Below are positions 1 through 64,000 of a stretch of 64,000 bases of DNA, one piece after another (the stretch's first letter is position 1; each line of letters opens with the position of its first letter). The notes under the pieces were generated by a model. The model saw only the letters and a program-made list of their open reading frames with translations. It had not been told where the DNA came from and searched no databases. The translations under genes were made by a program, and so were the position numbers. The stretch is from Promethearchaeota archaeon (GTDB lineage: Archaea; Asgardarchaeota; Lokiarchaeia; Sigyniarchaeales; SOKP01), in NCBI GenBank assembly GCA_016930515.1, contig JAFGGO010000085.1, forward strand, positions 8,740 through 72,739. Reading direction: 5' to 3'.

Positions 1-2
1 TC

Positions 3-689
3 GTGTTTAGATCGCATCCGAAAGACATCAAGAGCATGATATTCATGACGGTCATAGGATTTAACATGGGTAATTTTGCGTATCCTTTAATAGAGAGTAT
101 ATGGGGGGAAGCGGGCTTGAGATATATCGTATTTTTTGATATTGGAAACGCGCTTGTCATATTTATCGTGATAGGGTTTATTGCCTCGTTTTATTCTGAA
201 AAACAAGCCATTGAAGGCAACGAAACCGTGTATAAAACTACTTTTTTGCGCGTGGTTAAATCTCCGCCGTTAATTGCCGTTTTTATCGCCTTAATCGTTA
301 ATTTAAGCGGGTTGACAATTCCCTTATTCATTCAAGATTTTTTGGACATCCTTTCGAGAGCAAACATGGCGCTTACCTTGCTAAGTTTGGGCATTTTTTT
401 AAATTTTCGGTTTGAAAAAACCGAGTGGAAGACGATCGGAAAAATCTTGGTCATTCGCTATTCTTTTGGCTTAATGGCAGGTCTTTTCTTGTTCTTTATC
501 TTGCCTTTTCCCTTGCTCTATCGCACGATCGTGCTCATAAGTTTGATTCTCCCGATGGCCATGGGCACGATTCTTTTCGCAGTCGAGTATGGTCATGACG
601 AAAAAATCGCAGGAATGATAGGAAATATCACGTTAATCATCAGTTTCGTGATGATGTGGATCATTATTTTAATTATAGGGGTTATTTAA
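3..689 (+). CDS. AEC (auxin efflux carrier/malate permease) family transporter, 5' truncated by window edge
   Basis: Multi-TM protein with family motifs NMGNFAYPL, SPPLIA and ILPMAM. Confidence 0.85.
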   Translation: MFRSHPKDIKSMIFMTVIGFNMGNFAYPLIESIWGEAGLRYIVFFDIGNALVIFIVIGFIASFYSEKQAIEGNETVYKTTFLRVVKSPPLIAVFIALIVNLSGLTIPLFIQDFLDILSRANMALTLLSLGIFLNFRFEKTEWKTIGKILVIRYSFGLMAGLFLFFILPFPLLYRTIVLISLILPMAMGTILFAVEYGHDEKIAGMIGNITLIISFVMMWIIILIIGVI

Positions 690-778
690 CATTTAATTTT
701 CAGGATTTTGAACGACTTAAAACTTCATGTGAGTGATATATCATCTTTATAAAAAAAAATGATAAGAATAAATTTTCA

Positions 779-997
779 TTATTTTAAATGACGCTTTTTA
801 ACGATTACGATTGTTGCTGCTATTGAAATGCAGATAAAAATCAAGTAACCATCGCCAAACGGGATTCCATTTATTAGAACACCGATGGTTGTGCTCTCCA
901 AGATATAAGTATATAACAATGAGCCATTAGCTAAGAAATATTCAACGCTAGATGCTATTCCGGCGGAATTATAGGTAATGACGATTTTATGATTATT
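779..997 (-). pseudogene. Orphan 3' fragment of a cell-surface protein gene with C-terminal sorting signal
   Basis: Manual translation NNHKIVITYNSAGIASSVEYFLANGSLLYTYILE...GIPFGDGYLIFICISIAATIVIVKKRHLK*; in-frame stop immediately upstream and no ATG at its 5' end. Confidence 0.6.
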
Positions 998-1087
998 TTA
1001 ATAATTTTACTAGATGGATTTATTAAAGTCTATGAATTCATATGGGTCTACAAATATTTTAAAAACTATTTTTGGTTCATTTTCTTC

Positions 1088-1723
1088 ATGAGCATGAAAA
1101 GTGATATAGGCGATTTTTTTAAATTAAACCCAGAACATGTTAAAATGGCTTGTAAAATAGCAGGAGACGCTTTCCAGGAGGATCCATTCACGAAGTTCGT
1201 GTATCCTGACGAGAATGTCCGAAAGCAAAAACTACAACATGCTTTTTTAATGCCCTATACTTATGGTATAAGACATGGAATGACTTACGCCACCTCTTCT
1301 AATCTAGAAGGAGTGATAATTTGGTTGCCTCCCGGCAAGATTTATGCTTCTACTTGGACAATGATGAAATATGGTGGTTTTCGCACGATATTTAAAGTCG
1401 GATTTAATATCAAAGCATTGAAAAGAAGTATAGCTGTATTCGCTTATATGGAAGCAAGACATAAACACTTGGTCCCTTACGATCATTGGTATATCCAAAA
1501 TTTAGCCGTCAAACCAAAGGAACAAGGAAAAGGACATGGAAGCTCGCTCATTCGGGCAATGTTTAAGAGAATCGATCCTGAAGGATTACCTATCTATTTA
1601 GAAACAAATAACGAGAGAAATATATCGTTATATCGTAGACACGGATTTGAAATCCTCGAACATTCAATAATTCCTAATACCGACAATGTACCCCTTTGGT
1701 GCATGCTGAGAAAACCAATATAA
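1088..1723 (+). CDS. GNAT family N-acetyltransferase
   Basis: HWYIQNLAV, QGKGHGS acetyl-CoA loop, YLET..N..LY...GF; ATG 1088 preferred over the 989 start. Confidence 0.88.
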   Translation: MSMKSDIGDFFKLNPEHVKMACKIAGDAFQEDPFTKFVYPDENVRKQKLQHAFLMPYTYGIRHGMTYATSSNLEGVIIWLPPGKIYASTWTMMKYGGFRTIFKVGFNIKALKRSIAVFAYMEARHKHLVPYDHWYIQNLAVKPKEQGKGHGSSLIRAMFKRIDPEGLPIYLETNNERNISLYRRHGFEILEHSIIPNTDNVPLWCMLRKPI

Positions 1724-1820
1724 GCTCGTTAGCCAAGTCTAATGACAATTTTTGAGTACAATGATAACTTTATCAATTTCAAGGAAAAGCTGTTTAAATG
1801 TGATTCTTTATAATTATAAG

Positions 1821-2084
1821 TTAAAAGAAATTTCTCGTCTTGATCCTGTATACTGAAAGCCCTATTGGAACGAATAATAAGCCAATGGCAAGATATAAAC
1901 ATATATCTATCAGCAAGGTTAGTGATGCGGCCGATCCGAAAAAATTAACTGTATTTGATGTGCCCCCTGCTCTTAAATAAGCCTGGATGGAAAATAAAAA
2001 ATGTGCTGATAAAAACAACATTAAAGACACCACGACGCTAAAGACCTCAAAGATTGACGATATTACTCCGTTTTTTTTCATCAT
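1821..2084 (-). CDS. Small 2-TM hypothetical membrane protein
   Basis: 87 aa ORF with two hydrophobic stretches and a basic C-terminus. Confidence 0.5.
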   Translation of the reverse strand: MMKKNGVISSIFEVFSVVVSLMLFLSAHFLFSIQAYLRAGGTSNTVNFFGSAASLTLLIDICLYLAIGLLFVPIGLSVYRIKTRNFF

Positions 2085-2732
2085 GTTTTAATCCCTAATC
2101 CCCTATTATTTCCATTTGTTGTTGAATCATTTAAGAATTGTATTAACAGTATACCCTTTTCGTTATAATAACAAAAGTCTCTAAAAAAATCATTGAGAAA
2201 GTTGGTTGGACGAATCACAGCAACGAACATTTTTTCGAAGAAATAAATAAAAGAGGGATTTTTTAGAGTGTATGTTTATAAAAGAAATACACACTAAAAA
2301 CGGCAAGCTAAAAAGAGAGGAAACATATCATAATATTTTATTATCATTGGGTAGTATATAGAATTTTATAATTTAGATAGTATAAAATTTCCGAAAACAT
2401 ACATTAATTAAATTTTCTTGAAATACTTCGATCTTCAATATAAACCATAATACTAAAAAACTGAATTGATTTTTTCATTTTACACTATTGTAAGTAAATA
2501 AGATAATATTAAATAACTATTCAAAAGATTAATAAATATATTTCCTTAAAAGACAGTGGTTGTTATTAATGTTTTTATTTAAAAGGGGGAGAACGATTTT
2601 TTTAAAAATCTTTCAATAAGACGATTTTAATAGACTCCTTTGAGTAAAACCTAAATTTTTTAGGTCATTTTTTTAGTTTATATCCTAATTCAAGAAGGAA
2701 TAAAGATAACAAATTTTAAGGTAATCAATATC

Positions 2733-3353
2733 GTGAAAGTATCGCCGATTAAGGCCATCGTCTTTGACTTGGGTGATGTCTTAATTGAACATTCTTTTAC
2801 CCGAGCGTTCCTTAAGTGGTCTGAATTGACCCAGATTCCCCAGGATCTATTTCAAGAAGGATTTAAATACGAAGATCCCTTGATGGAGAGATTTGAGCGT
2901 GGGCAAATCTCCGCTGAAGATTTTTTTCAACATTTGACTCAAAAATTAAATATAAACTGGGCATTTTCCGAATTTAAACAGGGATGGCTTCACGCGATTG
3001 ACGAGGTAAATCCTGAATCGTATACGCTTTTAGAAAAATTAAAAGCTCGTTTTGAATTACACGTCCTCTCAAATACTAACGAGTTACACGCTAAGGATAT
3101 ACTAGTGCGTTTTCCCAAGCTATTTGCGTATTTTAACCGGATTTTTTTTTCGAACGAATTATACGCGCGCAAGCCTGAGAAAGAAATTTATCGAAAAATG
3201 ATTGAGCAACTTGATATGCCTCCCGAACAAATCTTATTTATTGACGATAACGAAAGAAACCTTATTGGAGCATCCGAGTTCGGGATTCAAACCGTTCAAA
3301 TGCAATCTTATTCTCAGTTATATATTTCCCTGAAAAATTTCGCAATCATTTAA
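2733..3353 (+). CDS. HAD family phosphatase (YihX-like)
   Basis: FDLGDVL motif I, LSNT motif II, RKP, FIDD motif IV. Confidence 0.92.
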   Translation: MKVSPIKAIVFDLGDVLIEHSFTRAFLKWSELTQIPQDLFQEGFKYEDPLMERFERGQISAEDFFQHLTQKLNINWAFSEFKQGWLHAIDEVNPESYTLLEKLKARFELHVLSNTNELHAKDILVRFPKLFAYFNRIFFSNELYARKPEKEIYRKMIEQLDMPPEQILFIDDNERNLIGASEFGIQTVQMQSYSQLYISLKNFAII

Positions 3354-4373
3354 TTTATCGTTTTTGCGAACTCTTGAGAGCTCTATCGTTCCTAATAAAA
3401 TAAGGACCATGCTAATCACGACAAAATGGAGATTGAAACAAGAAAGGAGTCGAACAGGAACAATTGGGCCATATACTGTAAAATAAATACCAAGGTAGAA
3501 GATTTGGGATAAGCATAATAGACAAGAACTCGCAATTCCTAAAATCAATTGCGTTTGTCTTTCGAGTGTTTGAAATTTTACGATAAGAAGGATCAAAAGG
3601 ACCAGAGCAGCAATTATGGGTATTGTTTGAAGAAGGCTCAAGGGATCAAAACCAAAAAGATATGCGTTAGGTCCGTTGCTGGAAATTTCTACTCCTAAAA
3701 AGATGTACGCGTAATATAAGAAAGGAGGATTTGTATAAAAATTAATGTATGCGAAAATAGGAAGGAAAAATTGTAATATTAATAATAAAGAAAGAACCAT
3801 AAATATTCTACGAATGAGGATAATCGAAGGTTTAATTTTATCATCTCTTGATGATGCCCCCTCCAATTTGCGACTAGGGGATTTATCGATTTTTCTCGAA
3901 ATGTGAATGGTTATTACGCTTGTTATTATGGCGTAAAAGACTATTATCAAAATACTTGTAAGATAAAAACGATTTAGGCAATTTACACAATATCTTAGGC
4001 ACATGAGCGGATATATGATCAAGGTTAACAAGAATAGAAAAGAAGCAACGAGACCGAGAATTAATTTCGCTTTTCGCTCGAGCTTATTGAGTTTTATTGT
4101 TAGTACAAAAAATATCACGATGGCAGGAATCACTGGAATTGTATGATAAAGATCTCCCGTAAAAAACCACCAGTGAAATTTACCCGTGTTGTATTCGTAG
4201 AAGAAATGCAGTCCATAGAATCCAAACCAATAAAATCCCTCATAAAAAAACTCAAGATGAGTAGGAAGAAACAGCAATTGAACTATTAACGCGACTCCAA
4301 GAATTAAAAGAACTTTTCTTGTATATGCATTTTCTCCCTTGAAGATTTTCGTCTTTTGGTTCAATTCGAGCAT
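3318..4373 (-). CDS. Hypothetical polytopic membrane protein with internal duplication
   Basis: Two similar halves (TIPVIPA...KLERKAKLILG versus TIPIIAA...TLERQTQLILG). Confidence 0.7.
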   Translation of the reverse strand: MLELNQKTKIFKGENAYTRKVLLILGVALIVQLLFLPTHLEFFYEGFYWFGFYGLHFFYEYNTGKFHWWFFTGDLYHTIPVIPAIVIFFVLTIKLNKLERKAKLILGLVASFLFLLTLIIYPLMCLRYCVNCLNRFYLTSILIIVFYAIITSVITIHISRKIDKSPSRKLEGASSRDDKIKPSIILIRRIFMVLSLLLILQFFLPIFAYINFYTNPPFLYYAYIFLGVEISSNGPNAYLFGFDPLSLLQTIPIIAALVLLILLIVKFQTLERQTQLILGIASSCLLCLSQIFYLGIYFTVYGPIVPVRLLSCFNLHFVVISMVLILLGTIELSRVRKNDKLNDCEIFQGNI

Positions 4374-4637
4374 CTTTAATTGCCCTTCTCTTGTCCTATT
4401 ATTAAGATGTAGTTCACTATTTATAAAGGCATGGGGGTAAAAAGTGAAGTACTGAGCAGATTTTCATCACATGAAACGCAATGCTTTCGTGGATGGATGA
4501 ATTATCCTAAGCATTTTTATTAAAATAATTCATTTTGTTGAATATCTCTTTTTTAGATGTTGGATCGTTCTGAAAATGTCCATTAATTCAAATTAAAATT
4601 TATCAAAATGAACCTCTCAAAAAATAGGTAAAATAAC

Positions 4638-6722
4638 TTAAATGCTCGTCGTGCTTATTGTTGCAAATAGCGCTGGGTGATCAGATTCATGTCCTCCCGT
4701 GTAATGGATGCTGGTTAAGGAAGAGTTTAGATGAGACGAGACGAAGATATGGTCAATTCTTTCGGTTGGTATTTCTCGTTCTCCTGGAAGGTTGGAATCG
4801 ACAATTGCGTTAGCTGGATGAGTAGCAAGCACGATTTCCCAGGCGTCGTAGAGCTGAGCGACGGTAATATTATATTGCTCCGTTCTCGGTTCAAAATTAA
4901 AATCTCCCATTAATAACACATTTTCCTTCCCCTCAGTAATGGTTAGGATGTTCTGTTGTTGGACGAGTTGGGTCGTGTCACCTTCAGAAGAGTTTTCGTA
5001 ATTCCCTAAATGAGTCACGAAAACGTTAAAGGTAGTCGTTCCAACGGTAATTTGCGCCCAAATGGTTGCTGTTTGTTCGCCAACGCATTTCATGTAAAAG
5101 GTGCGAGCGTGGTGGATGGGATACTTCGATAATAAGGCAATGCCAAAGGTATTAGTAACCGTTTTAGGCCCGTAATACGAGTAATATCCAATGGTGTTAC
5201 TAATGTATCTCACGAAATCAGTATTACCGTTCGCAATCCGAGCGGTATCGGACTCTTGCAATCCAATGATGTCGGGATTTAAATTTTGAATTACGGCACA
5301 TTGACCTTCAAAATTTACACTTCCACCATCGGATGCTCCCTGCTGAATATTGTATGTCAAAATAGAGAGTGTACCATCTTTTCCAGGCGGTTGTACGAAT
5401 GGAATCTCGAGAATGATTCCTCCTACGATCGTGCCAAGCATAATTATTAGGATAATACTAAACTTCTTTATCCTTAATGCAAGGTCTTCGAGCGAAGAAC
5501 TTGGAAAGGTAAAAAATGGTTTTTTTACAACCAGAAAGGGTAATATCAATACTATTCCGCTGATTAAAAACACGAACCAAATCATGTCCTTGAATAACGG
5601 TCCAATAACGGGGATATAATCCCAAACAGGAACAAAGACCGCAGAAAGGATTATGACTAGGATGAATAAGGCCGATAAAGAAAACGACCTTCCCATGTTT
5701 CGAATTGAAGGCTTTTTTTTAAACAATTCTTGAACGAGAAGCGTGAAATCCACGAGGATGATTGGCGACAACAAGAGCATCGCGTATAAGACGCCTAAAT
5801 TGAAGACCGTAGTCTCAGGCGGGAAATAAGGATATGTGGATACGAGGGCGAACGGAATTTGATTGAGCCCTATGGTAAGAACGAGCGTTAACACAAACGC
5901 ACCGTTCCACAATAAAACCACGATCGGAGGGAGTTTATTGAAGAAATGAGGCTTCAAGTAGGCAACCGCGATAAAAATCGTAAATACCAAGGCGAGTACG
6001 GTCGTGATCGCGACGATATTTCCTTCCGACCACCTTGCAATTACCGTGGGACTACTGAAGGCAAAATAACACAGGATTAAAACGCTCGTTAAACCCAAGC
6101 AAAGAACCGAAAGTCTCGATTTCGTTTTTTTCTCTCCTTCATTAATCTTATTTTTGGGATTAGCGCTTATTTTATTTTCTTTTTCAAGACGGAGCAGATC
6201 CAACGCCATTATCGAGGAATAAGCTGCGAGAATCCAGCCAATCCATTGGAACCAAAACGATAAAGTTAGATCGATCGAGGAACCAAGCGTTCGAAACAGT
6301 ATTGACAATATTAAACCAGCAGCCAAGGCAATTCCCAGCGTTAATGCGTTTTTTTCGCGTTTGCTTGAAGCTGTTTTTTGCAAGTATGCGGGTAGAAAAA
6401 TCAAGAAACATCCCGTACCTAATCCCGTTAAAATCACTTTTATTTGCGTATCAAAAAATGGATATAAAATCCTACTAACAACCATTATTTCTACGAGAAG
6501 TACTGAGATTTTATCTGGAAAATCGTCCTTAAATGCAATGAGAACGATGGGGGCTAGCAGGAACAAGATTGCCGCAATACTTTCGTTTATATCCGTTTCA
6601 ATGAGATTTAGTAAGTAAATTGATTCCACGAAATCCGTTAAATGCTGGAAAAAGAACAGAAACAGAATCCCTAATAAGACAATTTCAGAATAATACTTTT
6701 TGATAAATTTGTCAAGAGCCAT
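4638..6722 (-). CDS. Multi-TM protein with C-terminal endonuclease/exonuclease/phosphatase (EEP) domain, Cwh43/PGAP2IP-like
   Basis: About 440 aa hydrophobic N-region, then TYNI, GLQESD, LLSKYPI, THL, MGDFN, IDHIF and SDH motifs. Confidence 0.85.
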   Translation of the reverse strand: MALDKFIKKYYSEIVLLGILFLFFFQHLTDFVESIYLLNLIETDINESIAAILFLLAPIVLIAFKDDFPDKISVLLVEIMVVSRILYPFFDTQIKVILTGLGTGCFLIFLPAYLQKTASSKREKNALTLGIALAAGLILSILFRTLGSSIDLTLSFWFQWIGWILAAYSSIMALDLLRLEKENKISANPKNKINEGEKKTKSRLSVLCLGLTSVLILCYFAFSSPTVIARWSEGNIVAITTVLALVFTIFIAVAYLKPHFFNKLPPIVVLLWNGAFVLTLVLTIGLNQIPFALVSTYPYFPPETTVFNLGVLYAMLLLSPIILVDFTLLVQELFKKKPSIRNMGRSFSLSALFILVIILSAVFVPVWDYIPVIGPLFKDMIWFVFLISGIVLILPFLVVKKPFFTFPSSSLEDLALRIKKFSIILIIMLGTIVGGIILEIPFVQPPGKDGTLSILTYNIQQGASDGGSVNFEGQCAVIQNLNPDIIGLQESDTARIANGNTDFVRYISNTIGYYSYYGPKTVTNTFGIALLSKYPIHHARTFYMKCVGEQTATIWAQITVGTTTFNVFVTHLGNYENSSEGDTTQLVQQQNILTITEGKENVLLMGDFNFEPRTEQYNITVAQLYDAWEIVLATHPANAIVDSNLPGEREIPTERIDHIFVSSHLNSSLTSIHYTGGHESDHPALFATISTTSI

Positions 6723-6845
6723 GTTTATAATATATACCTAAGGCTATATATAAATCTTGGTTCTCGATCAATACAATGGTAAATCATATATCGAAAAAGG
6801 TCATCATTGGAATGTTAACGCTTTTTATTCCCATGAGGATTTATT

Positions 6846-7592
6846 TCACCTTTTTTTTAATTCTAATATTGGAATATTATTCTTGTCTGATGCTTGAATT
6901 GGTTCGAGACGCGCCTTATCGAGGTCAAGCAAGGAATATTGGTTTGTATCCAAACAAATAGCGAAACCACCGAGAAACGAGCACCATTTACCCTCGCTTC
7001 GAAAGTCAAAAAATCCTTCTCTTAATGCGATGACGAATATGTCGTGAGAGACATGAATATTGATGGTACCTTTTTCCCCGTTATTGAGGGTCTCAATGGT
7101 TTTATCGTAGACTTTTCTCGAATAATCTGCAAGGGAAACGATTTCTTCAGAAGAATAACACCCATCGCGCCAGCGTTTTATGAATTCAAAACCAGGATGT
7201 TTAATCGCTTCAGACGCGATCAAATTCCCTGCTAATAACACCTCATTTAGAGGGCTATATGTTCCAATGACTGCGCTTTTACCGCCGATCTCTCTGAATC
7301 CCTCGTTTATCAGTTCAGCCGTTTCCACGCATCTCGGAGAAGGACTGTGATATGTGCGTATCCTTTTTTCCTTGGGAAGCAAGCTCCCGAATATCTTAGC
7401 AATCTCTCGACCCATTTCCGTGAGTCTTAAGGTTCTCAACTCCTTTGCGTCATTGGTTTCTTTTCTATGAGAGTGCCTTAAAAACAAGACGATCTTGGCG
7501 TTTTGAGGGGTCATTCTAAGTCCTTCGATAAGCTCTCTCGCTTGAAAGCTCCACTTTGATTCCTTCCAGATGGATTGATACTCCTTTTTCAT
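6846..7592 (-). CDS. Histidine phosphatase superfamily protein
   Basis: LRHS, SP..RC.ETA and VSHD motifs; ATG 7592 likely start. Confidence 0.85.
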   Translation of the reverse strand: MKKEYQSIWKESKWSFQARELIEGLRMTPQNAKIVLFLRHSHRKETNDAKELRTLRLTEMGREIAKIFGSLLPKEKRIRTYHSPSPRCVETAELINEGFREIGGKSAVIGTYSPLNEVLLAGNLIASEAIKHPGFEFIKRWRDGCYSSEEIVSLADYSRKVYDKTIETLNNGEKGTINIHVSHDIFVIALREGFFDFRSEGKWCSFLGGFAICLDTNQYSLLDLDKARLEPIQASDKNNIPILELKKR

Positions 7593-8041
7593 AAAGCACT
7601 CCATTTTATTAAATTTCTTGAAATTCAAATAGTTATTGTTTCATGGAATAAAATGTAGTCTAAGAGTGTAATATTGAAGCATTTTTAATTATAGTGAAAT
7701 ATTAATCTCATTAATTATGAATATAATCAATCTTCAAAAGTCAATTTTATTATCGATATTTTTTTTTCCCTTTTATCGAGTGCATCAATCATTTAACGAT
7801 TAAGAGACTTCAGAAAAGAAAACATCAGATAGACAAATTAAAGGGTAATTTGTTCGCCACAATTACCGCAAAATTTTTTTCCATCTGAGATGAGTGTTTT
7901 TCCGCATTTAGGGCACGATATAATCGTGGAAAGAAATGCAATAAGGAGATCTAAGACTTGTTTAGCACTTTTTTTCCCAAATGTTGAGAGTTTATCAGCA
8001 TCAAATTGAATCGTTTAAAAATTTCTCGTCGCAACTTTAGA

Positions 8042-8968
8042 TTAATTACCAATAGATACCACTAAGCCAATACCTTCAATAATTTTCTTTAATTTAAGAA
8101 TGTGTTCTTCATCAGGCGCTCTTTCGTCAGGACAACAATAAGATCTACCCAATTGTTCGCATTTCGTTTTTCCTCCTTCGTGATAAGGTAGCAGGGAAAC
8201 TTTTTTCACACCTATATTCTTACCCAATATTGCAATCTCCTTTATATGAGATTCAGAATCGTTGAATCCAGAGATTAATGGGATCCTCAACCAGACCTGA
8301 TTGCTTTTTGCTGTTTTCCGTAGGTTCTCCAATATAAGGTCGTTGTTAACGCCAGTTGTTTTTTGGTGTTTTACAGGGTCTAAGTGTTTGATGTCAAAGA
8401 GAACTAGATCGACATGTATCAATACCTCTTGTAATTTTCTCCACGGTGCGTATCCCGTTGTTTCCAATGCCGTGTGAAGTCCTACTTTTTTGCATTCGGT
8501 TAAAATTTCCTTTGCGAATATGTTCTGGGACAGTGGTTCTCCTCCTGATATCGTAACGCCGCCGCCCGAATTCTCGTAAAAGGGTAAGTCTTGTACGAAT
8601 TCTTCCAAGACATCCCGAACTGTTGCTTGCCACCCGCATTTATTTAACGAGTGATAAAGGCAACTATCGACGCATATCAAGCACGAGTTGCATTTATTCC
8701 AATCGATTGTTCTCTTGTCCTGTCCTGATATAGAGATCGCTCCTTGTGGACAAACCTTTACGCAAGCACCGCAACTCTTACAGTTGATGTCCCGAACCAT
8801 AAGATTGATGGAAAAATCCTGTGATTCGGGATTTGAACACCATGGACACCGTAAAGGGCACCCTTTTAAAAATACGGTTGTTCTAATTCCTGGACCATCG
8901 TGCACGCAGAACTTTTGAATGTTAAAAATTAACCCTTTTGGTTCTATCTCCGTCTTTGAATCCTGCAT
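8042..8968 (-). CDS. Glycyl-radical enzyme activating enzyme (radical SAM with 2x[4Fe-4S] ferredoxin insert)
   Basis: HDGPGIRT, CPLRCPWC, two CxxCxxCxxxC motifs, GGEP; lies directly downstream of a GRE. Confidence 0.95.
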   Translation of the reverse strand: MQDSKTEIEPKGLIFNIQKFCVHDGPGIRTTVFLKGCPLRCPWCSNPESQDFSINLMVRDINCKSCGACVKVCPQGAISISGQDKRTIDWNKCNSCLICVDSCLYHSLNKCGWQATVRDVLEEFVQDLPFYENSGGGVTISGGEPLSQNIFAKEILTECKKVGLHTALETTGYAPWRKLQEVLIHVDLVLFDIKHLDPVKHQKTTGVNNDLILENLRKTAKSNQVWLRIPLISGFNDSESHIKEIAILGKNIGVKKVSLLPYHEGGKTKCEQLGRSYCCPDERAPDEEHILKLKKIIEGIGLVVSIGN

Positions 8969-9039
8969 TGATAGATTTAGTCTCCTGTTTTCGTGCAATT
9001 CGACTGTTATTCAAAAATGCTAAGCTTTTTAATCGTGTA

Positions 9040-11448
9040 TTACCTTAGACTTTGTTCTGTCCGGGCTATGATGTGATCCTGTAAACCTGACGATAAGTCT
9101 ACGAAATAAGCGCTAAATCCTGCAACTCGCACGATGAGGTCGCTGTACTGTTCTGGTTGGGCCTTTGCTTGTAATAGGGTTTCTTTATCGACGATATTAA
9201 ACTGGATGTGTGGGATGTTTAGCGCTTTCCATGTTTTTAGGTAGCTGAGAAACATTGGCTTCAAATCATCTTCCAAGAACTTGGGGAGGAACTTTTGATT
9301 GAGCAAGTGATTATATGTGTCCACGGTGCTAATCTTGGAAACTGACTTTAATACTGCTGTGGGGCCTTTCTTGTCTCTTCCTGGTGCTGGTGCTAAAGTA
9401 GAATCTGCAAACGGCTCGCCATCGTATCGACCATCGGGGGTAGCTGGAGTGTCGTTGGCCAATCCGTATGTGGCAGATACAGCGCTCCCGTCGCCTCTAT
9501 GCGAATGTCCGAATGGATCTTTAACTAATTCCATGGCTGCTTCGCCTCGAGCTTGCACTTCTCGAGCGATTAAATCGGCGTAATCGTCGTCGTTACCGAA
9601 TTTTGGAGCATCAAGACAAGCTTGTCGCACCTCTTCACGGCCTTCCCAATTGTTGTCTATGATCTTTATTAACTCAGGAAGGGTGACTTTCTTATCTTCA
9701 AAAACAACTTTTCTAATAGCAGTGATGGCGTCTGCCACGTTCGTGCCTCCAATAACCTGTGAGAAATGGTGGATCATCGAGTCGTAAACCCACTTACGAC
9801 ATTCCTTCCCTTGCTCGATGCAACCGTCTAAAATTGCCGAATAAAAGGGCCGGGGGGCGTATTTTGCTAAGAGCTCGTTGTTGATTCGCTCGAGGTGTTC
9901 TATCTTGCCCATAAAGAAGTTCACCTGCTCGGCGTAGGCATCAAGCACGTCTTCCCACCTTTCGAAAGTTGCGGGATCTCGAGTTTTGGCTCCGTGTTGC
10001 TCGCCTGTTTCTGGATTAATTCCTTGATGAAGCGCCCACCACAAGCATTTCGGCAATACAAAATACCCTACCGATCGGCGAACGATATTCTTTCCGGGAA
10101 TCTCGATGTAAACGCACCCAGATACTGCGTATTGCTTGGCATCGTGCGTTGGAACGCCCCATCGTTCGTAAAGGGGAATCAACGCCTCGTCGTTAAATAA
10201 AGAGGGATAACCAATACCAGTTTTAATGACCTCGATCGCCTTGGAATATACATCGTCGGGAGTTCCTTCGTGGATCCTCAATGCAATGCTCGGTTCTATA
10301 ATTTTTAACGATTTAGCCGCTTCCATGGTCAAATAAGTCAGGTCGTTCGTCACATCGTTGCCATTTTCATCCGTTCCACCAATGGTAACTGCCTGCAAAG
10401 ACGCCACGCCTCCATATACGGAACTTACAGTTGGAGAATACACCAAACCGAGTTCATTGAGTTTGATCCAAAGCAATTGCAGAATTCCTAGTGTCTCTTC
10501 CTTAGTGATGCGCCCTTCTTTCAAATCCATTTCGTAATAAGGTCCAAAAATTTTATCGATTCGGATACCGATCCCCAATGTGGAATATTCAAGATAACGC
10601 ACGAGGTGAATGAAATAAAAAAATTGGACAGCTTCGATAAACGTCCTTGGTGGGTTGGCAGGAACCCTTTGGCAAGTCTCGGCAATCTCTTCGAGAACCC
10701 TTTTGCGTGGGCCATTTTCCTGCTGTTCAGAAGTCTTTTTAGCTAAAACAGCGTAGCGATTTGCAAAATAGATTACTGCTTCCAATGATATGATCGCTGC
10801 TTGGAGAAAATCTTTCTGTTCCATGTAATCCCCAGGGATTTCTTGGTCCAATTCGGATATCTTGTCTTTAATTTTTGAAATTAAACCATTTAATCCCAAC
10901 TTGAATAATTTTTCGTAATTTGGAATGCCCAACTCGGAAAGTTGACTCCAGAGAAAGGTTCCCTCGTAGATCCAATATTTTTTCAAATCCTCAGGTATTA
11001 TTGCTTTATGGCGGTCGCTTATTGCTTTATCTTTCCAATACGCGCAAAGCTCGTCTAATTCTTTTCTTCCCTCTTCGTCAAGTAATGACTGTCCAGCTTC
11101 GCTGTTTACCAAGCGTTGTGGTGATTTCCAATTCTGTTCGATTGGATGAAAAATCCCGTTTGGGTCCGCTGTCTGATATCCAACGATTCTTTCGTATTCT
11201 CGGATGAAGATGTCCATGTTGTTTAGGATATTGGCCAAGGCCTTAGCTCGTCGTAGAACCATTGACTCTCCTTCTGTTTCCTTGTAAGATTCTGTCATCA
11301 ACCTTGATCTCTGTAAATCCAGACGAATCTCAGGTCGAAACATTCCGCGCTTAGAATCATCGTCAACATTACCTCGCTTAATGTTGCGAATGGCGCGGCT
11401 AACGACCTTTTTCCGAAGCTCTTTGGGCGCTAGATTTTGCACTTGCAT
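9040..11448 (-). CDS. Glycyl radical enzyme (PFL2/GRE superfamily), substrate unknown
   Basis: C-terminal RVAGFSAYF glycyl motif, SGCVY Cys loop, PKFGNDD, TPDGR. Confidence 0.95.
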   Translation of the reverse strand: MQVQNLAPKELRKKVVSRAIRNIKRGNVDDDSKRGMFRPEIRLDLQRSRLMTESYKETEGESMVLRRAKALANILNNMDIFIREYERIVGYQTADPNGIFHPIEQNWKSPQRLVNSEAGQSLLDEEGRKELDELCAYWKDKAISDRHKAIIPEDLKKYWIYEGTFLWSQLSELGIPNYEKLFKLGLNGLISKIKDKISELDQEIPGDYMEQKDFLQAAIISLEAVIYFANRYAVLAKKTSEQQENGPRKRVLEEIAETCQRVPANPPRTFIEAVQFFYFIHLVRYLEYSTLGIGIRIDKIFGPYYEMDLKEGRITKEETLGILQLLWIKLNELGLVYSPTVSSVYGGVASLQAVTIGGTDENGNDVTNDLTYLTMEAAKSLKIIEPSIALRIHEGTPDDVYSKAIEVIKTGIGYPSLFNDEALIPLYERWGVPTHDAKQYAVSGCVYIEIPGKNIVRRSVGYFVLPKCLWWALHQGINPETGEQHGAKTRDPATFERWEDVLDAYAEQVNFFMGKIEHLERINNELLAKYAPRPFYSAILDGCIEQGKECRKWVYDSMIHHFSQVIGGTNVADAITAIRKVVFEDKKVTLPELIKIIDNNWEGREEVRQACLDAPKFGNDDDYADLIAREVQARGEAAMELVKDPFGHSHRGDGSAVSATYGLANDTPATPDGRYDGEPFADSTLAPAPGRDKKGPTAVLKSVSKISTVDTYNHLLNQKFLPKFLEDDLKPMFLSYLKTWKALNIPHIQFNIVDKETLLQAKAQPEQYSDLIVRVAGFSAYFVDLSSGLQDHIIARTEQSLR

Positions 11449-11495
11449 AATATTAACCTCTGGATAGTATAAATCCCAATTGTTTTAAAATTTTT

Positions 11496-11508
11496 TTAAC
11501 AGTGTTAA
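11496..11508. promoter_or_regulatory. Palindrome TTAACA-G-TGTTAA upstream of the GRE operon, possible operator
   Basis: Perfect 6-1-6 inverted repeat about 50 bp upstream of the GRE start. Confidence 0.3.
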
Positions 11509-11628
11509 CTTTGCATAATATGGTTCTAAGGAATGATTTATTATCCTGAATTATGAGAACATTTAAAAATTTATTTGAATATTAAAGCGCTATTTATCAT
11601 TTTGGCTAAAATAATTAACTTAAATGAT

Positions 11629-12423
11629 TTAATCAGGTGGTACAGTATGATAAAGTATGACATTTCGCTGCCAATCCCGAATGACCAGTGCCCAGATTTC
11701 GGGCTCATTCACTTCATTCCCCTTTTTCAGTCGCCCTCGTTTTCTCCCTAGAGCCTCCGTGAATTCGTCGATGTTCGTAAAAGATACATCATATGCTTCT
11801 TTCAGTTTTTCAGGGGTTGCTCGGTTATAAATCTCCTCAAAGACTGCTTGTGAGTTCTTGATCTTGCTGACCTTGATGGCTCCCTTGAGCGCTAAGCTTA
11901 TTTCGTCTTCTGTCTCGTCGTAGGGCACGACACCTGGTGTGTCAAGAAGGTAGGTGTTGCTCCATCCAGGAAGTTTTAAAAGTTGGAGTCCTCGCGTGGA
12001 ACCCGCTTCGGATGATTTTTGGGCGGTTTTTTTCTGCTTGAGAAGCGCTGTAATGATGCTACTCTTGCCTGTATTTGGATATCCTACTACAAGGATTTTA
12101 TTAACTGATTCTGGATCTCTATAACGTAAGATCTGGGATTTGAGAAAATTAATGCCGTCTTTCTTGAGCGCGGAGGCGTAAAAACAGAGGAAACCACGCT
12201 TTTGGAAATAATGAAGCCAAGATTGAAGAATATCCGGAGTTATCAAGTCCGCTTTGTTGAGAACGAGGATAAATCTCTTGCTCGGGCATTTCTGACGAAT
12301 ATACTCCTCTATCGCAAGGGGATATGTTCCCTCGGGATCGCGAGCGTCCAAAACCACGAGTACAATTGTTGCATGTGTCTTGATTGCATTAAAGATATCG
12401 CTCCAAGCTTTAGGGGTTTTCAT
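11629..12423 (-). CDS. Circularly permuted GTPase, YlqF/RbgA/Nug1-like (ribosome biogenesis)
   Basis: DARDP, NKADL (G4) preceding GYPNTGKS (G1) and DTPG (G3). Confidence 0.92.
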   Translation of the reverse strand: MKTPKAWSDIFNAIKTHATIVLVVLDARDPEGTYPLAIEEYIRQKCPSKRFILVLNKADLITPDILQSWLHYFQKRGFLCFYASALKKDGINFLKSQILRYRDPESVNKILVVGYPNTGKSSIITALLKQKKTAQKSSEAGSTRGLQLLKLPGWSNTYLLDTPGVVPYDETEDEISLALKGAIKVSKIKNSQAVFEEIYNRATPEKLKEAYDVSFTNIDEFTEALGRKRGRLKKGNEVNEPEIWALVIRDWQRNVILYHTVPPD

Positions 12424-12706
12424 GACAAATCGCTCGATTTAAATGAGTTCAATAAACGCGAGTTAATTGTAAGGAAGAACTCGCAAGATGGTTCACCAGA
12501 GAAATTAAATTTGCCAAGAGCAAAAAAGTTTTCTAAGGAAAATATCAAATACTATGTAGAGATAACAAAAAGTTTAAATAATTATTGGTATTATATACAC
12601 TACTAACCATCCAACTCTCAAGTTCCATGGTTAAGTTTTCCCAATTGAGTCGGAAGGTTATTTTATTAATTTTAAATCACATAGGATCAATTATGGTCAT
12701 TCAAAA

Positions 12707-14146
12707 ATGAAAACACTGTTAATATATCCTCCCTTTCCCTACGGAAAAGGAATGGGATCGATAATCTGTAGCCCTCCATTGAATTTATTATTATTGGCAG
12801 GGGCTGTTCCCGAACATGAGGTAGATGTCCTTGATTTGAATGTGAATAAATCATATGGATTCAATAAGATGGAAGAAAAATTCGGAAATTACGATTTAAT
12901 TGGTGTCACGTGCATGTCTTCCACTTTAAGATTAGTTTTACAGATCTGTAGTATTGCAAAGAAAAAAGGAATTCCCACTCTCGTAGGTGGATTTCATCCT
13001 TCATTGGATCCACAAGTAATCGAAGATCACGATTGTATTGACATGATCGTCAGGGGAGAAGGCGAAGAAACCTTTAGAGAACTCTTAAATGGAAAACCAA
13101 AACCAGAAATATTAGGACTTTCTTATCGAGAAAACGGAACGGTACATCACAACCCCGATCGACCGTTCCTCAAGAATTTAAACGAATTACCGCTTTCCCG
13201 AAACGAACTTATCAATCCGCAACCCTATCACTATTTATGGCTTCCGGCGTGGGTTATCGAGACATCAAGAGGGTGTTCTTTCCAATGCGATTTTTGTTGC
13301 GTCAATCAATTTTACAATTGGACTTACCGAACCAAAACTCCAGAACGGGTTATTCAAGAATTATATCAAGTTCCCTCCGATGTTAAATTAATCTTCTTTG
13401 CGGACGATAATTTCACCTTAAATAAAAAAAGAGTATTTCGCATCTGCGAACTAATTAAAAAAACCCGCCTCAATAAAAAATTTTTGTTTGTATGTCAAGC
13501 AAGGGTTGCAGATTTGGCAGATCACCCGGATATGGCTCGCGAAATGCACGAAAGCGGGTTTGTTTGCGTTTTTCTGGGTGTTGAAAGCCTGAAGCAAATG
13601 GCGTTAGATCGCATGAATAAAGGGTACTCTCTTGAAAAAATTATTAGCTGCGTTGATAACTGCCATAAAAACGGAATTTTAGTCTTCGGCTCGTTTATTA
13701 TCGGGAATATTGGGGAAACGGAAAAAGATACCAGAAAAACTTTTAAAATGATGAAATTGCTTGATTTTGATTTTATCATGACGATGCCAATTACGCCTTT
13801 TCCCGGAACTAACCTAACGAAAGAAGCCATGGAAAAAGGTTGGATGGAAAAGGATTTCACATGGGCAGATAGAAAGATTGGCGAGTCAATACCAATCATG
13901 AAGACGCCAGATCTAACGAGAAAAAAAATTCAAGAATTACTATCAGAGAGCTATCGATCTTTTTACAACGATATAAAATATTTCATCAAAAAATTCGCCT
14001 TTCCCAGCGGAACGATCAGCAGGAACTCAAAAAGTTTTAAATGGACGAGGAAATACGCCTTCAAATTTATTAAAAACGGACTTACTCGTTTCGTGTTTCG
14101 TTTGGAAACCATCGTGGACGAAGTGTACGAAAAAGCAGAAACATGA
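12707..14146 (+). CDS. Cobalamin-binding radical SAM protein
   Basis: N-terminal B12-binding domain (GGFHPS, GEGE), SRGCSFQCDFC, DDNF, GVES. Confidence 0.92.
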   Translation: MKTLLIYPPFPYGKGMGSIICSPPLNLLLLAGAVPEHEVDVLDLNVNKSYGFNKMEEKFGNYDLIGVTCMSSTLRLVLQICSIAKKKGIPTLVGGFHPSLDPQVIEDHDCIDMIVRGEGEETFRELLNGKPKPEILGLSYRENGTVHHNPDRPFLKNLNELPLSRNELINPQPYHYLWLPAWVIETSRGCSFQCDFCCVNQFYNWTYRTKTPERVIQELYQVPSDVKLIFFADDNFTLNKKRVFRICELIKKTRLNKKFLFVCQARVADLADHPDMAREMHESGFVCVFLGVESLKQMALDRMNKGYSLEKIISCVDNCHKNGILVFGSFIIGNIGETEKDTRKTFKMMKLLDFDFIMTMPITPFPGTNLTKEAMEKGWMEKDFTWADRKIGESIPIMKTPDLTRKKIQELLSESYRSFYNDIKYFIKKFAFPSGTISRNSKSFKWTRKYAFKFIKNGLTRFVFRLETIVDEVYEKAET

Positions 14147-14147
14147 A

Positions 14148-14159
14148 TTTTTTTTTTTT
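14148..14159 (+). terminator. Oligo(dT) archaeal terminator
   Basis: Run of 12 T immediately after the radical SAM stop codon. Confidence 0.5.
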
Positions 14160-14313
14160 AATTCTCTCATTATATTTAATATTTATATTCTCGTTTATTA
14201 AGCATAAAACATATAGAAGAGAATAATAAAATAGAGTAAAATTTAATAATACAATTCGACAAAAATAGTTTTTGTAATATCACTCACTTTTGATGGAAAT
14301 TGTTATGATACAA

Positions 14314-14708
14314 TTATGATTTTAGAACATCGAAATAAATCATCAAATTAAATAGCATTCCTGCCACTATAGTGAACACATAAGATAATAATTCGATAAA
14401 GATATTTCTCGAAATTGCGGCCGTAAGGGATCCAAGAGTAATTAAGATGGATTGCAAGAGGAACAAAATCTCATATTTCTAGTTTTTTTCGATCTTCGGT
14501 TTGCCTTCCTTTGACCCAAAATATCAAGCCAGTAATCATAAATGCAGATATCATGATCCGCTAAAATGAATGTATTAGCTATAGGAGCGTACGAAAAAAG
14601 CATTGCGAGTAAGAACCAGCTATAATAAGGGGTGAAACTTATAATTTTTATATCTATAAACAAGTAAAATTCCAATGCATATAAGCAAACTAACACTGAT
14701 AATTCCAA
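14314..14708 (-). pseudogene. Frameshifted membrane-protein remnant
   Basis: Hydrophobic segments continue across frames (MISAFMITGLIFWVKGR..., ...LITLGSLTAAISRNIFIELLSYVFTIVAGMLFNLMIYFDVLKS*). Confidence 0.4.
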
Positions 14709-14869
14709 TTATAACTCTCGTTAAAAGAATAGGATCTGTCTTAATAATTACTATATTGTCTGGTTTTGAAACTTAGGAATCAACTTTATTTTATATACAT
14801 CCATTGATAAATGTTAATATTTTGACTCATATTTCTACTAACGATAAATAATGGAAAAATATAATTCAA

Positions 14870-15304
14870 TCATGTGCCACTATATAAATCGTTATAAGCG
14901 CTCCCGTTTCCTAAAGCAACAAGGTTAAAGTAGTGCATCGCATCCTCTATTAATTTCTTTAACGCTTTAAGTTTATCCTTTGCAGGAGCATCAACAGTAT
15001 ACGATCCGTAATCTGGAACTTTAATTCCTCCGCAATTGTAAACCCTTGCTTCGCTTTCCACCTTTCCAATACCATATTCTTCCCAGTTTTGAGTGTATCC
15101 CCTAAATGTGAGTTCGATTTTCTTCATGGCGTGAATTTCTTCGCACCTTGACACGAATAATGCCTTAACAGCTAAATCAGAAACGCATTTTTTGACGAAT
15201 TTCAACACGCTAAGATATAAGATTTCGTAGAGATCGTAATCAACATTATCAATCAAGTCGTTGCATTCCTCTAAATACTTTCTGGCTTCTTGTAGCTCTC
15301 TCAT
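14870..15304 (-). CDS. Hypothetical protein
   Basis: 144 aa ORF with protein-like composition; no family recognised. Confidence 0.55.
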   Translation of the reverse strand: MRELQEARKYLEECNDLIDNVDYDLYEILYLSVLKFVKKCVSDLAVKALFVSRCEEIHAMKKIELTFRGYTQNWEEYGIGKVESEARVYNCGGIKVPDYGSYTVDAPAKDKLKALKKLIEDAMHYFNLVALGNGSAYNDLYSGT

Positions 15305-15666
15305 CTCATTCCATTAAGTGAATATCGCATTTACCCTCGGTTATTATGATCATAATTTGTGTTTTGCATATATTAGTGTTTCGTAAAAGGAGTAAAAAAA
15401 AGAATTTTATTAAGAGAATCTTTCAAGTTGATGCTAATCGTTAAGATCGATGCAAGGATTGTTTTTGTCTCGAAACTTATCTAAACAACTTTATTTCTCG
15501 ATTTAGAGCTTTATTTCATACCAAGATTAAAAGAAATATCGTTCCGAGAGCAAAAAATAATTCCAAAAATTATTGATTAATAATATTTTAATGATTTATC
15601 TTGAATGAAAAACATTTTTTTTGTTCAATTCTTTTCGATATAGAAACAGGATGTGATAATTTTAAC

Positions 15667-16404
15667 TTGACCATTCCAAGCTATATTGAAAAGGCTAATG
15701 TCATGGATGTTAATATCTATCACATTTGGGAAGATTATATTGATTTAGAGGATCTCATTGGACCTGTAGAAAAAGAACTGATCGAACGAATTCAAAAACT
15801 CTCGAGAAGAGCGGCTTATTCCTTGCTTCTTGCATCCTCAGAATGGATCTTTCATCGCTTCGATCTTATTATCGACGACGCCCTGCCGCTCCACGCGATC
15901 GAGGTGAATTGGGCACAAGTCGTTGACAAGCACTACGCCATTCGATGGTATGCGTTTGAAAGAAAAGAAATGTTAGGTCCAGTGCGAGGTCCCTTATGGG
16001 ATGCAATAATCATTGTAATGGATGAGGGAGATATACTTTGGTACGATCAAGACCAATCCTTTTATGTGGGTAGAATGCTCAAACTCGCAGAGCACGTGAT
16101 TCCAAACAAGAAGATATTTATCGAATGGAGGAATGCTGTTATGAATCGCCTTTTGGTGTCATTTCCTCTCTCAAAGGAAGATCCGTTTGGTCCTCCCGTA
16201 CCTCGTGAAGCTTTTGATCCGGAGCGAGCGTTCGATCTAAGTGAGATCGAATCCTTGATAAACAATTACCTGGAACAACTCGATCCTGAAGATAACGATT
16301 TTCTCAACACGCCTGATGAGATGATCCAAGCTGGATTTGAAGGAACGCCGTGTATTTTTAATTTAAAGCAAGATTTCGAATGGAGAACAAAATTAAATCT
16401 TTAA
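15667..16404 (+). CDS. Hypothetical protein (acidic, Trp-rich)
   Basis: Long ORF; TTG 15667 is a plausible start; no family recognised. Confidence 0.7.
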   Translation: MTIPSYIEKANVMDVNIYHIWEDYIDLEDLIGPVEKELIERIQKLSRRAAYSLLLASSEWIFHRFDLIIDDALPLHAIEVNWAQVVDKHYAIRWYAFERKEMLGPVRGPLWDAIIIVMDEGDILWYDQDQSFYVGRMLKLAEHVIPNKKIFIEWRNAVMNRLLVSFPLSKEDPFGPPVPREAFDPERAFDLSEIESLINNYLEQLDPEDNDFLNTPDEMIQAGFEGTPCIFNLKQDFEWRTKLNL

Positions 16405-16661
16405 GGTGCCTGTTACCATTGAAAATCGACTTACACGGATTGGAATTGATTGGAGCAAAAGAAGAACTTGCTCTTCAGCTTGAAGAATGCCAAGTTATGG
16501 GCGTGAAAGAAGTTATAATAATTCACGGATATCAACACGGTCAGATATTAAAAAATTACATTCGCTCGGAAAGATTTTTAGAAGAAATGCGAAAAGAAGG
16601 GTTGAAATTAAAAAGAAAAAGATTCGTAAATCTTGGAGAAACTGCTTTTTATTTGCTCTAA
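16380..16661 (+). CDS. Stand-alone Smr (small MutS-related) domain protein
   Basis: IDLHGL and IIIHGYQHG..LK, ending NLGET. Confidence 0.85.
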   Translation: MENKIKSLRCLLPLKIDLHGLELIGAKEELALQLEECQVMGVKEVIIIHGYQHGQILKNYIRSERFLEEMRKEGLKLKRKRFVNLGETAFYLL

Positions 16662-16666
16662 AGGTG

Positions 16667-17557
16667 CTAATTTTTTTTATGTTGGTTCACTGGAGTATTG
16701 TCTTCTCTCTCGTTTTTATTATTTTGAGTAAAAATGGGAATTATGTTGTCAATTTTTAGCGTGGAGAAAATTGCTTGATTGTTAGCGTGGCTTGAATCGA
16801 TGACTCGTTTGTGCTCTTGGTAAAATTGGTAAGTAGCATCTCGAAGTTTCTTGCGTAACTCGATGGAATTGTAATCGCATATGAGTATACCCGTGATACC
16901 TTTATAGGTCTCGAGTAAAATGGAGCGCTTGTCTTTTTGGATGTTACGCATTTTACCGGATCTTTTTATGACCTCGTTAGTCATCATTGAGATGGTGGTT
17001 AAAGCTCCTCCGTAGATGTCAATTAAGTCGCGATCGATCTTGTCATTTAAATTCTCGCGAAACACGTGACGTGAAATGATGGTGCTGTTGTAATTGTCCA
17101 TGAACAATATTATCTGAGGTTTTGCTTTTCTGAAATACGTGTTGTTCCACATCATTACGTCCCTAGTGGATATGACTCCTGCGGGTTTTCCCTTGCTTTC
17201 GATGAGTACTCGCTTGTACTTTCGTTCTGTCATAAACCTGATAACATTGTCAACTGTTTCCTCCTCATTTATCGTTTCAACAGGACCTCTCATCACATCG
17301 GTAACCGAAACATCAGCAAGATTGCCTTGATTCAATCCTTTTTTGTAAAGAAACCGTACGATATCGGCTTGTGATACTATATAATATTGTCCCTTGTTTC
17401 TTTCCGCTATAAAAACCGCTGAAATATCGTTTTCATAGATTAAAGCTACTACGTCTTTGAGTAGCGCATTGGTATCAACCATTATCACGTGAGGGGTCAT
17501 AATTTCCCGTGCAATTGCCGAATCGCTATTATTTTCTCTAATAAAAAATCCACTCAA
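16667..17557 (-). CDS. CBS-pair protein fused to a C-terminal longin-like domain
   Basis: Two CBS repeats (AREIMT, VTDVM...GVISTRDV); C-terminal DIYGGALTTISMMTNEV...ILLE...GILIC..SIELRKKL pattern. Confidence 0.8.
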   Translation of the reverse strand: MSGFFIRENNSDSAIAREIMTPHVIMVDTNALLKDVVALIYENDISAVFIAERNKGQYYIVSQADIVRFLYKKGLNQGNLADVSVTDVMRGPVETINEEETVDNVIRFMTERKYKRVLIESKGKPAGVISTRDVMMWNNTYFRKAKPQIILFMDNYNSTIISRHVFRENLNDKIDRDLIDIYGGALTTISMMTNEVIKRSGKMRNIQKDKRSILLETYKGITGILICDYNSIELRKKLRDATYQFYQEHKRVIDSSHANNQAIFSTLKIDNIIPIFTQNNKNEREDNTPVNQHKKN

Positions 17558-17817
17558 ATTGAGTTCATTTTTTTAATATTTCAATTAATAAAATCGTCCT
17601 TAATTAAAAAGATGCTCGTAAATTTCTGATGATCTTATCGAGCAGACTTGAAGTGAAAAATAACGCAAAATAACGATAAGTCTTGATATCTATTAGTATT
17701 TGAATGGTTTTAAATCACTTTAAATTATGGCTAATCATAAAACCTGCATCCACATGTAATGCTTTACATTTAATTGGCGAAATATTTTTTAAATCAAGGA
17801 TGCTACAACTATATAAC

Positions 17818-19113
17818 ATGAACCCGATTGCGATAATTGTTATTTTGGTCTTATTTTCAATCGTGATGGTGTTTTTTTCGCAAAAAAAAGTAGATTATTT
17901 CCCCATTGCGCTCGTCGTAGGTGCTGTGATAATTATATATCTATCCATGCTTGACGTTAGCGAGCAAGATATCCTTGGTTTTATTAGTTTTAAGACCTTA
18001 ATCTTCATTTTTGCGATGCAAATAGTTGTTTATTACGCAACGAAAGATCATGTTTTAGATTACATTACTATCAAGTTGATTCACGTAACGAAAGGAAATA
18101 ATCGGCTCATGTTTTATGTGATCTGTCTTTTTACGGCTTTTATTGTTGCTTTTATCGAAGACTTGACTTTATCTTTGATAATGATACCCTTGATCTATCG
18201 GGCTTGTCGCATATTAGACATTCCCGCTGGTACTTACATGATGGGTATGACAATCACGATTAACATCGGTGCTATCCTGACACCAGTGTCGAGCCTGAAA
18301 AACTTGATAATCGGCGAGGAGTTCGGATGGGGTTTTGGCGAATATTTTGCAAATATGGGCTTATTGTTCCTGATAACTCTCGTTGCCACGCTCGTGCTCT
18401 TGGATGTTTTCGTGTTGAAAAAAGAAGAAAAACCAACCAATTACAACAAACAGTTATTACTTTCAATGATTGACCCAAAAATGGTAATCCAAGACAAAAA
18501 ATATTTCTCAACAACCATAGTTGTCTTGATTTTAACTTTCGGGCTTTTATTAGTTGGAATCGAGCCCGCTCTCGTGGCTGTTCTCGCTGCGGGCATTCTC
18601 CTACTTGTTCACTATAAAGACGGTGATTATTCCGATCTTAACGAGAATATCAGCTGGAAAATCATCATCGTGTTTGCTATCCTTTTTATTCTTTCAAACT
18701 CTTTGAGCTATTTTGGGTTTTCGGGACTGATTTCTTCTGGGCTCGTAGAGCTGTCCAACAACAATATATACTTGGCCGTACTCATCACGCTCTGTGTTTC
18801 CACGCTATTGTCCGCATTTTTAGCTGGAACCCCCGTAACAATCATTTTACTCCCAATTGTATCGTCCATCGTGGTTACTGGTGGTTTTTTTCCCAATCCC
18901 ATTATTATAGCTTTCGTGAGTGGAGTGAACATGGCAGGAAACTTCCTCCCGCAGGGTTCTGCCTGCGATCTACTCACGCTCACGCTCGCAAAAAAATATG
19001 GTGTGAAGAACTTGGACTATCGGAGATTATTAAAGACGGGATCCTTATTCGCAACGCTTCATTTCTTAATAATTTTAATATATACAATGCTTTACACGCT
19101 TATTTTATTATGA
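17818..19113 (+). CDS. SLC13/ArsB/NhaD (ion transporter superfamily) permease
   Basis: About 11-12 TM, NIGAILTPVSS.KN, NMAGNFLPQGSACD. Confidence 0.85.
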   Translation: MNPIAIIVILVLFSIVMVFFSQKKVDYFPIALVVGAVIIIYLSMLDVSEQDILGFISFKTLIFIFAMQIVVYYATKDHVLDYITIKLIHVTKGNNRLMFYVICLFTAFIVAFIEDLTLSLIMIPLIYRACRILDIPAGTYMMGMTITINIGAILTPVSSLKNLIIGEEFGWGFGEYFANMGLLFLITLVATLVLLDVFVLKKEEKPTNYNKQLLLSMIDPKMVIQDKKYFSTTIVVLILTFGLLLVGIEPALVAVLAAGILLLVHYKDGDYSDLNENISWKIIIVFAILFILSNSLSYFGFSGLISSGLVELSNNNIYLAVLITLCVSTLLSAFLAGTPVTIILLPIVSSIVVTGGFFPNPIIIAFVSGVNMAGNFLPQGSACDLLTLTLAKKYGVKNLDYRRLLKTGSLFATLHFLIILIYTMLYTLILL

Positions 19114-19145
19114 TAAATGCATCACCCTTATCGAAGTGATTAACA

Positions 19146-19634
19146 TTATTCTTCGGGATTAAAAAACATCCTCCTTCCAGAATGAGCGTATTTGAAATGA
19201 TCCATGTATTTATTAATTTCGGGATGAATCTCCTTCAAATCGTCGTTCTTCAACATGTTATTAAAAATATTTTTTATCGTAATGTAAAGTTTGGGAACGA
19301 AAGTGTCTATTTGGGAAAGTTGGTAGGCAAGCTCTCTAACAGAAGAGTAATCCATGTTCAGGTTTATTTTTTTAATTTTAATTTTTTCTATGATTTTCCT
19401 TTCTAATTTCCTTCTTGAAATATTACTCCACACCAATTCATAAATGAAATAATTAACGCTCTGAACTGCTTCTGTTAATAATGCTATACCCGTAGCTAAT
19501 GCGATGCTTCCAGTAAGTGCGTATGTAGTTATTGTTCCAAGTCCAATTGTTATAGATCTATAGATCACGCTCTTGACTAAACTCTGTTTCCATTCGATTG
19601 GTTTCTCTTGCTTTTTCTTATTTATATGACTCAT
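19146..19634 (-). CDS. DUF2061-like membrane protein with soluble C-terminal extension
   Basis: KSVIYR...TGS...YFIYELVW pattern. Confidence 0.75.
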   Translation of the reverse strand: MSHINKKKQEKPIEWKQSLVKSVIYRSITIGLGTITTYALTGSIALATGIALLTEAVQSVNYFIYELVWSNISRRKLERKIIEKIKIKKINLNMDYSSVRELAYQLSQIDTFVPKLYITIKNIFNNMLKNDDLKEIHPEINKYMDHFKYAHSGRRMFFNPEE

Positions 19635-20581
19635 TAAAACTTCATTTTCCGTGTTTCAAAGGGATAGTAAACTCAATTTTATTTGATTAGATAATTTATA
19701 ATTTTTTAGTTTTTATCTTGATATTTAATCCTTTTTTAAAAATTAATTAATTCATAATTCGTTTATTGCTCCTGACCATTAGATTTTTTTTCATTACTAA
19801 AATCTGCTATGAAAGAAAGTTCTCACTCACTATAGTCGTTAATAAACCATCCATCTCCCTCTGAACTCTTGCTATCAAAATAATTCTGCCACTTAATTAA
19901 CTATTACCGCCCAGTTTTCGCTTTTTCCAACCGCCCATGCCCTCAAATTCTTCTCCCTTGCTCAAGATTGGGATAACGCTTCTCTCTGAGTCTTTCCAAG
20001 AGAGTGGGACTCTTGTAGGGTTTACCATATTCCGCGTGAATAACATTCATCAATTCCTTTAGTTACCCCCTTTTAATCGATTGGATTGAGGATGGAAAGA
20101 CGATAAATGTCAATATCACCTACAACCAGCTCGTATTTTGACAGGCATATCAATATGTTTTGCCCTTGGCAGTTTATGAGGTTTAAACATAGGTTCACTT
20201 TATTTTACCATAAGTATTCTACTTTGCTCCTAATCGAACTGTAGACTTCTCATACGGTTCATTGTTTCCGAAGCTTGGAACGATTCATTACTGATAACTT
20301 TCCTTCGTGTAAGTACATTCGTCCATCTTGAAGCTGATTTTTGAATCGATAGTTTTTCATATCAAACCATTTGGTTATAATTCAAGTCTCGTATTTATTC
20401 ACATAGCTTTATATATCACACGACACCGGCAGTCTTATTTGTATTTGAGATCTCATCCAATTTGCAGAGGAACAAAATTATTTGCTAACACAAATGCCTT
20501 ATATTAACTAATTATAACTAAGGAAAGATAATATAAAAAGGTTAAAATTGAAATGAAAAAAAGATTTATTAATTTTTAAAT

Positions 20582-20759
20582 CTAATCTGGCTCGTTATGT
20601 TCATTGTCTTCCGGTTCGTCGTCAAGAACATCAGAAAATTCCTCTAGCTCTTGTTTATCGTGGAAATAATACCTACCCTTATTAAATAGTAGTTTTTCGT
20701 TTTCAACTTCTTCTATATGTTTTCGAAGTGTTCTTATTGCGTTCAGATTCGTTTTTCAT
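20582..20759 (-). pseudogene. Small acidic ORF with an apparent one-base frameshift just after the ATG
   Basis: Frame TNLNAIRTLRKHIEEVENEKLLFNKGRYYFHDKQELEEFSDVLDDEPEDNEHNEPD* joins ATG 20759 only if one A of an A5 run is removed. Confidence 0.35.
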
Positions 20760-21107
20760 CACCTTCTTGATATTCACCATATATAGTTTAAACGAAGTAT
20801 TTAATAGTTCTTCAAATAATTTAGAATCGCTTAATCGTTAAGCATGAAAATTTCTAAGTCTAACGAGCGTTATACTTTAAAAAATAAAGAAGTGAAATCA
20901 TGACTAAAAATAAGATTTTCGACAGTCTAAAGCTCCCAAAGCACGACTAATCGTTTTTCATGATTTTTCTATTGATCTCCTTCTTTATCATCATTACCTT
21001 GGACCCGAAATTTCTCTCTTAAGATCTATAATAGTGGAATACTTAAGTAAGATATACCTAAACTCTAACAATGATATAAAAATTACCTTTTATTACATTT
21101 GAAAAAA

Positions 21108-22631
21108 ATGCTTGAAAAACCAATACAATCTGTAGAAGATTATAAGCAAAGCTTGCGGAACAGAAAGCTTAAAGTGTATTTTTTCGGAGAATTAGTTAAG
21201 AATATCGTCGATCACCCCGTAATTGCTCCTTCTATAAACGCCGTTTCTAAGACTTACGAGTTGGCTTTCGAAGACGAGGAGCTCGCAACAGCATATTCGT
21301 CTATTTCGGATAAAAAAATTAATCGTTTTTTGCATGTGGCCGAAAAACCAGAAGATTTGGTATTTCAGAATAAGATGCAAAGACGCCTAGGACAGCTCAC
21401 GGGTACTTGTTTCCAGAGATGCGTTGGCATGGATGCCATCAACTCCCTTCATTCCATCACCTACGAAATTGATGAGAAATACGGTACTAATTATCACAAA
21501 AATTTTCTTTCGTTTCTAAAAATGGCACAAGAATTAAACATCGTCATTGGAGGTGCGATGACAGACCCAAAGGGCGATAGAAGTAAGAAACCATTTGAAC
21601 AGGAAGATCCCGATCTGCATGTTCATGTCGTCGATAGAGACGAGAAGGGAGTATTCATTTCTGGAGCAAAAGCACATCAAACTGGTTGCCTTAACTCACA
21701 TTGGCTTCTCGTAATGCCCAATGGAAGTTTAACGGAGCAAGATAAGGATTTTGCCTTTTCAGGCGCCGTTCCCGTTGACGATCCAAATATTACTTACATA
21801 TATGGTCGCCAATCAAATGATTTGCGCCACTTAGACGGTTCGGAAATCGATACGGGGAATTTTTCATATTCTGGTCAGGAAGCCTTAATAGTCTTCGATC
21901 GCGTGTTCGTACCCTGTGAGCGTGTGTTTTTAGACGGTCAATACGAGTTTGCAGGAACGCTCGTAGAACGATTTACCAATTATCACCGAAGAAGTTACGT
22001 TTGTAAAAGCGGTCTTGGGGACGTGCTTATTGGTGCGACAGCAACCGCAGCAGATTATAATGGTGTGCCGAACGCTTCCCATATTAAGGATAAACTCGTT
22101 GAAATGACCCATCTTAACGAAACGATATATGGCACGGGGATCTCTTCTTCGAATCAAGCGTATCGATTGAAATCGGGAGCTTGGATGTGTGATGATGTGC
22201 TAGCAAATGTGTGCAAGCAACATGTGACAAGATTTCCATATGAGATGGGTCGATTAGCCCAAGATATTGCCGGAGGTCTAATGGTCACCCTCCCCTCCGA
22301 AAAGGATTTTAATCACGATGTAGCTGGGCCCCTACTAGAAAAATACTTTAAAGGCAGGAAAGGCGTGCCTGTGAAACATAGGGCAAGAATCTTCCGCTTG
22401 ATCGAGAACATGACTCTTGGAAGGAACGCCGTTGCGTATCTTACAGAATCAATGCATGGTGCTGGATCACCTCAAGCTCAGCGGATAGTTCTTTTCAGGA
22501 AGATGGATATTGCTTACAAGAAACTCTTGTCGCAAAATCTAGCAGGCATTCCAATAGATCGAAAAGAGTTGGTTAAATTTCCGGAATATTACAAGAGGGT
22601 CTTTAATAAGTCCATGAGAGATGAAAAATAA
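21108..22631 (+). CDS. abfD: 4-hydroxybutyryl-CoA dehydratase / vinylacetyl-CoA isomerase
   Basis: TGTCFQRCVGMD, MTDPKGDRS, GAKAHQTG, HRRSYVCKSG, ESMHGAGSPQAQ. Confidence 0.92.
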   Translation: MLEKPIQSVEDYKQSLRNRKLKVYFFGELVKNIVDHPVIAPSINAVSKTYELAFEDEELATAYSSISDKKINRFLHVAEKPEDLVFQNKMQRRLGQLTGTCFQRCVGMDAINSLHSITYEIDEKYGTNYHKNFLSFLKMAQELNIVIGGAMTDPKGDRSKKPFEQEDPDLHVHVVDRDEKGVFISGAKAHQTGCLNSHWLLVMPNGSLTEQDKDFAFSGAVPVDDPNITYIYGRQSNDLRHLDGSEIDTGNFSYSGQEALIVFDRVFVPCERVFLDGQYEFAGTLVERFTNYHRRSYVCKSGLGDVLIGATATAADYNGVPNASHIKDKLVEMTHLNETIYGTGISSSNQAYRLKSGAWMCDDVLANVCKQHVTRFPYEMGRLAQDIAGGLMVTLPSEKDFNHDVAGPLLEKYFKGRKGVPVKHRARIFRLIENMTLGRNAVAYLTESMHGAGSPQAQRIVLFRKMDIAYKKLLSQNLAGIPIDRKELVKFPEYYKRVFNKSMRDEK

Positions 22632-22801
22632 TCAAGTTATGGGTTTGCACCAAATTTTAGCGTTCAGAATTAGACGAGAGAAATTTTTACTTGGAGAAAA
22701 CCACAAGATTAAAAAATCACGCGCTTCTTTAGAAGTAAACCAAATATATCAAATTAATTTTTAAACTTGAGCGTTGGTGATGGAAAACGACTCAAATAAC
22801 C

Positions 22802-24298
22802 GTGTATGATGGATTAGACAGTGTTGGGGGAAACAAGATTTACCTGGAAGAAAAGGGTAAAGGAGTATTTCTTGATTTTGGGCTCAATTTCAAGGCTTAT
22901 AATCAGTTTTATAAGAATTTCCTAAGCGAACGGGCAATAAGAGGTGTACACGATCTTTACATGCTCGACCTGATTCCTAAAATCGATAATTACAGGTCTG
23001 ACTTGATTCCTAGGGATCTTAACCTTAGCAGGCACCCAAAATTAAATGTAAAAGCCGTTTTCATTTCGCACGCTCATAAGGATCATTACGGAAATCTGGG
23101 ATTGCTCGATGTAAATATTCCTGTCATTGGGTCCTCCGAGACCTTGGCACTTTTGAAGGGTCTTTCGGATGCCTCCACGCCTCAGTTAGGCTCTGATGTC
23201 GTGTATTATGCTGAACGGAGCGCAATACGAGAAAACGCATCACTCATAAGTGCTCGTAAGAACTTCAAGCAACGTTCGCTTGTATGTACCAAAAGATCCT
23301 CTCAACTCTATGAGTTCCTCTCATTGAAAAGCAAGCATTCAAAAAACATCGAAGAGGGCCGAATAATTTCTCTCGACTCTTTTTCGCTTCCCTTTGAGGT
23401 ACGCGCTTACGAAGTGGATCATTCAATATACGGATCAACGGCATTCCTCCTCGAAGGAGATACCACCGTTGCTTATACGGGAGATTTCAGGGTTCATGGA
23501 AAACATGCTAAAAAAAGCGAAGACTTTTTTTCAGAAGCTCGAAGAGCAAGCGTGCTTGTAATAGAAGGGACGAGGGCAAATAGCTCAGAACGGACTGACA
23601 CGGAAGAAGACATCTTTCACAATTGTCTTGACAAATGCGAACAATCAAAAGGTTTGGTCGTCGCAAATTTTTCCTCAAATAACCTTGAAAGATTAGAGAT
23701 TTTCCGTGAAGTGGCAAATTCTGTTGACCGTCAACTCGTAGTTTCACCAAAGGAAGCATATTTACTGAAGGCTCTTGAGCAAGCGGACGATATTGATCGA
23801 GCAAGAGGTGTTGCCGTTTACGATGCCATACGTTCAAAAACACCGTATTGGGAGGCTAATTACCTTGATGACCTTGAAAAAGTTGATAAAAATCAAATCC
23901 ACGCAAATCCTGAATCATATATCGCTTGCTTTTCCTATTGGGCTCTCAACAACCTCCTTGATATTAATGTACGCCACGGTACTTATATCTATTCCTCGGT
24001 ACGAGCTTACGAAGAAGAATCGGAATACGATTTCTTGCGCCTGTATAAGTGGATGAGGGGTGTTTTTGGATTCGAAATCGTGGGATTTGATGTAATCAAG
24101 CGTCAAGGGAGGAATGTCCCTTGCTTTTCAAAGGGATATCACGCTTCAGGACACGCAGGAACGGAAGATTTGCTAAAAGCAATTGAAATCGTGGATCCAG
24201 ATGTTTTGATTCCGGTTCATACGGAAAATCGAGTTTGGTTCGAAAAATCGTTTGATAATGTTGCTCCTTGCGAAAAAGGAAAACCATTGATTTTATAA
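22802..24298 (+). CDS. MBL-fold beta-CASP hydrolase, RNase J-like
   Basis: GGNKI, DFG, SHAHKDH, DHS, TGDFR, EGT, HASGH, PVHTE. Confidence 0.88.
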   Translation: MYDGLDSVGGNKIYLEEKGKGVFLDFGLNFKAYNQFYKNFLSERAIRGVHDLYMLDLIPKIDNYRSDLIPRDLNLSRHPKLNVKAVFISHAHKDHYGNLGLLDVNIPVIGSSETLALLKGLSDASTPQLGSDVVYYAERSAIRENASLISARKNFKQRSLVCTKRSSQLYEFLSLKSKHSKNIEEGRIISLDSFSLPFEVRAYEVDHSIYGSTAFLLEGDTTVAYTGDFRVHGKHAKKSEDFFSEARRASVLVIEGTRANSSERTDTEEDIFHNCLDKCEQSKGLVVANFSSNNLERLEIFREVANSVDRQLVVSPKEAYLLKALEQADDIDRARGVAVYDAIRSKTPYWEANYLDDLEKVDKNQIHANPESYIACFSYWALNNLLDINVRHGTYIYSSVRAYEEESEYDFLRLYKWMRGVFGFEIVGFDVIKRQGRNVPCFSKGYHASGHAGTEDLLKAIEIVDPDVLIPVHTENRVWFEKSFDNVAPCEKGKPLIL

Positions 24299-24476
24299 AT
24301 AATATTTAAAAGAATTGAGAACTCTTATTAGATAATTTTAAATATTTAATAACGAGCTTAGATAGTACTAATTCTATCAAAATTAAAAATATGAAGGTTT
24401 AAATTTAGGGGTTTTGATTATAACAGTATTAATTAGGATTAAAGCTCGGTAAAAATTAGAAAAGAATGAGGAGATC

Positions 24477-25649
24477 GTGTCGGAATTTATCGTTTTAAGT
24501 GCAATGTCTTCGGTTCTCGATATGGGTTCTGTCGTGATATTTGCATTTGTTTCTAAAAAACTTCCTATCTTGAGATCTTGGTTTATAGCAAGCATTTTTT
24601 ATGGAATAGCTTCTATTTTTAATCAAATTGAAAATTTTTTTCCTCAGATTGGTGATATTTCGACAATAGTATATTTATTTTATTTCCTTGCCGTCGTCGC
24701 GATATCTTTGGGAGTTTTCTGGGATTATTATAATACTTTTTTAAGACAGAAAAAAGAACATATGCACCAATCTCCTAAATATGTTGCTTCAATGGTGGGT
24801 ATAATTCCAATCGTCTTTTTTTTAGAACTATTCATGCTCGTGCTTCTTTTAATAACAATTTCCTTATTATTCAAGCTTTATCTCAAGCGGAGAACTCCTA
24901 CTCAAGCATTTTTATGCCTTTCGCTCGGTGGAGCCTTGTTAGTATTAATTTCAATTATCCTCCAATCGTTCGATGTCGTGAACGCCAATCAATTCGCTAT
25001 AGGAATTAATTTAATGTATTCTCTCTTAATCCTAATCACGGGTATCGTAGCTTTCCTGGAAAAAGGAATGATTGAATCTAATAAAAACTTAAAAAAGACT
25101 AAGAGTACATTGGAGAAGACTGCAAATACGTTAATGGGGGTTTTAGGCGCAGCGTCTAGTGCAAGTCTTCATGCCGTAAACATCGCTTCTGAATTGGCTT
25201 CTACAACTTCTGGCGTGAACGCTGAAGCAGAAGAAATATCGAGATCAGTCCACAAGGTTTTGAATTTGACCGACAATGTAGTGGGAAATTCAATGCAAAT
25301 TAAAAAACTCCTGACAATTCTAAAGACGATTGCGGGTCGAACGAATCTATTAGCCTTAAACGCCAGCATAGAAGCTGGTAAGGCGGGAAAACACGGTATG
25401 GGGTTTGGAATTGTTGCAGATGAGGTAAGCAAGTTAGCAGAAGAATCAGGAAACGCCGTAGAAAGTTCTAGCACGATTGTCGAAGATATTTTGAACAAAA
25501 TAGAAGAAACGAACAAAGCGATGAAGGGTATATTCACTTCTACCGAACAACAATCGATTTCTTTAGAAGAAATCTTGAATACGGCCCGTCGTTTGGAAAA
25601 ATTGGCAGAAAATTTAAAATTAACCTTAAGCGTGAAGGATTCGATCTAG
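24477..25649 (+). CDS. Methyl-accepting chemotaxis-like protein with multi-TM sensor
   Basis: About 6 TM, then [30 protein letters not shown]. Confidence 0.88.
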
Positions 25650-25830
25650 TTAAGTATTATAATTCAAAGACCTTCTATAACTCTTATTTTTTATAAAATA
25701 AAACAATTAGCGACTATTCTTTATTTTAAATGTTCTATGATGAAAACTTGTATTTTATAAACGCAGGATATTTAATTCAATTTAGGTTCTTTTCACATAA
25801 AGAAGATTATCATTAGAGGAGTCTATTAAA

Positions 25831-26280
25831 GTGTTAAAAGAAGGAGATGTGGCACCACAAAATATCGAACTACAGGATCAAGACGGAAACCTCGTAAAAT
25901 TAACCAATTTCAAGGGCAAGAAGGTAATAATGTATTTTTATCCTAAAGATAATACTCCGGGCTGTACTACCGAAGCTAAAAATTTTCGCGACTCCATCAA
26001 GGACTACGAGGGAAAGGATATAGTCATTATTGGAGTAAGTGCTGATTCAGTGAAATCACACAAGAATTTCCAAACGAAATACGCACTTCCATTCACTCTA
26101 CTTTCCGATCCTGACAAGATTGCTGCGAAAGCGTTTGGAGCGCTAGATGGGGGAACGGTTAAGAGACGAACTTGGTTGATCGATGAACAATGGAAGATTG
26201 AAAAGGCGTTCGAGACGGTCTCGCCCTCGAAACACAACGCAGAATTGTGTACTTATTACGGCATTAAGCCTCCAGCTTGA
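25831..26280 (+). CDS. bcp: Peroxiredoxin, BCP/PrxQ family
   Basis: YFYPKDNTPGCTTEA, GVSAD, LLSD, RRTW. Confidence 0.93.
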   Translation: MLKEGDVAPQNIELQDQDGNLVKLTNFKGKKVIMYFYPKDNTPGCTTEAKNFRDSIKDYEGKDIVIIGVSADSVKSHKNFQTKYALPFTLLSDPDKIAAKAFGALDGGTVKRRTWLIDEQWKIEKAFETVSPSKHNAELCTYYGIKPPA

Positions 26281-26303
26281 AATCTTCAATTTTTTGGATT
26301 TTA

Positions 26304-26604
26304 TGTCAATCAACCAATATTGTGATATAACATTAAAAACAATCACACAATTAAATAGAACGGTTTGATTGGATCTATTTCTGAGGAACAATATGAAAAA
26401 ACTTTAACTATCGAAAATAAGCGAGGCAAGGTTGAAAATATCACTTGGTGCTTCATGATGCACTTGTTCAACCATCAAACGCATCACATGGGTGGTCTCG
26501 CCGTCATTCTTGATCAGATGGGTGTAAAAAACGATTTTTCCAACCTGCTATGGAAGGAATCTTTTTCACTACTTGAATATTCGTTTACTATTTATTATAT
26601 TTAA
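26304..26604 (+). pseudogene. Truncated/frameshifted DinB (YfiT-like) family gene
   Basis: Only the C-terminal HLFNHQTHH.G motif is present; upstream frame ends at 26368. Confidence 0.6.
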
Positions 26605-26800
26605 GATGCGATTTATAATTCAATACGAATATCCTGATTTTTATTATATTAATAGAAGAGACCTCTATATACAAACCCTTGAGACGACAATTATCCAAAG
26701 CAGCATATCTGCATATTTTTTATTCTCAAAAATAAAAAGAACAATAATGGGCATGGTATCGTTTTGGTGGGACTAAAGAACAAAGAAAAATCTAATATGT

Positions 26801-28303
26801 TTAAAGTATATTTCGTTTTTGGAATTTGTAAACACTTACTTTCTTTCCGATAATAAAAAACATTTCTTTAGAATCGTGCTTCTTTATAACTTGTAAACCC
26901 GCCTTTTTTATTAATGCTTTGAGCTTTCTCATGGGAGGCAATCGGTCTTCTGAAGTTATGGACTCAACATTCTTGTGAACTGAATTGATTTTCTTGCGCG
27001 ATTGAGAGTGCGCAACCATGAGGTGTCCATCTGGTTTTAAAGCCTTGACAAGGATATTTAATGTTTTTTCTTGGTCTAAAAAATGTGGAAAGCACGAATA
27101 ACACAATATCGCGTCGAATTCACCTTCGTACAAAATGTCGTTCACGTCTCCAACGACAAATTCTACATTTGAATGTTTTTCTCCGTATTTTTTTTTGGCT
27201 ATGGATATCATGGTTTCTGAAATATCCATTGCCACGATTTTACCGCCATTGGTAATGTGCTTGCCTATAAATGGTAAGGTGATACCCGTTCCCGTCCCCA
27301 CATCTAAAATACATGCGCTATGTTGAAGTTTTAATTCCTTAACAATGGAATTTACTTTTCTAGGATCGTGATATACTTGTTCGTCCCATCCCTGAGCGTG
27401 TTCGTTAAAATACATTCTTACTTTATTGAGGCTTCGCTCTACTGGTTCTTTATCCTGTTTTTTTAAAATTCTTTTTTTTCTCTTGGGAGATATAATCACG
27501 GATATGGCAAATGTTCCCGACGAAAATATGATGATCGAAGAAGATATGGGAAAATCCACCGTTAAGGACAAAAAAATTCCTCCAATGATGGTTAAAACAC
27601 CAATTATTGGAGATACAATGAATAATTTCTTAGTATCGTAGATGTATTGGTGCGCAGTAGAACTGGGATTGACGATCATTGCGTAGACCAAGAAGGCACC
27701 GATGATGTTAATAGAAAACGAAACGGCTATAGCCGTGGCAAGTAATACCAGAAACTTGAAAAAATTTACAGGTATGCCTGCTGCTTGAGCCACTTTCTCG
27801 TTCAACATGATACTCATGAATTCCTTGAAAAAAAGAATTAAAATCACGATTACGACGATATTAAGTACAATGAGTACTATCATTTCTTGTTCGTTTAAAC
27901 CAAATAAGCTTCCCCATATGATATTCATGGCACTTCGTCCAGTGACACCTTCGGGCATTTGACTAATGAATATAAATCCTAAAGCGATCATTAAAGAAAA
28001 CATGATTCCAAGAATGATGTTCGAATCTAACTTGGTCTTGTTTGATAACGGTCCGAGTAGAAACGCAATGAGTATTGTAAAAACAGATGCCACGTGTACG
28101 GGATCTATCGGGCTTCCGTAAGACGCTAGCAATAAGCCTAAGGCTGCTCCGGCAAACGCCGTGTGACTCATGGTAAATCCTACCGATGTTATTTTCATAT
28201 GCACGACGAACGTGCCAATGAGGCTCAAGGCAAATCCCGCCAATACGGCGCTCAAGATTATTTTTATCATGATGCTAGTTGGTAAGATAACAAAATATAG
28301 CAT
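26801..28303 (-). CDS. Metal ABC transporter permease (ZnuB/TroCD type) fused to class I SAM methyltransferase
   Basis: MSHTAFAGAA permease motif, then LDVGTGTG and CYSCFPHF in one ORF. Confidence 0.88.
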   Translation of the reverse strand: MLYFVILPTSIMIKIILSAVLAGFALSLIGTFVVHMKITSVGFTMSHTAFAGAALGLLLASYGSPIDPVHVASVFTILIAFLLGPLSNKTKLDSNIILGIMFSLMIALGFIFISQMPEGVTGRSAMNIIWGSLFGLNEQEMIVLIVLNIVVIVILILFFKEFMSIMLNEKVAQAAGIPVNFFKFLVLLATAIAVSFSINIIGAFLVYAMIVNPSSTAHQYIYDTKKLFIVSPIIGVLTIIGGIFLSLTVDFPISSSIIIFSSGTFAISVIISPKRKKRILKKQDKEPVERSLNKVRMYFNEHAQGWDEQVYHDPRKVNSIVKELKLQHSACILDVGTGTGITLPFIGKHITNGGKIVAMDISETMISIAKKKYGEKHSNVEFVVGDVNDILYEGEFDAILCYSCFPHFLDQEKTLNILVKALKPDGHLMVAHSQSRKKINSVHKNVESITSEDRLPPMRKLKALIKKAGLQVIKKHDSKEMFFIIGKKVSVYKFQKRNIL

Positions 28304-28382
28304 TATTTTTTCTCCTTTTACATTGTTCTACTTTTTATTTTATTGAAATATTTTTTACCATATCATTAATTTTTCGTTTGAA

Positions 28383-29231
28383 TCATTCAACATCAACCAT
28401 GAAATGGCAATAAGCTTTAAATTTCTCCGATTTAATTGCTTCTTCGGTTTTATTGTCCAAGACTATCCTACCTTTTTGAATCATTATTACCCTATCTACT
28501 TCTTTTGGAACTGTCGTTCCATGAGATACGCAAAGTACTGTTACATTAGCAAGTTTGTTCAATCTCGATAGCATTGCGAATATTTCGTGTCGTGATTTCA
28601 CGTCTAAATTCGAAAACGGTTCATCTAACAGAAGGATGTTAGGTTCTGCTGCAAGCACGCTTGCAAGCAATACTTTTTGTTGCATGCCTCCCGAAAGCTT
28701 TCCTATAGGCCGATCCCAATAGTCGGCTATTTCTTCTTTGTTCCTCAAAGCATCGAAGCAATACCGCACGATCTTCCAATCCGCTTTTGATGGAAACCTG
28801 AGCAAACCCATCCGTCCTGAACGAGCCGTCATGAGGGCGTTTTTTACTAAAAAGGGCGTTTGTGGGTCAAACTCCACTCCCTGAATGAGATAGCCAATTT
28901 CTCTTCTTAATTGACGCCCTTTTTTGATTGCAGAGACCCCCTTTACTTCCAGGATTCCTTTTTCTACAGGGAGCAATCCCAGTATGGTTTCTAACAATGT
29001 TGTTTTTCCAGAACCGTTCGGACCCATAATAAATATGAATTCTCCCTCGTTTATTTCTAAATTGATATCGTAAAGTGTTGGGAATTTTTCTCCTTCGTAA
29101 ACGGTATTTACCCCTCGCAACCTAATTAATGGTGTCTTTTTGCGATTGATAGGTTTTTTTAGAGGTTTTTTGCTTTCAATTGTAACCTGTAGGGCTTCGA
29201 GAAAATCTGGATTGTAACTTTTTTCAAACAT
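28383..29231 (-). CDS. Metal ABC transporter ATP-binding protein (ZnuC-like)
   Basis: GPNGSGKT, LSGGMQQK, LLLDEP, VSH. Confidence 0.93.
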   Translation of the reverse strand: MFEKSYNPDFLEALQVTIESKKPLKKPINRKKTPLIRLRGVNTVYEGEKFPTLYDINLEINEGEFIFIMGPNGSGKTTLLETILGLLPVEKGILEVKGVSAIKKGRQLRREIGYLIQGVEFDPQTPFLVKNALMTARSGRMGLLRFPSKADWKIVRYCFDALRNKEEIADYWDRPIGKLSGGMQQKVLLASVLAAEPNILLLDEPFSNLDVKSRHEIFAMLSRLNKLANVTVLCVSHGTTVPKEVDRVIMIQKGRIVLDNKTEEAIKSEKFKAYCHFMVDVE

Positions 29232-29277
29232 GATATTTATAAAAAAAAAAATTTACATGTAAATAAATAAATATATT

Positions 29278-30285
29278 TTATACTTTTTTTGCTTTTCTAC
29301 GATAGAGTACGATTGATATGGCTACTCCAATGAAAATAACGGCAAATAAGGGAAGCGATAACTCCGACCCGATTGATCCACTTGATGGTCTCGGGTCTGG
29401 ACCGTCGTTCATTGCCCAATGTAGCAATGCCGCGTTAAAATCCAATTGTTCCAAGTACGAAGTCACGCTGTAAACTCCTGGAAAATTGAGCAAGGCAACG
29501 CTTGGAATGCCAAGCTCTTTAGCGGCTTCAGCACCCTGCTCCGTGCCCGATTGGTAATTCATTATTATGACTTCTGCATTAGTTTGATCGGCCTCGTTTA
29601 TTATATCACTAAATTGTGATAGCGTCATGCTGTTATCGTCAACGTTCCAAGAACCAGTAATGCTAAATCCTAACCATGTCAAGAAGGCCGTTTGATGGTT
29701 CATAATGTAAGCCTTGGTACCCGTGAAATTGTAGATGTTCAGGTTGAGTGTTTCCAACTCTATTTTTTTAGCCATAATCTGTTGCTTAAACGATGCGCAG
29801 TTTTCGTTAAAGGTCTGATTTAAAATTGGATAAGTGGTGTTAAGATGGGCACAAATAGCATCAACAAAAAGAAGTGCATTTGCTGGTGCACCCCATTGGG
29901 TATAACCGAGACCTGCGTCAAAACTCAACGAATAAGCGGCATCTAAATTTTCTGCGGCGCTTAATAATTGGTAAAGGAAGGTAGCGTTCTCAAAACCGTG
30001 ATAAAACACGATATCGGCAGTGTTTACCAGATTAATATCGCTTGGACTGTAATCGTAATGTCCAGGACACGATCCGCCTTCGATGATTACAGTGACGGTG
30101 CCCTTATCCCCAATTATTTGTTGGGCAAAATCTCTTAGAATCGTCGTTGTTGCGACTACTCTTACTTCGGGATCTGCGGCGAATCTCAAAGTTGGTTTTT
30201 CGTTGATAATATTATCCTGACTTGCAAATCCAATCATTAAAGCGAAGATCAACATAGTAAAGATTAATTTCAAATTTTTCTTCAT
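29278..30285 (-). CDS. Metal ABC transporter substrate-binding protein (ZnuA/TroA-like) with C-terminal membrane anchor
   Basis: Signal peptide, VVATT, CPGHYD..PSD, HGFE; C-terminal TM plus basic tail. Confidence 0.88.
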   Translation of the reverse strand: MKKNLKLIFTMLIFALMIGFASQDNIINEKPTLRFAADPEVRVVATTTILRDFAQQIIGDKGTVTVIIEGGSCPGHYDYSPSDINLVNTADIVFYHGFENATFLYQLLSAAENLDAAYSLSFDAGLGYTQWGAPANALLFVDAICAHLNTTYPILNQTFNENCASFKQQIMAKKIELETLNLNIYNFTGTKAYIMNHQTAFLTWLGFSITGSWNVDDNSMTLSQFSDIINEADQTNAEVIIMNYQSGTEQGAEAAKELGIPSVALLNFPGVYSVTSYLEQLDFNAALLHWAMNDGPDPRPSSGSIGSELSLPLFAVIFIGVAISIVLYRRKAKKV

Positions 30286-30309
30286 TGTTTTACATTAAAA
30301 TGTTTATAA

Positions 30310-30369
30310 TAATACTCTTTCGTAATTTAATAATACTTTTAAGTATTACTTTTTCATAATAAAGTATTA
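30310..30369. promoter_or_regulatory. Symmetric four-half-site operator TAATAC-N15-TAATAC-N6-GTATTA-N15-GTATTA
   Basis: Half-sites at 30310, 30331, 30343 and 30364 with exact dyad symmetry, 25-85 bp upstream of the metal ABC operon. Confidence 0.7.
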
Positions 30370-30423
30370 CTATATATGAAAACTTTATTCGTTTTAAAGC
30401 TAAATAGAAAAATGTTTTTGGTT

Positions 30424-31470
30424 TTATCTTGCCTTGATACCCTTGGAAAGTTCTAGCTTTCTCTTTTTTCGCTTGATCATTTCCGTAAAGCTTTCGATTC
30501 TCGTGAGCAATCCCGCCTCTCCCGAGTGTTCGTCCATGATGATGTCAAGGAACGGTAATCCAACTACTTTCATGTCTCTCATGATAAGCTCGGAAATGAT
30601 GCTGTCCGGACCGCACGCAAAACTAATGAGAAAAATTACGCCGTCGATCTCGTCCCGACCTTCGATTAGAAAATATCTGATAGCTTGCATGATCTCCTCT
30701 TCGTGTCGCCAATAGTTCCTGAGTTTATTATTCACGATGACTGGGATCTTGAACAGCTTTTCAGGTAGATTTTCGAGCGTGATGACCTCAACTCCTTGGT
30801 CTTCAAGCTTTTTTTGGAAATCGAGGTTGATATATGTATCAAACACATTATAACTATGTCCTAATAATAAAAATCTGATATCGCTCTTTTTTGTTCTTTT
30901 TGGAAGCGTAAAGGGTCTATCTCGTACAACGAGCCGCAGGGCGTGTATGACTGAAGCACCTTTTCTCAAGAATTTGTGGTATTCTTCGAAATAACTTTTT
31001 GCCGCAGCGTACGCCTCCAAGGATGTCGTCTGGCTTTTGCCTAATTGCTTACCAAGTTCGATAACCGAGGTTGATAACGGAAATTCTTTCACGTTCACTT
31101 CGAAATTTAAAAGTTTTGGACAATCGGGAAGAATTTTTATGATGTCTGGTAGTGACAAGAATTTCGGACAGAAATAAGTATCTTTTACTTCGCTTACATA
31201 GCGTGGAACGAATATATAATCGAGGTCGGGATGCTCTCGAATGAGCTGAAACACGTGTCCGTAGTAAATCTTGATGGGAATGCAAAGCTCTCCGAATCCA
31301 TGTCTGACGCCTTCCTCTACGATTTTCTTATTCGTGGGCGTGGTAAGTACGATTTCGACATTGAGTTTCTCCAAAAGCCTTTTCCAAAACGGGAAATAGC
31401 GGAAGTAATGTAGTGCTCTTGGGATGCCCACTTTTGGTTTTGGCAGCTGATTTTTTTCGAACAGTTCCAG
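30424..31470 (-). CDS. DUF2229 (CoA-enzyme activase-associated / 2-hydroxyacyl-CoA dehydratase-like) protein
   Basis: VGIPRAL, C.PIK...GH, CPKF, GH.YN..D, FACGPD; possible CTG start at 31470 after GAGGAG (track start GTG 31431). Confidence 0.85.
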   Translation of the reverse strand: MELFEKNQLPKPKVGIPRALHYFRYFPFWKRLLEKLNVEIVLTTPTNKKIVEEGVRHGFGELCIPIKIYYGHVFQLIREHPDLDYIFVPRYVSEVKDTYFCPKFLSLPDIIKILPDCPKLLNFEVNVKEFPLSTSVIELGKQLGKSQTTSLEAYAAAKSYFEEYHKFLRKGASVIHALRLVVRDRPFTLPKRTKKSDIRFLLLGHSYNVFDTYINLDFQKKLEDQGVEVITLENLPEKLFKIPVIVNNKLRNYWRHEEEIMQAIRYFLIEGRDEIDGVIFLISFACGPDSIISELIMRDMKVVGLPFLDIIMDEHSGEAGLLTRIESFTEMIKRKKRKLELSKGIKAR

Positions 31471-31543
31471 TGCGAGTTCTCCTCGTGTGTATTAATATTT
31501 TCTTGGAAATTAAAGTAATATTAAAATGAGTAATAAATAAAGT

Positions 31544-33238
31544 TTAAATTTTGGGGTCGTCATAGACTAAAAGCTCCTTGATTCGTTCCATCAAGGAATC
31601 GGTGAGCCTCTTTAGCTCGTCGTAATCGGGTATGGGCTTGTCAAAATATTCAAAATGTTCTGTAAAAGGAGGTCCCATCTTGAACACGCTCATTTTTCCG
31701 AATGTTAACATTTTAGCGTTTTTTGGGAATGTGTTTTCCGTGCCCGTGATGCCTACCGGAATAATAGGTACCTTTGTCTCGATCGCTAAGCGCATTGCTC
31801 CCGTGTGCCCTTCTAAAACTTCGGGACCTCCAACTGTCGTTCCTTCTGGATAAACCATGACGAGTTCGCCCTCCTTCAATCGTTCTCGAGCGAACCAATA
31901 GGATCCTTCGTCGTGTTCTCCCCTCATGAGGGGAAACGCTAAGTGGGTTCTGATCCAGGCGTTTACTATGGGCATTTGGAATAAAGATTCTTTAGCCATC
32001 TGGTATAACCTTCTCCCCTCTTGTTGACAAGCTACTGCGTTAATGATAACATCCCATTCGGAATTGTGGTTCGAGCACAAGACGGCAGCGCCAGTTTTTG
32101 GGAGGTATTTATCGTAATCAATTCTTTCATAGGGCATGAACGAGTCGCACATGACTCTCTGGATGAAATTACCGTTAAATTGCCAGCTAAGAAGCTCGAA
32201 TTGCCTCCTTATACCAAACACATCGGCCGTTTTTATCAGAGACATCCAAGTGTCGTCAATTAATTGAAGATAGCTCTTCCAGTAATGTTTAGCAATTTGC
32301 ATGAAGCCAGTTTTTGTCTCCTCGGCATCAAGTGGTGAGCCAATAGAAAGACCCTTTTGTTGTTTTTTAGCTTTTTTGGCGTATTCTGAAACAGAATAAG
32401 CATACTCGTGCTTACCTTCTAGCAAGTCAATAACCTCTTGTCGCAGCTCATCGGATAACTTTCGTATCATGTCGTAGGTAATTTCGTCTGGATCGCATTG
32501 GTTATAAAAGATGGGTTTGCCAACTCGGACGGTGACTTTCGCTGGTTTTACCCAAATGCTTCCCTTTGGAAGGACTTTTCTCGAACCAATCACTGCTGCG
32601 GGTACGATAGGCACACCACATTCTATAGCCAACCTTACCGCACCCGTCTTGAATTGACCGATGGTTCCATCCACATTTCGTGTTGCTTCGGGAAAAACTC
32701 CGATCCATTGACCACTTTCGAGAATTTTTTTTGATTTTTCCCAGGTTTCTTCCAAGTTATCCTTATTATGCTCGTAAGCGCCTAAATTAGTAAATAAGGT
32801 CTTTACAAGTGGTGTGCGGAAGTTATCTCGCTTGCTCATCCACTGGATTCGGATGTTTTCGGTCGCAGAGCCAACGAAAAAAGGATCGAAGTGACTTTCG
32901 TGATTAGAGATTAAAATCCCTCCCTTTCCAGCGTTATTTCCGTATTGTGGAAAGATATGACCTTCAACATTTTGTACATCAATTCTCCAAATAAATCTCG
33001 TTGCGGCGTGTATGTATATGTTAGCACCCCACCATTGGAGTTCCTTTTCTTGCTCGTCAAAATTAAGGAGGTTAATAAGATTTCTATAAAGCTTGTTTAA
33101 AGGATCAATTGGGTTATACTTGAGAACCTGGTTCACGATTTCGTTCGTGGGCTTCTCGAAATGTAGTTCATCGTCGGCACGGGGCTTTTCTTCCTGTTCC
33201 CATTGCAAGAGGCTCTTGCTTTTTTTTGTTTCTTCCAT
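31544..33238 (-). CDS. Tandem (two-domain) PlsC/LPLAT glycerolipid acyltransferase
   Basis: Two NHxxxxD motifs (NHESHFD, NHNSEWD) with FPEATR and YPEGT. Confidence 0.9.
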   Translation of the reverse strand: MEETKKSKSLLQWEQEEKPRADDELHFEKPTNEIVNQVLKYNPIDPLNKLYRNLINLLNFDEQEKELQWWGANIYIHAATRFIWRIDVQNVEGHIFPQYGNNAGKGGILISNHESHFDPFFVGSATENIRIQWMSKRDNFRTPLVKTLFTNLGAYEHNKDNLEETWEKSKKILESGQWIGVFPEATRNVDGTIGQFKTGAVRLAIECGVPIVPAAVIGSRKVLPKGSIWVKPAKVTVRVGKPIFYNQCDPDEITYDMIRKLSDELRQEVIDLLEGKHEYAYSVSEYAKKAKKQQKGLSIGSPLDAEETKTGFMQIAKHYWKSYLQLIDDTWMSLIKTADVFGIRRQFELLSWQFNGNFIQRVMCDSFMPYERIDYDKYLPKTGAAVLCSNHNSEWDVIINAVACQQEGRRLYQMAKESLFQMPIVNAWIRTHLAFPLMRGEHDEGSYWFARERLKEGELVMVYPEGTTVGGPEVLEGHTGAMRLAIETKVPIIPVGITGTENTFPKNAKMLTFGKMSVFKMGPPFTEHFEYFDKPIPDYDELKRLTDSLMERIKELLVYDDPKI

Positions 33239-33468
33239 TTTTTCTCCCTTCTCGAGTTTATTAAAAATATGGAAAAATATTAATAAAAACTAGTTTAATT
33301 GTATAAACATTTGTTTGATAGAAGTAGTAGTACGCTAATGAATTTAAATTTTTACACCATAGTTCTATAGTGGATTAAAGAAGGAAGAAAAGCAGGATTA
33401 TTAAAGAATTTAACAAAAAAATCCATAAGTATAGCATCGCTCTTATCTATAGGATCTATAACTGATGT

Positions 33469-34647
33469 CTACAATTTTATTGCGTAAAGCGGAAGTAAGG
33501 AAAAAAGTTCAAGCACGCCCGCCAAGAGCACGATAAACTCTCCTGAAATAGAATTAAATAAAAAAAGTCCTAAGGGTGCTAGAACGATCTTGGATAAAAT
33601 AGTCGCCGAAGCCATTACTTGGAACAAAAGAACTTTACCTTCGGAAAGTTCCATCATCATTGCAAGCAAGGCTATCAAAAAAAATCCAGAGGTAAGTTGA
33701 ATAATAGAAATGAGAACGAAAAACAAAATAATCCCTGTAAGTGGGGCAATTGTTGTTAATGCACCGCTTAATAAAACGGTAAAAAGTAATAATTTTTTTT
33801 TATCGAATCTTTTAGCATACTTGCCAGCAAAAACGAGACTGATCGCATCGAGAATGATGAATATTATCATGATAGTTGGAAATAAACCCTTAGGTTCAGT
33901 GGATATGCTTGCAAGCTTTTCAATCGCCCAAGGTTCTAAGACCCACTCGTAAATATTAATTCCGTAAACCAAAAAGAGGAAGAAGCACATTTTTGCAATG
34001 ATTCCATGATTGGGTTTTACTTGCTCTCGAGTGATAGATTCTGGGGTAATATTTTGCGTGATACCCGTATCTTTCAAAATAAAAAAGACAGGAACGATGC
34101 AAACTAGTGAAAGGGTTCCAACAACGAATAAAGTATTCCATGAGGTTAAATTTGTAGGTCTTACAATGAAGAAATAGATGTTTGAAACGATGGCTCCGAT
34201 CATTCCTCCTAATTGCATGAAGAACGCATTTTTTTTTCTAATATTATCGGTATTTGATCTTTGTATGATAATTTTATCAATGATTACATCCATAAAAGCA
34301 ATAAATAAAAAATTTAATCCGAGAAAAACGCTAAATACGATCAGGAAACTCAAGTTGAAAATAAATAATGCAAATGTTATTACGGTTCCAACACCAGCAA
34401 TGATAAGAACTTTTTTCTGAGTTGAAAAATGCGTTTCTTTTCCTTCCTTGTTAAGGTAAATGGAAAAAAGCGGTTTAGCAAGCATGAAAGAATAAGAGGT
34501 GTATAAGACCAGTCCAAGGTCGAGACCACTAATGGAAAAGATCTCGTTGAAGTAAATGGGTAAAAAAGCGTTTATGTAAATGTAAATCATTTGAGCTAAA
34601 AAATATGCTGCAAAAAACACTAATTGATTTTGATTATGTATTCTCAT
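33469..34647 (-). CDS. MFS transporter (AmpG-like)
   Basis: About 12 TM, KPLFS, MDV..D motif, two-fold architecture. Confidence 0.75.
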   Translation of the reverse strand: MRIHNQNQLVFFAAYFLAQMIYIYINAFLPIYFNEIFSISGLDLGLVLYTSYSFMLAKPLFSIYLNKEGKETHFSTQKKVLIIAGVGTVITFALFIFNLSFLIVFSVFLGLNFLFIAFMDVIIDKIIIQRSNTDNIRKKNAFFMQLGGMIGAIVSNIYFFIVRPTNLTSWNTLFVVGTLSLVCIVPVFFILKDTGITQNITPESITREQVKPNHGIIAKMCFFLFLVYGINIYEWVLEPWAIEKLASISTEPKGLFPTIMIIFIILDAISLVFAGKYAKRFDKKKLLLFTVLLSGALTTIAPLTGIILFFVLISIIQLTSGFFLIALLAMMMELSEGKVLLFQVMASATILSKIVLAPLGLFLFNSISGEFIVLLAGVLELFSLLPLYAIKL

Positions 34648-34763
34648 CCTAAATCTCGTATTATTTTTAGTATTGCATTAACGACTTAATTATTATTGAT
34701 TTTGTTTTATATAAATAAAAAAGTTTATCCGTAAATGAAGAAGAACAATAAAAGCATTTTTTT

Positions 34764-35243
34764 TTAGAAATTCAGTGGGGATAAGAATATGGATAAAGCA
34801 ATAAAAGCCATTGTCGTTCCCAAAATAACGCAGAAAAAATTTGCCATCAGATCGTCGTAGGGAATTCTGGCTATTCGCACTCGTTTATTTGGGAAGACGG
34901 GTACTCCCGAGCAATTTAACGCGTCCAAGAAAATGTGCCCTAAAAAGATAAGATAAACAGAAATGAAAACAAAAAAACCTAAAGAAGGAGTTACTATCGA
35001 AAATGGTGATCCGATCATTATAGCAATAAATAATAGAAGGGGTGAAAATGGCGAATGGGTCAGAAACCTTCGTTCGTGCTTGAAATATATTTCATGATCG
35101 AGCCAATCGTTAGCTTTTCCGGCAAAGTATAACACTGCTAAAATTAACAATAAAAAAAACCCTAGCGGGTGGAATATGTTATATGTGACGGTTAAAAGGG
35201 ATCCGAAACCTAACGAGAATGCAATATGGGCGTATTGCTTCAT
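34764..35243 (-). CDS. Membrane metal-dependent hydrolase (YdjM/DUF457-like)
   Basis: AH, DWLDH, RRFLTHS, GHIFLDALN.SGVP. Confidence 0.8.
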   Translation of the reverse strand: MKQYAHIAFSLGFGSLLTVTYNIFHPLGFFLLLILAVLYFAGKANDWLDHEIYFKHERRFLTHSPFSPLLLFIAIMIGSPFSIVTPSLGFFVFISVYLIFLGHIFLDALNCSGVPVFPNKRVRIARIPYDDLMANFFCVILGTTMAFIALSIFLSPLNF

Positions 35244-35246
35244 GAT

Positions 35247-35585
35247 TCAAATGGCTCCTAACCTTTCCTCGATTCTTTTTAATCGAACACTCGCCTGTTT
35301 TAGAAGATCGTCTTTTTCCCTTAATTCGCTCATTAGCTGTTCCATTTTCTCACTTTTTTCAGTTGCATTTTTTGGGTTATATTTTACAACCTCGTTCAAA
35401 TAGAACGGAAAAAGGTCGCATAATTCTTTATATAAGCTTGCAAGGACTTCGATCGCTTGTTTTTTGGCTCTCCTAACTTCGATGTTTCCAGAATTGAGCT
35501 GATTTAAAGCATTCATCAATTTCGCAATGTATTCCTCCTTAAAGACCGTTTTTTCTAGAATTTCTTTAAATAATTCGTCGTTCAA
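35247..35585 (-). CDS. Hypothetical coiled-coil protein
   Basis: 112 aa helical, charged ORF tightly packed in the operon. Confidence 0.7.
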   Translation of the reverse strand: MNDELFKEILEKTVFKEEYIAKLMNALNQLNSGNIEVRRAKKQAIEVLASLYKELCDLFPFYLNEVVKYNPKNATEKSEKMEQLMSELREKDDLLKQASVRLKRIEERLGAI

Positions 35586-35598
35586 ATCATATTCCTCC

Positions 35599-38500
35599 TT
35601 AACTAGTGCTCTTGTTTTTTTCTATAATAACTTGTAAATAACTATGTAATTCTTTAATATTATCGTAAATTAAAATAACATCATCACTATTTGGGTCCTC
35701 CTTAGTTTCAATTAAGCGACATTTGTTCAATATATCAATCGCTAAAAGCGCCCAATCAATGTTTAAAATTACTCCTAGATACTCAAATAACGATTCCAAA
35801 GCTTTATTGTTGAAATCCTTTTCTTTATCACCTTGTGCAATATTAGTCATGAAATTAAGAATTGCTTTTTTTTCTTGCTCAAGAGCATCTTTATAATTTC
35901 TAGTATTTATTGAACGATAGATCGTAAAAATATCTTGCAAGAACAAAGATATTGAATTCTTAGCCCGGTTCATGTAAATATTGCGTTTTTCTCTTTTTTC
36001 ATGATTTTGATCGCGTTCTCGTGGATAAATAATCTCAGGTTCTCTATCCTTAGATTCAAACGATATAACCTCTGGGATTTCTAACAAGGCCGATTCTTTC
36101 GCTTCAAAATAATCCTTCAACGCTCTTTCGAATTTTTCTCCAACAGAATAGGAAGAACGTAAAGATTCTGCTCCACTAGCCTCTAAAGGATGTTGTTCTA
36201 CTAAATAATCGTGCTGAACTAATATTGAAAACAAATCGTCCCTAATCTTGTTTATTTTGTGCTTAAATTTTCTTTTTTTGACAATTTTTGACGCTTTATT
36301 ATATATATACTTCATGAGTTCTTCCTTAACTCTTCTTTCACTTAAATTTCCTACCTTATGAATAGTTTTCAGTCCATTGAGAAATTTAACGATGTCTTCA
36401 ACGAAGCCTGAATAAATTTCAAAATCTTTCTCAAACAATGTTTTATTGGCTTGTCGAGCAATTTCCTTTTCTGCAAATTCCATATCGTATCCTTGATTCT
36501 TCATGAAAGCAACAATCTCTTTTTGGCTTGGGACTCGCAGGTCTTTTAATTCATCGAGATCTAGCTGAACTGGAAAAGGTTGATCAATATCTGAACGCTT
36601 CACAACTATTTCTGCGGGTGTCATCGTAGATAAGTAGTTAATCTGGAAAGTTTCGTTCCTGCTGGAACTGTAAATACCAGATCCATGAAGCTTCCTGAAA
36701 TTCATTGAATATCCAATATAAGAAGCGTCGCACTTATTAAATATTCGAAAGGTTGCTAAATTCTTGAAAAACGAAAATGCGTGTTCGTGTAAATATCTGG
36801 CTTTATTAGCCGAAGCAATCACACCAAAACCAAGGTTAAAAAGACTTCCTAAAAATTTATCAATTTTGCCATAATTACCCATTTTATTCAAGTATGATTC
36901 TTCAAAAAAAGCATCGATGTGAGGGATGACGAGGATCTTTTCTCGCACGCTTTGTCCAACTGAACTCAAGATATCGGAGTGACGTGAAATGTGAATTATT
37001 TTCGCTGCTATTAAAAAAGAAGCAAAAACTTTTCTTCTTATATCGTTCAAAATCGATAAATCAATAATAATCGTAGAATCGTCGTTAATGAAATCTAAGG
37101 TAGTGATTGCACTTGTACCTTGCTCCGAACTTACAAAAAAAGCCATTTCTTGACCTGTAAGATCTTCAAACAATGTCCTCAAGGAATCGGTTGCTGGATT
37201 AGTGTTCCATTCGGGATTAGTTTCAATATCTAATTTTATCGAATTTATGTCAAAATCTTTTTCGAGTTTTGAAATGGATCTTTTAAAAGCCTCCATGATT
37301 CGTTCGTCCTTACGGAAGGATATTGAGTATGCATCAGCAACAAAATCCAAGTACGAAGGATTTTCTGTATCGTACGGTAAGTCAGATCTTATCAAATCGA
37401 TGGTGTAGGATTTTCCAAGCTTGAAAAAAGCCAGATTTTCCTCGTATCTCGAGTTCTTGAAATGCTTTAGCAATTTAGACCATTCTCCGGTGTGATCGAA
37501 GACGATACACGGCACGCTATTTTTAACGAGCTGAATTACGGTTTTCATCATTGCTTTTTCTTTCATGCCGTCAAACCCATTCAGAAATAATAAGTTTTGT
37601 ACTTGTTCGAATGTAAATCCGGCTTGAACTTCAGATTCCAAGACTTCGGTGTTAATGGTATTTCCCAAAACAACGAAATTTTCGAGATATAAAGGCGTGT
37701 TAAACTCGGAAGCAATTTTGACTTCGAGACCCTTTTTGAGTTGTGGAAACAGATCAATGAGGTTTGTTAATGTTTTACCCTGTTGTAATAAATAAACCAG
37801 GTTTGAGCCATTCGTGCGGAAAAACTTATTTTTTAAGAGAGTTAACAAGCATGCAGATAATAGGGTTTCATGCTGGGTAAGAGTTATTCTATAATTTGGC
37901 AAGCTAGTTTGATATGAATTAATAAGCTCTCTCGCAACTTCGCTTAAAGATACTTCTAATTCAAGAGCGTTTCTCACGTTCATCTCCGTTACGTGCTTAT
38001 ATTCGCTCGTTGATAAAGTAAAAATGCACCTCCAAATCCCTCCTCTCATGTTCATGAATGTTTCTCGTTCCATCAATGTTCTTAACGAATTTAAGCTTGT
38101 TTGGGTTTTTTGGTTTAATAATTTCCGTGCCTCGCTTTCGAAGCTCTGAAATAGCATTGGAGCAACCGTTCCTGTATATGTGAAAGGAATCCTTAAGGGA
38201 ATGATCGATTGAAAAAAACTATCTGGACGCGCTAAGGGTCTATTCTGGAACCCAAAAAAAGGGGGATTGGCGCGAGCCATATTAAAGAATTTCGTCCCAA
38301 TGAGGAGTTTTTTGTTCACCAAAGAATAAAGAGTGCTGGGCGTTCCCGATAACCAATAAAAAAACACATCTTGAAAGGGATTTATGATAGTCATGGAACT
38401 ATCTTGAAAATTTGAAAGCATAACTTTGAAAAAAATCGACTTCCAAAATAAAATGATATGAATAAATGCTACTAACGCCCCCGTTGCGATAGATAAATGA

Positions 38501-39462
38501 AATCCCGCTCCAATCTTCCACATGAACAAGGTTAGAACTGTAAAAACTAAAATTAAATACGTGATTTTCGAGCTATATTCTACTATCAAGCGTCCATAGT
38601 CTTGTTTCACATCTTTCGCTGGTGGAACATCAGTTCCTAAGAAGAATGTCCTAAGGGCGTTTATCAGCTCGAGACCTTTCAATTCGATAATTCTGAAATG
38701 ATGGAAATTCGCTTTAAATCCCGATTTAGCCGTTGAGATGTATTCATCTAATGTATTCATTAAATATCTTAACTTGCGAGCGTTTAACATGCCTTTAAAA
38801 TCGTAATAAAAACAGAAATAAATTGAAGTTTTCATTGAAGAAATTGAGCTTGATATCGAAGTATTCTTTGAGGTCGTTGCATTTACCACTGGAAAATTAA
38901 TCAGTGGTGCTTGAATTACTTGATAAGTAAAAGGCACATTTTGGGAATTGAGATATTTAAAAAAGCTGTTCATGTTGGGATTCACATTTTCTGGTACAAT
39001 GGAAATCTTAAATATTTTTAATCCAACGGAAATCAAGTCCTTGTGATTACTATAGAAGACCACATCAGATCGAGTTTTTAGTTGCCAAAATCTGAAGTTT
39101 TTAAAAGGATTAAGTTTGGTAACGCTGCGTAATCTGAAGGTTGAAAAAAAGGCAAGCTTGAATATTTCGTCTTTAAAAGCGATTAAAAACAATATCAGAC
39201 TAAACGAAACAAGTACTAATGTTAGTAATAAATCGTTAAATTCAAGCCAGATATAAACGCTTAAAAGCGCTAATACTGCGATCACTAATCCACTTTTTAT
39301 ATAAATTATTCTAAGATTCGAATCCTTAAAACAGGGACTAGTTTTCCAAATGTTATAAAAATTGGTTGGTTCTTCTACTACGCTCTCGTCCTTGAACTTT
39401 TTTCTTAAAACATCGTTAGAACCAAGGGTTTCGTGACCTCTCCCAAGAATTCTATAACTCAA
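35599..39462 (-). CDS. Large membrane HerA/VirB4(FtsK)-like protein with degenerate ATPase motifs
   Basis: Duplicated 2TM+soluble N-module; HerA-like VVLG...G....NLLFLNG, CIVFDHTGEW, IIIDLS and IVVKRS...PFPVQ; TTG 39462 overlaps the upstream stop after a GAAGGAGG SD. Confidence 0.7.
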   Translation of the reverse strand: MSYRILGRGHETLGSNDVLRKKFKDESVVEEPTNFYNIWKTSPCFKDSNLRIIYIKSGLVIAVLALLSVYIWLEFNDLLLTLVLVSFSLILFLIAFKDEIFKLAFFSTFRLRSVTKLNPFKNFRFWQLKTRSDVVFYSNHKDLISVGLKIFKISIVPENVNPNMNSFFKYLNSQNVPFTYQVIQAPLINFPVVNATTSKNTSISSSISSMKTSIYFCFYYDFKGMLNARKLRYLMNTLDEYISTAKSGFKANFHHFRIIELKGLELINALRTFFLGTDVPPAKDVKQDYGRLIVEYSSKITYLILVFTVLTLFMWKIGAGFHLSIATGALVAFIHIILFWKSIFFKVMLSNFQDSSMTIINPFQDVFFYWLSGTPSTLYSLVNKKLLIGTKFFNMARANPPFFGFQNRPLARPDSFFQSIIPLRIPFTYTGTVAPMLFQSFESEARKLLNQKTQTSLNSLRTLMERETFMNMRGGIWRCIFTLSTSEYKHVTEMNVRNALELEVSLSEVARELINSYQTSLPNYRITLTQHETLLSACLLTLLKNKFFRTNGSNLVYLLQQGKTLTNLIDLFPQLKKGLEVKIASEFNTPLYLENFVVLGNTINTEVLESEVQAGFTFEQVQNLLFLNGFDGMKEKAMMKTVIQLVKNSVPCIVFDHTGEWSKLLKHFKNSRYEENLAFFKLGKSYTIDLIRSDLPYDTENPSYLDFVADAYSISFRKDERIMEAFKRSISKLEKDFDINSIKLDIETNPEWNTNPATDSLRTLFEDLTGQEMAFFVSSEQGTSAITTLDFINDDSTIIIDLSILNDIRRKVFASFLIAAKIIHISRHSDILSSVGQSVREKILVIPHIDAFFEESYLNKMGNYGKIDKFLGSLFNLGFGVIASANKARYLHEHAFSFFKNLATFRIFNKCDASYIGYSMNFRKLHGSGIYSSSRNETFQINYLSTMTPAEIVVKRSDIDQPFPVQLDLDELKDLRVPSQKEIVAFMKNQGYDMEFAEKEIARQANKTLFEKDFEIYSGFVEDIVKFLNGLKTIHKVGNLSERRVKEELMKYIYNKASKIVKKRKFKHKINKIRDDLFSILVQHDYLVEQHPLEASGAESLRSSYSVGEKFERALKDYFEAKESALLEIPEVISFESKDREPEIIYPRERDQNHEKREKRNIYMNRAKNSISLFLQDIFTIYRSINTRNYKDALEQEKKAILNFMTNIAQGDKEKDFNNKALESLFEYLGVILNIDWALLAIDILNKCRLIETKEDPNSDDVILIYDNIKELHSYLQVIIEKNKSTS

Positions 39463-40355
39463 GAGTGTCCCTCCTTCAGATAAATAAACCAATAGATTGC
39501 CAAAGTGAATAATATTAGTACAAAAAATAACAAGCTCATTCCATAACACGCTTCGCTAATTTCGGGATGTAAGATGTTTTGAATCAATAATAGGATGAAA
39601 AACAAAATCGATGCGATTGAAGTCCCTAAGAGAAAATAACCCGGTATTTCTTGGGTACTTCTCTTGTAAAAGATATTTGAAGATATATTTCCTGCGCATT
39701 TAATTTTATTGTTATTGTTGTTTTTAAGATTTTCTTCACATGATTTAAGTTGGTACAACTCTTCGAATTGGTTTTTATCATAACGCTTGTTCAATGAATT
39801 TTCCAGGTTTGCTTGTTTTTGTTTAATTTCCCTCAAGAGGAGATTTTTGACTATGTCCGTCCGTTCTTTTTTAAACGAGAAAATAGAATTCCTATTCTGA
39901 GGGAGGGTTAATGAGTTGAATATGAGCATATTATCTGATTTATTTTTTTGAAAAGACTCACTTTTTACATGTGAAAAATTTGGCGCTTCTATTTTCCGTA
40001 AATCGTAATAAAGGCCGATAAGTTCTGGAATATTTTTAATCGGTATCGACTGACCAGCTTTTTCGAATACTTTCTCGAGTTTTTTTGTTTTTTCTATCAT
40101 GTCTGTTTTGAATATACCCTTTCCAAGCTTCTTTTCGATCGAGTCATTAATCATTTCCATGCAAATCCACGCATTTTTCCCTTGCTCTTCGATGATTTGG
40201 GAAAATCCCATTCTAATTCCCGTTTCTCTAACATGATTTATTATCAAATTAATAAAAACAATCGATAATTTCTTATTGTTATTTGTTTCTAAACATAATT
40301 GTACCAAGTGTCTCAATTTGGCGTCTAATACTCCGTATTTAGGTGTCAGGCTCAT
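39459..40355 (-). CDS. Hypothetical protein with two C-terminal TM helices
   Basis: 298 aa, translationally coupled in the operon. Confidence 0.75.
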   Translation of the reverse strand: MSLTPKYGVLDAKLRHLVQLCLETNNNKKLSIVFINLIINHVRETGIRMGFSQIIEEQGKNAWICMEMINDSIEKKLGKGIFKTDMIEKTKKLEKVFEKAGQSIPIKNIPELIGLYYDLRKIEAPNFSHVKSESFQKNKSDNMLIFNSLTLPQNRNSIFSFKKERTDIVKNLLLREIKQKQANLENSLNKRYDKNQFEELYQLKSCEENLKNNNNNKIKCAGNISSNIFYKRSTQEIPGYFLLGTSIASILFFILLLIQNILHPEISEACYGMSLLFFVLILFTLAIYWFIYLKEGHS

Positions 40356-40357
40356 TA

Positions 40358-41095
40358 TTATCTCCTTCTCTTGTTAAATTTATATAGAATATTAGTAGCC
40401 AAATCGTTTTTCTGAGTTGCACCTATAGCTATTTCTTCTTCAACAATATATTTATCGATTGGAACGACTTCTTGATGCTTGAGAATTGCCTTTTCTATTG
40501 TAGCCTTTAAAGTTTCCTCATCCGTGTCAAATCTTTTTAAAGTTTGAACTGTAAACACGGTATGTGGAAACAATGCAACAAAGGCCAAGATTTGGAGCCC
40601 ATAACCATAGCTAATGGTGTAGTTTAATTTAAGGTTGTTTTCTAAATCAACAATTTTGAGGAAAGGAAAATATAAATCATCTGAAAGGACATATTGATAA
40701 GGTAATATTACCAAAAAATACCCATTCAATATTATTAATAATAAATTACAATACGCAAATGGTTGTGATTGTCTTGTTGAGTTAGTTTTTTCGATTGTCT
40801 TAAACGCAACACCATAAACACAAATGAAAATAAGTACTATTACAATAACGCTTATTATAAAACCTTCTTGGAGAGATTTTGGATGATAACTTTCGTTAGG
40901 CGGATCGGCTTTTGAAATACTTGTATTCCATCCAATAAATAGGTTTAGTGTCCAGTCTACCATGAGCAATCCATCAGCAGAGTAAGCTTGAAATCGATAC
41001 CATTCAAAAAAAAAGGAAACAAATAAGATTGCCGTTCCTATTAGGAACATCCATTTGGAAAAGTCTGCATTACTGCTTTCGGAATTTGTTCCCAA
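40358..41095 (-). CDS. Hypothetical 4-TM membrane protein
   Basis: 245 aa with four hydrophobic segments, in the operon. Confidence 0.75.
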   Translation of the reverse strand: MGTNSESSNADFSKWMFLIGTAILFVSFFFEWYRFQAYSADGLLMVDWTLNLFIGWNTSISKADPPNESYHPKSLQEGFIISVIVIVLIFICVYGVAFKTIEKTNSTRQSQPFAYCNLLLIILNGYFLVILPYQYVLSDDLYFPFLKIVDLENNLKLNYTISYGYGLQILAFVALFPHTVFTVQTLKRFDTDEETLKATIEKAILKHQEVVPIDKYIVEEEIAIGATQKNDLATNILYKFNKRRR

Positions 41096-41102
41096 TGATA
41101 AA

Positions 41103-43142
41103 TCAATCCTCCAGGAATTTACTATATTTTCGGACCAAATTCTCGTTTAAATCGTTAAGGAGTTGATTTTTATACGAAGTGAATTCTAATTGTTCGGCTT
41201 TTACCTCACTTGCTTTCAGCGTATTTTTTATTTCCAAGTCAGATAGTAACTTAAACTTAACGGGATTCAAACCGTGCTCGTAAACAAATTGATCAAGGAA
41301 AGGACCTTCTAAACGATCGGCTATTAGAATTAAATCAGAATCGTCAATCTCTAAAGCACGTCCATATTCTCCGTCATCCTGTTGCTTTTTTAAATTTCGT
41401 TGACTTTGAAAAAATGAATATGAAATAAAGGATAGTCCCGAAATCATCAAAATCATCATTCCAAAACTCACCATCAGAATGGGAAAAGTCATTGAACGAT
41501 TAACCACGGTAAATAATAGCAATCCAATACCAAATAAGGAAAATGGAATTGAAAATATTGTTGCTTTTTTTAAAGTTTTATCGCAGCTATTAATATATTC
41601 CTCAAGAAAAGTCTCGTTCTTTACAAGCGAATTTGTAATGAAGTGTTTTTTTTCCAAATAATCTAATAAATCAGAGAGTTGGGATTCGCTAACCACATGC
41701 ATATTTTTCTTTTTCTGATAGGCAAAAGGAACTTTCAATGCTTCGAGAAATCTAACATCTCCTTTTGAAACGAGTATTGGTGTAATTATAGTTTTTATAA
41801 CTAGTTCTTTTGTTTTTAATATCCTTGTATTACCAGAGAAAGGTTTTTGAACGGATAAATCCTCTTGAAAATATTTAGATAGATAAGAAAGAACGGATCC
41901 TGCCTTATCGATGTTAGATAACAATTTCTGAGTAGTTATTTTTAAAGCCTTAATTCCAGATTCTACGAGCAAGCGTTCCTTGTAAGGATTTAACGAATCT
42001 ATTCCTGCTTTGGGATGATATTTGATCTCTTCTTCTCCGATTTTCAGATCTCCCGTGGTTTTGGCGAGCTTAATTGGCACGATGAGAACAATCTCCATCA
42101 AATCAGACACTTGGACGCTTTTAATCCCAATTGCATCTACTTGTTGGAATAATTCTATATACATTGTTTTTCTTGAAGGAAGTAATGAGAAACCTCCAGA
42201 ATGAAGAAAATTCTCAATTTTTCTGATCAAACTAGAAGATTCTTTCCAATCCAATAGTTCATCCTCAAGCTCTGCTCTATTTTCGCTCTGGTTTTCTTGA
42301 AACATAGAATTTTTTAGAATTTTTTTTTGAAGAGTGCAATTAGTAACTTGTTGGTTTTTATCTTCTTCAAAATCCTCAATGTTGAAATCAGGAAGATTCT
42401 CCTCTACAGATTCAGTTTCTATCAAATCATATATTTCTTCAATATCTAGTCTATTCTTAAGAGAATCATCTATATCTCCCAAAGTTTCAATTTGCTCTAA
42501 ACTTTTAATCGATGCATTATCAGCATTTAAGGTTAATTTTATATCTATTGATTTTGCATCTTTTTCTTCAAATTTAGACTTTACAGGAACGAAGTTTTTC
42601 AAGCTTTCTTGCTGCATTTGATATTTAGCTGCTCTAATATATTTCTCAGCGGATTTTGCTGCAATTCCTTTTATCGAGCATAATTGACCGATATTTTTGG
42701 ACGCTAAATCTTGAAGGGTATGAATTCCTGCTTGTCTAAATAAATTGGCAGTTGTCACACCAATTCCGTTTATTTGACTAATATCTGTCGTTCCTTTCTT
42801 TACGCTCGCCACGAAAGGCTTACTAGTATCTTCTTTAGAATTAACTTCTTTGACGACCATTTCTTGTTCTCCTTTAGGTGTTATAATATCAGCAACGTCC
42901 GCGATAGCTTGCTTCTTGTCCGTATCTGAAATTATAATTTTAACTTCCGATAAAATACTTCGAAATAAATTTATCCACTTTTTACTCTGAATTTTTTCGG
43001 ATATTTCGATTCCTTTTCGAATTAAAACGAGCGCTTGTTCGTAATCGAGAGTTTCAATGGCTTGATTTACGCTATCTTCAAGAATCGTGAGATCCCATTC
43101 TACTTCGAGGTCTTGTTCGTCAATTTGATCGATTGTAGTCAT
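41103..43142 (-). CDS. Membrane-anchored helix-hairpin-helix DNA-binding protein
   Basis: INGIGVTTANLFRQAGI..LQDLA...IKGIAAKSA (double HhH), acidic linker, two TM near the C-terminus. Confidence 0.8.
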   Translation of the reverse strand: MTTIDQIDEQDLEVEWDLTILEDSVNQAIETLDYEQALVLIRKGIEISEKIQSKKWINLFRSILSEVKIIISDTDKKQAIADVADIITPKGEQEMVVKEVNSKEDTSKPFVASVKKGTTDISQINGIGVTTANLFRQAGIHTLQDLASKNIGQLCSIKGIAAKSAEKYIRAAKYQMQQESLKNFVPVKSKFEEKDAKSIDIKLTLNADNASIKSLEQIETLGDIDDSLKNRLDIEEIYDLIETESVEENLPDFNIEDFEEDKNQQVTNCTLQKKILKNSMFQENQSENRAELEDELLDWKESSSLIRKIENFLHSGGFSLLPSRKTMYIELFQQVDAIGIKSVQVSDLMEIVLIVPIKLAKTTGDLKIGEEEIKYHPKAGIDSLNPYKERLLVESGIKALKITTQKLLSNIDKAGSVLSYLSKYFQEDLSVQKPFSGNTRILKTKELVIKTIITPILVSKGDVRFLEALKVPFAYQKKKNMHVVSESQLSDLLDYLEKKHFITNSLVKNETFLEEYINSCDKTLKKATIFSIPFSLFGIGLLLFTVVNRSMTFPILMVSFGMMILMISGLSFISYSFFQSQRNLKKQQDDGEYGRALEIDDSDLILIADRLEGPFLDQFVYEHGLNPVKFKLLSDLEIKNTLKASEVKAEQLEFTSYKNQLLNDLNENLVRKYSKFLED

Positions 43143-43170
43143 GTATAGATCGCCTTACAAATACAACCGT

Positions 43171-43188
43171 TATATTTAAAGAAAAAAA
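43171..43188 (-). promoter_or_regulatory. T7-C-TTTAAATATA promoter motif
   Basis: TATA ends about 30 bp before ATG 43142; the same motif precedes other cluster operons. Confidence 0.6.
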
Positions 43189-43305
43189 GGAAAAAATGGA
43201 AAAATGAAGTAAGGTGTTGAAATTTAGATAAAATTATACTCTTTTGAACTTAAGATAATACTATAAACAAAATCATCGATAGAAAAATTAATTAATCTGT
43301 AATAT

Positions 43306-45294
43306 TTAACGATTGAATTCTATATTATAATTTTCTGTCTCCATATATACTTTCACACCTGCGTCTTTTAAGGTGTCGAGAATTTTAAAAGATTCAATGT
43401 CACCTTGTTCGATAAAGGGGTTGTTTATCAACCACACTTCTTCGAGTGAATTTAAGGAAGAAAACGAATTGGGAAGCGATATCAAAAGGTTGTTATGCAG
43501 GTACAATTTTCGAAGAGATGAAAGGTTGCCAATCGATTCGGGTAGCGTTTCTAGGGCGTTATTTTGGAGGGAAAGGATTTCAAGAGATGAGAGGTTTCCA
43601 ATGGTTTCTGGTAGCTTTTTTAACCTGTTCCACGAGAGATTTAACTCTTCAAGGCTTGCAAGATTCCCAATTGAGTCAGGAAGTTCACTCAAGCGGTTAT
43701 CGTAAATTAGTAACTTTTTAAGTGAATTGAGTTTACCTATAGTTTCGGGTAAAGAAGTCAAGATATTTCTTTCCAGAGAAAGCCCTTGGAGCATTACAAG
43801 GTTTCCGATTGATGTTGGAAGCGTGGAGAGTTGATTGTCATGAATCCATATTTCTCTCACTAGTTCAAGATTTCCCATGGATTCAGGGAGTTTATGTAAT
43901 TGATTTGATTGGAGGAAAAGGAACCTGAGTGATGCGAGGTTTCCAATTGATTCAGGAAGTTCCCTTAATTTATTAGTGAATAACCACAGTTGTTGGAGTG
44001 AAGTGAGATTCCCAATAGTTTCTGGAAGATATTCTATTTCATTTTTTTGCAGGTATAATATTTTAAGGGATAAAAGATATCCAATTGATTCTGGAAGCTC
44101 CTTGAGCATGTTCGCTTCTAAATCTAAAGTGAGTAGGTTATGGATGTTTCCAATAGATTTTGGAACTCTCAATAACCGATTATTTGAGGCTAAAATAACT
44201 TGTAATGAAGTAAGATTAGAGATCGTCTCGGGAAATGATTCAAGTAAATTATTTGATATATAGATTTTTTCTAAGCAAGAAAGATCACCAAGAGACTCTG
44301 GAAGTTCCTTTAATAAATTATTTTGCAGATAAATCCTTTTAAGAGAGCTTGATTTGCCAATATTTTCTGGGAGCGAAGAAATCCTGTTAAATTGAGCCTC
44401 CAACGCTTGAAGCGAATAGAGTTTCTCAATATTGTTAGGCAAAGATTCGAGTTTATTATTACCTATTGACAAAGATTTTAACGAAGACAAGTTGCCAAGA
44501 GATTCTGGAAGGTAAATTAAATTATTTTCGCTAAGATCCAAGATTCGCAATTTTTCAAGGTTACCGAGAGAATCAGGAACTTCAATCAACTTATTACGCC
44601 TTATATTTAATTCTCTGAGCGTTTTAAGGTTGCCCATCCATTCAGGAAGCGTTTTTAATCGATTGTGTGTCAACCATAACTTTTTGATGGTAAGGTGATT
44701 TTTTAATCCCTTAAGAAGATTGAGATCGGTAATGTACTTTTGTCGAAGGTCTAAAATGTTCTTGACCGTGGGGATTGATTTGAAGTAATGTTGAATGGAT
44801 TTTGATACAACTTCGATTTCCTCCTCATTGAAATAGCTTAGATAAGCTTGCTCTAAAAGGTATTTAACAACCGAGGGATAACCACTCGATATTCGCTTGG
44901 CGATTTCATCTTTAAAGATCTTTTTAGCTAGGGGATCCCCAACTTCTGACAGTTTTTTAAGCAAGGGAAAAGAAAGATTGCTGTGAAGCAAACGCGTGTC
45001 GTAATTATTTTCATTCCAGGTTTGAAGGTTTGAACAATGTCCCCAGAATTCTTGAATTGGTGTAATATCGTGAATTCCCCCCTCGTATATTCGATTATTA
45101 TGTAAGGTTTTGAAAATTTCAGATGCTTGATCGATGGTATCTATTTGGTCGTATTCGGATGCTTGATCCTTAAAAATTTTCAGGACAAGTCTCATGCATT
45201 GTAAGAACTTTTCTCCGTTAATGTATATGAAAGTTTTATCGTCTTCAAGTCTTAGCTTTATGTAGGCATTGACCGTAAATTCCATGGAATCCAT
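43306..45294 (-). CDS. Leucine-rich repeat protein with Lokiarchaeia-type N-terminal domain
   Basis: About 19 repeats of 23 aa LPESIGNLxxLxxLxLxxNxL; N-domain EFWGHCSNLQ.W...YDTRLLHSNLSFPLLKKL. Confidence 0.92.
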   Translation of the reverse strand: MDSMEFTVNAYIKLRLEDDKTFIYINGEKFLQCMRLVLKIFKDQASEYDQIDTIDQASEIFKTLHNNRIYEGGIHDITPIQEFWGHCSNLQTWNENNYDTRLLHSNLSFPLLKKLSEVGDPLAKKIFKDEIAKRISSGYPSVVKYLLEQAYLSYFNEEEIEVVSKSIQHYFKSIPTVKNILDLRQKYITDLNLLKGLKNHLTIKKLWLTHNRLKTLPEWMGNLKTLRELNIRRNKLIEVPDSLGNLEKLRILDLSENNLIYLPESLGNLSSLKSLSIGNNKLESLPNNIEKLYSLQALEAQFNRISSLPENIGKSSSLKRIYLQNNLLKELPESLGDLSCLEKIYISNNLLESFPETISNLTSLQVILASNNRLLRVPKSIGNIHNLLTLDLEANMLKELPESIGYLLSLKILYLQKNEIEYLPETIGNLTSLQQLWLFTNKLRELPESIGNLASLRFLFLQSNQLHKLPESMGNLELVREIWIHDNQLSTLPTSIGNLVMLQGLSLERNILTSLPETIGKLNSLKKLLIYDNRLSELPDSIGNLASLEELNLSWNRLKKLPETIGNLSSLEILSLQNNALETLPESIGNLSSLRKLYLHNNLLISLPNSFSSLNSLEEVWLINNPFIEQGDIESFKILDTLKDAGVKVYMETENYNIEFNR

Positions 45295-45421
45295 CCTTAC
45301 CCAATTTTAAAATTAATGAACTTAATAATATTTAAATAATCCCTTAAAAGAAATTGCTATCGAATTTGCGTGTTCAATTCTTTAAAAATCTAATGGCAAT
45401 ATTGGTTCAAAAATATTTCTT

Positions 45422-45436
45422 TTTTTTGTTTATATA
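45422..45436 (+). promoter_or_regulatory. T-run-G-TTTATATA promoter variant
   Basis: In a divergent intergenic region, 54 bp before ATG 45491. Confidence 0.4.
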
Positions 45437-45490
45437 TACTGATAACACATACAAATCAATGTATTTATCAATAAAACGAGGTATTATAAA

Positions 45491-45802
45491 ATGGTAATAA
45501 CAGAAAAGAATCTTAAAGATATCGTAAAGTACAAGCAAAACACGAAAAATGCTCATAAATGCCCATTTTGTAAGAAAAAGATAGAAATTGGAATTGAATA
45601 TGAAATGTTGAGCAAGTTGAAAGAAGAAAACCGCTTTCCATACCCTCACGTGGTATTACACGGTAATCCTCTTCATGCAATGGTGTGCTATATAGATAGT
45701 AATTTAACTGTAAGAAATGTGAGCGTCATCAAGAGTGTTGAAATATCTCGCGATTCAGAAACATTTGCACAATTGATGAATAAATGGGCAAATCCGTATT
45801 AA
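45491..45802 (+). CDS. Small putative Zn-binding protein
   Basis: CPFC plus H.VLHG.PLH...YID.N..VR; 14 bp upstream of the helicase. Confidence 0.75.
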   Translation: MVITEKNLKDIVKYKQNTKNAHKCPFCKKKIEIGIEYEMLSKLKEENRFPYPHVVLHGNPLHAMVCYIDSNLTVRNVSVIKSVEISRDSETFAQLMNKWANPY

Positions 45803-45816
45803 TTCGGTGAAAAGCC

Positions 45817-48336
45817 GTGGATTTAATCGATTTTGCAAGCGAGACGAAAAAATCGCAACTTTTAAAGGACAAGAAGGACGAAATTTTTGCCTATATATCT
45901 GACGAAAGAATTTTAAGGGCCCTCTTCGAATCAAAAATTTTTAGATTGAGGAATATTCAGAAGGAAACTATAGAAAAAGGTCTTTTTTTTGGGAAATCAT
46001 TTTTAATATGTGCTCCGTCTGGGAGTGGAAAAACGCTAATTGGAGAGTTGTGCGCCGTGAACACGGCACTTCAATGCTTAGGCAAGGCGGTATATCTTGT
46101 TCCTTTTAAAGCTCTTGCTACTGAAAAATATGTTCACTTTAAAAAAACTTATGAAAAATATGGCTTGAAAGTGATACTTTCCATTGGAGATTACGACGCT
46201 GAAGATTCGGAATTGGCTAGGGCAGACGTGATAGTGACAACATACGAAAAATTGGATTCCTTGGTCCGAAACTTCCATTATAAGGAATGGATTTTCGAAA
46301 TTACGAGTATTATTATCGATGAGATTCATATTATTGGCGAAGGCGATCGCGGCCCTCGTTTGGAGTCCTTGATCGTGAGACTCAACGATTTTTTAAACCA
46401 CCCCCAGATCGTAGGCCTCTCCGCAACTATTGCGAATCCAGAAACGTTTAATTCTTGGCTATCTTCACTCGGAAATATATCTACTCTTATTTATTCAGAT
46501 CATCGACCTGTGCCTTTGCATTACAACATACTTCGCACTCAAAACAAGGAATCAACTATCAAGAAATTAACGAGCAAGACATTGGAAGAAGGAGGTCAAG
46601 TTGTGGTTTTTTTAAACACGAGAAAAAATACAAGGGAACAGGCCTTTAACTTGAAAGAAACCGTAAAACGCTTTATCATAGAAGAAGATCGCCAAAAACT
46701 CGTTAAGATAGCTAATGACTTGAAAGAAGTGAAGGGTTTTAATCAAGATTTAAAGAAGATACTCCTCAATGGTGTAGCATTCCATCACGCAGGGCTCTTA
46801 CCAAAGGAACGAAAGCTCGTGGAGGATAACTATCGACAAAAGCTAATCAAGGTACTTTGCTGTACAACCACGCTTTCGGCAGGTGTAAACATACCTGCTC
46901 GAGTCGTCATTTTAAAGAACTTTAAAAAATATGTAACCTCTGGAAAAAGGATTGGTAATTTCGAGGGTTTTCACGAGAATAGTGATGGATTTACCTACTT
47001 TAAAGCGTTTACATCAAATGAGGTCTTTCAAATGCTTGGAAGAGCAGGAAGACCGGGCTTAGATAGCGTAGGAAGAGGATATATCTTAGTAAAAGATCTT
47101 GAAGAGAAAGAATGGGTGGAGGAATATTACTTTAAATCGCTTGATATTCAATCGCTTGAATTGATACCTCGATATAACGACCTGCTTTCCTCTCTGAACA
47201 ATATGAATACTCTCATGGAACAAACCTTATTGAGAGTATATGAAGAAGAAAAAGTTACTCTCGAAAGAATTGTTTCTTTTTTTGAAAAAACCTATTTTTG
47301 GTATAATACCAAGGAAAATGATAGGATGCGTCAAATTCCAATTGAGGAACTATTGATGATTCGCGAGATCTCAGCATTGAATGTGCTTAAATTGCATTCC
47401 CATCCAAATAAAGTAGAGGAATTAAAGAAAAGAGACAATGGTGTAAAAATCACGGGTTTAACAAAATCGACGATTAATGGATATGTCAAATCGGAATTTG
47501 GCGTTTTCTCCTGCCAGTTCGACATAAATACGGGTGTTCGATGTAGTTGCGGGTTTGAGAATGGGATTTCAGATAATTTTGCAAAACAAGAATTTTCGTT
47601 TGAATTTTGCGACCATATAACCTTGTTTCTAATGCACCTCCTCAAGCGAGATCAAGGCAATTTCTTAAAACACATTAATGATATCGTTCCTAAATCCGTC
47701 AAAAATCAATATGTGCTCAATTACTTGTTCGACAAGGGTCTTTTACTTAAGATTGCAGGAGAAAACATATGTTGTTCAAGATTTGGTCGTTTGATCGTTT
47801 CTCTTTATTTATATCCCATGTCCGGAGTGTTAATAAGACATCGTCTTGAAAATATCGAAATAAAGACATATAAGGACCTCATCACGGAAGCTTACGGCAT
47901 ACTTAAAGCGGAAAAAAAGGTTCGAGACAACAAGATGCTCCTTCCTGTTGTAGAATACGCCGACGAGGTACCATTGGATCAAATCATTGAAGATCACGGA
48001 ATATTTGCCGGGGATTTATACGCGGTTAAGAATAACATGGAACGCGTCATGGTATTCATAAAAGAAATTGCCAGACATTTGAGCGAAACCGATCCTTCTC
48101 TCGTTGAGGTAACTGAAATGGCCGAAACCTTAACTATAAGATTAAAGCACGGAATTAAAGAGGAGTTATTTGACTTGGTATTGAGGCTTCCAAATGTAGG
48201 AAGGTCGAGGGCTCGAATTCTTTACGACGCTGGCTTCCACACAGTAGAACAAGTAAGAAAGCAGAACTACTACTTGCTTCACAGAAAAACGGGATTAGGC
48301 GTTCGAACTTGTAAGAAATTAGTCGCCAAGGAATAA
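45817..48336 (+). CDS. Ski2-like SF2 helicase (Hel308/Hjm family) with inserted SWIM Zn finger and C-terminal HhH
   Basis: APSGSGKT, DEIH, GLSAT, HHAGL, QMLGRAGRPG; CSC-x19-CDH; LPNVGRSRARILY.AG. Confidence 0.9.
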   Translation: MDLIDFASETKKSQLLKDKKDEIFAYISDERILRALFESKIFRLRNIQKETIEKGLFFGKSFLICAPSGSGKTLIGELCAVNTALQCLGKAVYLVPFKALATEKYVHFKKTYEKYGLKVILSIGDYDAEDSELARADVIVTTYEKLDSLVRNFHYKEWIFEITSIIIDEIHIIGEGDRGPRLESLIVRLNDFLNHPQIVGLSATIANPETFNSWLSSLGNISTLIYSDHRPVPLHYNILRTQNKESTIKKLTSKTLEEGGQVVVFLNTRKNTREQAFNLKETVKRFIIEEDRQKLVKIANDLKEVKGFNQDLKKILLNGVAFHHAGLLPKERKLVEDNYRQKLIKVLCCTTTLSAGVNIPARVVILKNFKKYVTSGKRIGNFEGFHENSDGFTYFKAFTSNEVFQMLGRAGRPGLDSVGRGYILVKDLEEKEWVEEYYFKSLDIQSLELIPRYNDLLSSLNNMNTLMEQTLLRVYEEEKVTLERIVSFFEKTYFWYNTKENDRMRQIPIEELLMIREISALNVLKLHSHPNKVEELKKRDNGVKITGLTKSTINGYVKSEFGVFSCQFDINTGVRCSCGFENGISDNFAKQEFSFEFCDHITLFLMHLLKRDQGNFLKHINDIVPKSVKNQYVLNYLFDKGLLLKIAGENICCSRFGRLIVSLYLYPMSGVLIRHRLENIEIKTYKDLITEAYGILKAEKKVRDNKMLLPVVEYADEVPLDQIIEDHGIFAGDLYAVKNNMERVMVFIKEIARHLSETDPSLVEVTEMAETLTIRLKHGIKEELFDLVLRLPNVGRSRARILYDAGFHTVEQVRKQNYYLLHRKTGLGVRTCKKLVAKE

Positions 48337-48394
48337 AAAATTCTTTATTCCAAACCCCTCTAGTTCTTTTGATAACCCTCACTTTGAATATAGA

Positions 48395-48410
48395 TTTTTT
48401 TCTTTATATG
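48395..48410 (+). promoter_or_regulatory. T7-C-TTTATATG promoter variant
   Basis: About 50 bp before ORF 48462; could also be the helicase terminator. Confidence 0.35.
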
Positions 48411-48461
48411 TATCAATTGTAATATCATTGTAAAAAATTTATCCTAAGATAAGCGATTCTC

Positions 48462-48764
48462 GTGATTGGCAATTCAACTGAAAAAAAAAAAGATGCCAAA
48501 TCGGATAATCCAAATATGTCATTACCAGAAGGAAAGGACTTAGTAAAAGAATGCTCTGAATCAAGCATTCAAAGGATCAAAAAGAATCTTGTTAAAAAAC
48601 TAAATATTGAATTGAGCGAAAACTTATCGATAATCGCTCAAATTAACGATTTATTACTTACTTCGAATTTAATGCCAGAGGAAAAAAAGCTTGAATATTG
48701 CAAAGGTCAGCGCCATTTTATGAAGCAATATTTAAAGTATATTTCGCTAAAATATGGATTATGA
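48462..48764 (+). CDS. Hypothetical protein
   Basis: 100 aa charged helical ORF. Confidence 0.55.
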   Translation: MIGNSTEKKKDAKSDNPNMSLPEGKDLVKECSESSIQRIKKNLVKKLNIELSENLSIIAQINDLLLTSNLMPEEKKLEYCKGQRHFMKQYLKYISLKYGL

Positions 48765-48822
48765 AATCGAAATTGGATATTGTTTGTGCTAAAAATCCCT
48801 CAATGTTATTTTTTTTGTTCCT

Positions 48823-49338
48823 TTATTTCTGGATATAAAATAAATCTTCTTGCGTCTTTTTCAAAAAACCTTCTCGAAAACAGATATCTATAAATCTTTT
48901 AACTTTTTCTTTTGAAATTCCGTGATCTTCGGCAAGCATGTAAATGACATGTTCCGGAAATCGTTTAAATCTTTGATCGAGTTTTCTTAAAACCATTTTG
49001 AAAAAATCGTATTTAGTAAGTTCTTTGTTGCTATAAATATTATCAAAATTACTCGAATTAGAAATACTATAATCTCCATCTGCTGAAAAATCTGGAAGTC
49101 TACCTGTTTCTTTTAAGGACAAGCTATTTTGCAGTTCAATTAATCTTTTTCTTGCGGCAGTTGCTCCCTTTATTACTTCTGAAGTCGATTCTAATTGAGT
49201 AACTATGTGAAAATGCCCGCATCTCAAGCATTTTTTACGTTTTTGAGTCGTCTTCACAAGCGAATAATTATTACACTTGAAACAACAAAATACGAAATAG
49301 GGAGTTACGTCTTTTTTCCATCCCCTTTCTTTCATCAA
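48823..49338 (-). CDS. Zn-ribbon protein (DUF1922-like) with C-terminal winged-helix
   Basis: CFKC...KKCLRCG; C-terminal LAEDHGIS.EKV..FI....REG helix-turn-helix; overlaps the hef stop. Confidence 0.7.
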   Translation of the reverse strand: MMKERGWKKDVTPYFVFCCFKCNNYSLVKTTQKRKKCLRCGHFHIVTQLESTSEVIKGATAARKRLIELQNSLSLKETGRLPDFSADGDYSISNSSNFDNIYSNKELTKYDFFKMVLRKLDQRFKRFPEHVIYMLAEDHGISKEKVKRFIDICFREGFLKKTQEDLFYIQK

Positions 49339-51587
49339 TCCTTCTCCTCATCGTTAATCTTTTGTTCGTGCACATTTCTCAAGATAAAAAACAGTTCTTC
49401 GTGATCGTCAACGCATATGATTCTTAAATCACTCTTTTCTGAAAATTCTATAGCGGCTCTCTTGAGTGATCTTTTGTGCCCCTCATATTTTTCCTTAAAT
49501 TCAGAAAAATCAAGAATATTTAATACTAACTCGTATTTTTCGTTGGAAACTTCGTTGAATTTTTCGACATCAAATAGTTCAATATCCTCGGCTGGATAGA
49601 TCTGAACAAGTACGTTTTTGCCAATAACCACATGTTCCTGAGATTCAACAAAAATATGTGTCATGTTCCATTCACCCAATTTTTTCCTCAAACCCCATCT
49701 CATGGGGAGGTTCTTGCTTATTGTAAAATCAGCTTGTAACATTATAGGATTCTTATTGATGGCTTTGATTGTGAAATCTTCTAAGCTAAATTGTTTTGAT
49801 CCTTTTAATCCCTTAATGTTATTCTTGGAGATATCAGTATTGGTCCCAATATCTAAGTATTTATGAATTTTAGCCCGCACATTACCCTGCCCCTCTGATA
49901 TGTTTGATTCCCCAGAAATATTGACTAAAGAACTCGCATTAAAATCAATTTGGTTCTGGCTACTAGTACCAATGGATTCGTTAAGTATTCGATTCGAGTT
50001 CTTGAGATTGTAATTCATCTTCTTAAGTCTATTGAGTGCAATGTTCAGATAAATTTCGTCTTTAGAATTCTTTGTATATAGTATGAGGACTCTACCCTTT
50101 CGATGACGAGCCGTGCGTCCTTTCCTTTGTATCAACCGAATTTCTGAGGCGACTACATCGTAGAATATAACGAGATCGCATTCAACAATATCCAATCCCT
50201 CTTCTGCCACATTTGTAGCTACTAGAATGTTATATTTTCCTCGTTTGAAATCATCAAGGATCTGAATTTGTGTTTTCTGGGATAAACCCGTGTCTTTTTT
50301 TGATTTAGTAGCTTGACCGACGAATCTTGCGGCTTTAATAGATTGTATCTTGTTTAATTTTTCTACAATATTTAATACTGAATTTCGGAGCTTAACGAAT
50401 ACTAAAATTTTTAATTCAGGGCTTGATTGAAGCTCCTTTCTCAAATAATTTTCAAGCACGTGATATTTAGGATGTATTAACTTTTCTGGTGTGAAATCCT
50501 CACATTTTTGAAGATCAATGAAAATTCTTCTTATCTGCTGGTTAGAAGCCAGGATTTTTACTGCCTTGGAACTATTTTTTTTCCGAGCGTCACTCCGTAA
50601 CTTTTCAAGGTATTCTAATAACACATCAAGCCCCTGTTGCTCGACAAGTTCTATCATGTGATATAAAATCAACGCTTGAGCGTTAACGGATATTGCTCCA
50701 TAAGAGCCCGTCTTTTCACCTTCACCCCTGAGTATATCAATTAAGTCAGAGTTAAGCTTTACAAGGTCCTTCCTTAAGACTTTCTTTGTTAATGGGCTGG
50801 ATTCCTTCGATATAAATCCATTTTGGGCGAGATAAATCAACCTTTCTTCTAGGATCTGTTCTATTGCCTCAACGGAATCTTCCATCAACTGAGTTCTTTC
50901 TACTCCGATCTTGAATATATCCATTGGTTTGAGATACGACTTCACATCATTATCTTTTCTCGAACGGATGTGAATGTTTTCCACGGGCACATGCAAGCTC
51001 TCGCATAAAGTTAAAATCTTCTCTTTCGTGGATCCAGGAGATGCAGTTAAGGCTAAAATAAATCCGTCTGAATTCTGCTCAAGAAATTTATCCGCAATCA
51101 AGATGTACGGATAATCTCCAGAGGCGTGGTGTGCCTCGTCTATTACTAACAAGCAAACTTTCTTTAAAGCGTATCTATTGCTAACCAGATCGTTTCTTAG
51201 GGTTTGGGGGGTGTAAAACAACACCTGTCGGTTCTTAAATATTTCTAACCTTTTTTCAGGAGGAATTTTTCCCGTGAGGATTCCAAACCTATCTTCGGGA
51301 ACTTGAAGCTTATATGAGAAAGATTCGTAATGCTGATTGATTAACGGCCGAGTAGGGGCCAATATTATAATTTTACTTCCCGCAGGCACCATTGTTAATG
51401 TTTTTAACGCTACTAACACGGCAATAACGGTTTTTCCAAGTCCTGTGGGCAACACTACTAAAGAATTTTTACCCGCACACTTGTCTGCGATTTCAACTTG
51501 GTATTTTCTATATTCTATTAATTGATTTTTAGTGTTTTTTTTTTCGAGAGTTTTTTCTTCTTGAATATCGTTTTTAATATCACTCAT
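49335..51587 (-). CDS. hef: Hef/FANCM/Mph1-like SF2 helicase with degenerate ERCC4-like C-terminal domain
   Basis: R.YQ, LPTGLGKT, DEAHH, LTASPG, FVGQ, EEGLDI, IQRKGRTAR; C-terminus lacks GDY/ERK. Confidence 0.88.
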   Translation of the reverse strand: MSDIKNDIQEEKTLEKKNTKNQLIEYRKYQVEIADKCAGKNSLVVLPTGLGKTVIAVLVALKTLTMVPAGSKIIILAPTRPLINQHYESFSYKLQVPEDRFGILTGKIPPEKRLEIFKNRQVLFYTPQTLRNDLVSNRYALKKVCLLVIDEAHHASGDYPYILIADKFLEQNSDGFILALTASPGSTKEKILTLCESLHVPVENIHIRSRKDNDVKSYLKPMDIFKIGVERTQLMEDSVEAIEQILEERLIYLAQNGFISKESSPLTKKVLRKDLVKLNSDLIDILRGEGEKTGSYGAISVNAQALILYHMIELVEQQGLDVLLEYLEKLRSDARKKNSSKAVKILASNQQIRRIFIDLQKCEDFTPEKLIHPKYHVLENYLRKELQSSPELKILVFVKLRNSVLNIVEKLNKIQSIKAARFVGQATKSKKDTGLSQKTQIQILDDFKRGKYNILVATNVAEEGLDIVECDLVIFYDVVASEIRLIQRKGRTARHRKGRVLILYTKNSKDEIYLNIALNRLKKMNYNLKNSNRILNESIGTSSQNQIDFNASSLVNISGESNISEGQGNVRAKIHKYLDIGTNTDISKNNIKGLKGSKQFSLEDFTIKAINKNPIMLQADFTISKNLPMRWGLRKKLGEWNMTHIFVESQEHVVIGKNVLVQIYPAEDIELFDVEKFNEVSNEKYELVLNILDFSEFKEKYEGHKRSLKRAAIEFSEKSDLRIICVDDHEELFFILRNVHEQKINDEEKD

Positions 51588-52162
51588 TATTGCTCAACTT
51601 TTACCTCATAGCGATCGACTTTTAAGTTAAACACGGGTTTGTTAAGTCTTTTATAAGAGAGAATGATGCGACCTAGTTCTAATCCAAGCCTTGAGGGATA
51701 TATAAGATCGTTTCCGTTCTTGTAAAAAAAATATGGATGATGGTTCTTTACTGCTTGGACCATGGCTGATAATTTTGATGAGGTATCTTTAAGGTCAAAA
51801 CCTTTTCCTCGTTTAATCTCTAAAAAAGCATAAGTCAAATCTCCCAGCTTTTCAGCGTGATCTTTTTCAAGCGTGATGATATCCGGAATTTTATCTAGAA
51901 AACTTTCGGTCCTCAAATATATAATACCGTTTTCCACGCTCTTTTCTAAAATATGGTTTTTAAAAGTCGAACGCATTGTTTTTTGCGTTTCTAAGATCAA
52001 ATCAATTGCTAAATGCGTTTCTTGAGGATTTAAACCGAAGTACCTTGCAAGTTCCGTGAAATTAAATTTTTTTTCGTATTTTCCCTCAAAAGAGTTCAAA
52101 ATTTTTACGATATCTTTAATCTTTTCAATAAGCGAGTAATTTAGATCTGATCTCATTGTCAC
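51587..52162 (-). CDS. Hypothetical protein, probable winged-helix DNA-binding
   Basis: FNFTELARYFGL helix-turn-helix-like segment; first gene of the hef operon. Confidence 0.7.
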   Translation of the reverse strand: MTMRSDLNYSLIEKIKDIVKILNSFEGKYEKKFNFTELARYFGLNPQETHLAIDLILETQKTMRSTFKNHILEKSVENGIIYLRTESFLDKIPDIITLEKDHAEKLGDLTYAFLEIKRGKGFDLKDTSSKLSAMVQAVKNHHPYFFYKNGNDLIYPSRLGLELGRIILSYKRLNKPVFNLKVDRYEVKVEQ

Positions 52163-52180
52163 ATTCGTTATTGCTTGAAA

Positions 52181-52200
52181 TTATTTAAAGAAAAAAACTT
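52181..52200 (-). promoter_or_regulatory. AAG-T7-C-TTTAAATAA promoter motif
   Basis: TATA ends 20-25 bp before the first start codon of the hef operon. Confidence 0.6.
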
Positions 52201-52318
52201 ATTGAATGGTCATCTATAGAAAAATTTCAGAAGATTTTTGAATAGAAAAAAATATCACTTATAAAGTGGGGTTCAAATAACTGCATTAATCTATTTATAA
52301 AATACAAAATAAAGATAC

Positions 52319-52328
52319 AAAAAAAAAA
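52319..52328 (-). terminator. Oligo(dT) terminator
   Basis: T10 on the minus strand directly after the stop at 52329. Confidence 0.45.
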
Positions 52329-55304
52329 TTAGGTTTTAATCTTGGATTTAAAGGATTTTTTGAATTTATGAGGAAATCTTTTTCGTAAATCTCCCTTAAC
52401 CTTAAGAAATATGCCTCCAATGACGAAAGGAGCGATAAGAAAACCCAGTGAAAGCGTTGAGGCTAAGACCACTTGTTTTTTCTCTTCTTCCTGTCCCTTC
52501 AATGCTCCCGATGGTTCAGAATACAATGAAGAAGTCCATGTATGGACTAATTCCGGATGGTCTAAAAATGGGTCCTCATAGAACATTTCATAGTAATAAT
52601 CTCCGTATTCAGTTGGAATATATTTCAGGAAATAATTTGTCTGATTAGCATTCTCTGTTTTAGTCTCGTTTAAGTAAATGCGTTCGATAAAATCGTCGTT
52701 TAAATACACATCCACAAAAAATCGGTATCCATAAGGCCCCGATGCCAAGCTTCCGTTCTCAACAATTATTTTTGACGATGCTCTAAATTCCACACTTCCG
52801 TCGGATATCGTCAGGGCGTTGAAGGACTCAATCGACTCGCAAAATGTTGTAAAGGAGATCGGAAAGCTCAAGATAACCGTCCCACCTTCGTAAACTTCGA
52901 TCTTGCCCTCCACGCTCGGATAATTATCGATTGTGATTGGAACGACGATTTGTTGCCAGAAATAATTTTCACTTGCACTTAATGAAAACGATCCTAATTG
53001 CTCGCTTTCGAAGATAGCCGTATAGTCCGTGGCTATTACATCGTAAATTAATTCACTTAATGACACGCTCACATTAACGGTATTACCCAAGGCTATGGTG
53101 GCTTCGCACGACACTTCTCCGCGTATCCATTCTGAATTAGCCATTTCACAAATCCAGAAGAGTGCTTCTTGTTCGATTTCCATTTTTTCCGTGGACAAGT
53201 AAAAATCATTGATGTCTTCGAAATATATTTGTTGGACTAAATCCTGAATTAAAGAAGTGTCAAAATCGTAATCTTTACCAAGGAGATCAAATATCTTGAA
53301 GCAATAATAGACACTAGCAATGCTCGAATAATCAAGGCTTTGAATGGCGAAAGATAATATCTTTTGGTCGTCCAAGGTGTATGTCTCCAATATTTTTAAC
53401 AATTCCAATGCAAAATAAGTATTTTTTAACACCTCGATCTTATCATCCGTGTAGCGAGGTTGGAAATACGCAATTCCCCCTTCTTCAACAATGTTTCTAT
53501 ATAAGAACTCCGTGAGCGAATCACAATCGATACCCGAGTCGCTTAAAGAACCCAGATTCAGGTAATTATAAATTAAGATTAACGACTTGATTCCGTAATA
53601 GGTGTATTCGAGAAAAACATTCTCGTCTCTCACATCTGCGGGGGCCCATATTAAGCCTCCGTTAGGAAGAAATCCCCCGTTTCCATCATATCCTGGCTCT
53701 AAGAATTGACAATCAACGATCGATTGAAGGAACCCTAGCAAAGAATACAAATTGTCTAAGTCATCCAACTTGAATGTGTTTTTCAGGATCTCCAAGGCGA
53801 AATATGTGGCTTTATGTGAATAAGGCATACCTATTGCTTGAAAAATTTTTCTATTACCATAACTATTTGTTTCGGTAGGAAATGTTTTGAAATACATGCA
53901 ATCGAGAGCTATATTCACTTGAGAACCGAACATCGACTCTGGGAAGTAATTTAACATACAAGCGTTGGTGATTTGGTTGAAAATAGCCTCTTTTTCTAAT
54001 AAAGCAAGATTGTTGTACTTGTTCTCCATTTTAAGGCTTTTAACAATGGAATTGAGAGATTTTATGGAGGTGTAATCTTTCGAAACAATAGAATAGCCTC
54101 CTATTGGGTTCTTGTAAAGATTGAACGAGTTAGCAATTTCATCTAGCTCTAAAGTTGGAATCATTGATAGAGATCCCGTGTTATACAAAGATCTTAAGAT
54201 CGCGTAAGTGAACCAAATGTCGTGGTTGTTTCTGGTGGTTCCGTCGTCCCAATTACCGCGCTCGTTCCTATGAGATATCACATATTGAATAGTCGCTGTC
54301 CTGTCGTAGCTAGAAAACCAAGTCAAATCTGATAATTCCACGGCCATTGCGCTCGCAACCAAGTTCATTTCCTCTTCTAATCCAATGAACTCTCTCATGG
54401 CGAAAAAATGCTCACTCGTCTGATAAGTACTATCCATATATTCCCAAAAATCGCTTAATCCCATGCTTGCCACGCTTCCAAATATTTCTAAGACTTTAAC
54501 GCAATAATAAGAAGAAATCGTGCTTTTATCGCTTGGACAAGTTGTATAAATCGATGAAAATTTATCGTTTTTAAAACAACCGTTACTCCCGTGAAGAGAA
54601 TTTATGAATAAGATGATATCGTCCACTTCATCCCCATAGGTTAACCAATCGCTTAAGAGAAGATCCAAGGTCATGACTGCGTGGAATGTATTTTCTGCCG
54701 TTGGAATTAGAAATTCGCTGGCTAACGAAGGATCGTAAGGCCTGCCCATGAATCCGTGTTCCAGGGGATTGTAACAGCTCCAAATGAAATTAATAGTGTC
54801 TTGCGTGTCGATTAGAGATAAATTTCCCAATAAGTAAAGGATTATCGTTGCGTAACAATTAACTTCCAGAAGAGACGTAAGTGGGTAGTAGATGCTGAGA
54901 AAATCGGTGTCTAAATATCGATCGGAATAAATGTCGCTAAAGAGGTGAGTAGTTGCATTGTAATGCGCCATGATAAAGTTCACGACATTGTCCTTGTCGA
55001 TTGCTATTTCTTTACCCAAATACATCAAACTCTGAACGGCGTAGTAAGTGGCGTGGATGGATGGATGGTAATATTCCGAAAAATATCCGTCCTGACGGAA
55101 TTCTTCAATCTTGGCGTCAAGTACTTGTTCCATTATTTGCTGGGTACTAAGACTATGTTTGATATAATGCAGATCTTGGTTTGGGTCGCTTTTATAAGCG
55201 TTAATCGGGGACATGTTCCAAAACGAAGCAATAATGCCCGTTATAACCAGCACTAAACCAGTTAATTTTAATTTTCGTGTTATATTTACATTCCTTGTTC
55301 TCAT
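52329..55304 (-). CDS. Large secreted, C-terminally anchored protein with prenyltransferase/squalene-oxidase-like alpha-alpha repeats
   Basis: N-terminal TM, repeated ATYYAV..L / FIWSC / GF / TYFAL..L units, C-terminal TM plus basic tail; ATG 55304 preferred. Confidence 0.8.
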   Translation of the reverse strand: MRTRNVNITRKLKLTGLVLVITGIIASFWNMSPINAYKSDPNQDLHYIKHSLSTQQIMEQVLDAKIEEFRQDGYFSEYYHPSIHATYYAVQSLMYLGKEIAIDKDNVVNFIMAHYNATTHLFSDIYSDRYLDTDFLSIYYPLTSLLEVNCYATIILYLLGNLSLIDTQDTINFIWSCYNPLEHGFMGRPYDPSLASEFLIPTAENTFHAVMTLDLLLSDWLTYGDEVDDIILFINSLHGSNGCFKNDKFSSIYTTCPSDKSTISSYYCVKVLEIFGSVASMGLSDFWEYMDSTYQTSEHFFAMREFIGLEEEMNLVASAMAVELSDLTWFSSYDRTATIQYVISHRNERGNWDDGTTRNNHDIWFTYAILRSLYNTGSLSMIPTLELDEIANSFNLYKNPIGGYSIVSKDYTSIKSLNSIVKSLKMENKYNNLALLEKEAIFNQITNACMLNYFPESMFGSQVNIALDCMYFKTFPTETNSYGNRKIFQAIGMPYSHKATYFALEILKNTFKLDDLDNLYSLLGFLQSIVDCQFLEPGYDGNGGFLPNGGLIWAPADVRDENVFLEYTYYGIKSLILIYNYLNLGSLSDSGIDCDSLTEFLYRNIVEEGGIAYFQPRYTDDKIEVLKNTYFALELLKILETYTLDDQKILSFAIQSLDYSSIASVYYCFKIFDLLGKDYDFDTSLIQDLVQQIYFEDINDFYLSTEKMEIEQEALFWICEMANSEWIRGEVSCEATIALGNTVNVSVSLSELIYDVIATDYTAIFESEQLGSFSLSASENYFWQQIVVPITIDNYPSVEGKIEVYEGGTVILSFPISFTTFCESIESFNALTISDGSVEFRASSKIIVENGSLASGPYGYRFFVDVYLNDDFIERIYLNETKTENANQTNYFLKYIPTEYGDYYYEMFYEDPFLDHPELVHTWTSSLYSEPSGALKGQEEEKKQVVLASTLSLGFLIAPFVIGGIFLKVKGDLRKRFPHKFKKSFKSKIKT

Positions 55305-55346
55305 TATTAACACAATTTTTAATTTAACGCTTGAATATCCTCGATC

Positions 55347-55420
55347 CATTTAAAGAAAAAACTTGAAACCTATTTCATTTCTTCTTGAAGAATAGAATCA
55401 TATTGTTTAAAGAAAAAACG
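55347..55420 (-). promoter_or_regulatory. Two tandem T6-C-TTTAAA promoter motifs
   Basis: AAGTTTTTTCTTTAAATG (55364-55347) and CGTTTTTTCTTTAAACA (55420-55404). Confidence 0.5.
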
Positions 55421-55461
55421 AAAATTATAATGAAAAAAAAAGGTTAAAATTTATAACAGGA

Positions 55462-58188
55462 TTAATGTCTTCGTTTGTTTACAACAACCCCTACCAATAA
55501 GACGGTAGCTGCTGCACCAATCACGATTCCGATGACAACAATAATGACGATTACTGTTGTATCGGGGGCGGGACTTGTACTAGCAAGCTTTACTACTTCT
55601 ACTTCTACAAAGGATTCGCTTCCTACAACATCCCTAACGTAAAATTTAATAACAACGCTGCCGCTTTCTAATTCATTCCAAGCGGTTTCATTAATCGTGC
55701 CGCTTTCGCTAAATATTTCTATCGGCTCTCCATCGTTTAATGTATACCAGATCTTTTCAACATTCGTTTCCGTGATCTGAAGCTCGAAGTCGGGAGGTGA
55801 TTTAAACTCCTGTCCAGTTAAGGGCATTTTGATCGAGATCATTGGTGCTTGGGTGTCCTTCAATACCGTAACCCTTGCGTTTCGCACATTTCCAATCGAA
55901 TCGTTGGCGTAGAAAATAATTTCCACCAAACCATCTCCTAAATCGTTCCATGCTGTTTCATTGATCTCACCCGTACTCGATTCGTTTATTGCCGGGATGT
56001 ATATTGGATCTCCGCCGTTTAAAACGTACCAAATGGCGCTTAACTCGCTTTCCTCGATCCAGATGTCATATGCGGGCGCAGTTGCATTAAATGCCTCGGT
56101 TTCCAAGGGTGAATTGATCGTGATATTCGGACCAATCAATTGGGACCACGCCACGAGAATAATATCGAGCGAAGAAGTACTATTTGTCAATTGAAGCAAG
56201 ACTCCCGTTGCCGTATCAAATTTTACAATAATTCCCTCCAAAGGATTTACCGTAACATACTCGCAGGTTCTCCCTCCGTAAGTTCCAGACTGCGTTCCGT
56301 ACATGCCAATTAACATTTCTATACTGGTTTTTGCAATGACCATAGGAATTCCCCCTAAAAGGATTAAATATTGATTTTCTAGTGGCGGGGAATTCTCGCT
56401 ATAGATTGTTCCAATAGGAGGATAAAACAAGCCTGATGGTACTTCAGTCACGACAATTCCCGTAAAATTTTGATGCATTCCACCAACTTGAGTCTCATAT
56501 GTCCATTCGTCGCCGGTCTCTATAACCCATTCTTCTGAGGAGGCACTCGTTATAGACCAATTAACGAGGATATATTGCATGATATCGGTTCCGGATATAG
56601 ATGTTAGACTAAGAGCGATTCCTGTCGCCCTGTCGATGTTTATGAAATAATCTGAACCGTAAGACAAGACAACATATTCACACTGCCTTCCCCCGTAGGA
56701 TGCCGAACTCGTTCCCGCAATTGATGCGATGGATTCTATCGTACCATTGTCATACACATACATGAAAAGATCTTGATCAGGTTCTGGCGGACCTCCTTCG
56801 TAATAGATTGTTCCAATTGGAGGATCAGGGTAATCCGGAACGGATGTCACCTCAATTCCCATAGAACTTAAGATATCTCCGTTAAGTATTATATTGTATG
56901 TCCATTCTTCGCCCACCTCTACAAGCCAGGTTGGCGGCCCCCAAACCGACCAATTAACGAGGATATATTCATCTCCCCACTCCGTTGTTATATTCAAGGC
57001 GATACCCGTAGCATTGTCGATATAGAATGTCTTTCCCATCCCGTTATCGAGAACAACATAATAACATTCCTTACCTCCGTAATATCCAGAAAAAATACCA
57101 TTAGTTTCCGCAGCCTGCCCAATGGTCGCATTGTCAAAAACATATTCGTAAGAAAGGAGAACTCCAAGTTGAGGCATATTCCCTAATTCATACCTATCAC
57201 CAATAGGAGACCTCGGGTATTCTTGAACATCAGTAACCTTGAACCCAAATTCTCGTTCATAACCGTATTCTAAAACATCATATATCCATTCATCGCCCTC
57301 AGAAACGAGCCACTTTGTAGGCTCTCTTGCCACGCTTGCTAACGACCAATCAACGAGAATTAATTGCTCCCCCCAATCCGTTGTTATGTTCAAGACGATG
57401 CCCGTGACGTTGTCAATATAGAATATGCTTTCCATGAAATTGTCGAGAACAACATAATGACATTCCCTACCTCCATAATACCCTGAAGAAATACCGCTGG
57501 TCTCAGCCGCCTGCGCAATCGTTATGTTATCAAACACATAAAGATTGAAGAGACTAATATTATAAGGACTCGAGTTATTCCTATACATCATACCAATAGG
57601 AGTGCTGGGATATTCTGGAACCTCCATGACTTCGATGCCCATTGTATTCAAGAAAGTCTCGTCTTGAAATACTTCATATGTCCATTCTTCGTCTCCCGAA
57701 AGGAGCCACTCTCCAGGTTCGATTGTTGGATTCCAGTCTATGAGGATATACTCTTCATCAATTGAATGTTTTTCTAACAGAATACCTGTTTCAATATCAA
57801 TAACATAGAAACTTCCATCATACCAGGCAAGGATACATTCACGAGTGAGTCCACCATAAATCTCAGTACCAGTAGTGCCGTTATCCCGTATTTGCTCCAT
57901 TACTTCATCGTTAAATACAATCCAGTTACAAAAATGCTCATCCGATTGTATGAGCGAGGAATTTAAATATAATGCTCCCATAACCGACCCGTATGGCTCG
58001 GAAACAGATGTCACTTGGGCAGTTAAGTTCCCTTGCCCTAAATATCCTTCGTACTGATAGGTCCAGGAGTCGCCTACAATCACGTGATAATCTGCTACTA
58101 CATTTTTAATTAAGATGTTTCCCGAAAACATTAAACAGAGGATAGAGATGGAAATTATTCCTGCTTTTTTTCTATTTGAAAACCTCAT
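55462..58188 (-). CDS. Cell-surface glycoprotein with five ~130-aa repeats, two Ig-like repeats and C-terminal anchor
   Basis: Signal peptide; GD.W.Y...YGGR.C...ID..TGI.L...ILV.W x5; P.I.I..P...IWY.LN...INETAWN.L x2; TM plus KRRH; many NxS/T sequons. Confidence 0.85.
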   Translation of the reverse strand: MRFSNRKKAGIISISILCLMFSGNILIKNVVADYHVIVGDSWTYQYEGYLGQGNLTAQVTSVSEPYGSVMGALYLNSSLIQSDEHFCNWIVFNDEVMEQIRDNGTTGTEIYGGLTRECILAWYDGSFYVIDIETGILLEKHSIDEEYILIDWNPTIEPGEWLLSGDEEWTYEVFQDETFLNTMGIEVMEVPEYPSTPIGMMYRNNSSPYNISLFNLYVFDNITIAQAAETSGISSGYYGGRECHYVVLDNFMESIFYIDNVTGIVLNITTDWGEQLILVDWSLASVAREPTKWLVSEGDEWIYDVLEYGYEREFGFKVTDVQEYPRSPIGDRYELGNMPQLGVLLSYEYVFDNATIGQAAETNGIFSGYYGGKECYYVVLDNGMGKTFYIDNATGIALNITTEWGDEYILVNWSVWGPPTWLVEVGEEWTYNIILNGDILSSMGIEVTSVPDYPDPPIGTIYYEGGPPEPDQDLFMYVYDNGTIESIASIAGTSSASYGGRQCEYVVLSYGSDYFINIDRATGIALSLTSISGTDIMQYILVNWSITSASSEEWVIETGDEWTYETQVGGMHQNFTGIVVTEVPSGLFYPPIGTIYSENSPPLENQYLILLGGIPMVIAKTSIEMLIGMYGTQSGTYGGRTCEYVTVNPLEGIIVKFDTATGVLLQLTNSTSSLDIILVAWSQLIGPNITINSPLETEAFNATAPAYDIWIEESELSAIWYVLNGGDPIYIPAINESSTGEINETAWNDLGDGLVEIIFYANDSIGNVRNARVTVLKDTQAPMISIKMPLTGQEFKSPPDFELQITETNVEKIWYTLNDGEPIEIFSESGTINETAWNELESGSVVIKFYVRDVVGSESFVEVEVVKLASTSPAPDTTVIVIIVVIGIVIGAAATVLLVGVVVNKRRH

Positions 58189-58571
58189 TTAATTTTTCAC
58201 TTTTAATTTTTTTATTAGATTTCGGACCATCATGGTCTCGATTTAAAATAGAAGACACCTGTTTATAAATCAATAAGGACCAAAATTATACTCATTATTA
58301 GGATGCTCGTAAAAATGCGCTTCTTTTGAATAATAAGGATAGATTTTCAATTTAACTTCGAAAAAGAAGAAAAAAGGTGATAAATTGGACTTTAAACAAT
58401 GACTTAATCGTTACTGATTAATGATGATTACGATAAAATAGGATGATGCTATTGCTAGTATTTATTTAAATTCATTCGCAATATTCTATTTTAGATAATT
58501 TAGGAATTTTTTATTCTAATAAATTCAATTATTTAATGTAAACGATTTCAGGATCAAATTCTTAATATTTA

Positions 58572-59528
58572 TCAATTGTTTAACTTGAGGAGAACCTTCC
58601 TCAAATCATCAGTAGACTTTACTAAGCTTTCGAAATTTGGAATCTTAAATCGATCGAATATTCGTTTTTTTACTTGGGACTGAATGGTGCTCATTCGTAT
58701 TCCAAGTTTCGAACAGAGCGCGTTTACGGTAAGATCTTCTCTTTCTTTATAGAAACAAAGCAGGACCATCGAAGAGACCACTCCCGCAATCACGTCGTCC
58801 TTCGTGCAATTTATCACATTCCACAACCGATACATTATAGTCTTAGATTGATAGTAGAATTCCATGTTCAGCTTGAAATGCTCGCGCAATTCCATTATTT
58901 TCTGAAGCACGTATTCCTTCCTGTTTCGTTCGGCGTATTCTGGCATAAACCGGGATATTTGGAGCTTGAAAGCGTTAAACTCTTTCTTCGTGATTTTTGA
59001 AACCTCAAGCAATTCCTGCTCGTTGATGGACATGTTTCTGATTTTCAGGCAGAAGTAGATGGTTAAGGGTACGAGCTTTTCCGGACTGCGATATTTTGTA
59101 CCAGGTCGTAAACAAGCCCTGAATTTCTTGAATCGTGCGAGTACTAGATTTGATTGAGATTTTGGTAAGTGAAGGTGCTCGAAAATTCTCTTGATTTCAC
59201 TTCGAGCCTTAATGTTAACAAGTTTCTTGCTGTCTTGTATGCAATGGAGCTTGTTAAGCTTGTCTAAACGAGACGACGCAACGGTTCTAAGCCTTTCTCT
59301 TCTCGTTCCAATTGTGGTTCCGCCCAAAACTGCGTGTTGTACTCGTTTATCTTCGTAAGGCTTGTGATATTCGAAAATCTTCGATTCGATGACGATTCCA
59401 CAATCCACACACACATATCCCTGTTCGTGATCTTTTATATTATTAGAAGAACAATTATCACACTTGATCTTGAGATCGTTCGAATTTGTGCTTTTATTTA
59501 CATTCTTGCATGTTGCCATTTCAATCAC
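58572..59528 (-). CDS. Divergent transcription factor B (TFB/TFIIB) paralog
   Basis: Zn ribbon CDNC...VCVDCGIVI, TTIG, two cyclin-fold repeats. Confidence 0.8.
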   Translation of the reverse strand: MIEMATCKNVNKSTNSNDLKIKCDNCSSNNIKDHEQGYVCVDCGIVIESKIFEYHKPYEDKRVQHAVLGGTTIGTRRERLRTVASSRLDKLNKLHCIQDSKKLVNIKARSEIKRIFEHLHLPKSQSNLVLARFKKFRACLRPGTKYRSPEKLVPLTIYFCLKIRNMSINEQELLEVSKITKKEFNAFKLQISRFMPEYAERNRKEYVLQKIMELREHFKLNMEFYYQSKTIMYRLWNVINCTKDDVIAGVVSSMVLLCFYKEREDLTVNALCSKLGIRMSTIQSQVKKRIFDRFKIPNFESLVKSTDDLRKVLLKLNN

Positions 59529-59593
59529 AATTATTTTTACAAATTCTAATAAGAGAAATAATTGGGGGTGTACGCCTTTTAAAGTTTATGATT

Positions 59594-64000: not shown

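Follow-up and report, generated by a model that had tools for sequence, protein, structure and literature searches.

The stretch of DNA analysed here, a window of 64,000 nucleotides of an Asgard archaeon to whose positions all coordinates refer, carries at 35599..39462 (-) the gene for a VirB4-like predicted pseudo-ATPase of 1,287 residues, hereafter the giant protein. The full open reading frame spans 35599..39549 (-), with the 1,287-residue form beginning at a TTG codon at 39462 and overlapping the upstream gene by 4 nucleotides; the frame is intact over this length, the database protein P0002 is identical to this form, and at least 33 orthologues have lengths of about 1,250-1,350 residues. 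From the N-terminus the protein comprises a first transmembrane (TM) hairpin (residues 50-96; 39175..39315 (-)), apparent from hydropathy and as helices 50-75 and 78-95 of the predicted model; a first lobe (residues 114-270; 38653..39123 (-)) that matches the first half of the VirB4 N-terminal domain; a second TM hairpin between the lobes (residues 289-339; 38446..38598 (-)), supported by hydropathy and the model; and a second lobe (residues 357-543; 37834..38394 (-)), whose homology to the first is indicated by hhalign, BLASTP and structural matching. These are followed by a RecA-like domain of the FtsK-HerA/VirB4 type at about residues 580-980 (36523..37725 (-)), which is delineated by the model and by structure matches and is the best-conserved part of the protein, and by a C-terminal extension (residues 985-1287; 35602..36510 (-)). 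The extension includes a conserved winged-helix (WH)-like core at about residues 1081-1120 (36103-36222); weak matches to MAGE/tandem-WH domains were obtained with 9 of 61 orthologues, and the C-terminal 300 residues had no meaningful match among PDB sequences. Because of the positive-inside rule, and because each hairpin brings the chain back to the same side, the soluble parts would all lie on the cytoplasmic face of the membrane.

The operon begins with a gene (41103..43142 (-)) for a 679-residue protein with a C-terminal TM hairpin and an HhH domain (HHH_5) that exceeds the Pfam cut-off. Orthologues of this protein are encoded at the related loci L001 and L003, that of L003 carrying an additional NYN nuclease domain (E 1.7e-17). 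About 30 nucleotides upstream of the gene lies a candidate promoter-like element, consisting of a T-run and a TTTAAATA box (43171..43188 (-)); a box similar to the latter is also seen ahead of the small ORF lying before the helicase gene described below. The second gene (40358..41095 (-)) specifies a 245-residue protein with, as judged by eye, about four TM helices, and adjoins the giant gene also in L001, L003 and L013-L018. The third (39459..40355 (-)) codes for a 298-residue protein with a C-terminal TM hairpin, likewise recognized by eye, and is conserved in the same loci. Thirteen nucleotides downstream of the giant gene is one for a 112-residue coiled-coil protein (35247..35585 (-)), conserved in L001, L013 and L015-L018; in L001 and L003 its place is occupied by genes for proteins of 117-118 residues. 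With the exception of the HhH protein, none of these partners belongs to a family recognizable with Pfam, NCBIfam, PADLOC or PHROGs, and the same libraries revealed no VirB6-, VirB2- or pilin-like partner in the operon; nor was a NurA, Sir2 or DUF4297 partner gene seen in it. All the soluble domains appear to be cytoplasmic, and hence nothing in the operon obviously extends outside the cell.

Divergently transcribed from the operon is a gene (45817..48336 (+)) for a Hel308-like SF2 helicase with DEAD, Helicase_C, archaeal domain 4 and C-terminal HhH domains. Its orthologues, 60-61 % identical, adjoin the operon in L001 and L003, and the gene order is common to these two loci (with giant proteins 36-37 % identical) and L013-L018. 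As the genome has only three Hel308-like helicases in 4 Mb, the probability of such an adjacency arising by chance is about 1 %. An LRR protein encoded between operon and helicase has neither signal peptide nor TM segment; it is absent from L001 and L003 and was treated as an insertion. Distant single-lobe or split relatives of the giant protein in other Asgard families are also encoded beside Hel308-like, RadA or XPD genes: within the fetched stretches, a Hel308-like gene occurs at 11 of the 22 loci carrying such relatives, and at least one of Hel308-like, RadA, XPD or Hef at 16 of the 22, counts that overstate the support in that the genomes are related rather than independent samples. At L002, the locus of the divergent member P0031, the operon partners and helicases are absent within 10 kb, and a 1,189-residue ORF there was rejected as a paralogue of the giant protein. 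The giant gene is single-copy in each genome, and among the 68 genomes sampled within its family 54 carry it. The initial annotation had envisaged an active partner ATPase encoded elsewhere. We found no HerA-type candidate linked to the giant gene, as the genome's seven further DUF87 genes are all on other contigs; the conserved ATP-hydrolysing neighbour is the Hel308-type SF2 helicase.

Sequence libraries left the giant protein unassigned. Its sole Pfam match was to DUF87, below threshold (16.5 bits against a cut-off of 23.2; E 0.009) and beginning past the P-loop (profile positions 46-217); the VirB4 models of Pfam (CagE_TrbE_VirB and AAA_10), NCBIfam, PADLOC and PHROGs gave no match, a profile search of PDB sequences recovered only the HerA 8j4u at an E of 2, and no description of the family was found in the literature searched for key terms. 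In the predicted structure, the C-terminal domain has a RecA-like FtsK-HerA fold by both Foldseek (HerA 4d2i, E 2.8e-14; VirB4 4ag5, E 2.8e-08) and VIA, which aligns it with DndH-C (Z 25.9, rmsd 3.7, 326 residues), VirB4 4ag5 (Z 25.1, rmsd 3.7, 333 residues) and HerA (Z 24.7, rmsd 4.5, 330 residues). In the N-terminal region, all 14 Foldseek matches with E <= 1e-3 are TrwK/VirB4, and model residues 118-578 superpose on TrwK 15-402 with a Z of 26.2 (rmsd 4.3, 332 aligned), the next unrelated chains scoring 5.3-8.8. For residues 1-600, significant structural matches are confined to VirB4 N-terminal domains, and neither a HerA chain nor a HAS-barrel is among the matches listed for the N-terminal model. 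A homodimer prediction with two copies of the RecA-like domain (residues 579-989), run without controls, scored 0.00 and is uninformative either way.

The resemblance between the two lobes is also detectable in sequence, with residues 60-225 and 303-475 matching each other in BLASTP (E 1e-08) and family profiles of 45-285 and 290-545 aligning over 227 columns in hhalign (probability 99.4 %, E 5.2e-21). The duplicated N-terminal module reported in the initial annotation is hence a genuine repeat, though not one that arose as a supplement to a HerA. According to the model, the two modules together constitute the two-lobed N-terminal domain of VirB4, with a TM hairpin preceding each lobe. Likewise, of the earlier HerA/VirB4-like designation the VirB4 part applies to the whole length and the HerA part is to be dropped, as the predicted structures group the giant protein with VirB4 rather than HerA.

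To what extent a nucleotide-binding site persists in this fold can be judged from its motifs. All those quoted previously are found in the giant protein: NLLFLNGFDGMKE at residues 623-635, ILVIPHID at 843-850 in the Walker B position, and the flanking HerA-type elements IVFDHTGEW (652-660), IIIDLS (798-803) and IVVKR...PFPV (952-966). In the model, the degenerate Walker A (residues 623-640; 37543..37596 (-)) retains the expected topology, a strand (623-627), a loop (628-632) and a helix (633-647), and reads N-G-x4-K/R-E between strand and helix in the orthologue alignment. The degenerate Walker B (residues 842-854; 36901..36939 (-)) has the form K-hhhh-P-x-h-D-x-F-F, with strand 843-846 running into P847, so that a proline stands at the Walker Asp/Glu position. 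The sensor/arginine-finger strand (residues 880-892; 36787..36825 (-)) has S-A-N-K/Q as against T-Q-R-P in HerA/FtsK. An alternative Walker A, AFFKLGKS (residues 678-685), fits the regular expression but lies in a beta strand without a following helix, and of the 69 orthologues only four have Ala at its first position whereas 57 have Leu; it was rejected. Motifs were paired by hhalign with a bona fide HerA of the same genome, which has GAGKS, IIEEAH and SQRP. In this alignment, which has a weak score (E 0.13) and is collinear across 307 columns, R/K634 corresponds to the Walker lysine, E635 to the Walker serine and P847-H848 to the two acidic residues of Walker B, and no arginine is present at the finger position; the alignment to the PDB HerA 8j4u concurs on the finger region.

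Neither the giant protein nor any of the 69 full-length orthologues has canonical residues at the Walker A, Walker B and arginine-finger positions, and GxxGxGKT is retained at the P-loop position by no orthologue; indeed, a canonical Walker A is found there in none of the 176 retrieved relatives. What replaces these motifs is itself conserved: G629 is kept in 68/69 full-length orthologues and P847 in 67/69, arginine occupies position 634 in 59 and lysine in four (K in the giant protein itself), E or D occupies position 635 in 52, and D occupies position 850 in 63, with E in the remaining six. These substitutions recur in all orthologues down to 24 % identity, and the frequency of the majority residue is 0.63-0.68 at residues 561-640 as against 0.28-0.49 across the N-terminal residues 1-520. 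More canonical elements, GGSHKERT and IFLDDAEE, are retained by the distant split relatives. At the predicted catalytic positions, the alignment shows a clade-wide loss of the P-loop glycines and Ser/Thr, both Walker B acids and the arginine finger. The earlier assignment as a pseudo-ATPase is thereby well supported, with the motif degeneration shared by all full-length orthologues, and on the strength of these comparisons so is the view that this state is fixed, ancient and selected rather than that of a decaying gene. Very probably the giant protein does not hydrolyse ATP; it may still bind a ligand, since the residue aligned with the Walker lysine stays basic and D850 is kept.

An operon combining this protein with a membrane-anchored DNA-binding protein, near a Hel308-type helicase, suggests an undescribed membrane-bound DNA-handling machine. 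In the reading that we regard as probable, the giant protein, which its two hairpins anchor in the membrane, is the catalytically dead, VirB4-derived hub of a complex for handling DNA, with the Ced/Ted importers as the closest counterparts. It would act on the cytoplasmic face as a scaffold or channel subunit, and quite likely forms such a hub, presumably a VirB4-like ring, together with the four-TM, the anchored 298-residue, the coiled-coil and the membrane-anchored HhH proteins. DNA would be held by the HhH domains, and possibly also by the C-terminal winged-helix region of the giant protein, with the co-located Hel308-type helicase performing the motor work and the product being handed to recombination enzymes. 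That the complex handles DNA at all is favoured by a modest margin; a Ced/Ted-like role, with DNA being imported or exchanged between cells, is at present a tentative extension.

The scaffold could instead serve a task unrelated to DNA, such as protein secretion, biogenesis of the envelope or protrusions, or signalling, with the helicase neighbourhood being incidental or regulatory. VirB4 systems also secrete proteins, DNA binding by the giant protein itself is only putative, and, the HhH protein apart, the operon encodes no partner of a recognizable family; but the HhH protein does belong to the operon and the Hel308-like/RadA/XPD linkage survives differing gene orders in several Asgard families, which makes this alternative unlikely. 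Somewhat less likely still is that the giant protein is a non-canonical but active NTPase and itself the translocation motor, its site rebuilt from R/K634, E635, K640, D850 and D/E854. The P-loop region is among its most conserved parts, the Walker-lysine position is basic in 63/69 orthologues with D/E850 in 69/69, and the split relatives have their more canonical motifs. Against this, the glycine before the lysine, the Ser/Thr ligand of Mg, both Walker B acids (Pro in 67/69) and the arginine finger have all been replaced, the loop exceeds a P-loop by two residues in the own-genome HerA alignment (E 0.13), and Walker K-to-R variants of the RecA family bind ATP and hardly hydrolyse it. An anti-phage defence system, comparable to HerA-Sir2, HerA-DUF4297 or DndFGH, or the remnant of an integrated conjugative element, appears improbable: DndH-C and defence HerAs are among the best structural matches and one orthologous HhH protein has a nuclease domain, but PADLOC and PHROGs gave no matches, the gene occupies a syntenic chromosomal place as a single copy in 54/68 family genomes, no integrase was present in the flanks inspected, and to our knowledge defence ATPases of the FtsK-HerA fold keep intact Walker motifs. 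Finally, that a once-active ATPase is losing its function in this genome has nothing in its favour beyond the degenerate motifs themselves and is refuted by the orthologues, with the ORF intact, the substitutions common to all and the RecA-like domain the most conserved.

Returning to the dead VirB4-derived hub, a bolder and rather speculative version of it is that Asgard archaea possess conjugation machinery in a derived, chromosomally fixed form, in which the dead VirB4 ring would be a membrane dock and the Hel308-type helicase, not a VirB4/HerA-type pump, would move DNA across or along the membrane into dedicated RadA-based recombination. A whole clade in which strong selection maintains the entire VirB4 body, with every catalytic residue given up, would point to a second, structural role of the fold. 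The linkage with Hel308-like, RadA and XPD genes across Asgard families offers a concrete, testable candidate for DNA handling or exchange at the membrane, a question of relevance to how recombination and sex arose in eukaryotes.

Among known systems, HerA (4d2i, 9x1m), the defence HerAs (8j4u, 8xav) and the DndH C-domain (7es4) share the RecA-like fold (Z 24.7-25.9), and HerA-type flanking motifs (DxxGEW, IIIDLS) are present in the giant protein; it differs from HerA in its VirB4-matching N-terminal region, its dead motifs and the lack of a NurA/Sir2/DUF4297 partner among the genes seen. The degenerate ATPase domains of EccC/EssC from type VII secretion belong to the same superfamily and are among the structural matches (Z 12-14). 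The second and third ATPase domains of these proteins are regulatory, with weakly hydrolysing sites, and the weakly active domains of EccC share one chain with an active one, whereas in the giant protein the only domain of the FtsK-HerA fold is dead.

With VirB4 the giant protein has in common the two-lobed N-terminal domain (TrwK of plasmid R388; PDB 7o43, 7o42, 8rtd; Z 26.2 over 332 residues), the FtsK-HerA-type RecA-like domain (Thermoanaerobacter VirB4 CTD, 4ag5; Z 25.1 over 333 residues) and membrane association, which for VirB4 is effected through VirB3/VirB8 (PMC11868833). It departs from VirB4 in lacking the Walker A, Walker B and arginine-finger residues, in having two integral TM hairpins, one ahead of each lobe, in its extra C-terminal region of about 300 residues, and in being chromosomal and lineage-conserved with no VirB2/B6/B8-11 or VirD4 genes recognized beside it. 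Type IV secretion has VirB4 as its signature motor, and VirB4-derived ATPases are relied on by the Ced/Ted importers too (PMC12857230, PMC4027160, PMC9905601); Ced/Ted are described in the last of these as chromosomal type IV secretion derivatives that import DNA for repair, with functional ties to recombinational repair. The features that define these importers (PMC9905601, PMC11868833) are a VirB4-like membrane ATPase accompanied by a VirB6-like channel and a VirB2-like pilin, and induction upon DNA damage; of these, the giant protein supplies the VirB4-like component in a predicted inactive form. Compared by description only, CedB/CedD of Sulfolobales and TedB of Thermoproteales are, like the giant protein, archaeal, chromosomal and VirB4-derived with TM segments. 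CedB and CedD, according to PMC11868833, each combine one part of the N-terminal domain of VirB4 with a TM segment, and resemble in this the single-lobe Asgard relatives; the giant protein shows the N-terminal lobes of VirB4 as homologous repeats within a single chain, which helps account for the split CedB/CedD arrangement. The Ced/Ted ATPases are described as the power source, whereas the giant protein has lost the catalytic residues and unites both lobes in one chain. Unlike in those systems, moreover, no CedA/VirB6-like channel or CedA1/VirB2-like pilin was recognized at its locus with the sequence libraries, and its partners are instead a membrane-anchored HhH protein and a helicase of the Hel308 type.

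The frame of the giant VirB4-like membrane protein is listed as an ORF at 35599..39549 on the minus strand of the window; read from the TTG at 39462 it encodes 1,287 aa, has a 4-nt overlap with the stop of the preceding gene and is identical to P0002 of the public collection. All motif strings quoted in the initial annotation were found at their positions in the translated giant. A word-seeded search recovered 33 relatives of ~1,250-1,350 aa with 24-73 % identity, whose named sources are Promethearchaeota, Lokiarchaeota or Hodarchaeota, i.e. Asgard archaea. An exhaustive profile search recovered 295 proteins at E <= 0.001 in three classes: orthologues of the giant, more distant two-lobe proteins of ~1,230-1,410 aa, and proteins of ~770-850 aa in which the match is confined to the region that begins at the second transmembrane (TM) hairpin and ends with the ATPase-like domain. 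Full-text literature searches turned up no account of the family, nor of any motor-dead VirB4 clade.

The earlier claim that the Walker motifs of the giant are dead was borne out, with the same degeneration across 69 full-length orthologues. Their Walker A position reads hhhh-N-G-x4-R-(E/D), with G at 629 in 68/69, R at 634 in 59/69 (K in 4/69, among them the window copy and its two nearest relatives) and E or D at 635 in 52/69. The Walker B position reads K-hhhh-P-x-h-D-x-F-F, in which K842 and F853 are invariant, P847 is present in 67/69, and position 850 is D in 63/69 and E in 6/69. A canonical Walker A is absent from the P-loop position in all 176 proteins retrieved; the distant classes show GGTxEQR or GGSHKERT there, and some of their members keep an acidic Walker B (e.g. 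IFLDDAEE). In the predicted model of the giant, residues 623-647 form the expected strand-loop-helix, and P847 terminates a strand. A weak-scoring, collinear alignment over 307 columns to an intact HerA from the same genome (GAGKS, IIEEAH, SQRP) places R/K634 at the lysine, E635 at the serine and P847-H848 at the two acidic residues, and provides no arginine at the finger position of the giant; alignment to the PDB HerA 8j4u agrees in the finger region, with S-A-N-Q against S-T-Q-R. Per-block conservation peaks in the ATPase-like domain (0.63-0.68 at 561-640 and 0.57-0.62 at 841-960) and falls to 0.28-0.49 over the N-terminal residues 1-520. Given that the motifs are dead throughout the clade and that conservation is highest in this very domain, a decaying gene is ruled out and the giant is a selected pseudo-ATPase, with fixed loss of catalytic residues and strong selection on the dead domain. 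One alternative is a deviant but active NTPase.

An AlphaFold model of residues 520-1030 (mean pLDDT 74, core above 85) retrieved HerA in Foldseek with E 2.8e-14, along with TrwB, Cag-beta and VirB4. With an exhaustive aligner the best scores were those of DndH-C 7es4 (Z 25.9, rmsd 3.7, 326 aligned), VirB4 4ag5 (Z 25.1, rmsd 3.7, 333 aligned), HerA 4d2i (Z 24.7, rmsd 4.5, 330 aligned) and TrwB (Z 21.7, rmsd 3.7, 345 aligned), with FtsK and EccC at Z 12-14 and RecA-like proteins at Z ~9; these scores of a predicted model cannot tell HerA from VirB4. For the N-terminal 600 residues, modelled from 68 sequences (pLDDT 86, pTM 0.85), Foldseek gave 14 matches at E <= 0.001, every one of them TrwK/VirB4 of plasmid R388, and residues 118-578 aligned with TrwK 15-402 (Z 26.2, rmsd 4.3, 332 aligned), as against Z 5.3-8.8 for unrelated chains. 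By these matches of the predicted model, the two soluble modules jointly make up a complete VirB4 N-terminal domain, whose two lobes are separated by the inserted second TM hairpin (289-339). The giant as a whole has a VirB4 architecture. The duplication of the N-terminal module noticed in the initial annotation is real, the two hairpin-plus-lobe units being homologous by BLASTP (E 1e-08) and by comparison of family profiles (99.4 % probability, E 5.2e-21, 227 columns), and most plausibly represents the two lobes of one such domain. Since Lys and Arg are abundant at the N-terminus and in the segments following each hairpin, and the helices of a hairpin are joined by short acidic or neutral loops, the soluble parts should all be cytoplasmic. 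The C-terminal region 985-1287 (window 35602-36510, minus strand) gave weak Pfam matches to the MAGE homology domain, a tandem winged helix, in 9/61 orthologues (best E 8.7e-05); neither the window's own protein nor a PDB profile search gave such a match, and the conserved core 1081-1120 looks like a winged helix.

The giant is the fourth of six minus-strand genes with spacings of 7, 2, -4, 13 and 3 nt. It is preceded by genes for a 679-aa HhH protein (HHH_5, E 1.1e-09), a 245-aa protein of about four TM helices and a 298-aa protein, the first and third of which have a TM hairpin at the C-terminus, and followed by those for a 112-aa coiled coil and a 159-aa YdjM-like membrane protein (34764-35243), which may share the transcript as it lies only 3 nt after the coiled-coil gene. 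The order of the first five genes is kept at two other loci, L001 and L003, with giants of 36-37 % identity, and the immediate neighbours of the giant are found again in six more genomes (L013-L018); this membrane and HhH operon is conserved. Downstream in L001 and L003 a DUF998 membrane protein of ~640 aa replaces the YdjM-like protein. The L003 HhH orthologue (6050-8398, plus strand) has an extra NYN/Zc3h12a ribonuclease-type domain (residues 162-290, E 1.7e-17), the corresponding stretch of the window protein being an acidic linker.

Upstream of the operon, and divergent from it, lies a Hel308-like helicase gene (45817-48336), followed, as in L001, by genes for a Hef-like helicase and a DUF5817 protein. 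The intervening minus-strand gene (43306-45294) encodes a 662-aa LRR protein that lacks both a signal peptide and TM segments; it is missing from the corresponding place in L001 and L003, and therefore probably represents an insertion specific to this lineage. The repeats alone account for its NCBIfam matches to T3SS LRR effectors. Directly upstream of the Hel308-like gene is a small plus-strand ORF (45492-45803) whose product of ~103 aa contains a Zn-ribbon-like CPFC motif. This ORF is itself preceded by a T-run and TTTATATA box at ~45417-45437, which resembles the one that precedes the HhH gene at 43171-43188.

Among 301 genomes sampled from the phylum, 54/68 of those in the window's family have a full-length giant. 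Such giants are rare in other families, where the distant forms consist of a single-lobe protein (~760-790 aa) or of two separate genes, one for a hairpin plus lobe (~280-350 aa) and the other ATPase-like (~520-570 aa). One full-length giant in a different family (1/21 genomes; G241:C266:1807-5313, f24) could reflect transfer or mis-binning, and one genome, G171, has two full-length copies (C23:228627-232208 and C22:59801-63367), one with an in-frame TAA. Among 22 fetched loci with distant relatives, which come from related genomes and are thus non-independent samples, 11 have a Hel308-like gene within the fetched stretch, nine RadA and five XPD, and 16 have at least one of Hel308-like, RadA, XPD or Hef. 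With three Hel308/Ski2-like genes in the 4 Mb of the window's genome, chance adjacency of a Hel308-like gene would be about 1 %. The proximity to recombination and repair helicases is conserved, persisting despite differing gene orders. In L019 (G038:C1:2528000-2546000) and L020 (G112:C1:10000-26000), both from other Asgard families, a split or single-lobe relative shares a single co-directional gene run with RadA, XPD-type and Hel308-like helicase genes, the last with a weak SWIM zinc-finger match. The five Rad51/RadA-family ORFs of the window's genome, three of which have strong scores of the full-length type, and its seven DUF87 (HerA-like) ORFs all lie on contigs other than that of the window.

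We propose that the giant would act as a non-hydrolysing membrane hub, probably ring-forming, of a complex whose substrate would be DNA and whose motor would be the Hel308-like helicase. A scaffold for something other than DNA is an alternative. A defence or mobile-element module is disfavoured by the lack of PADLOC and PHROGs matches, the single copy in syntenic position and the near-universality within the family. A DNA-handling hub might possibly serve DNA import or exchange, by analogy with the archaeal Ced and Ted systems (PMC9905601). The two-module layout of the giant fits the published finding that CedB and CedD each have a TM segment together with a different portion of the VirB4 N-terminal domain (PMC11868833).
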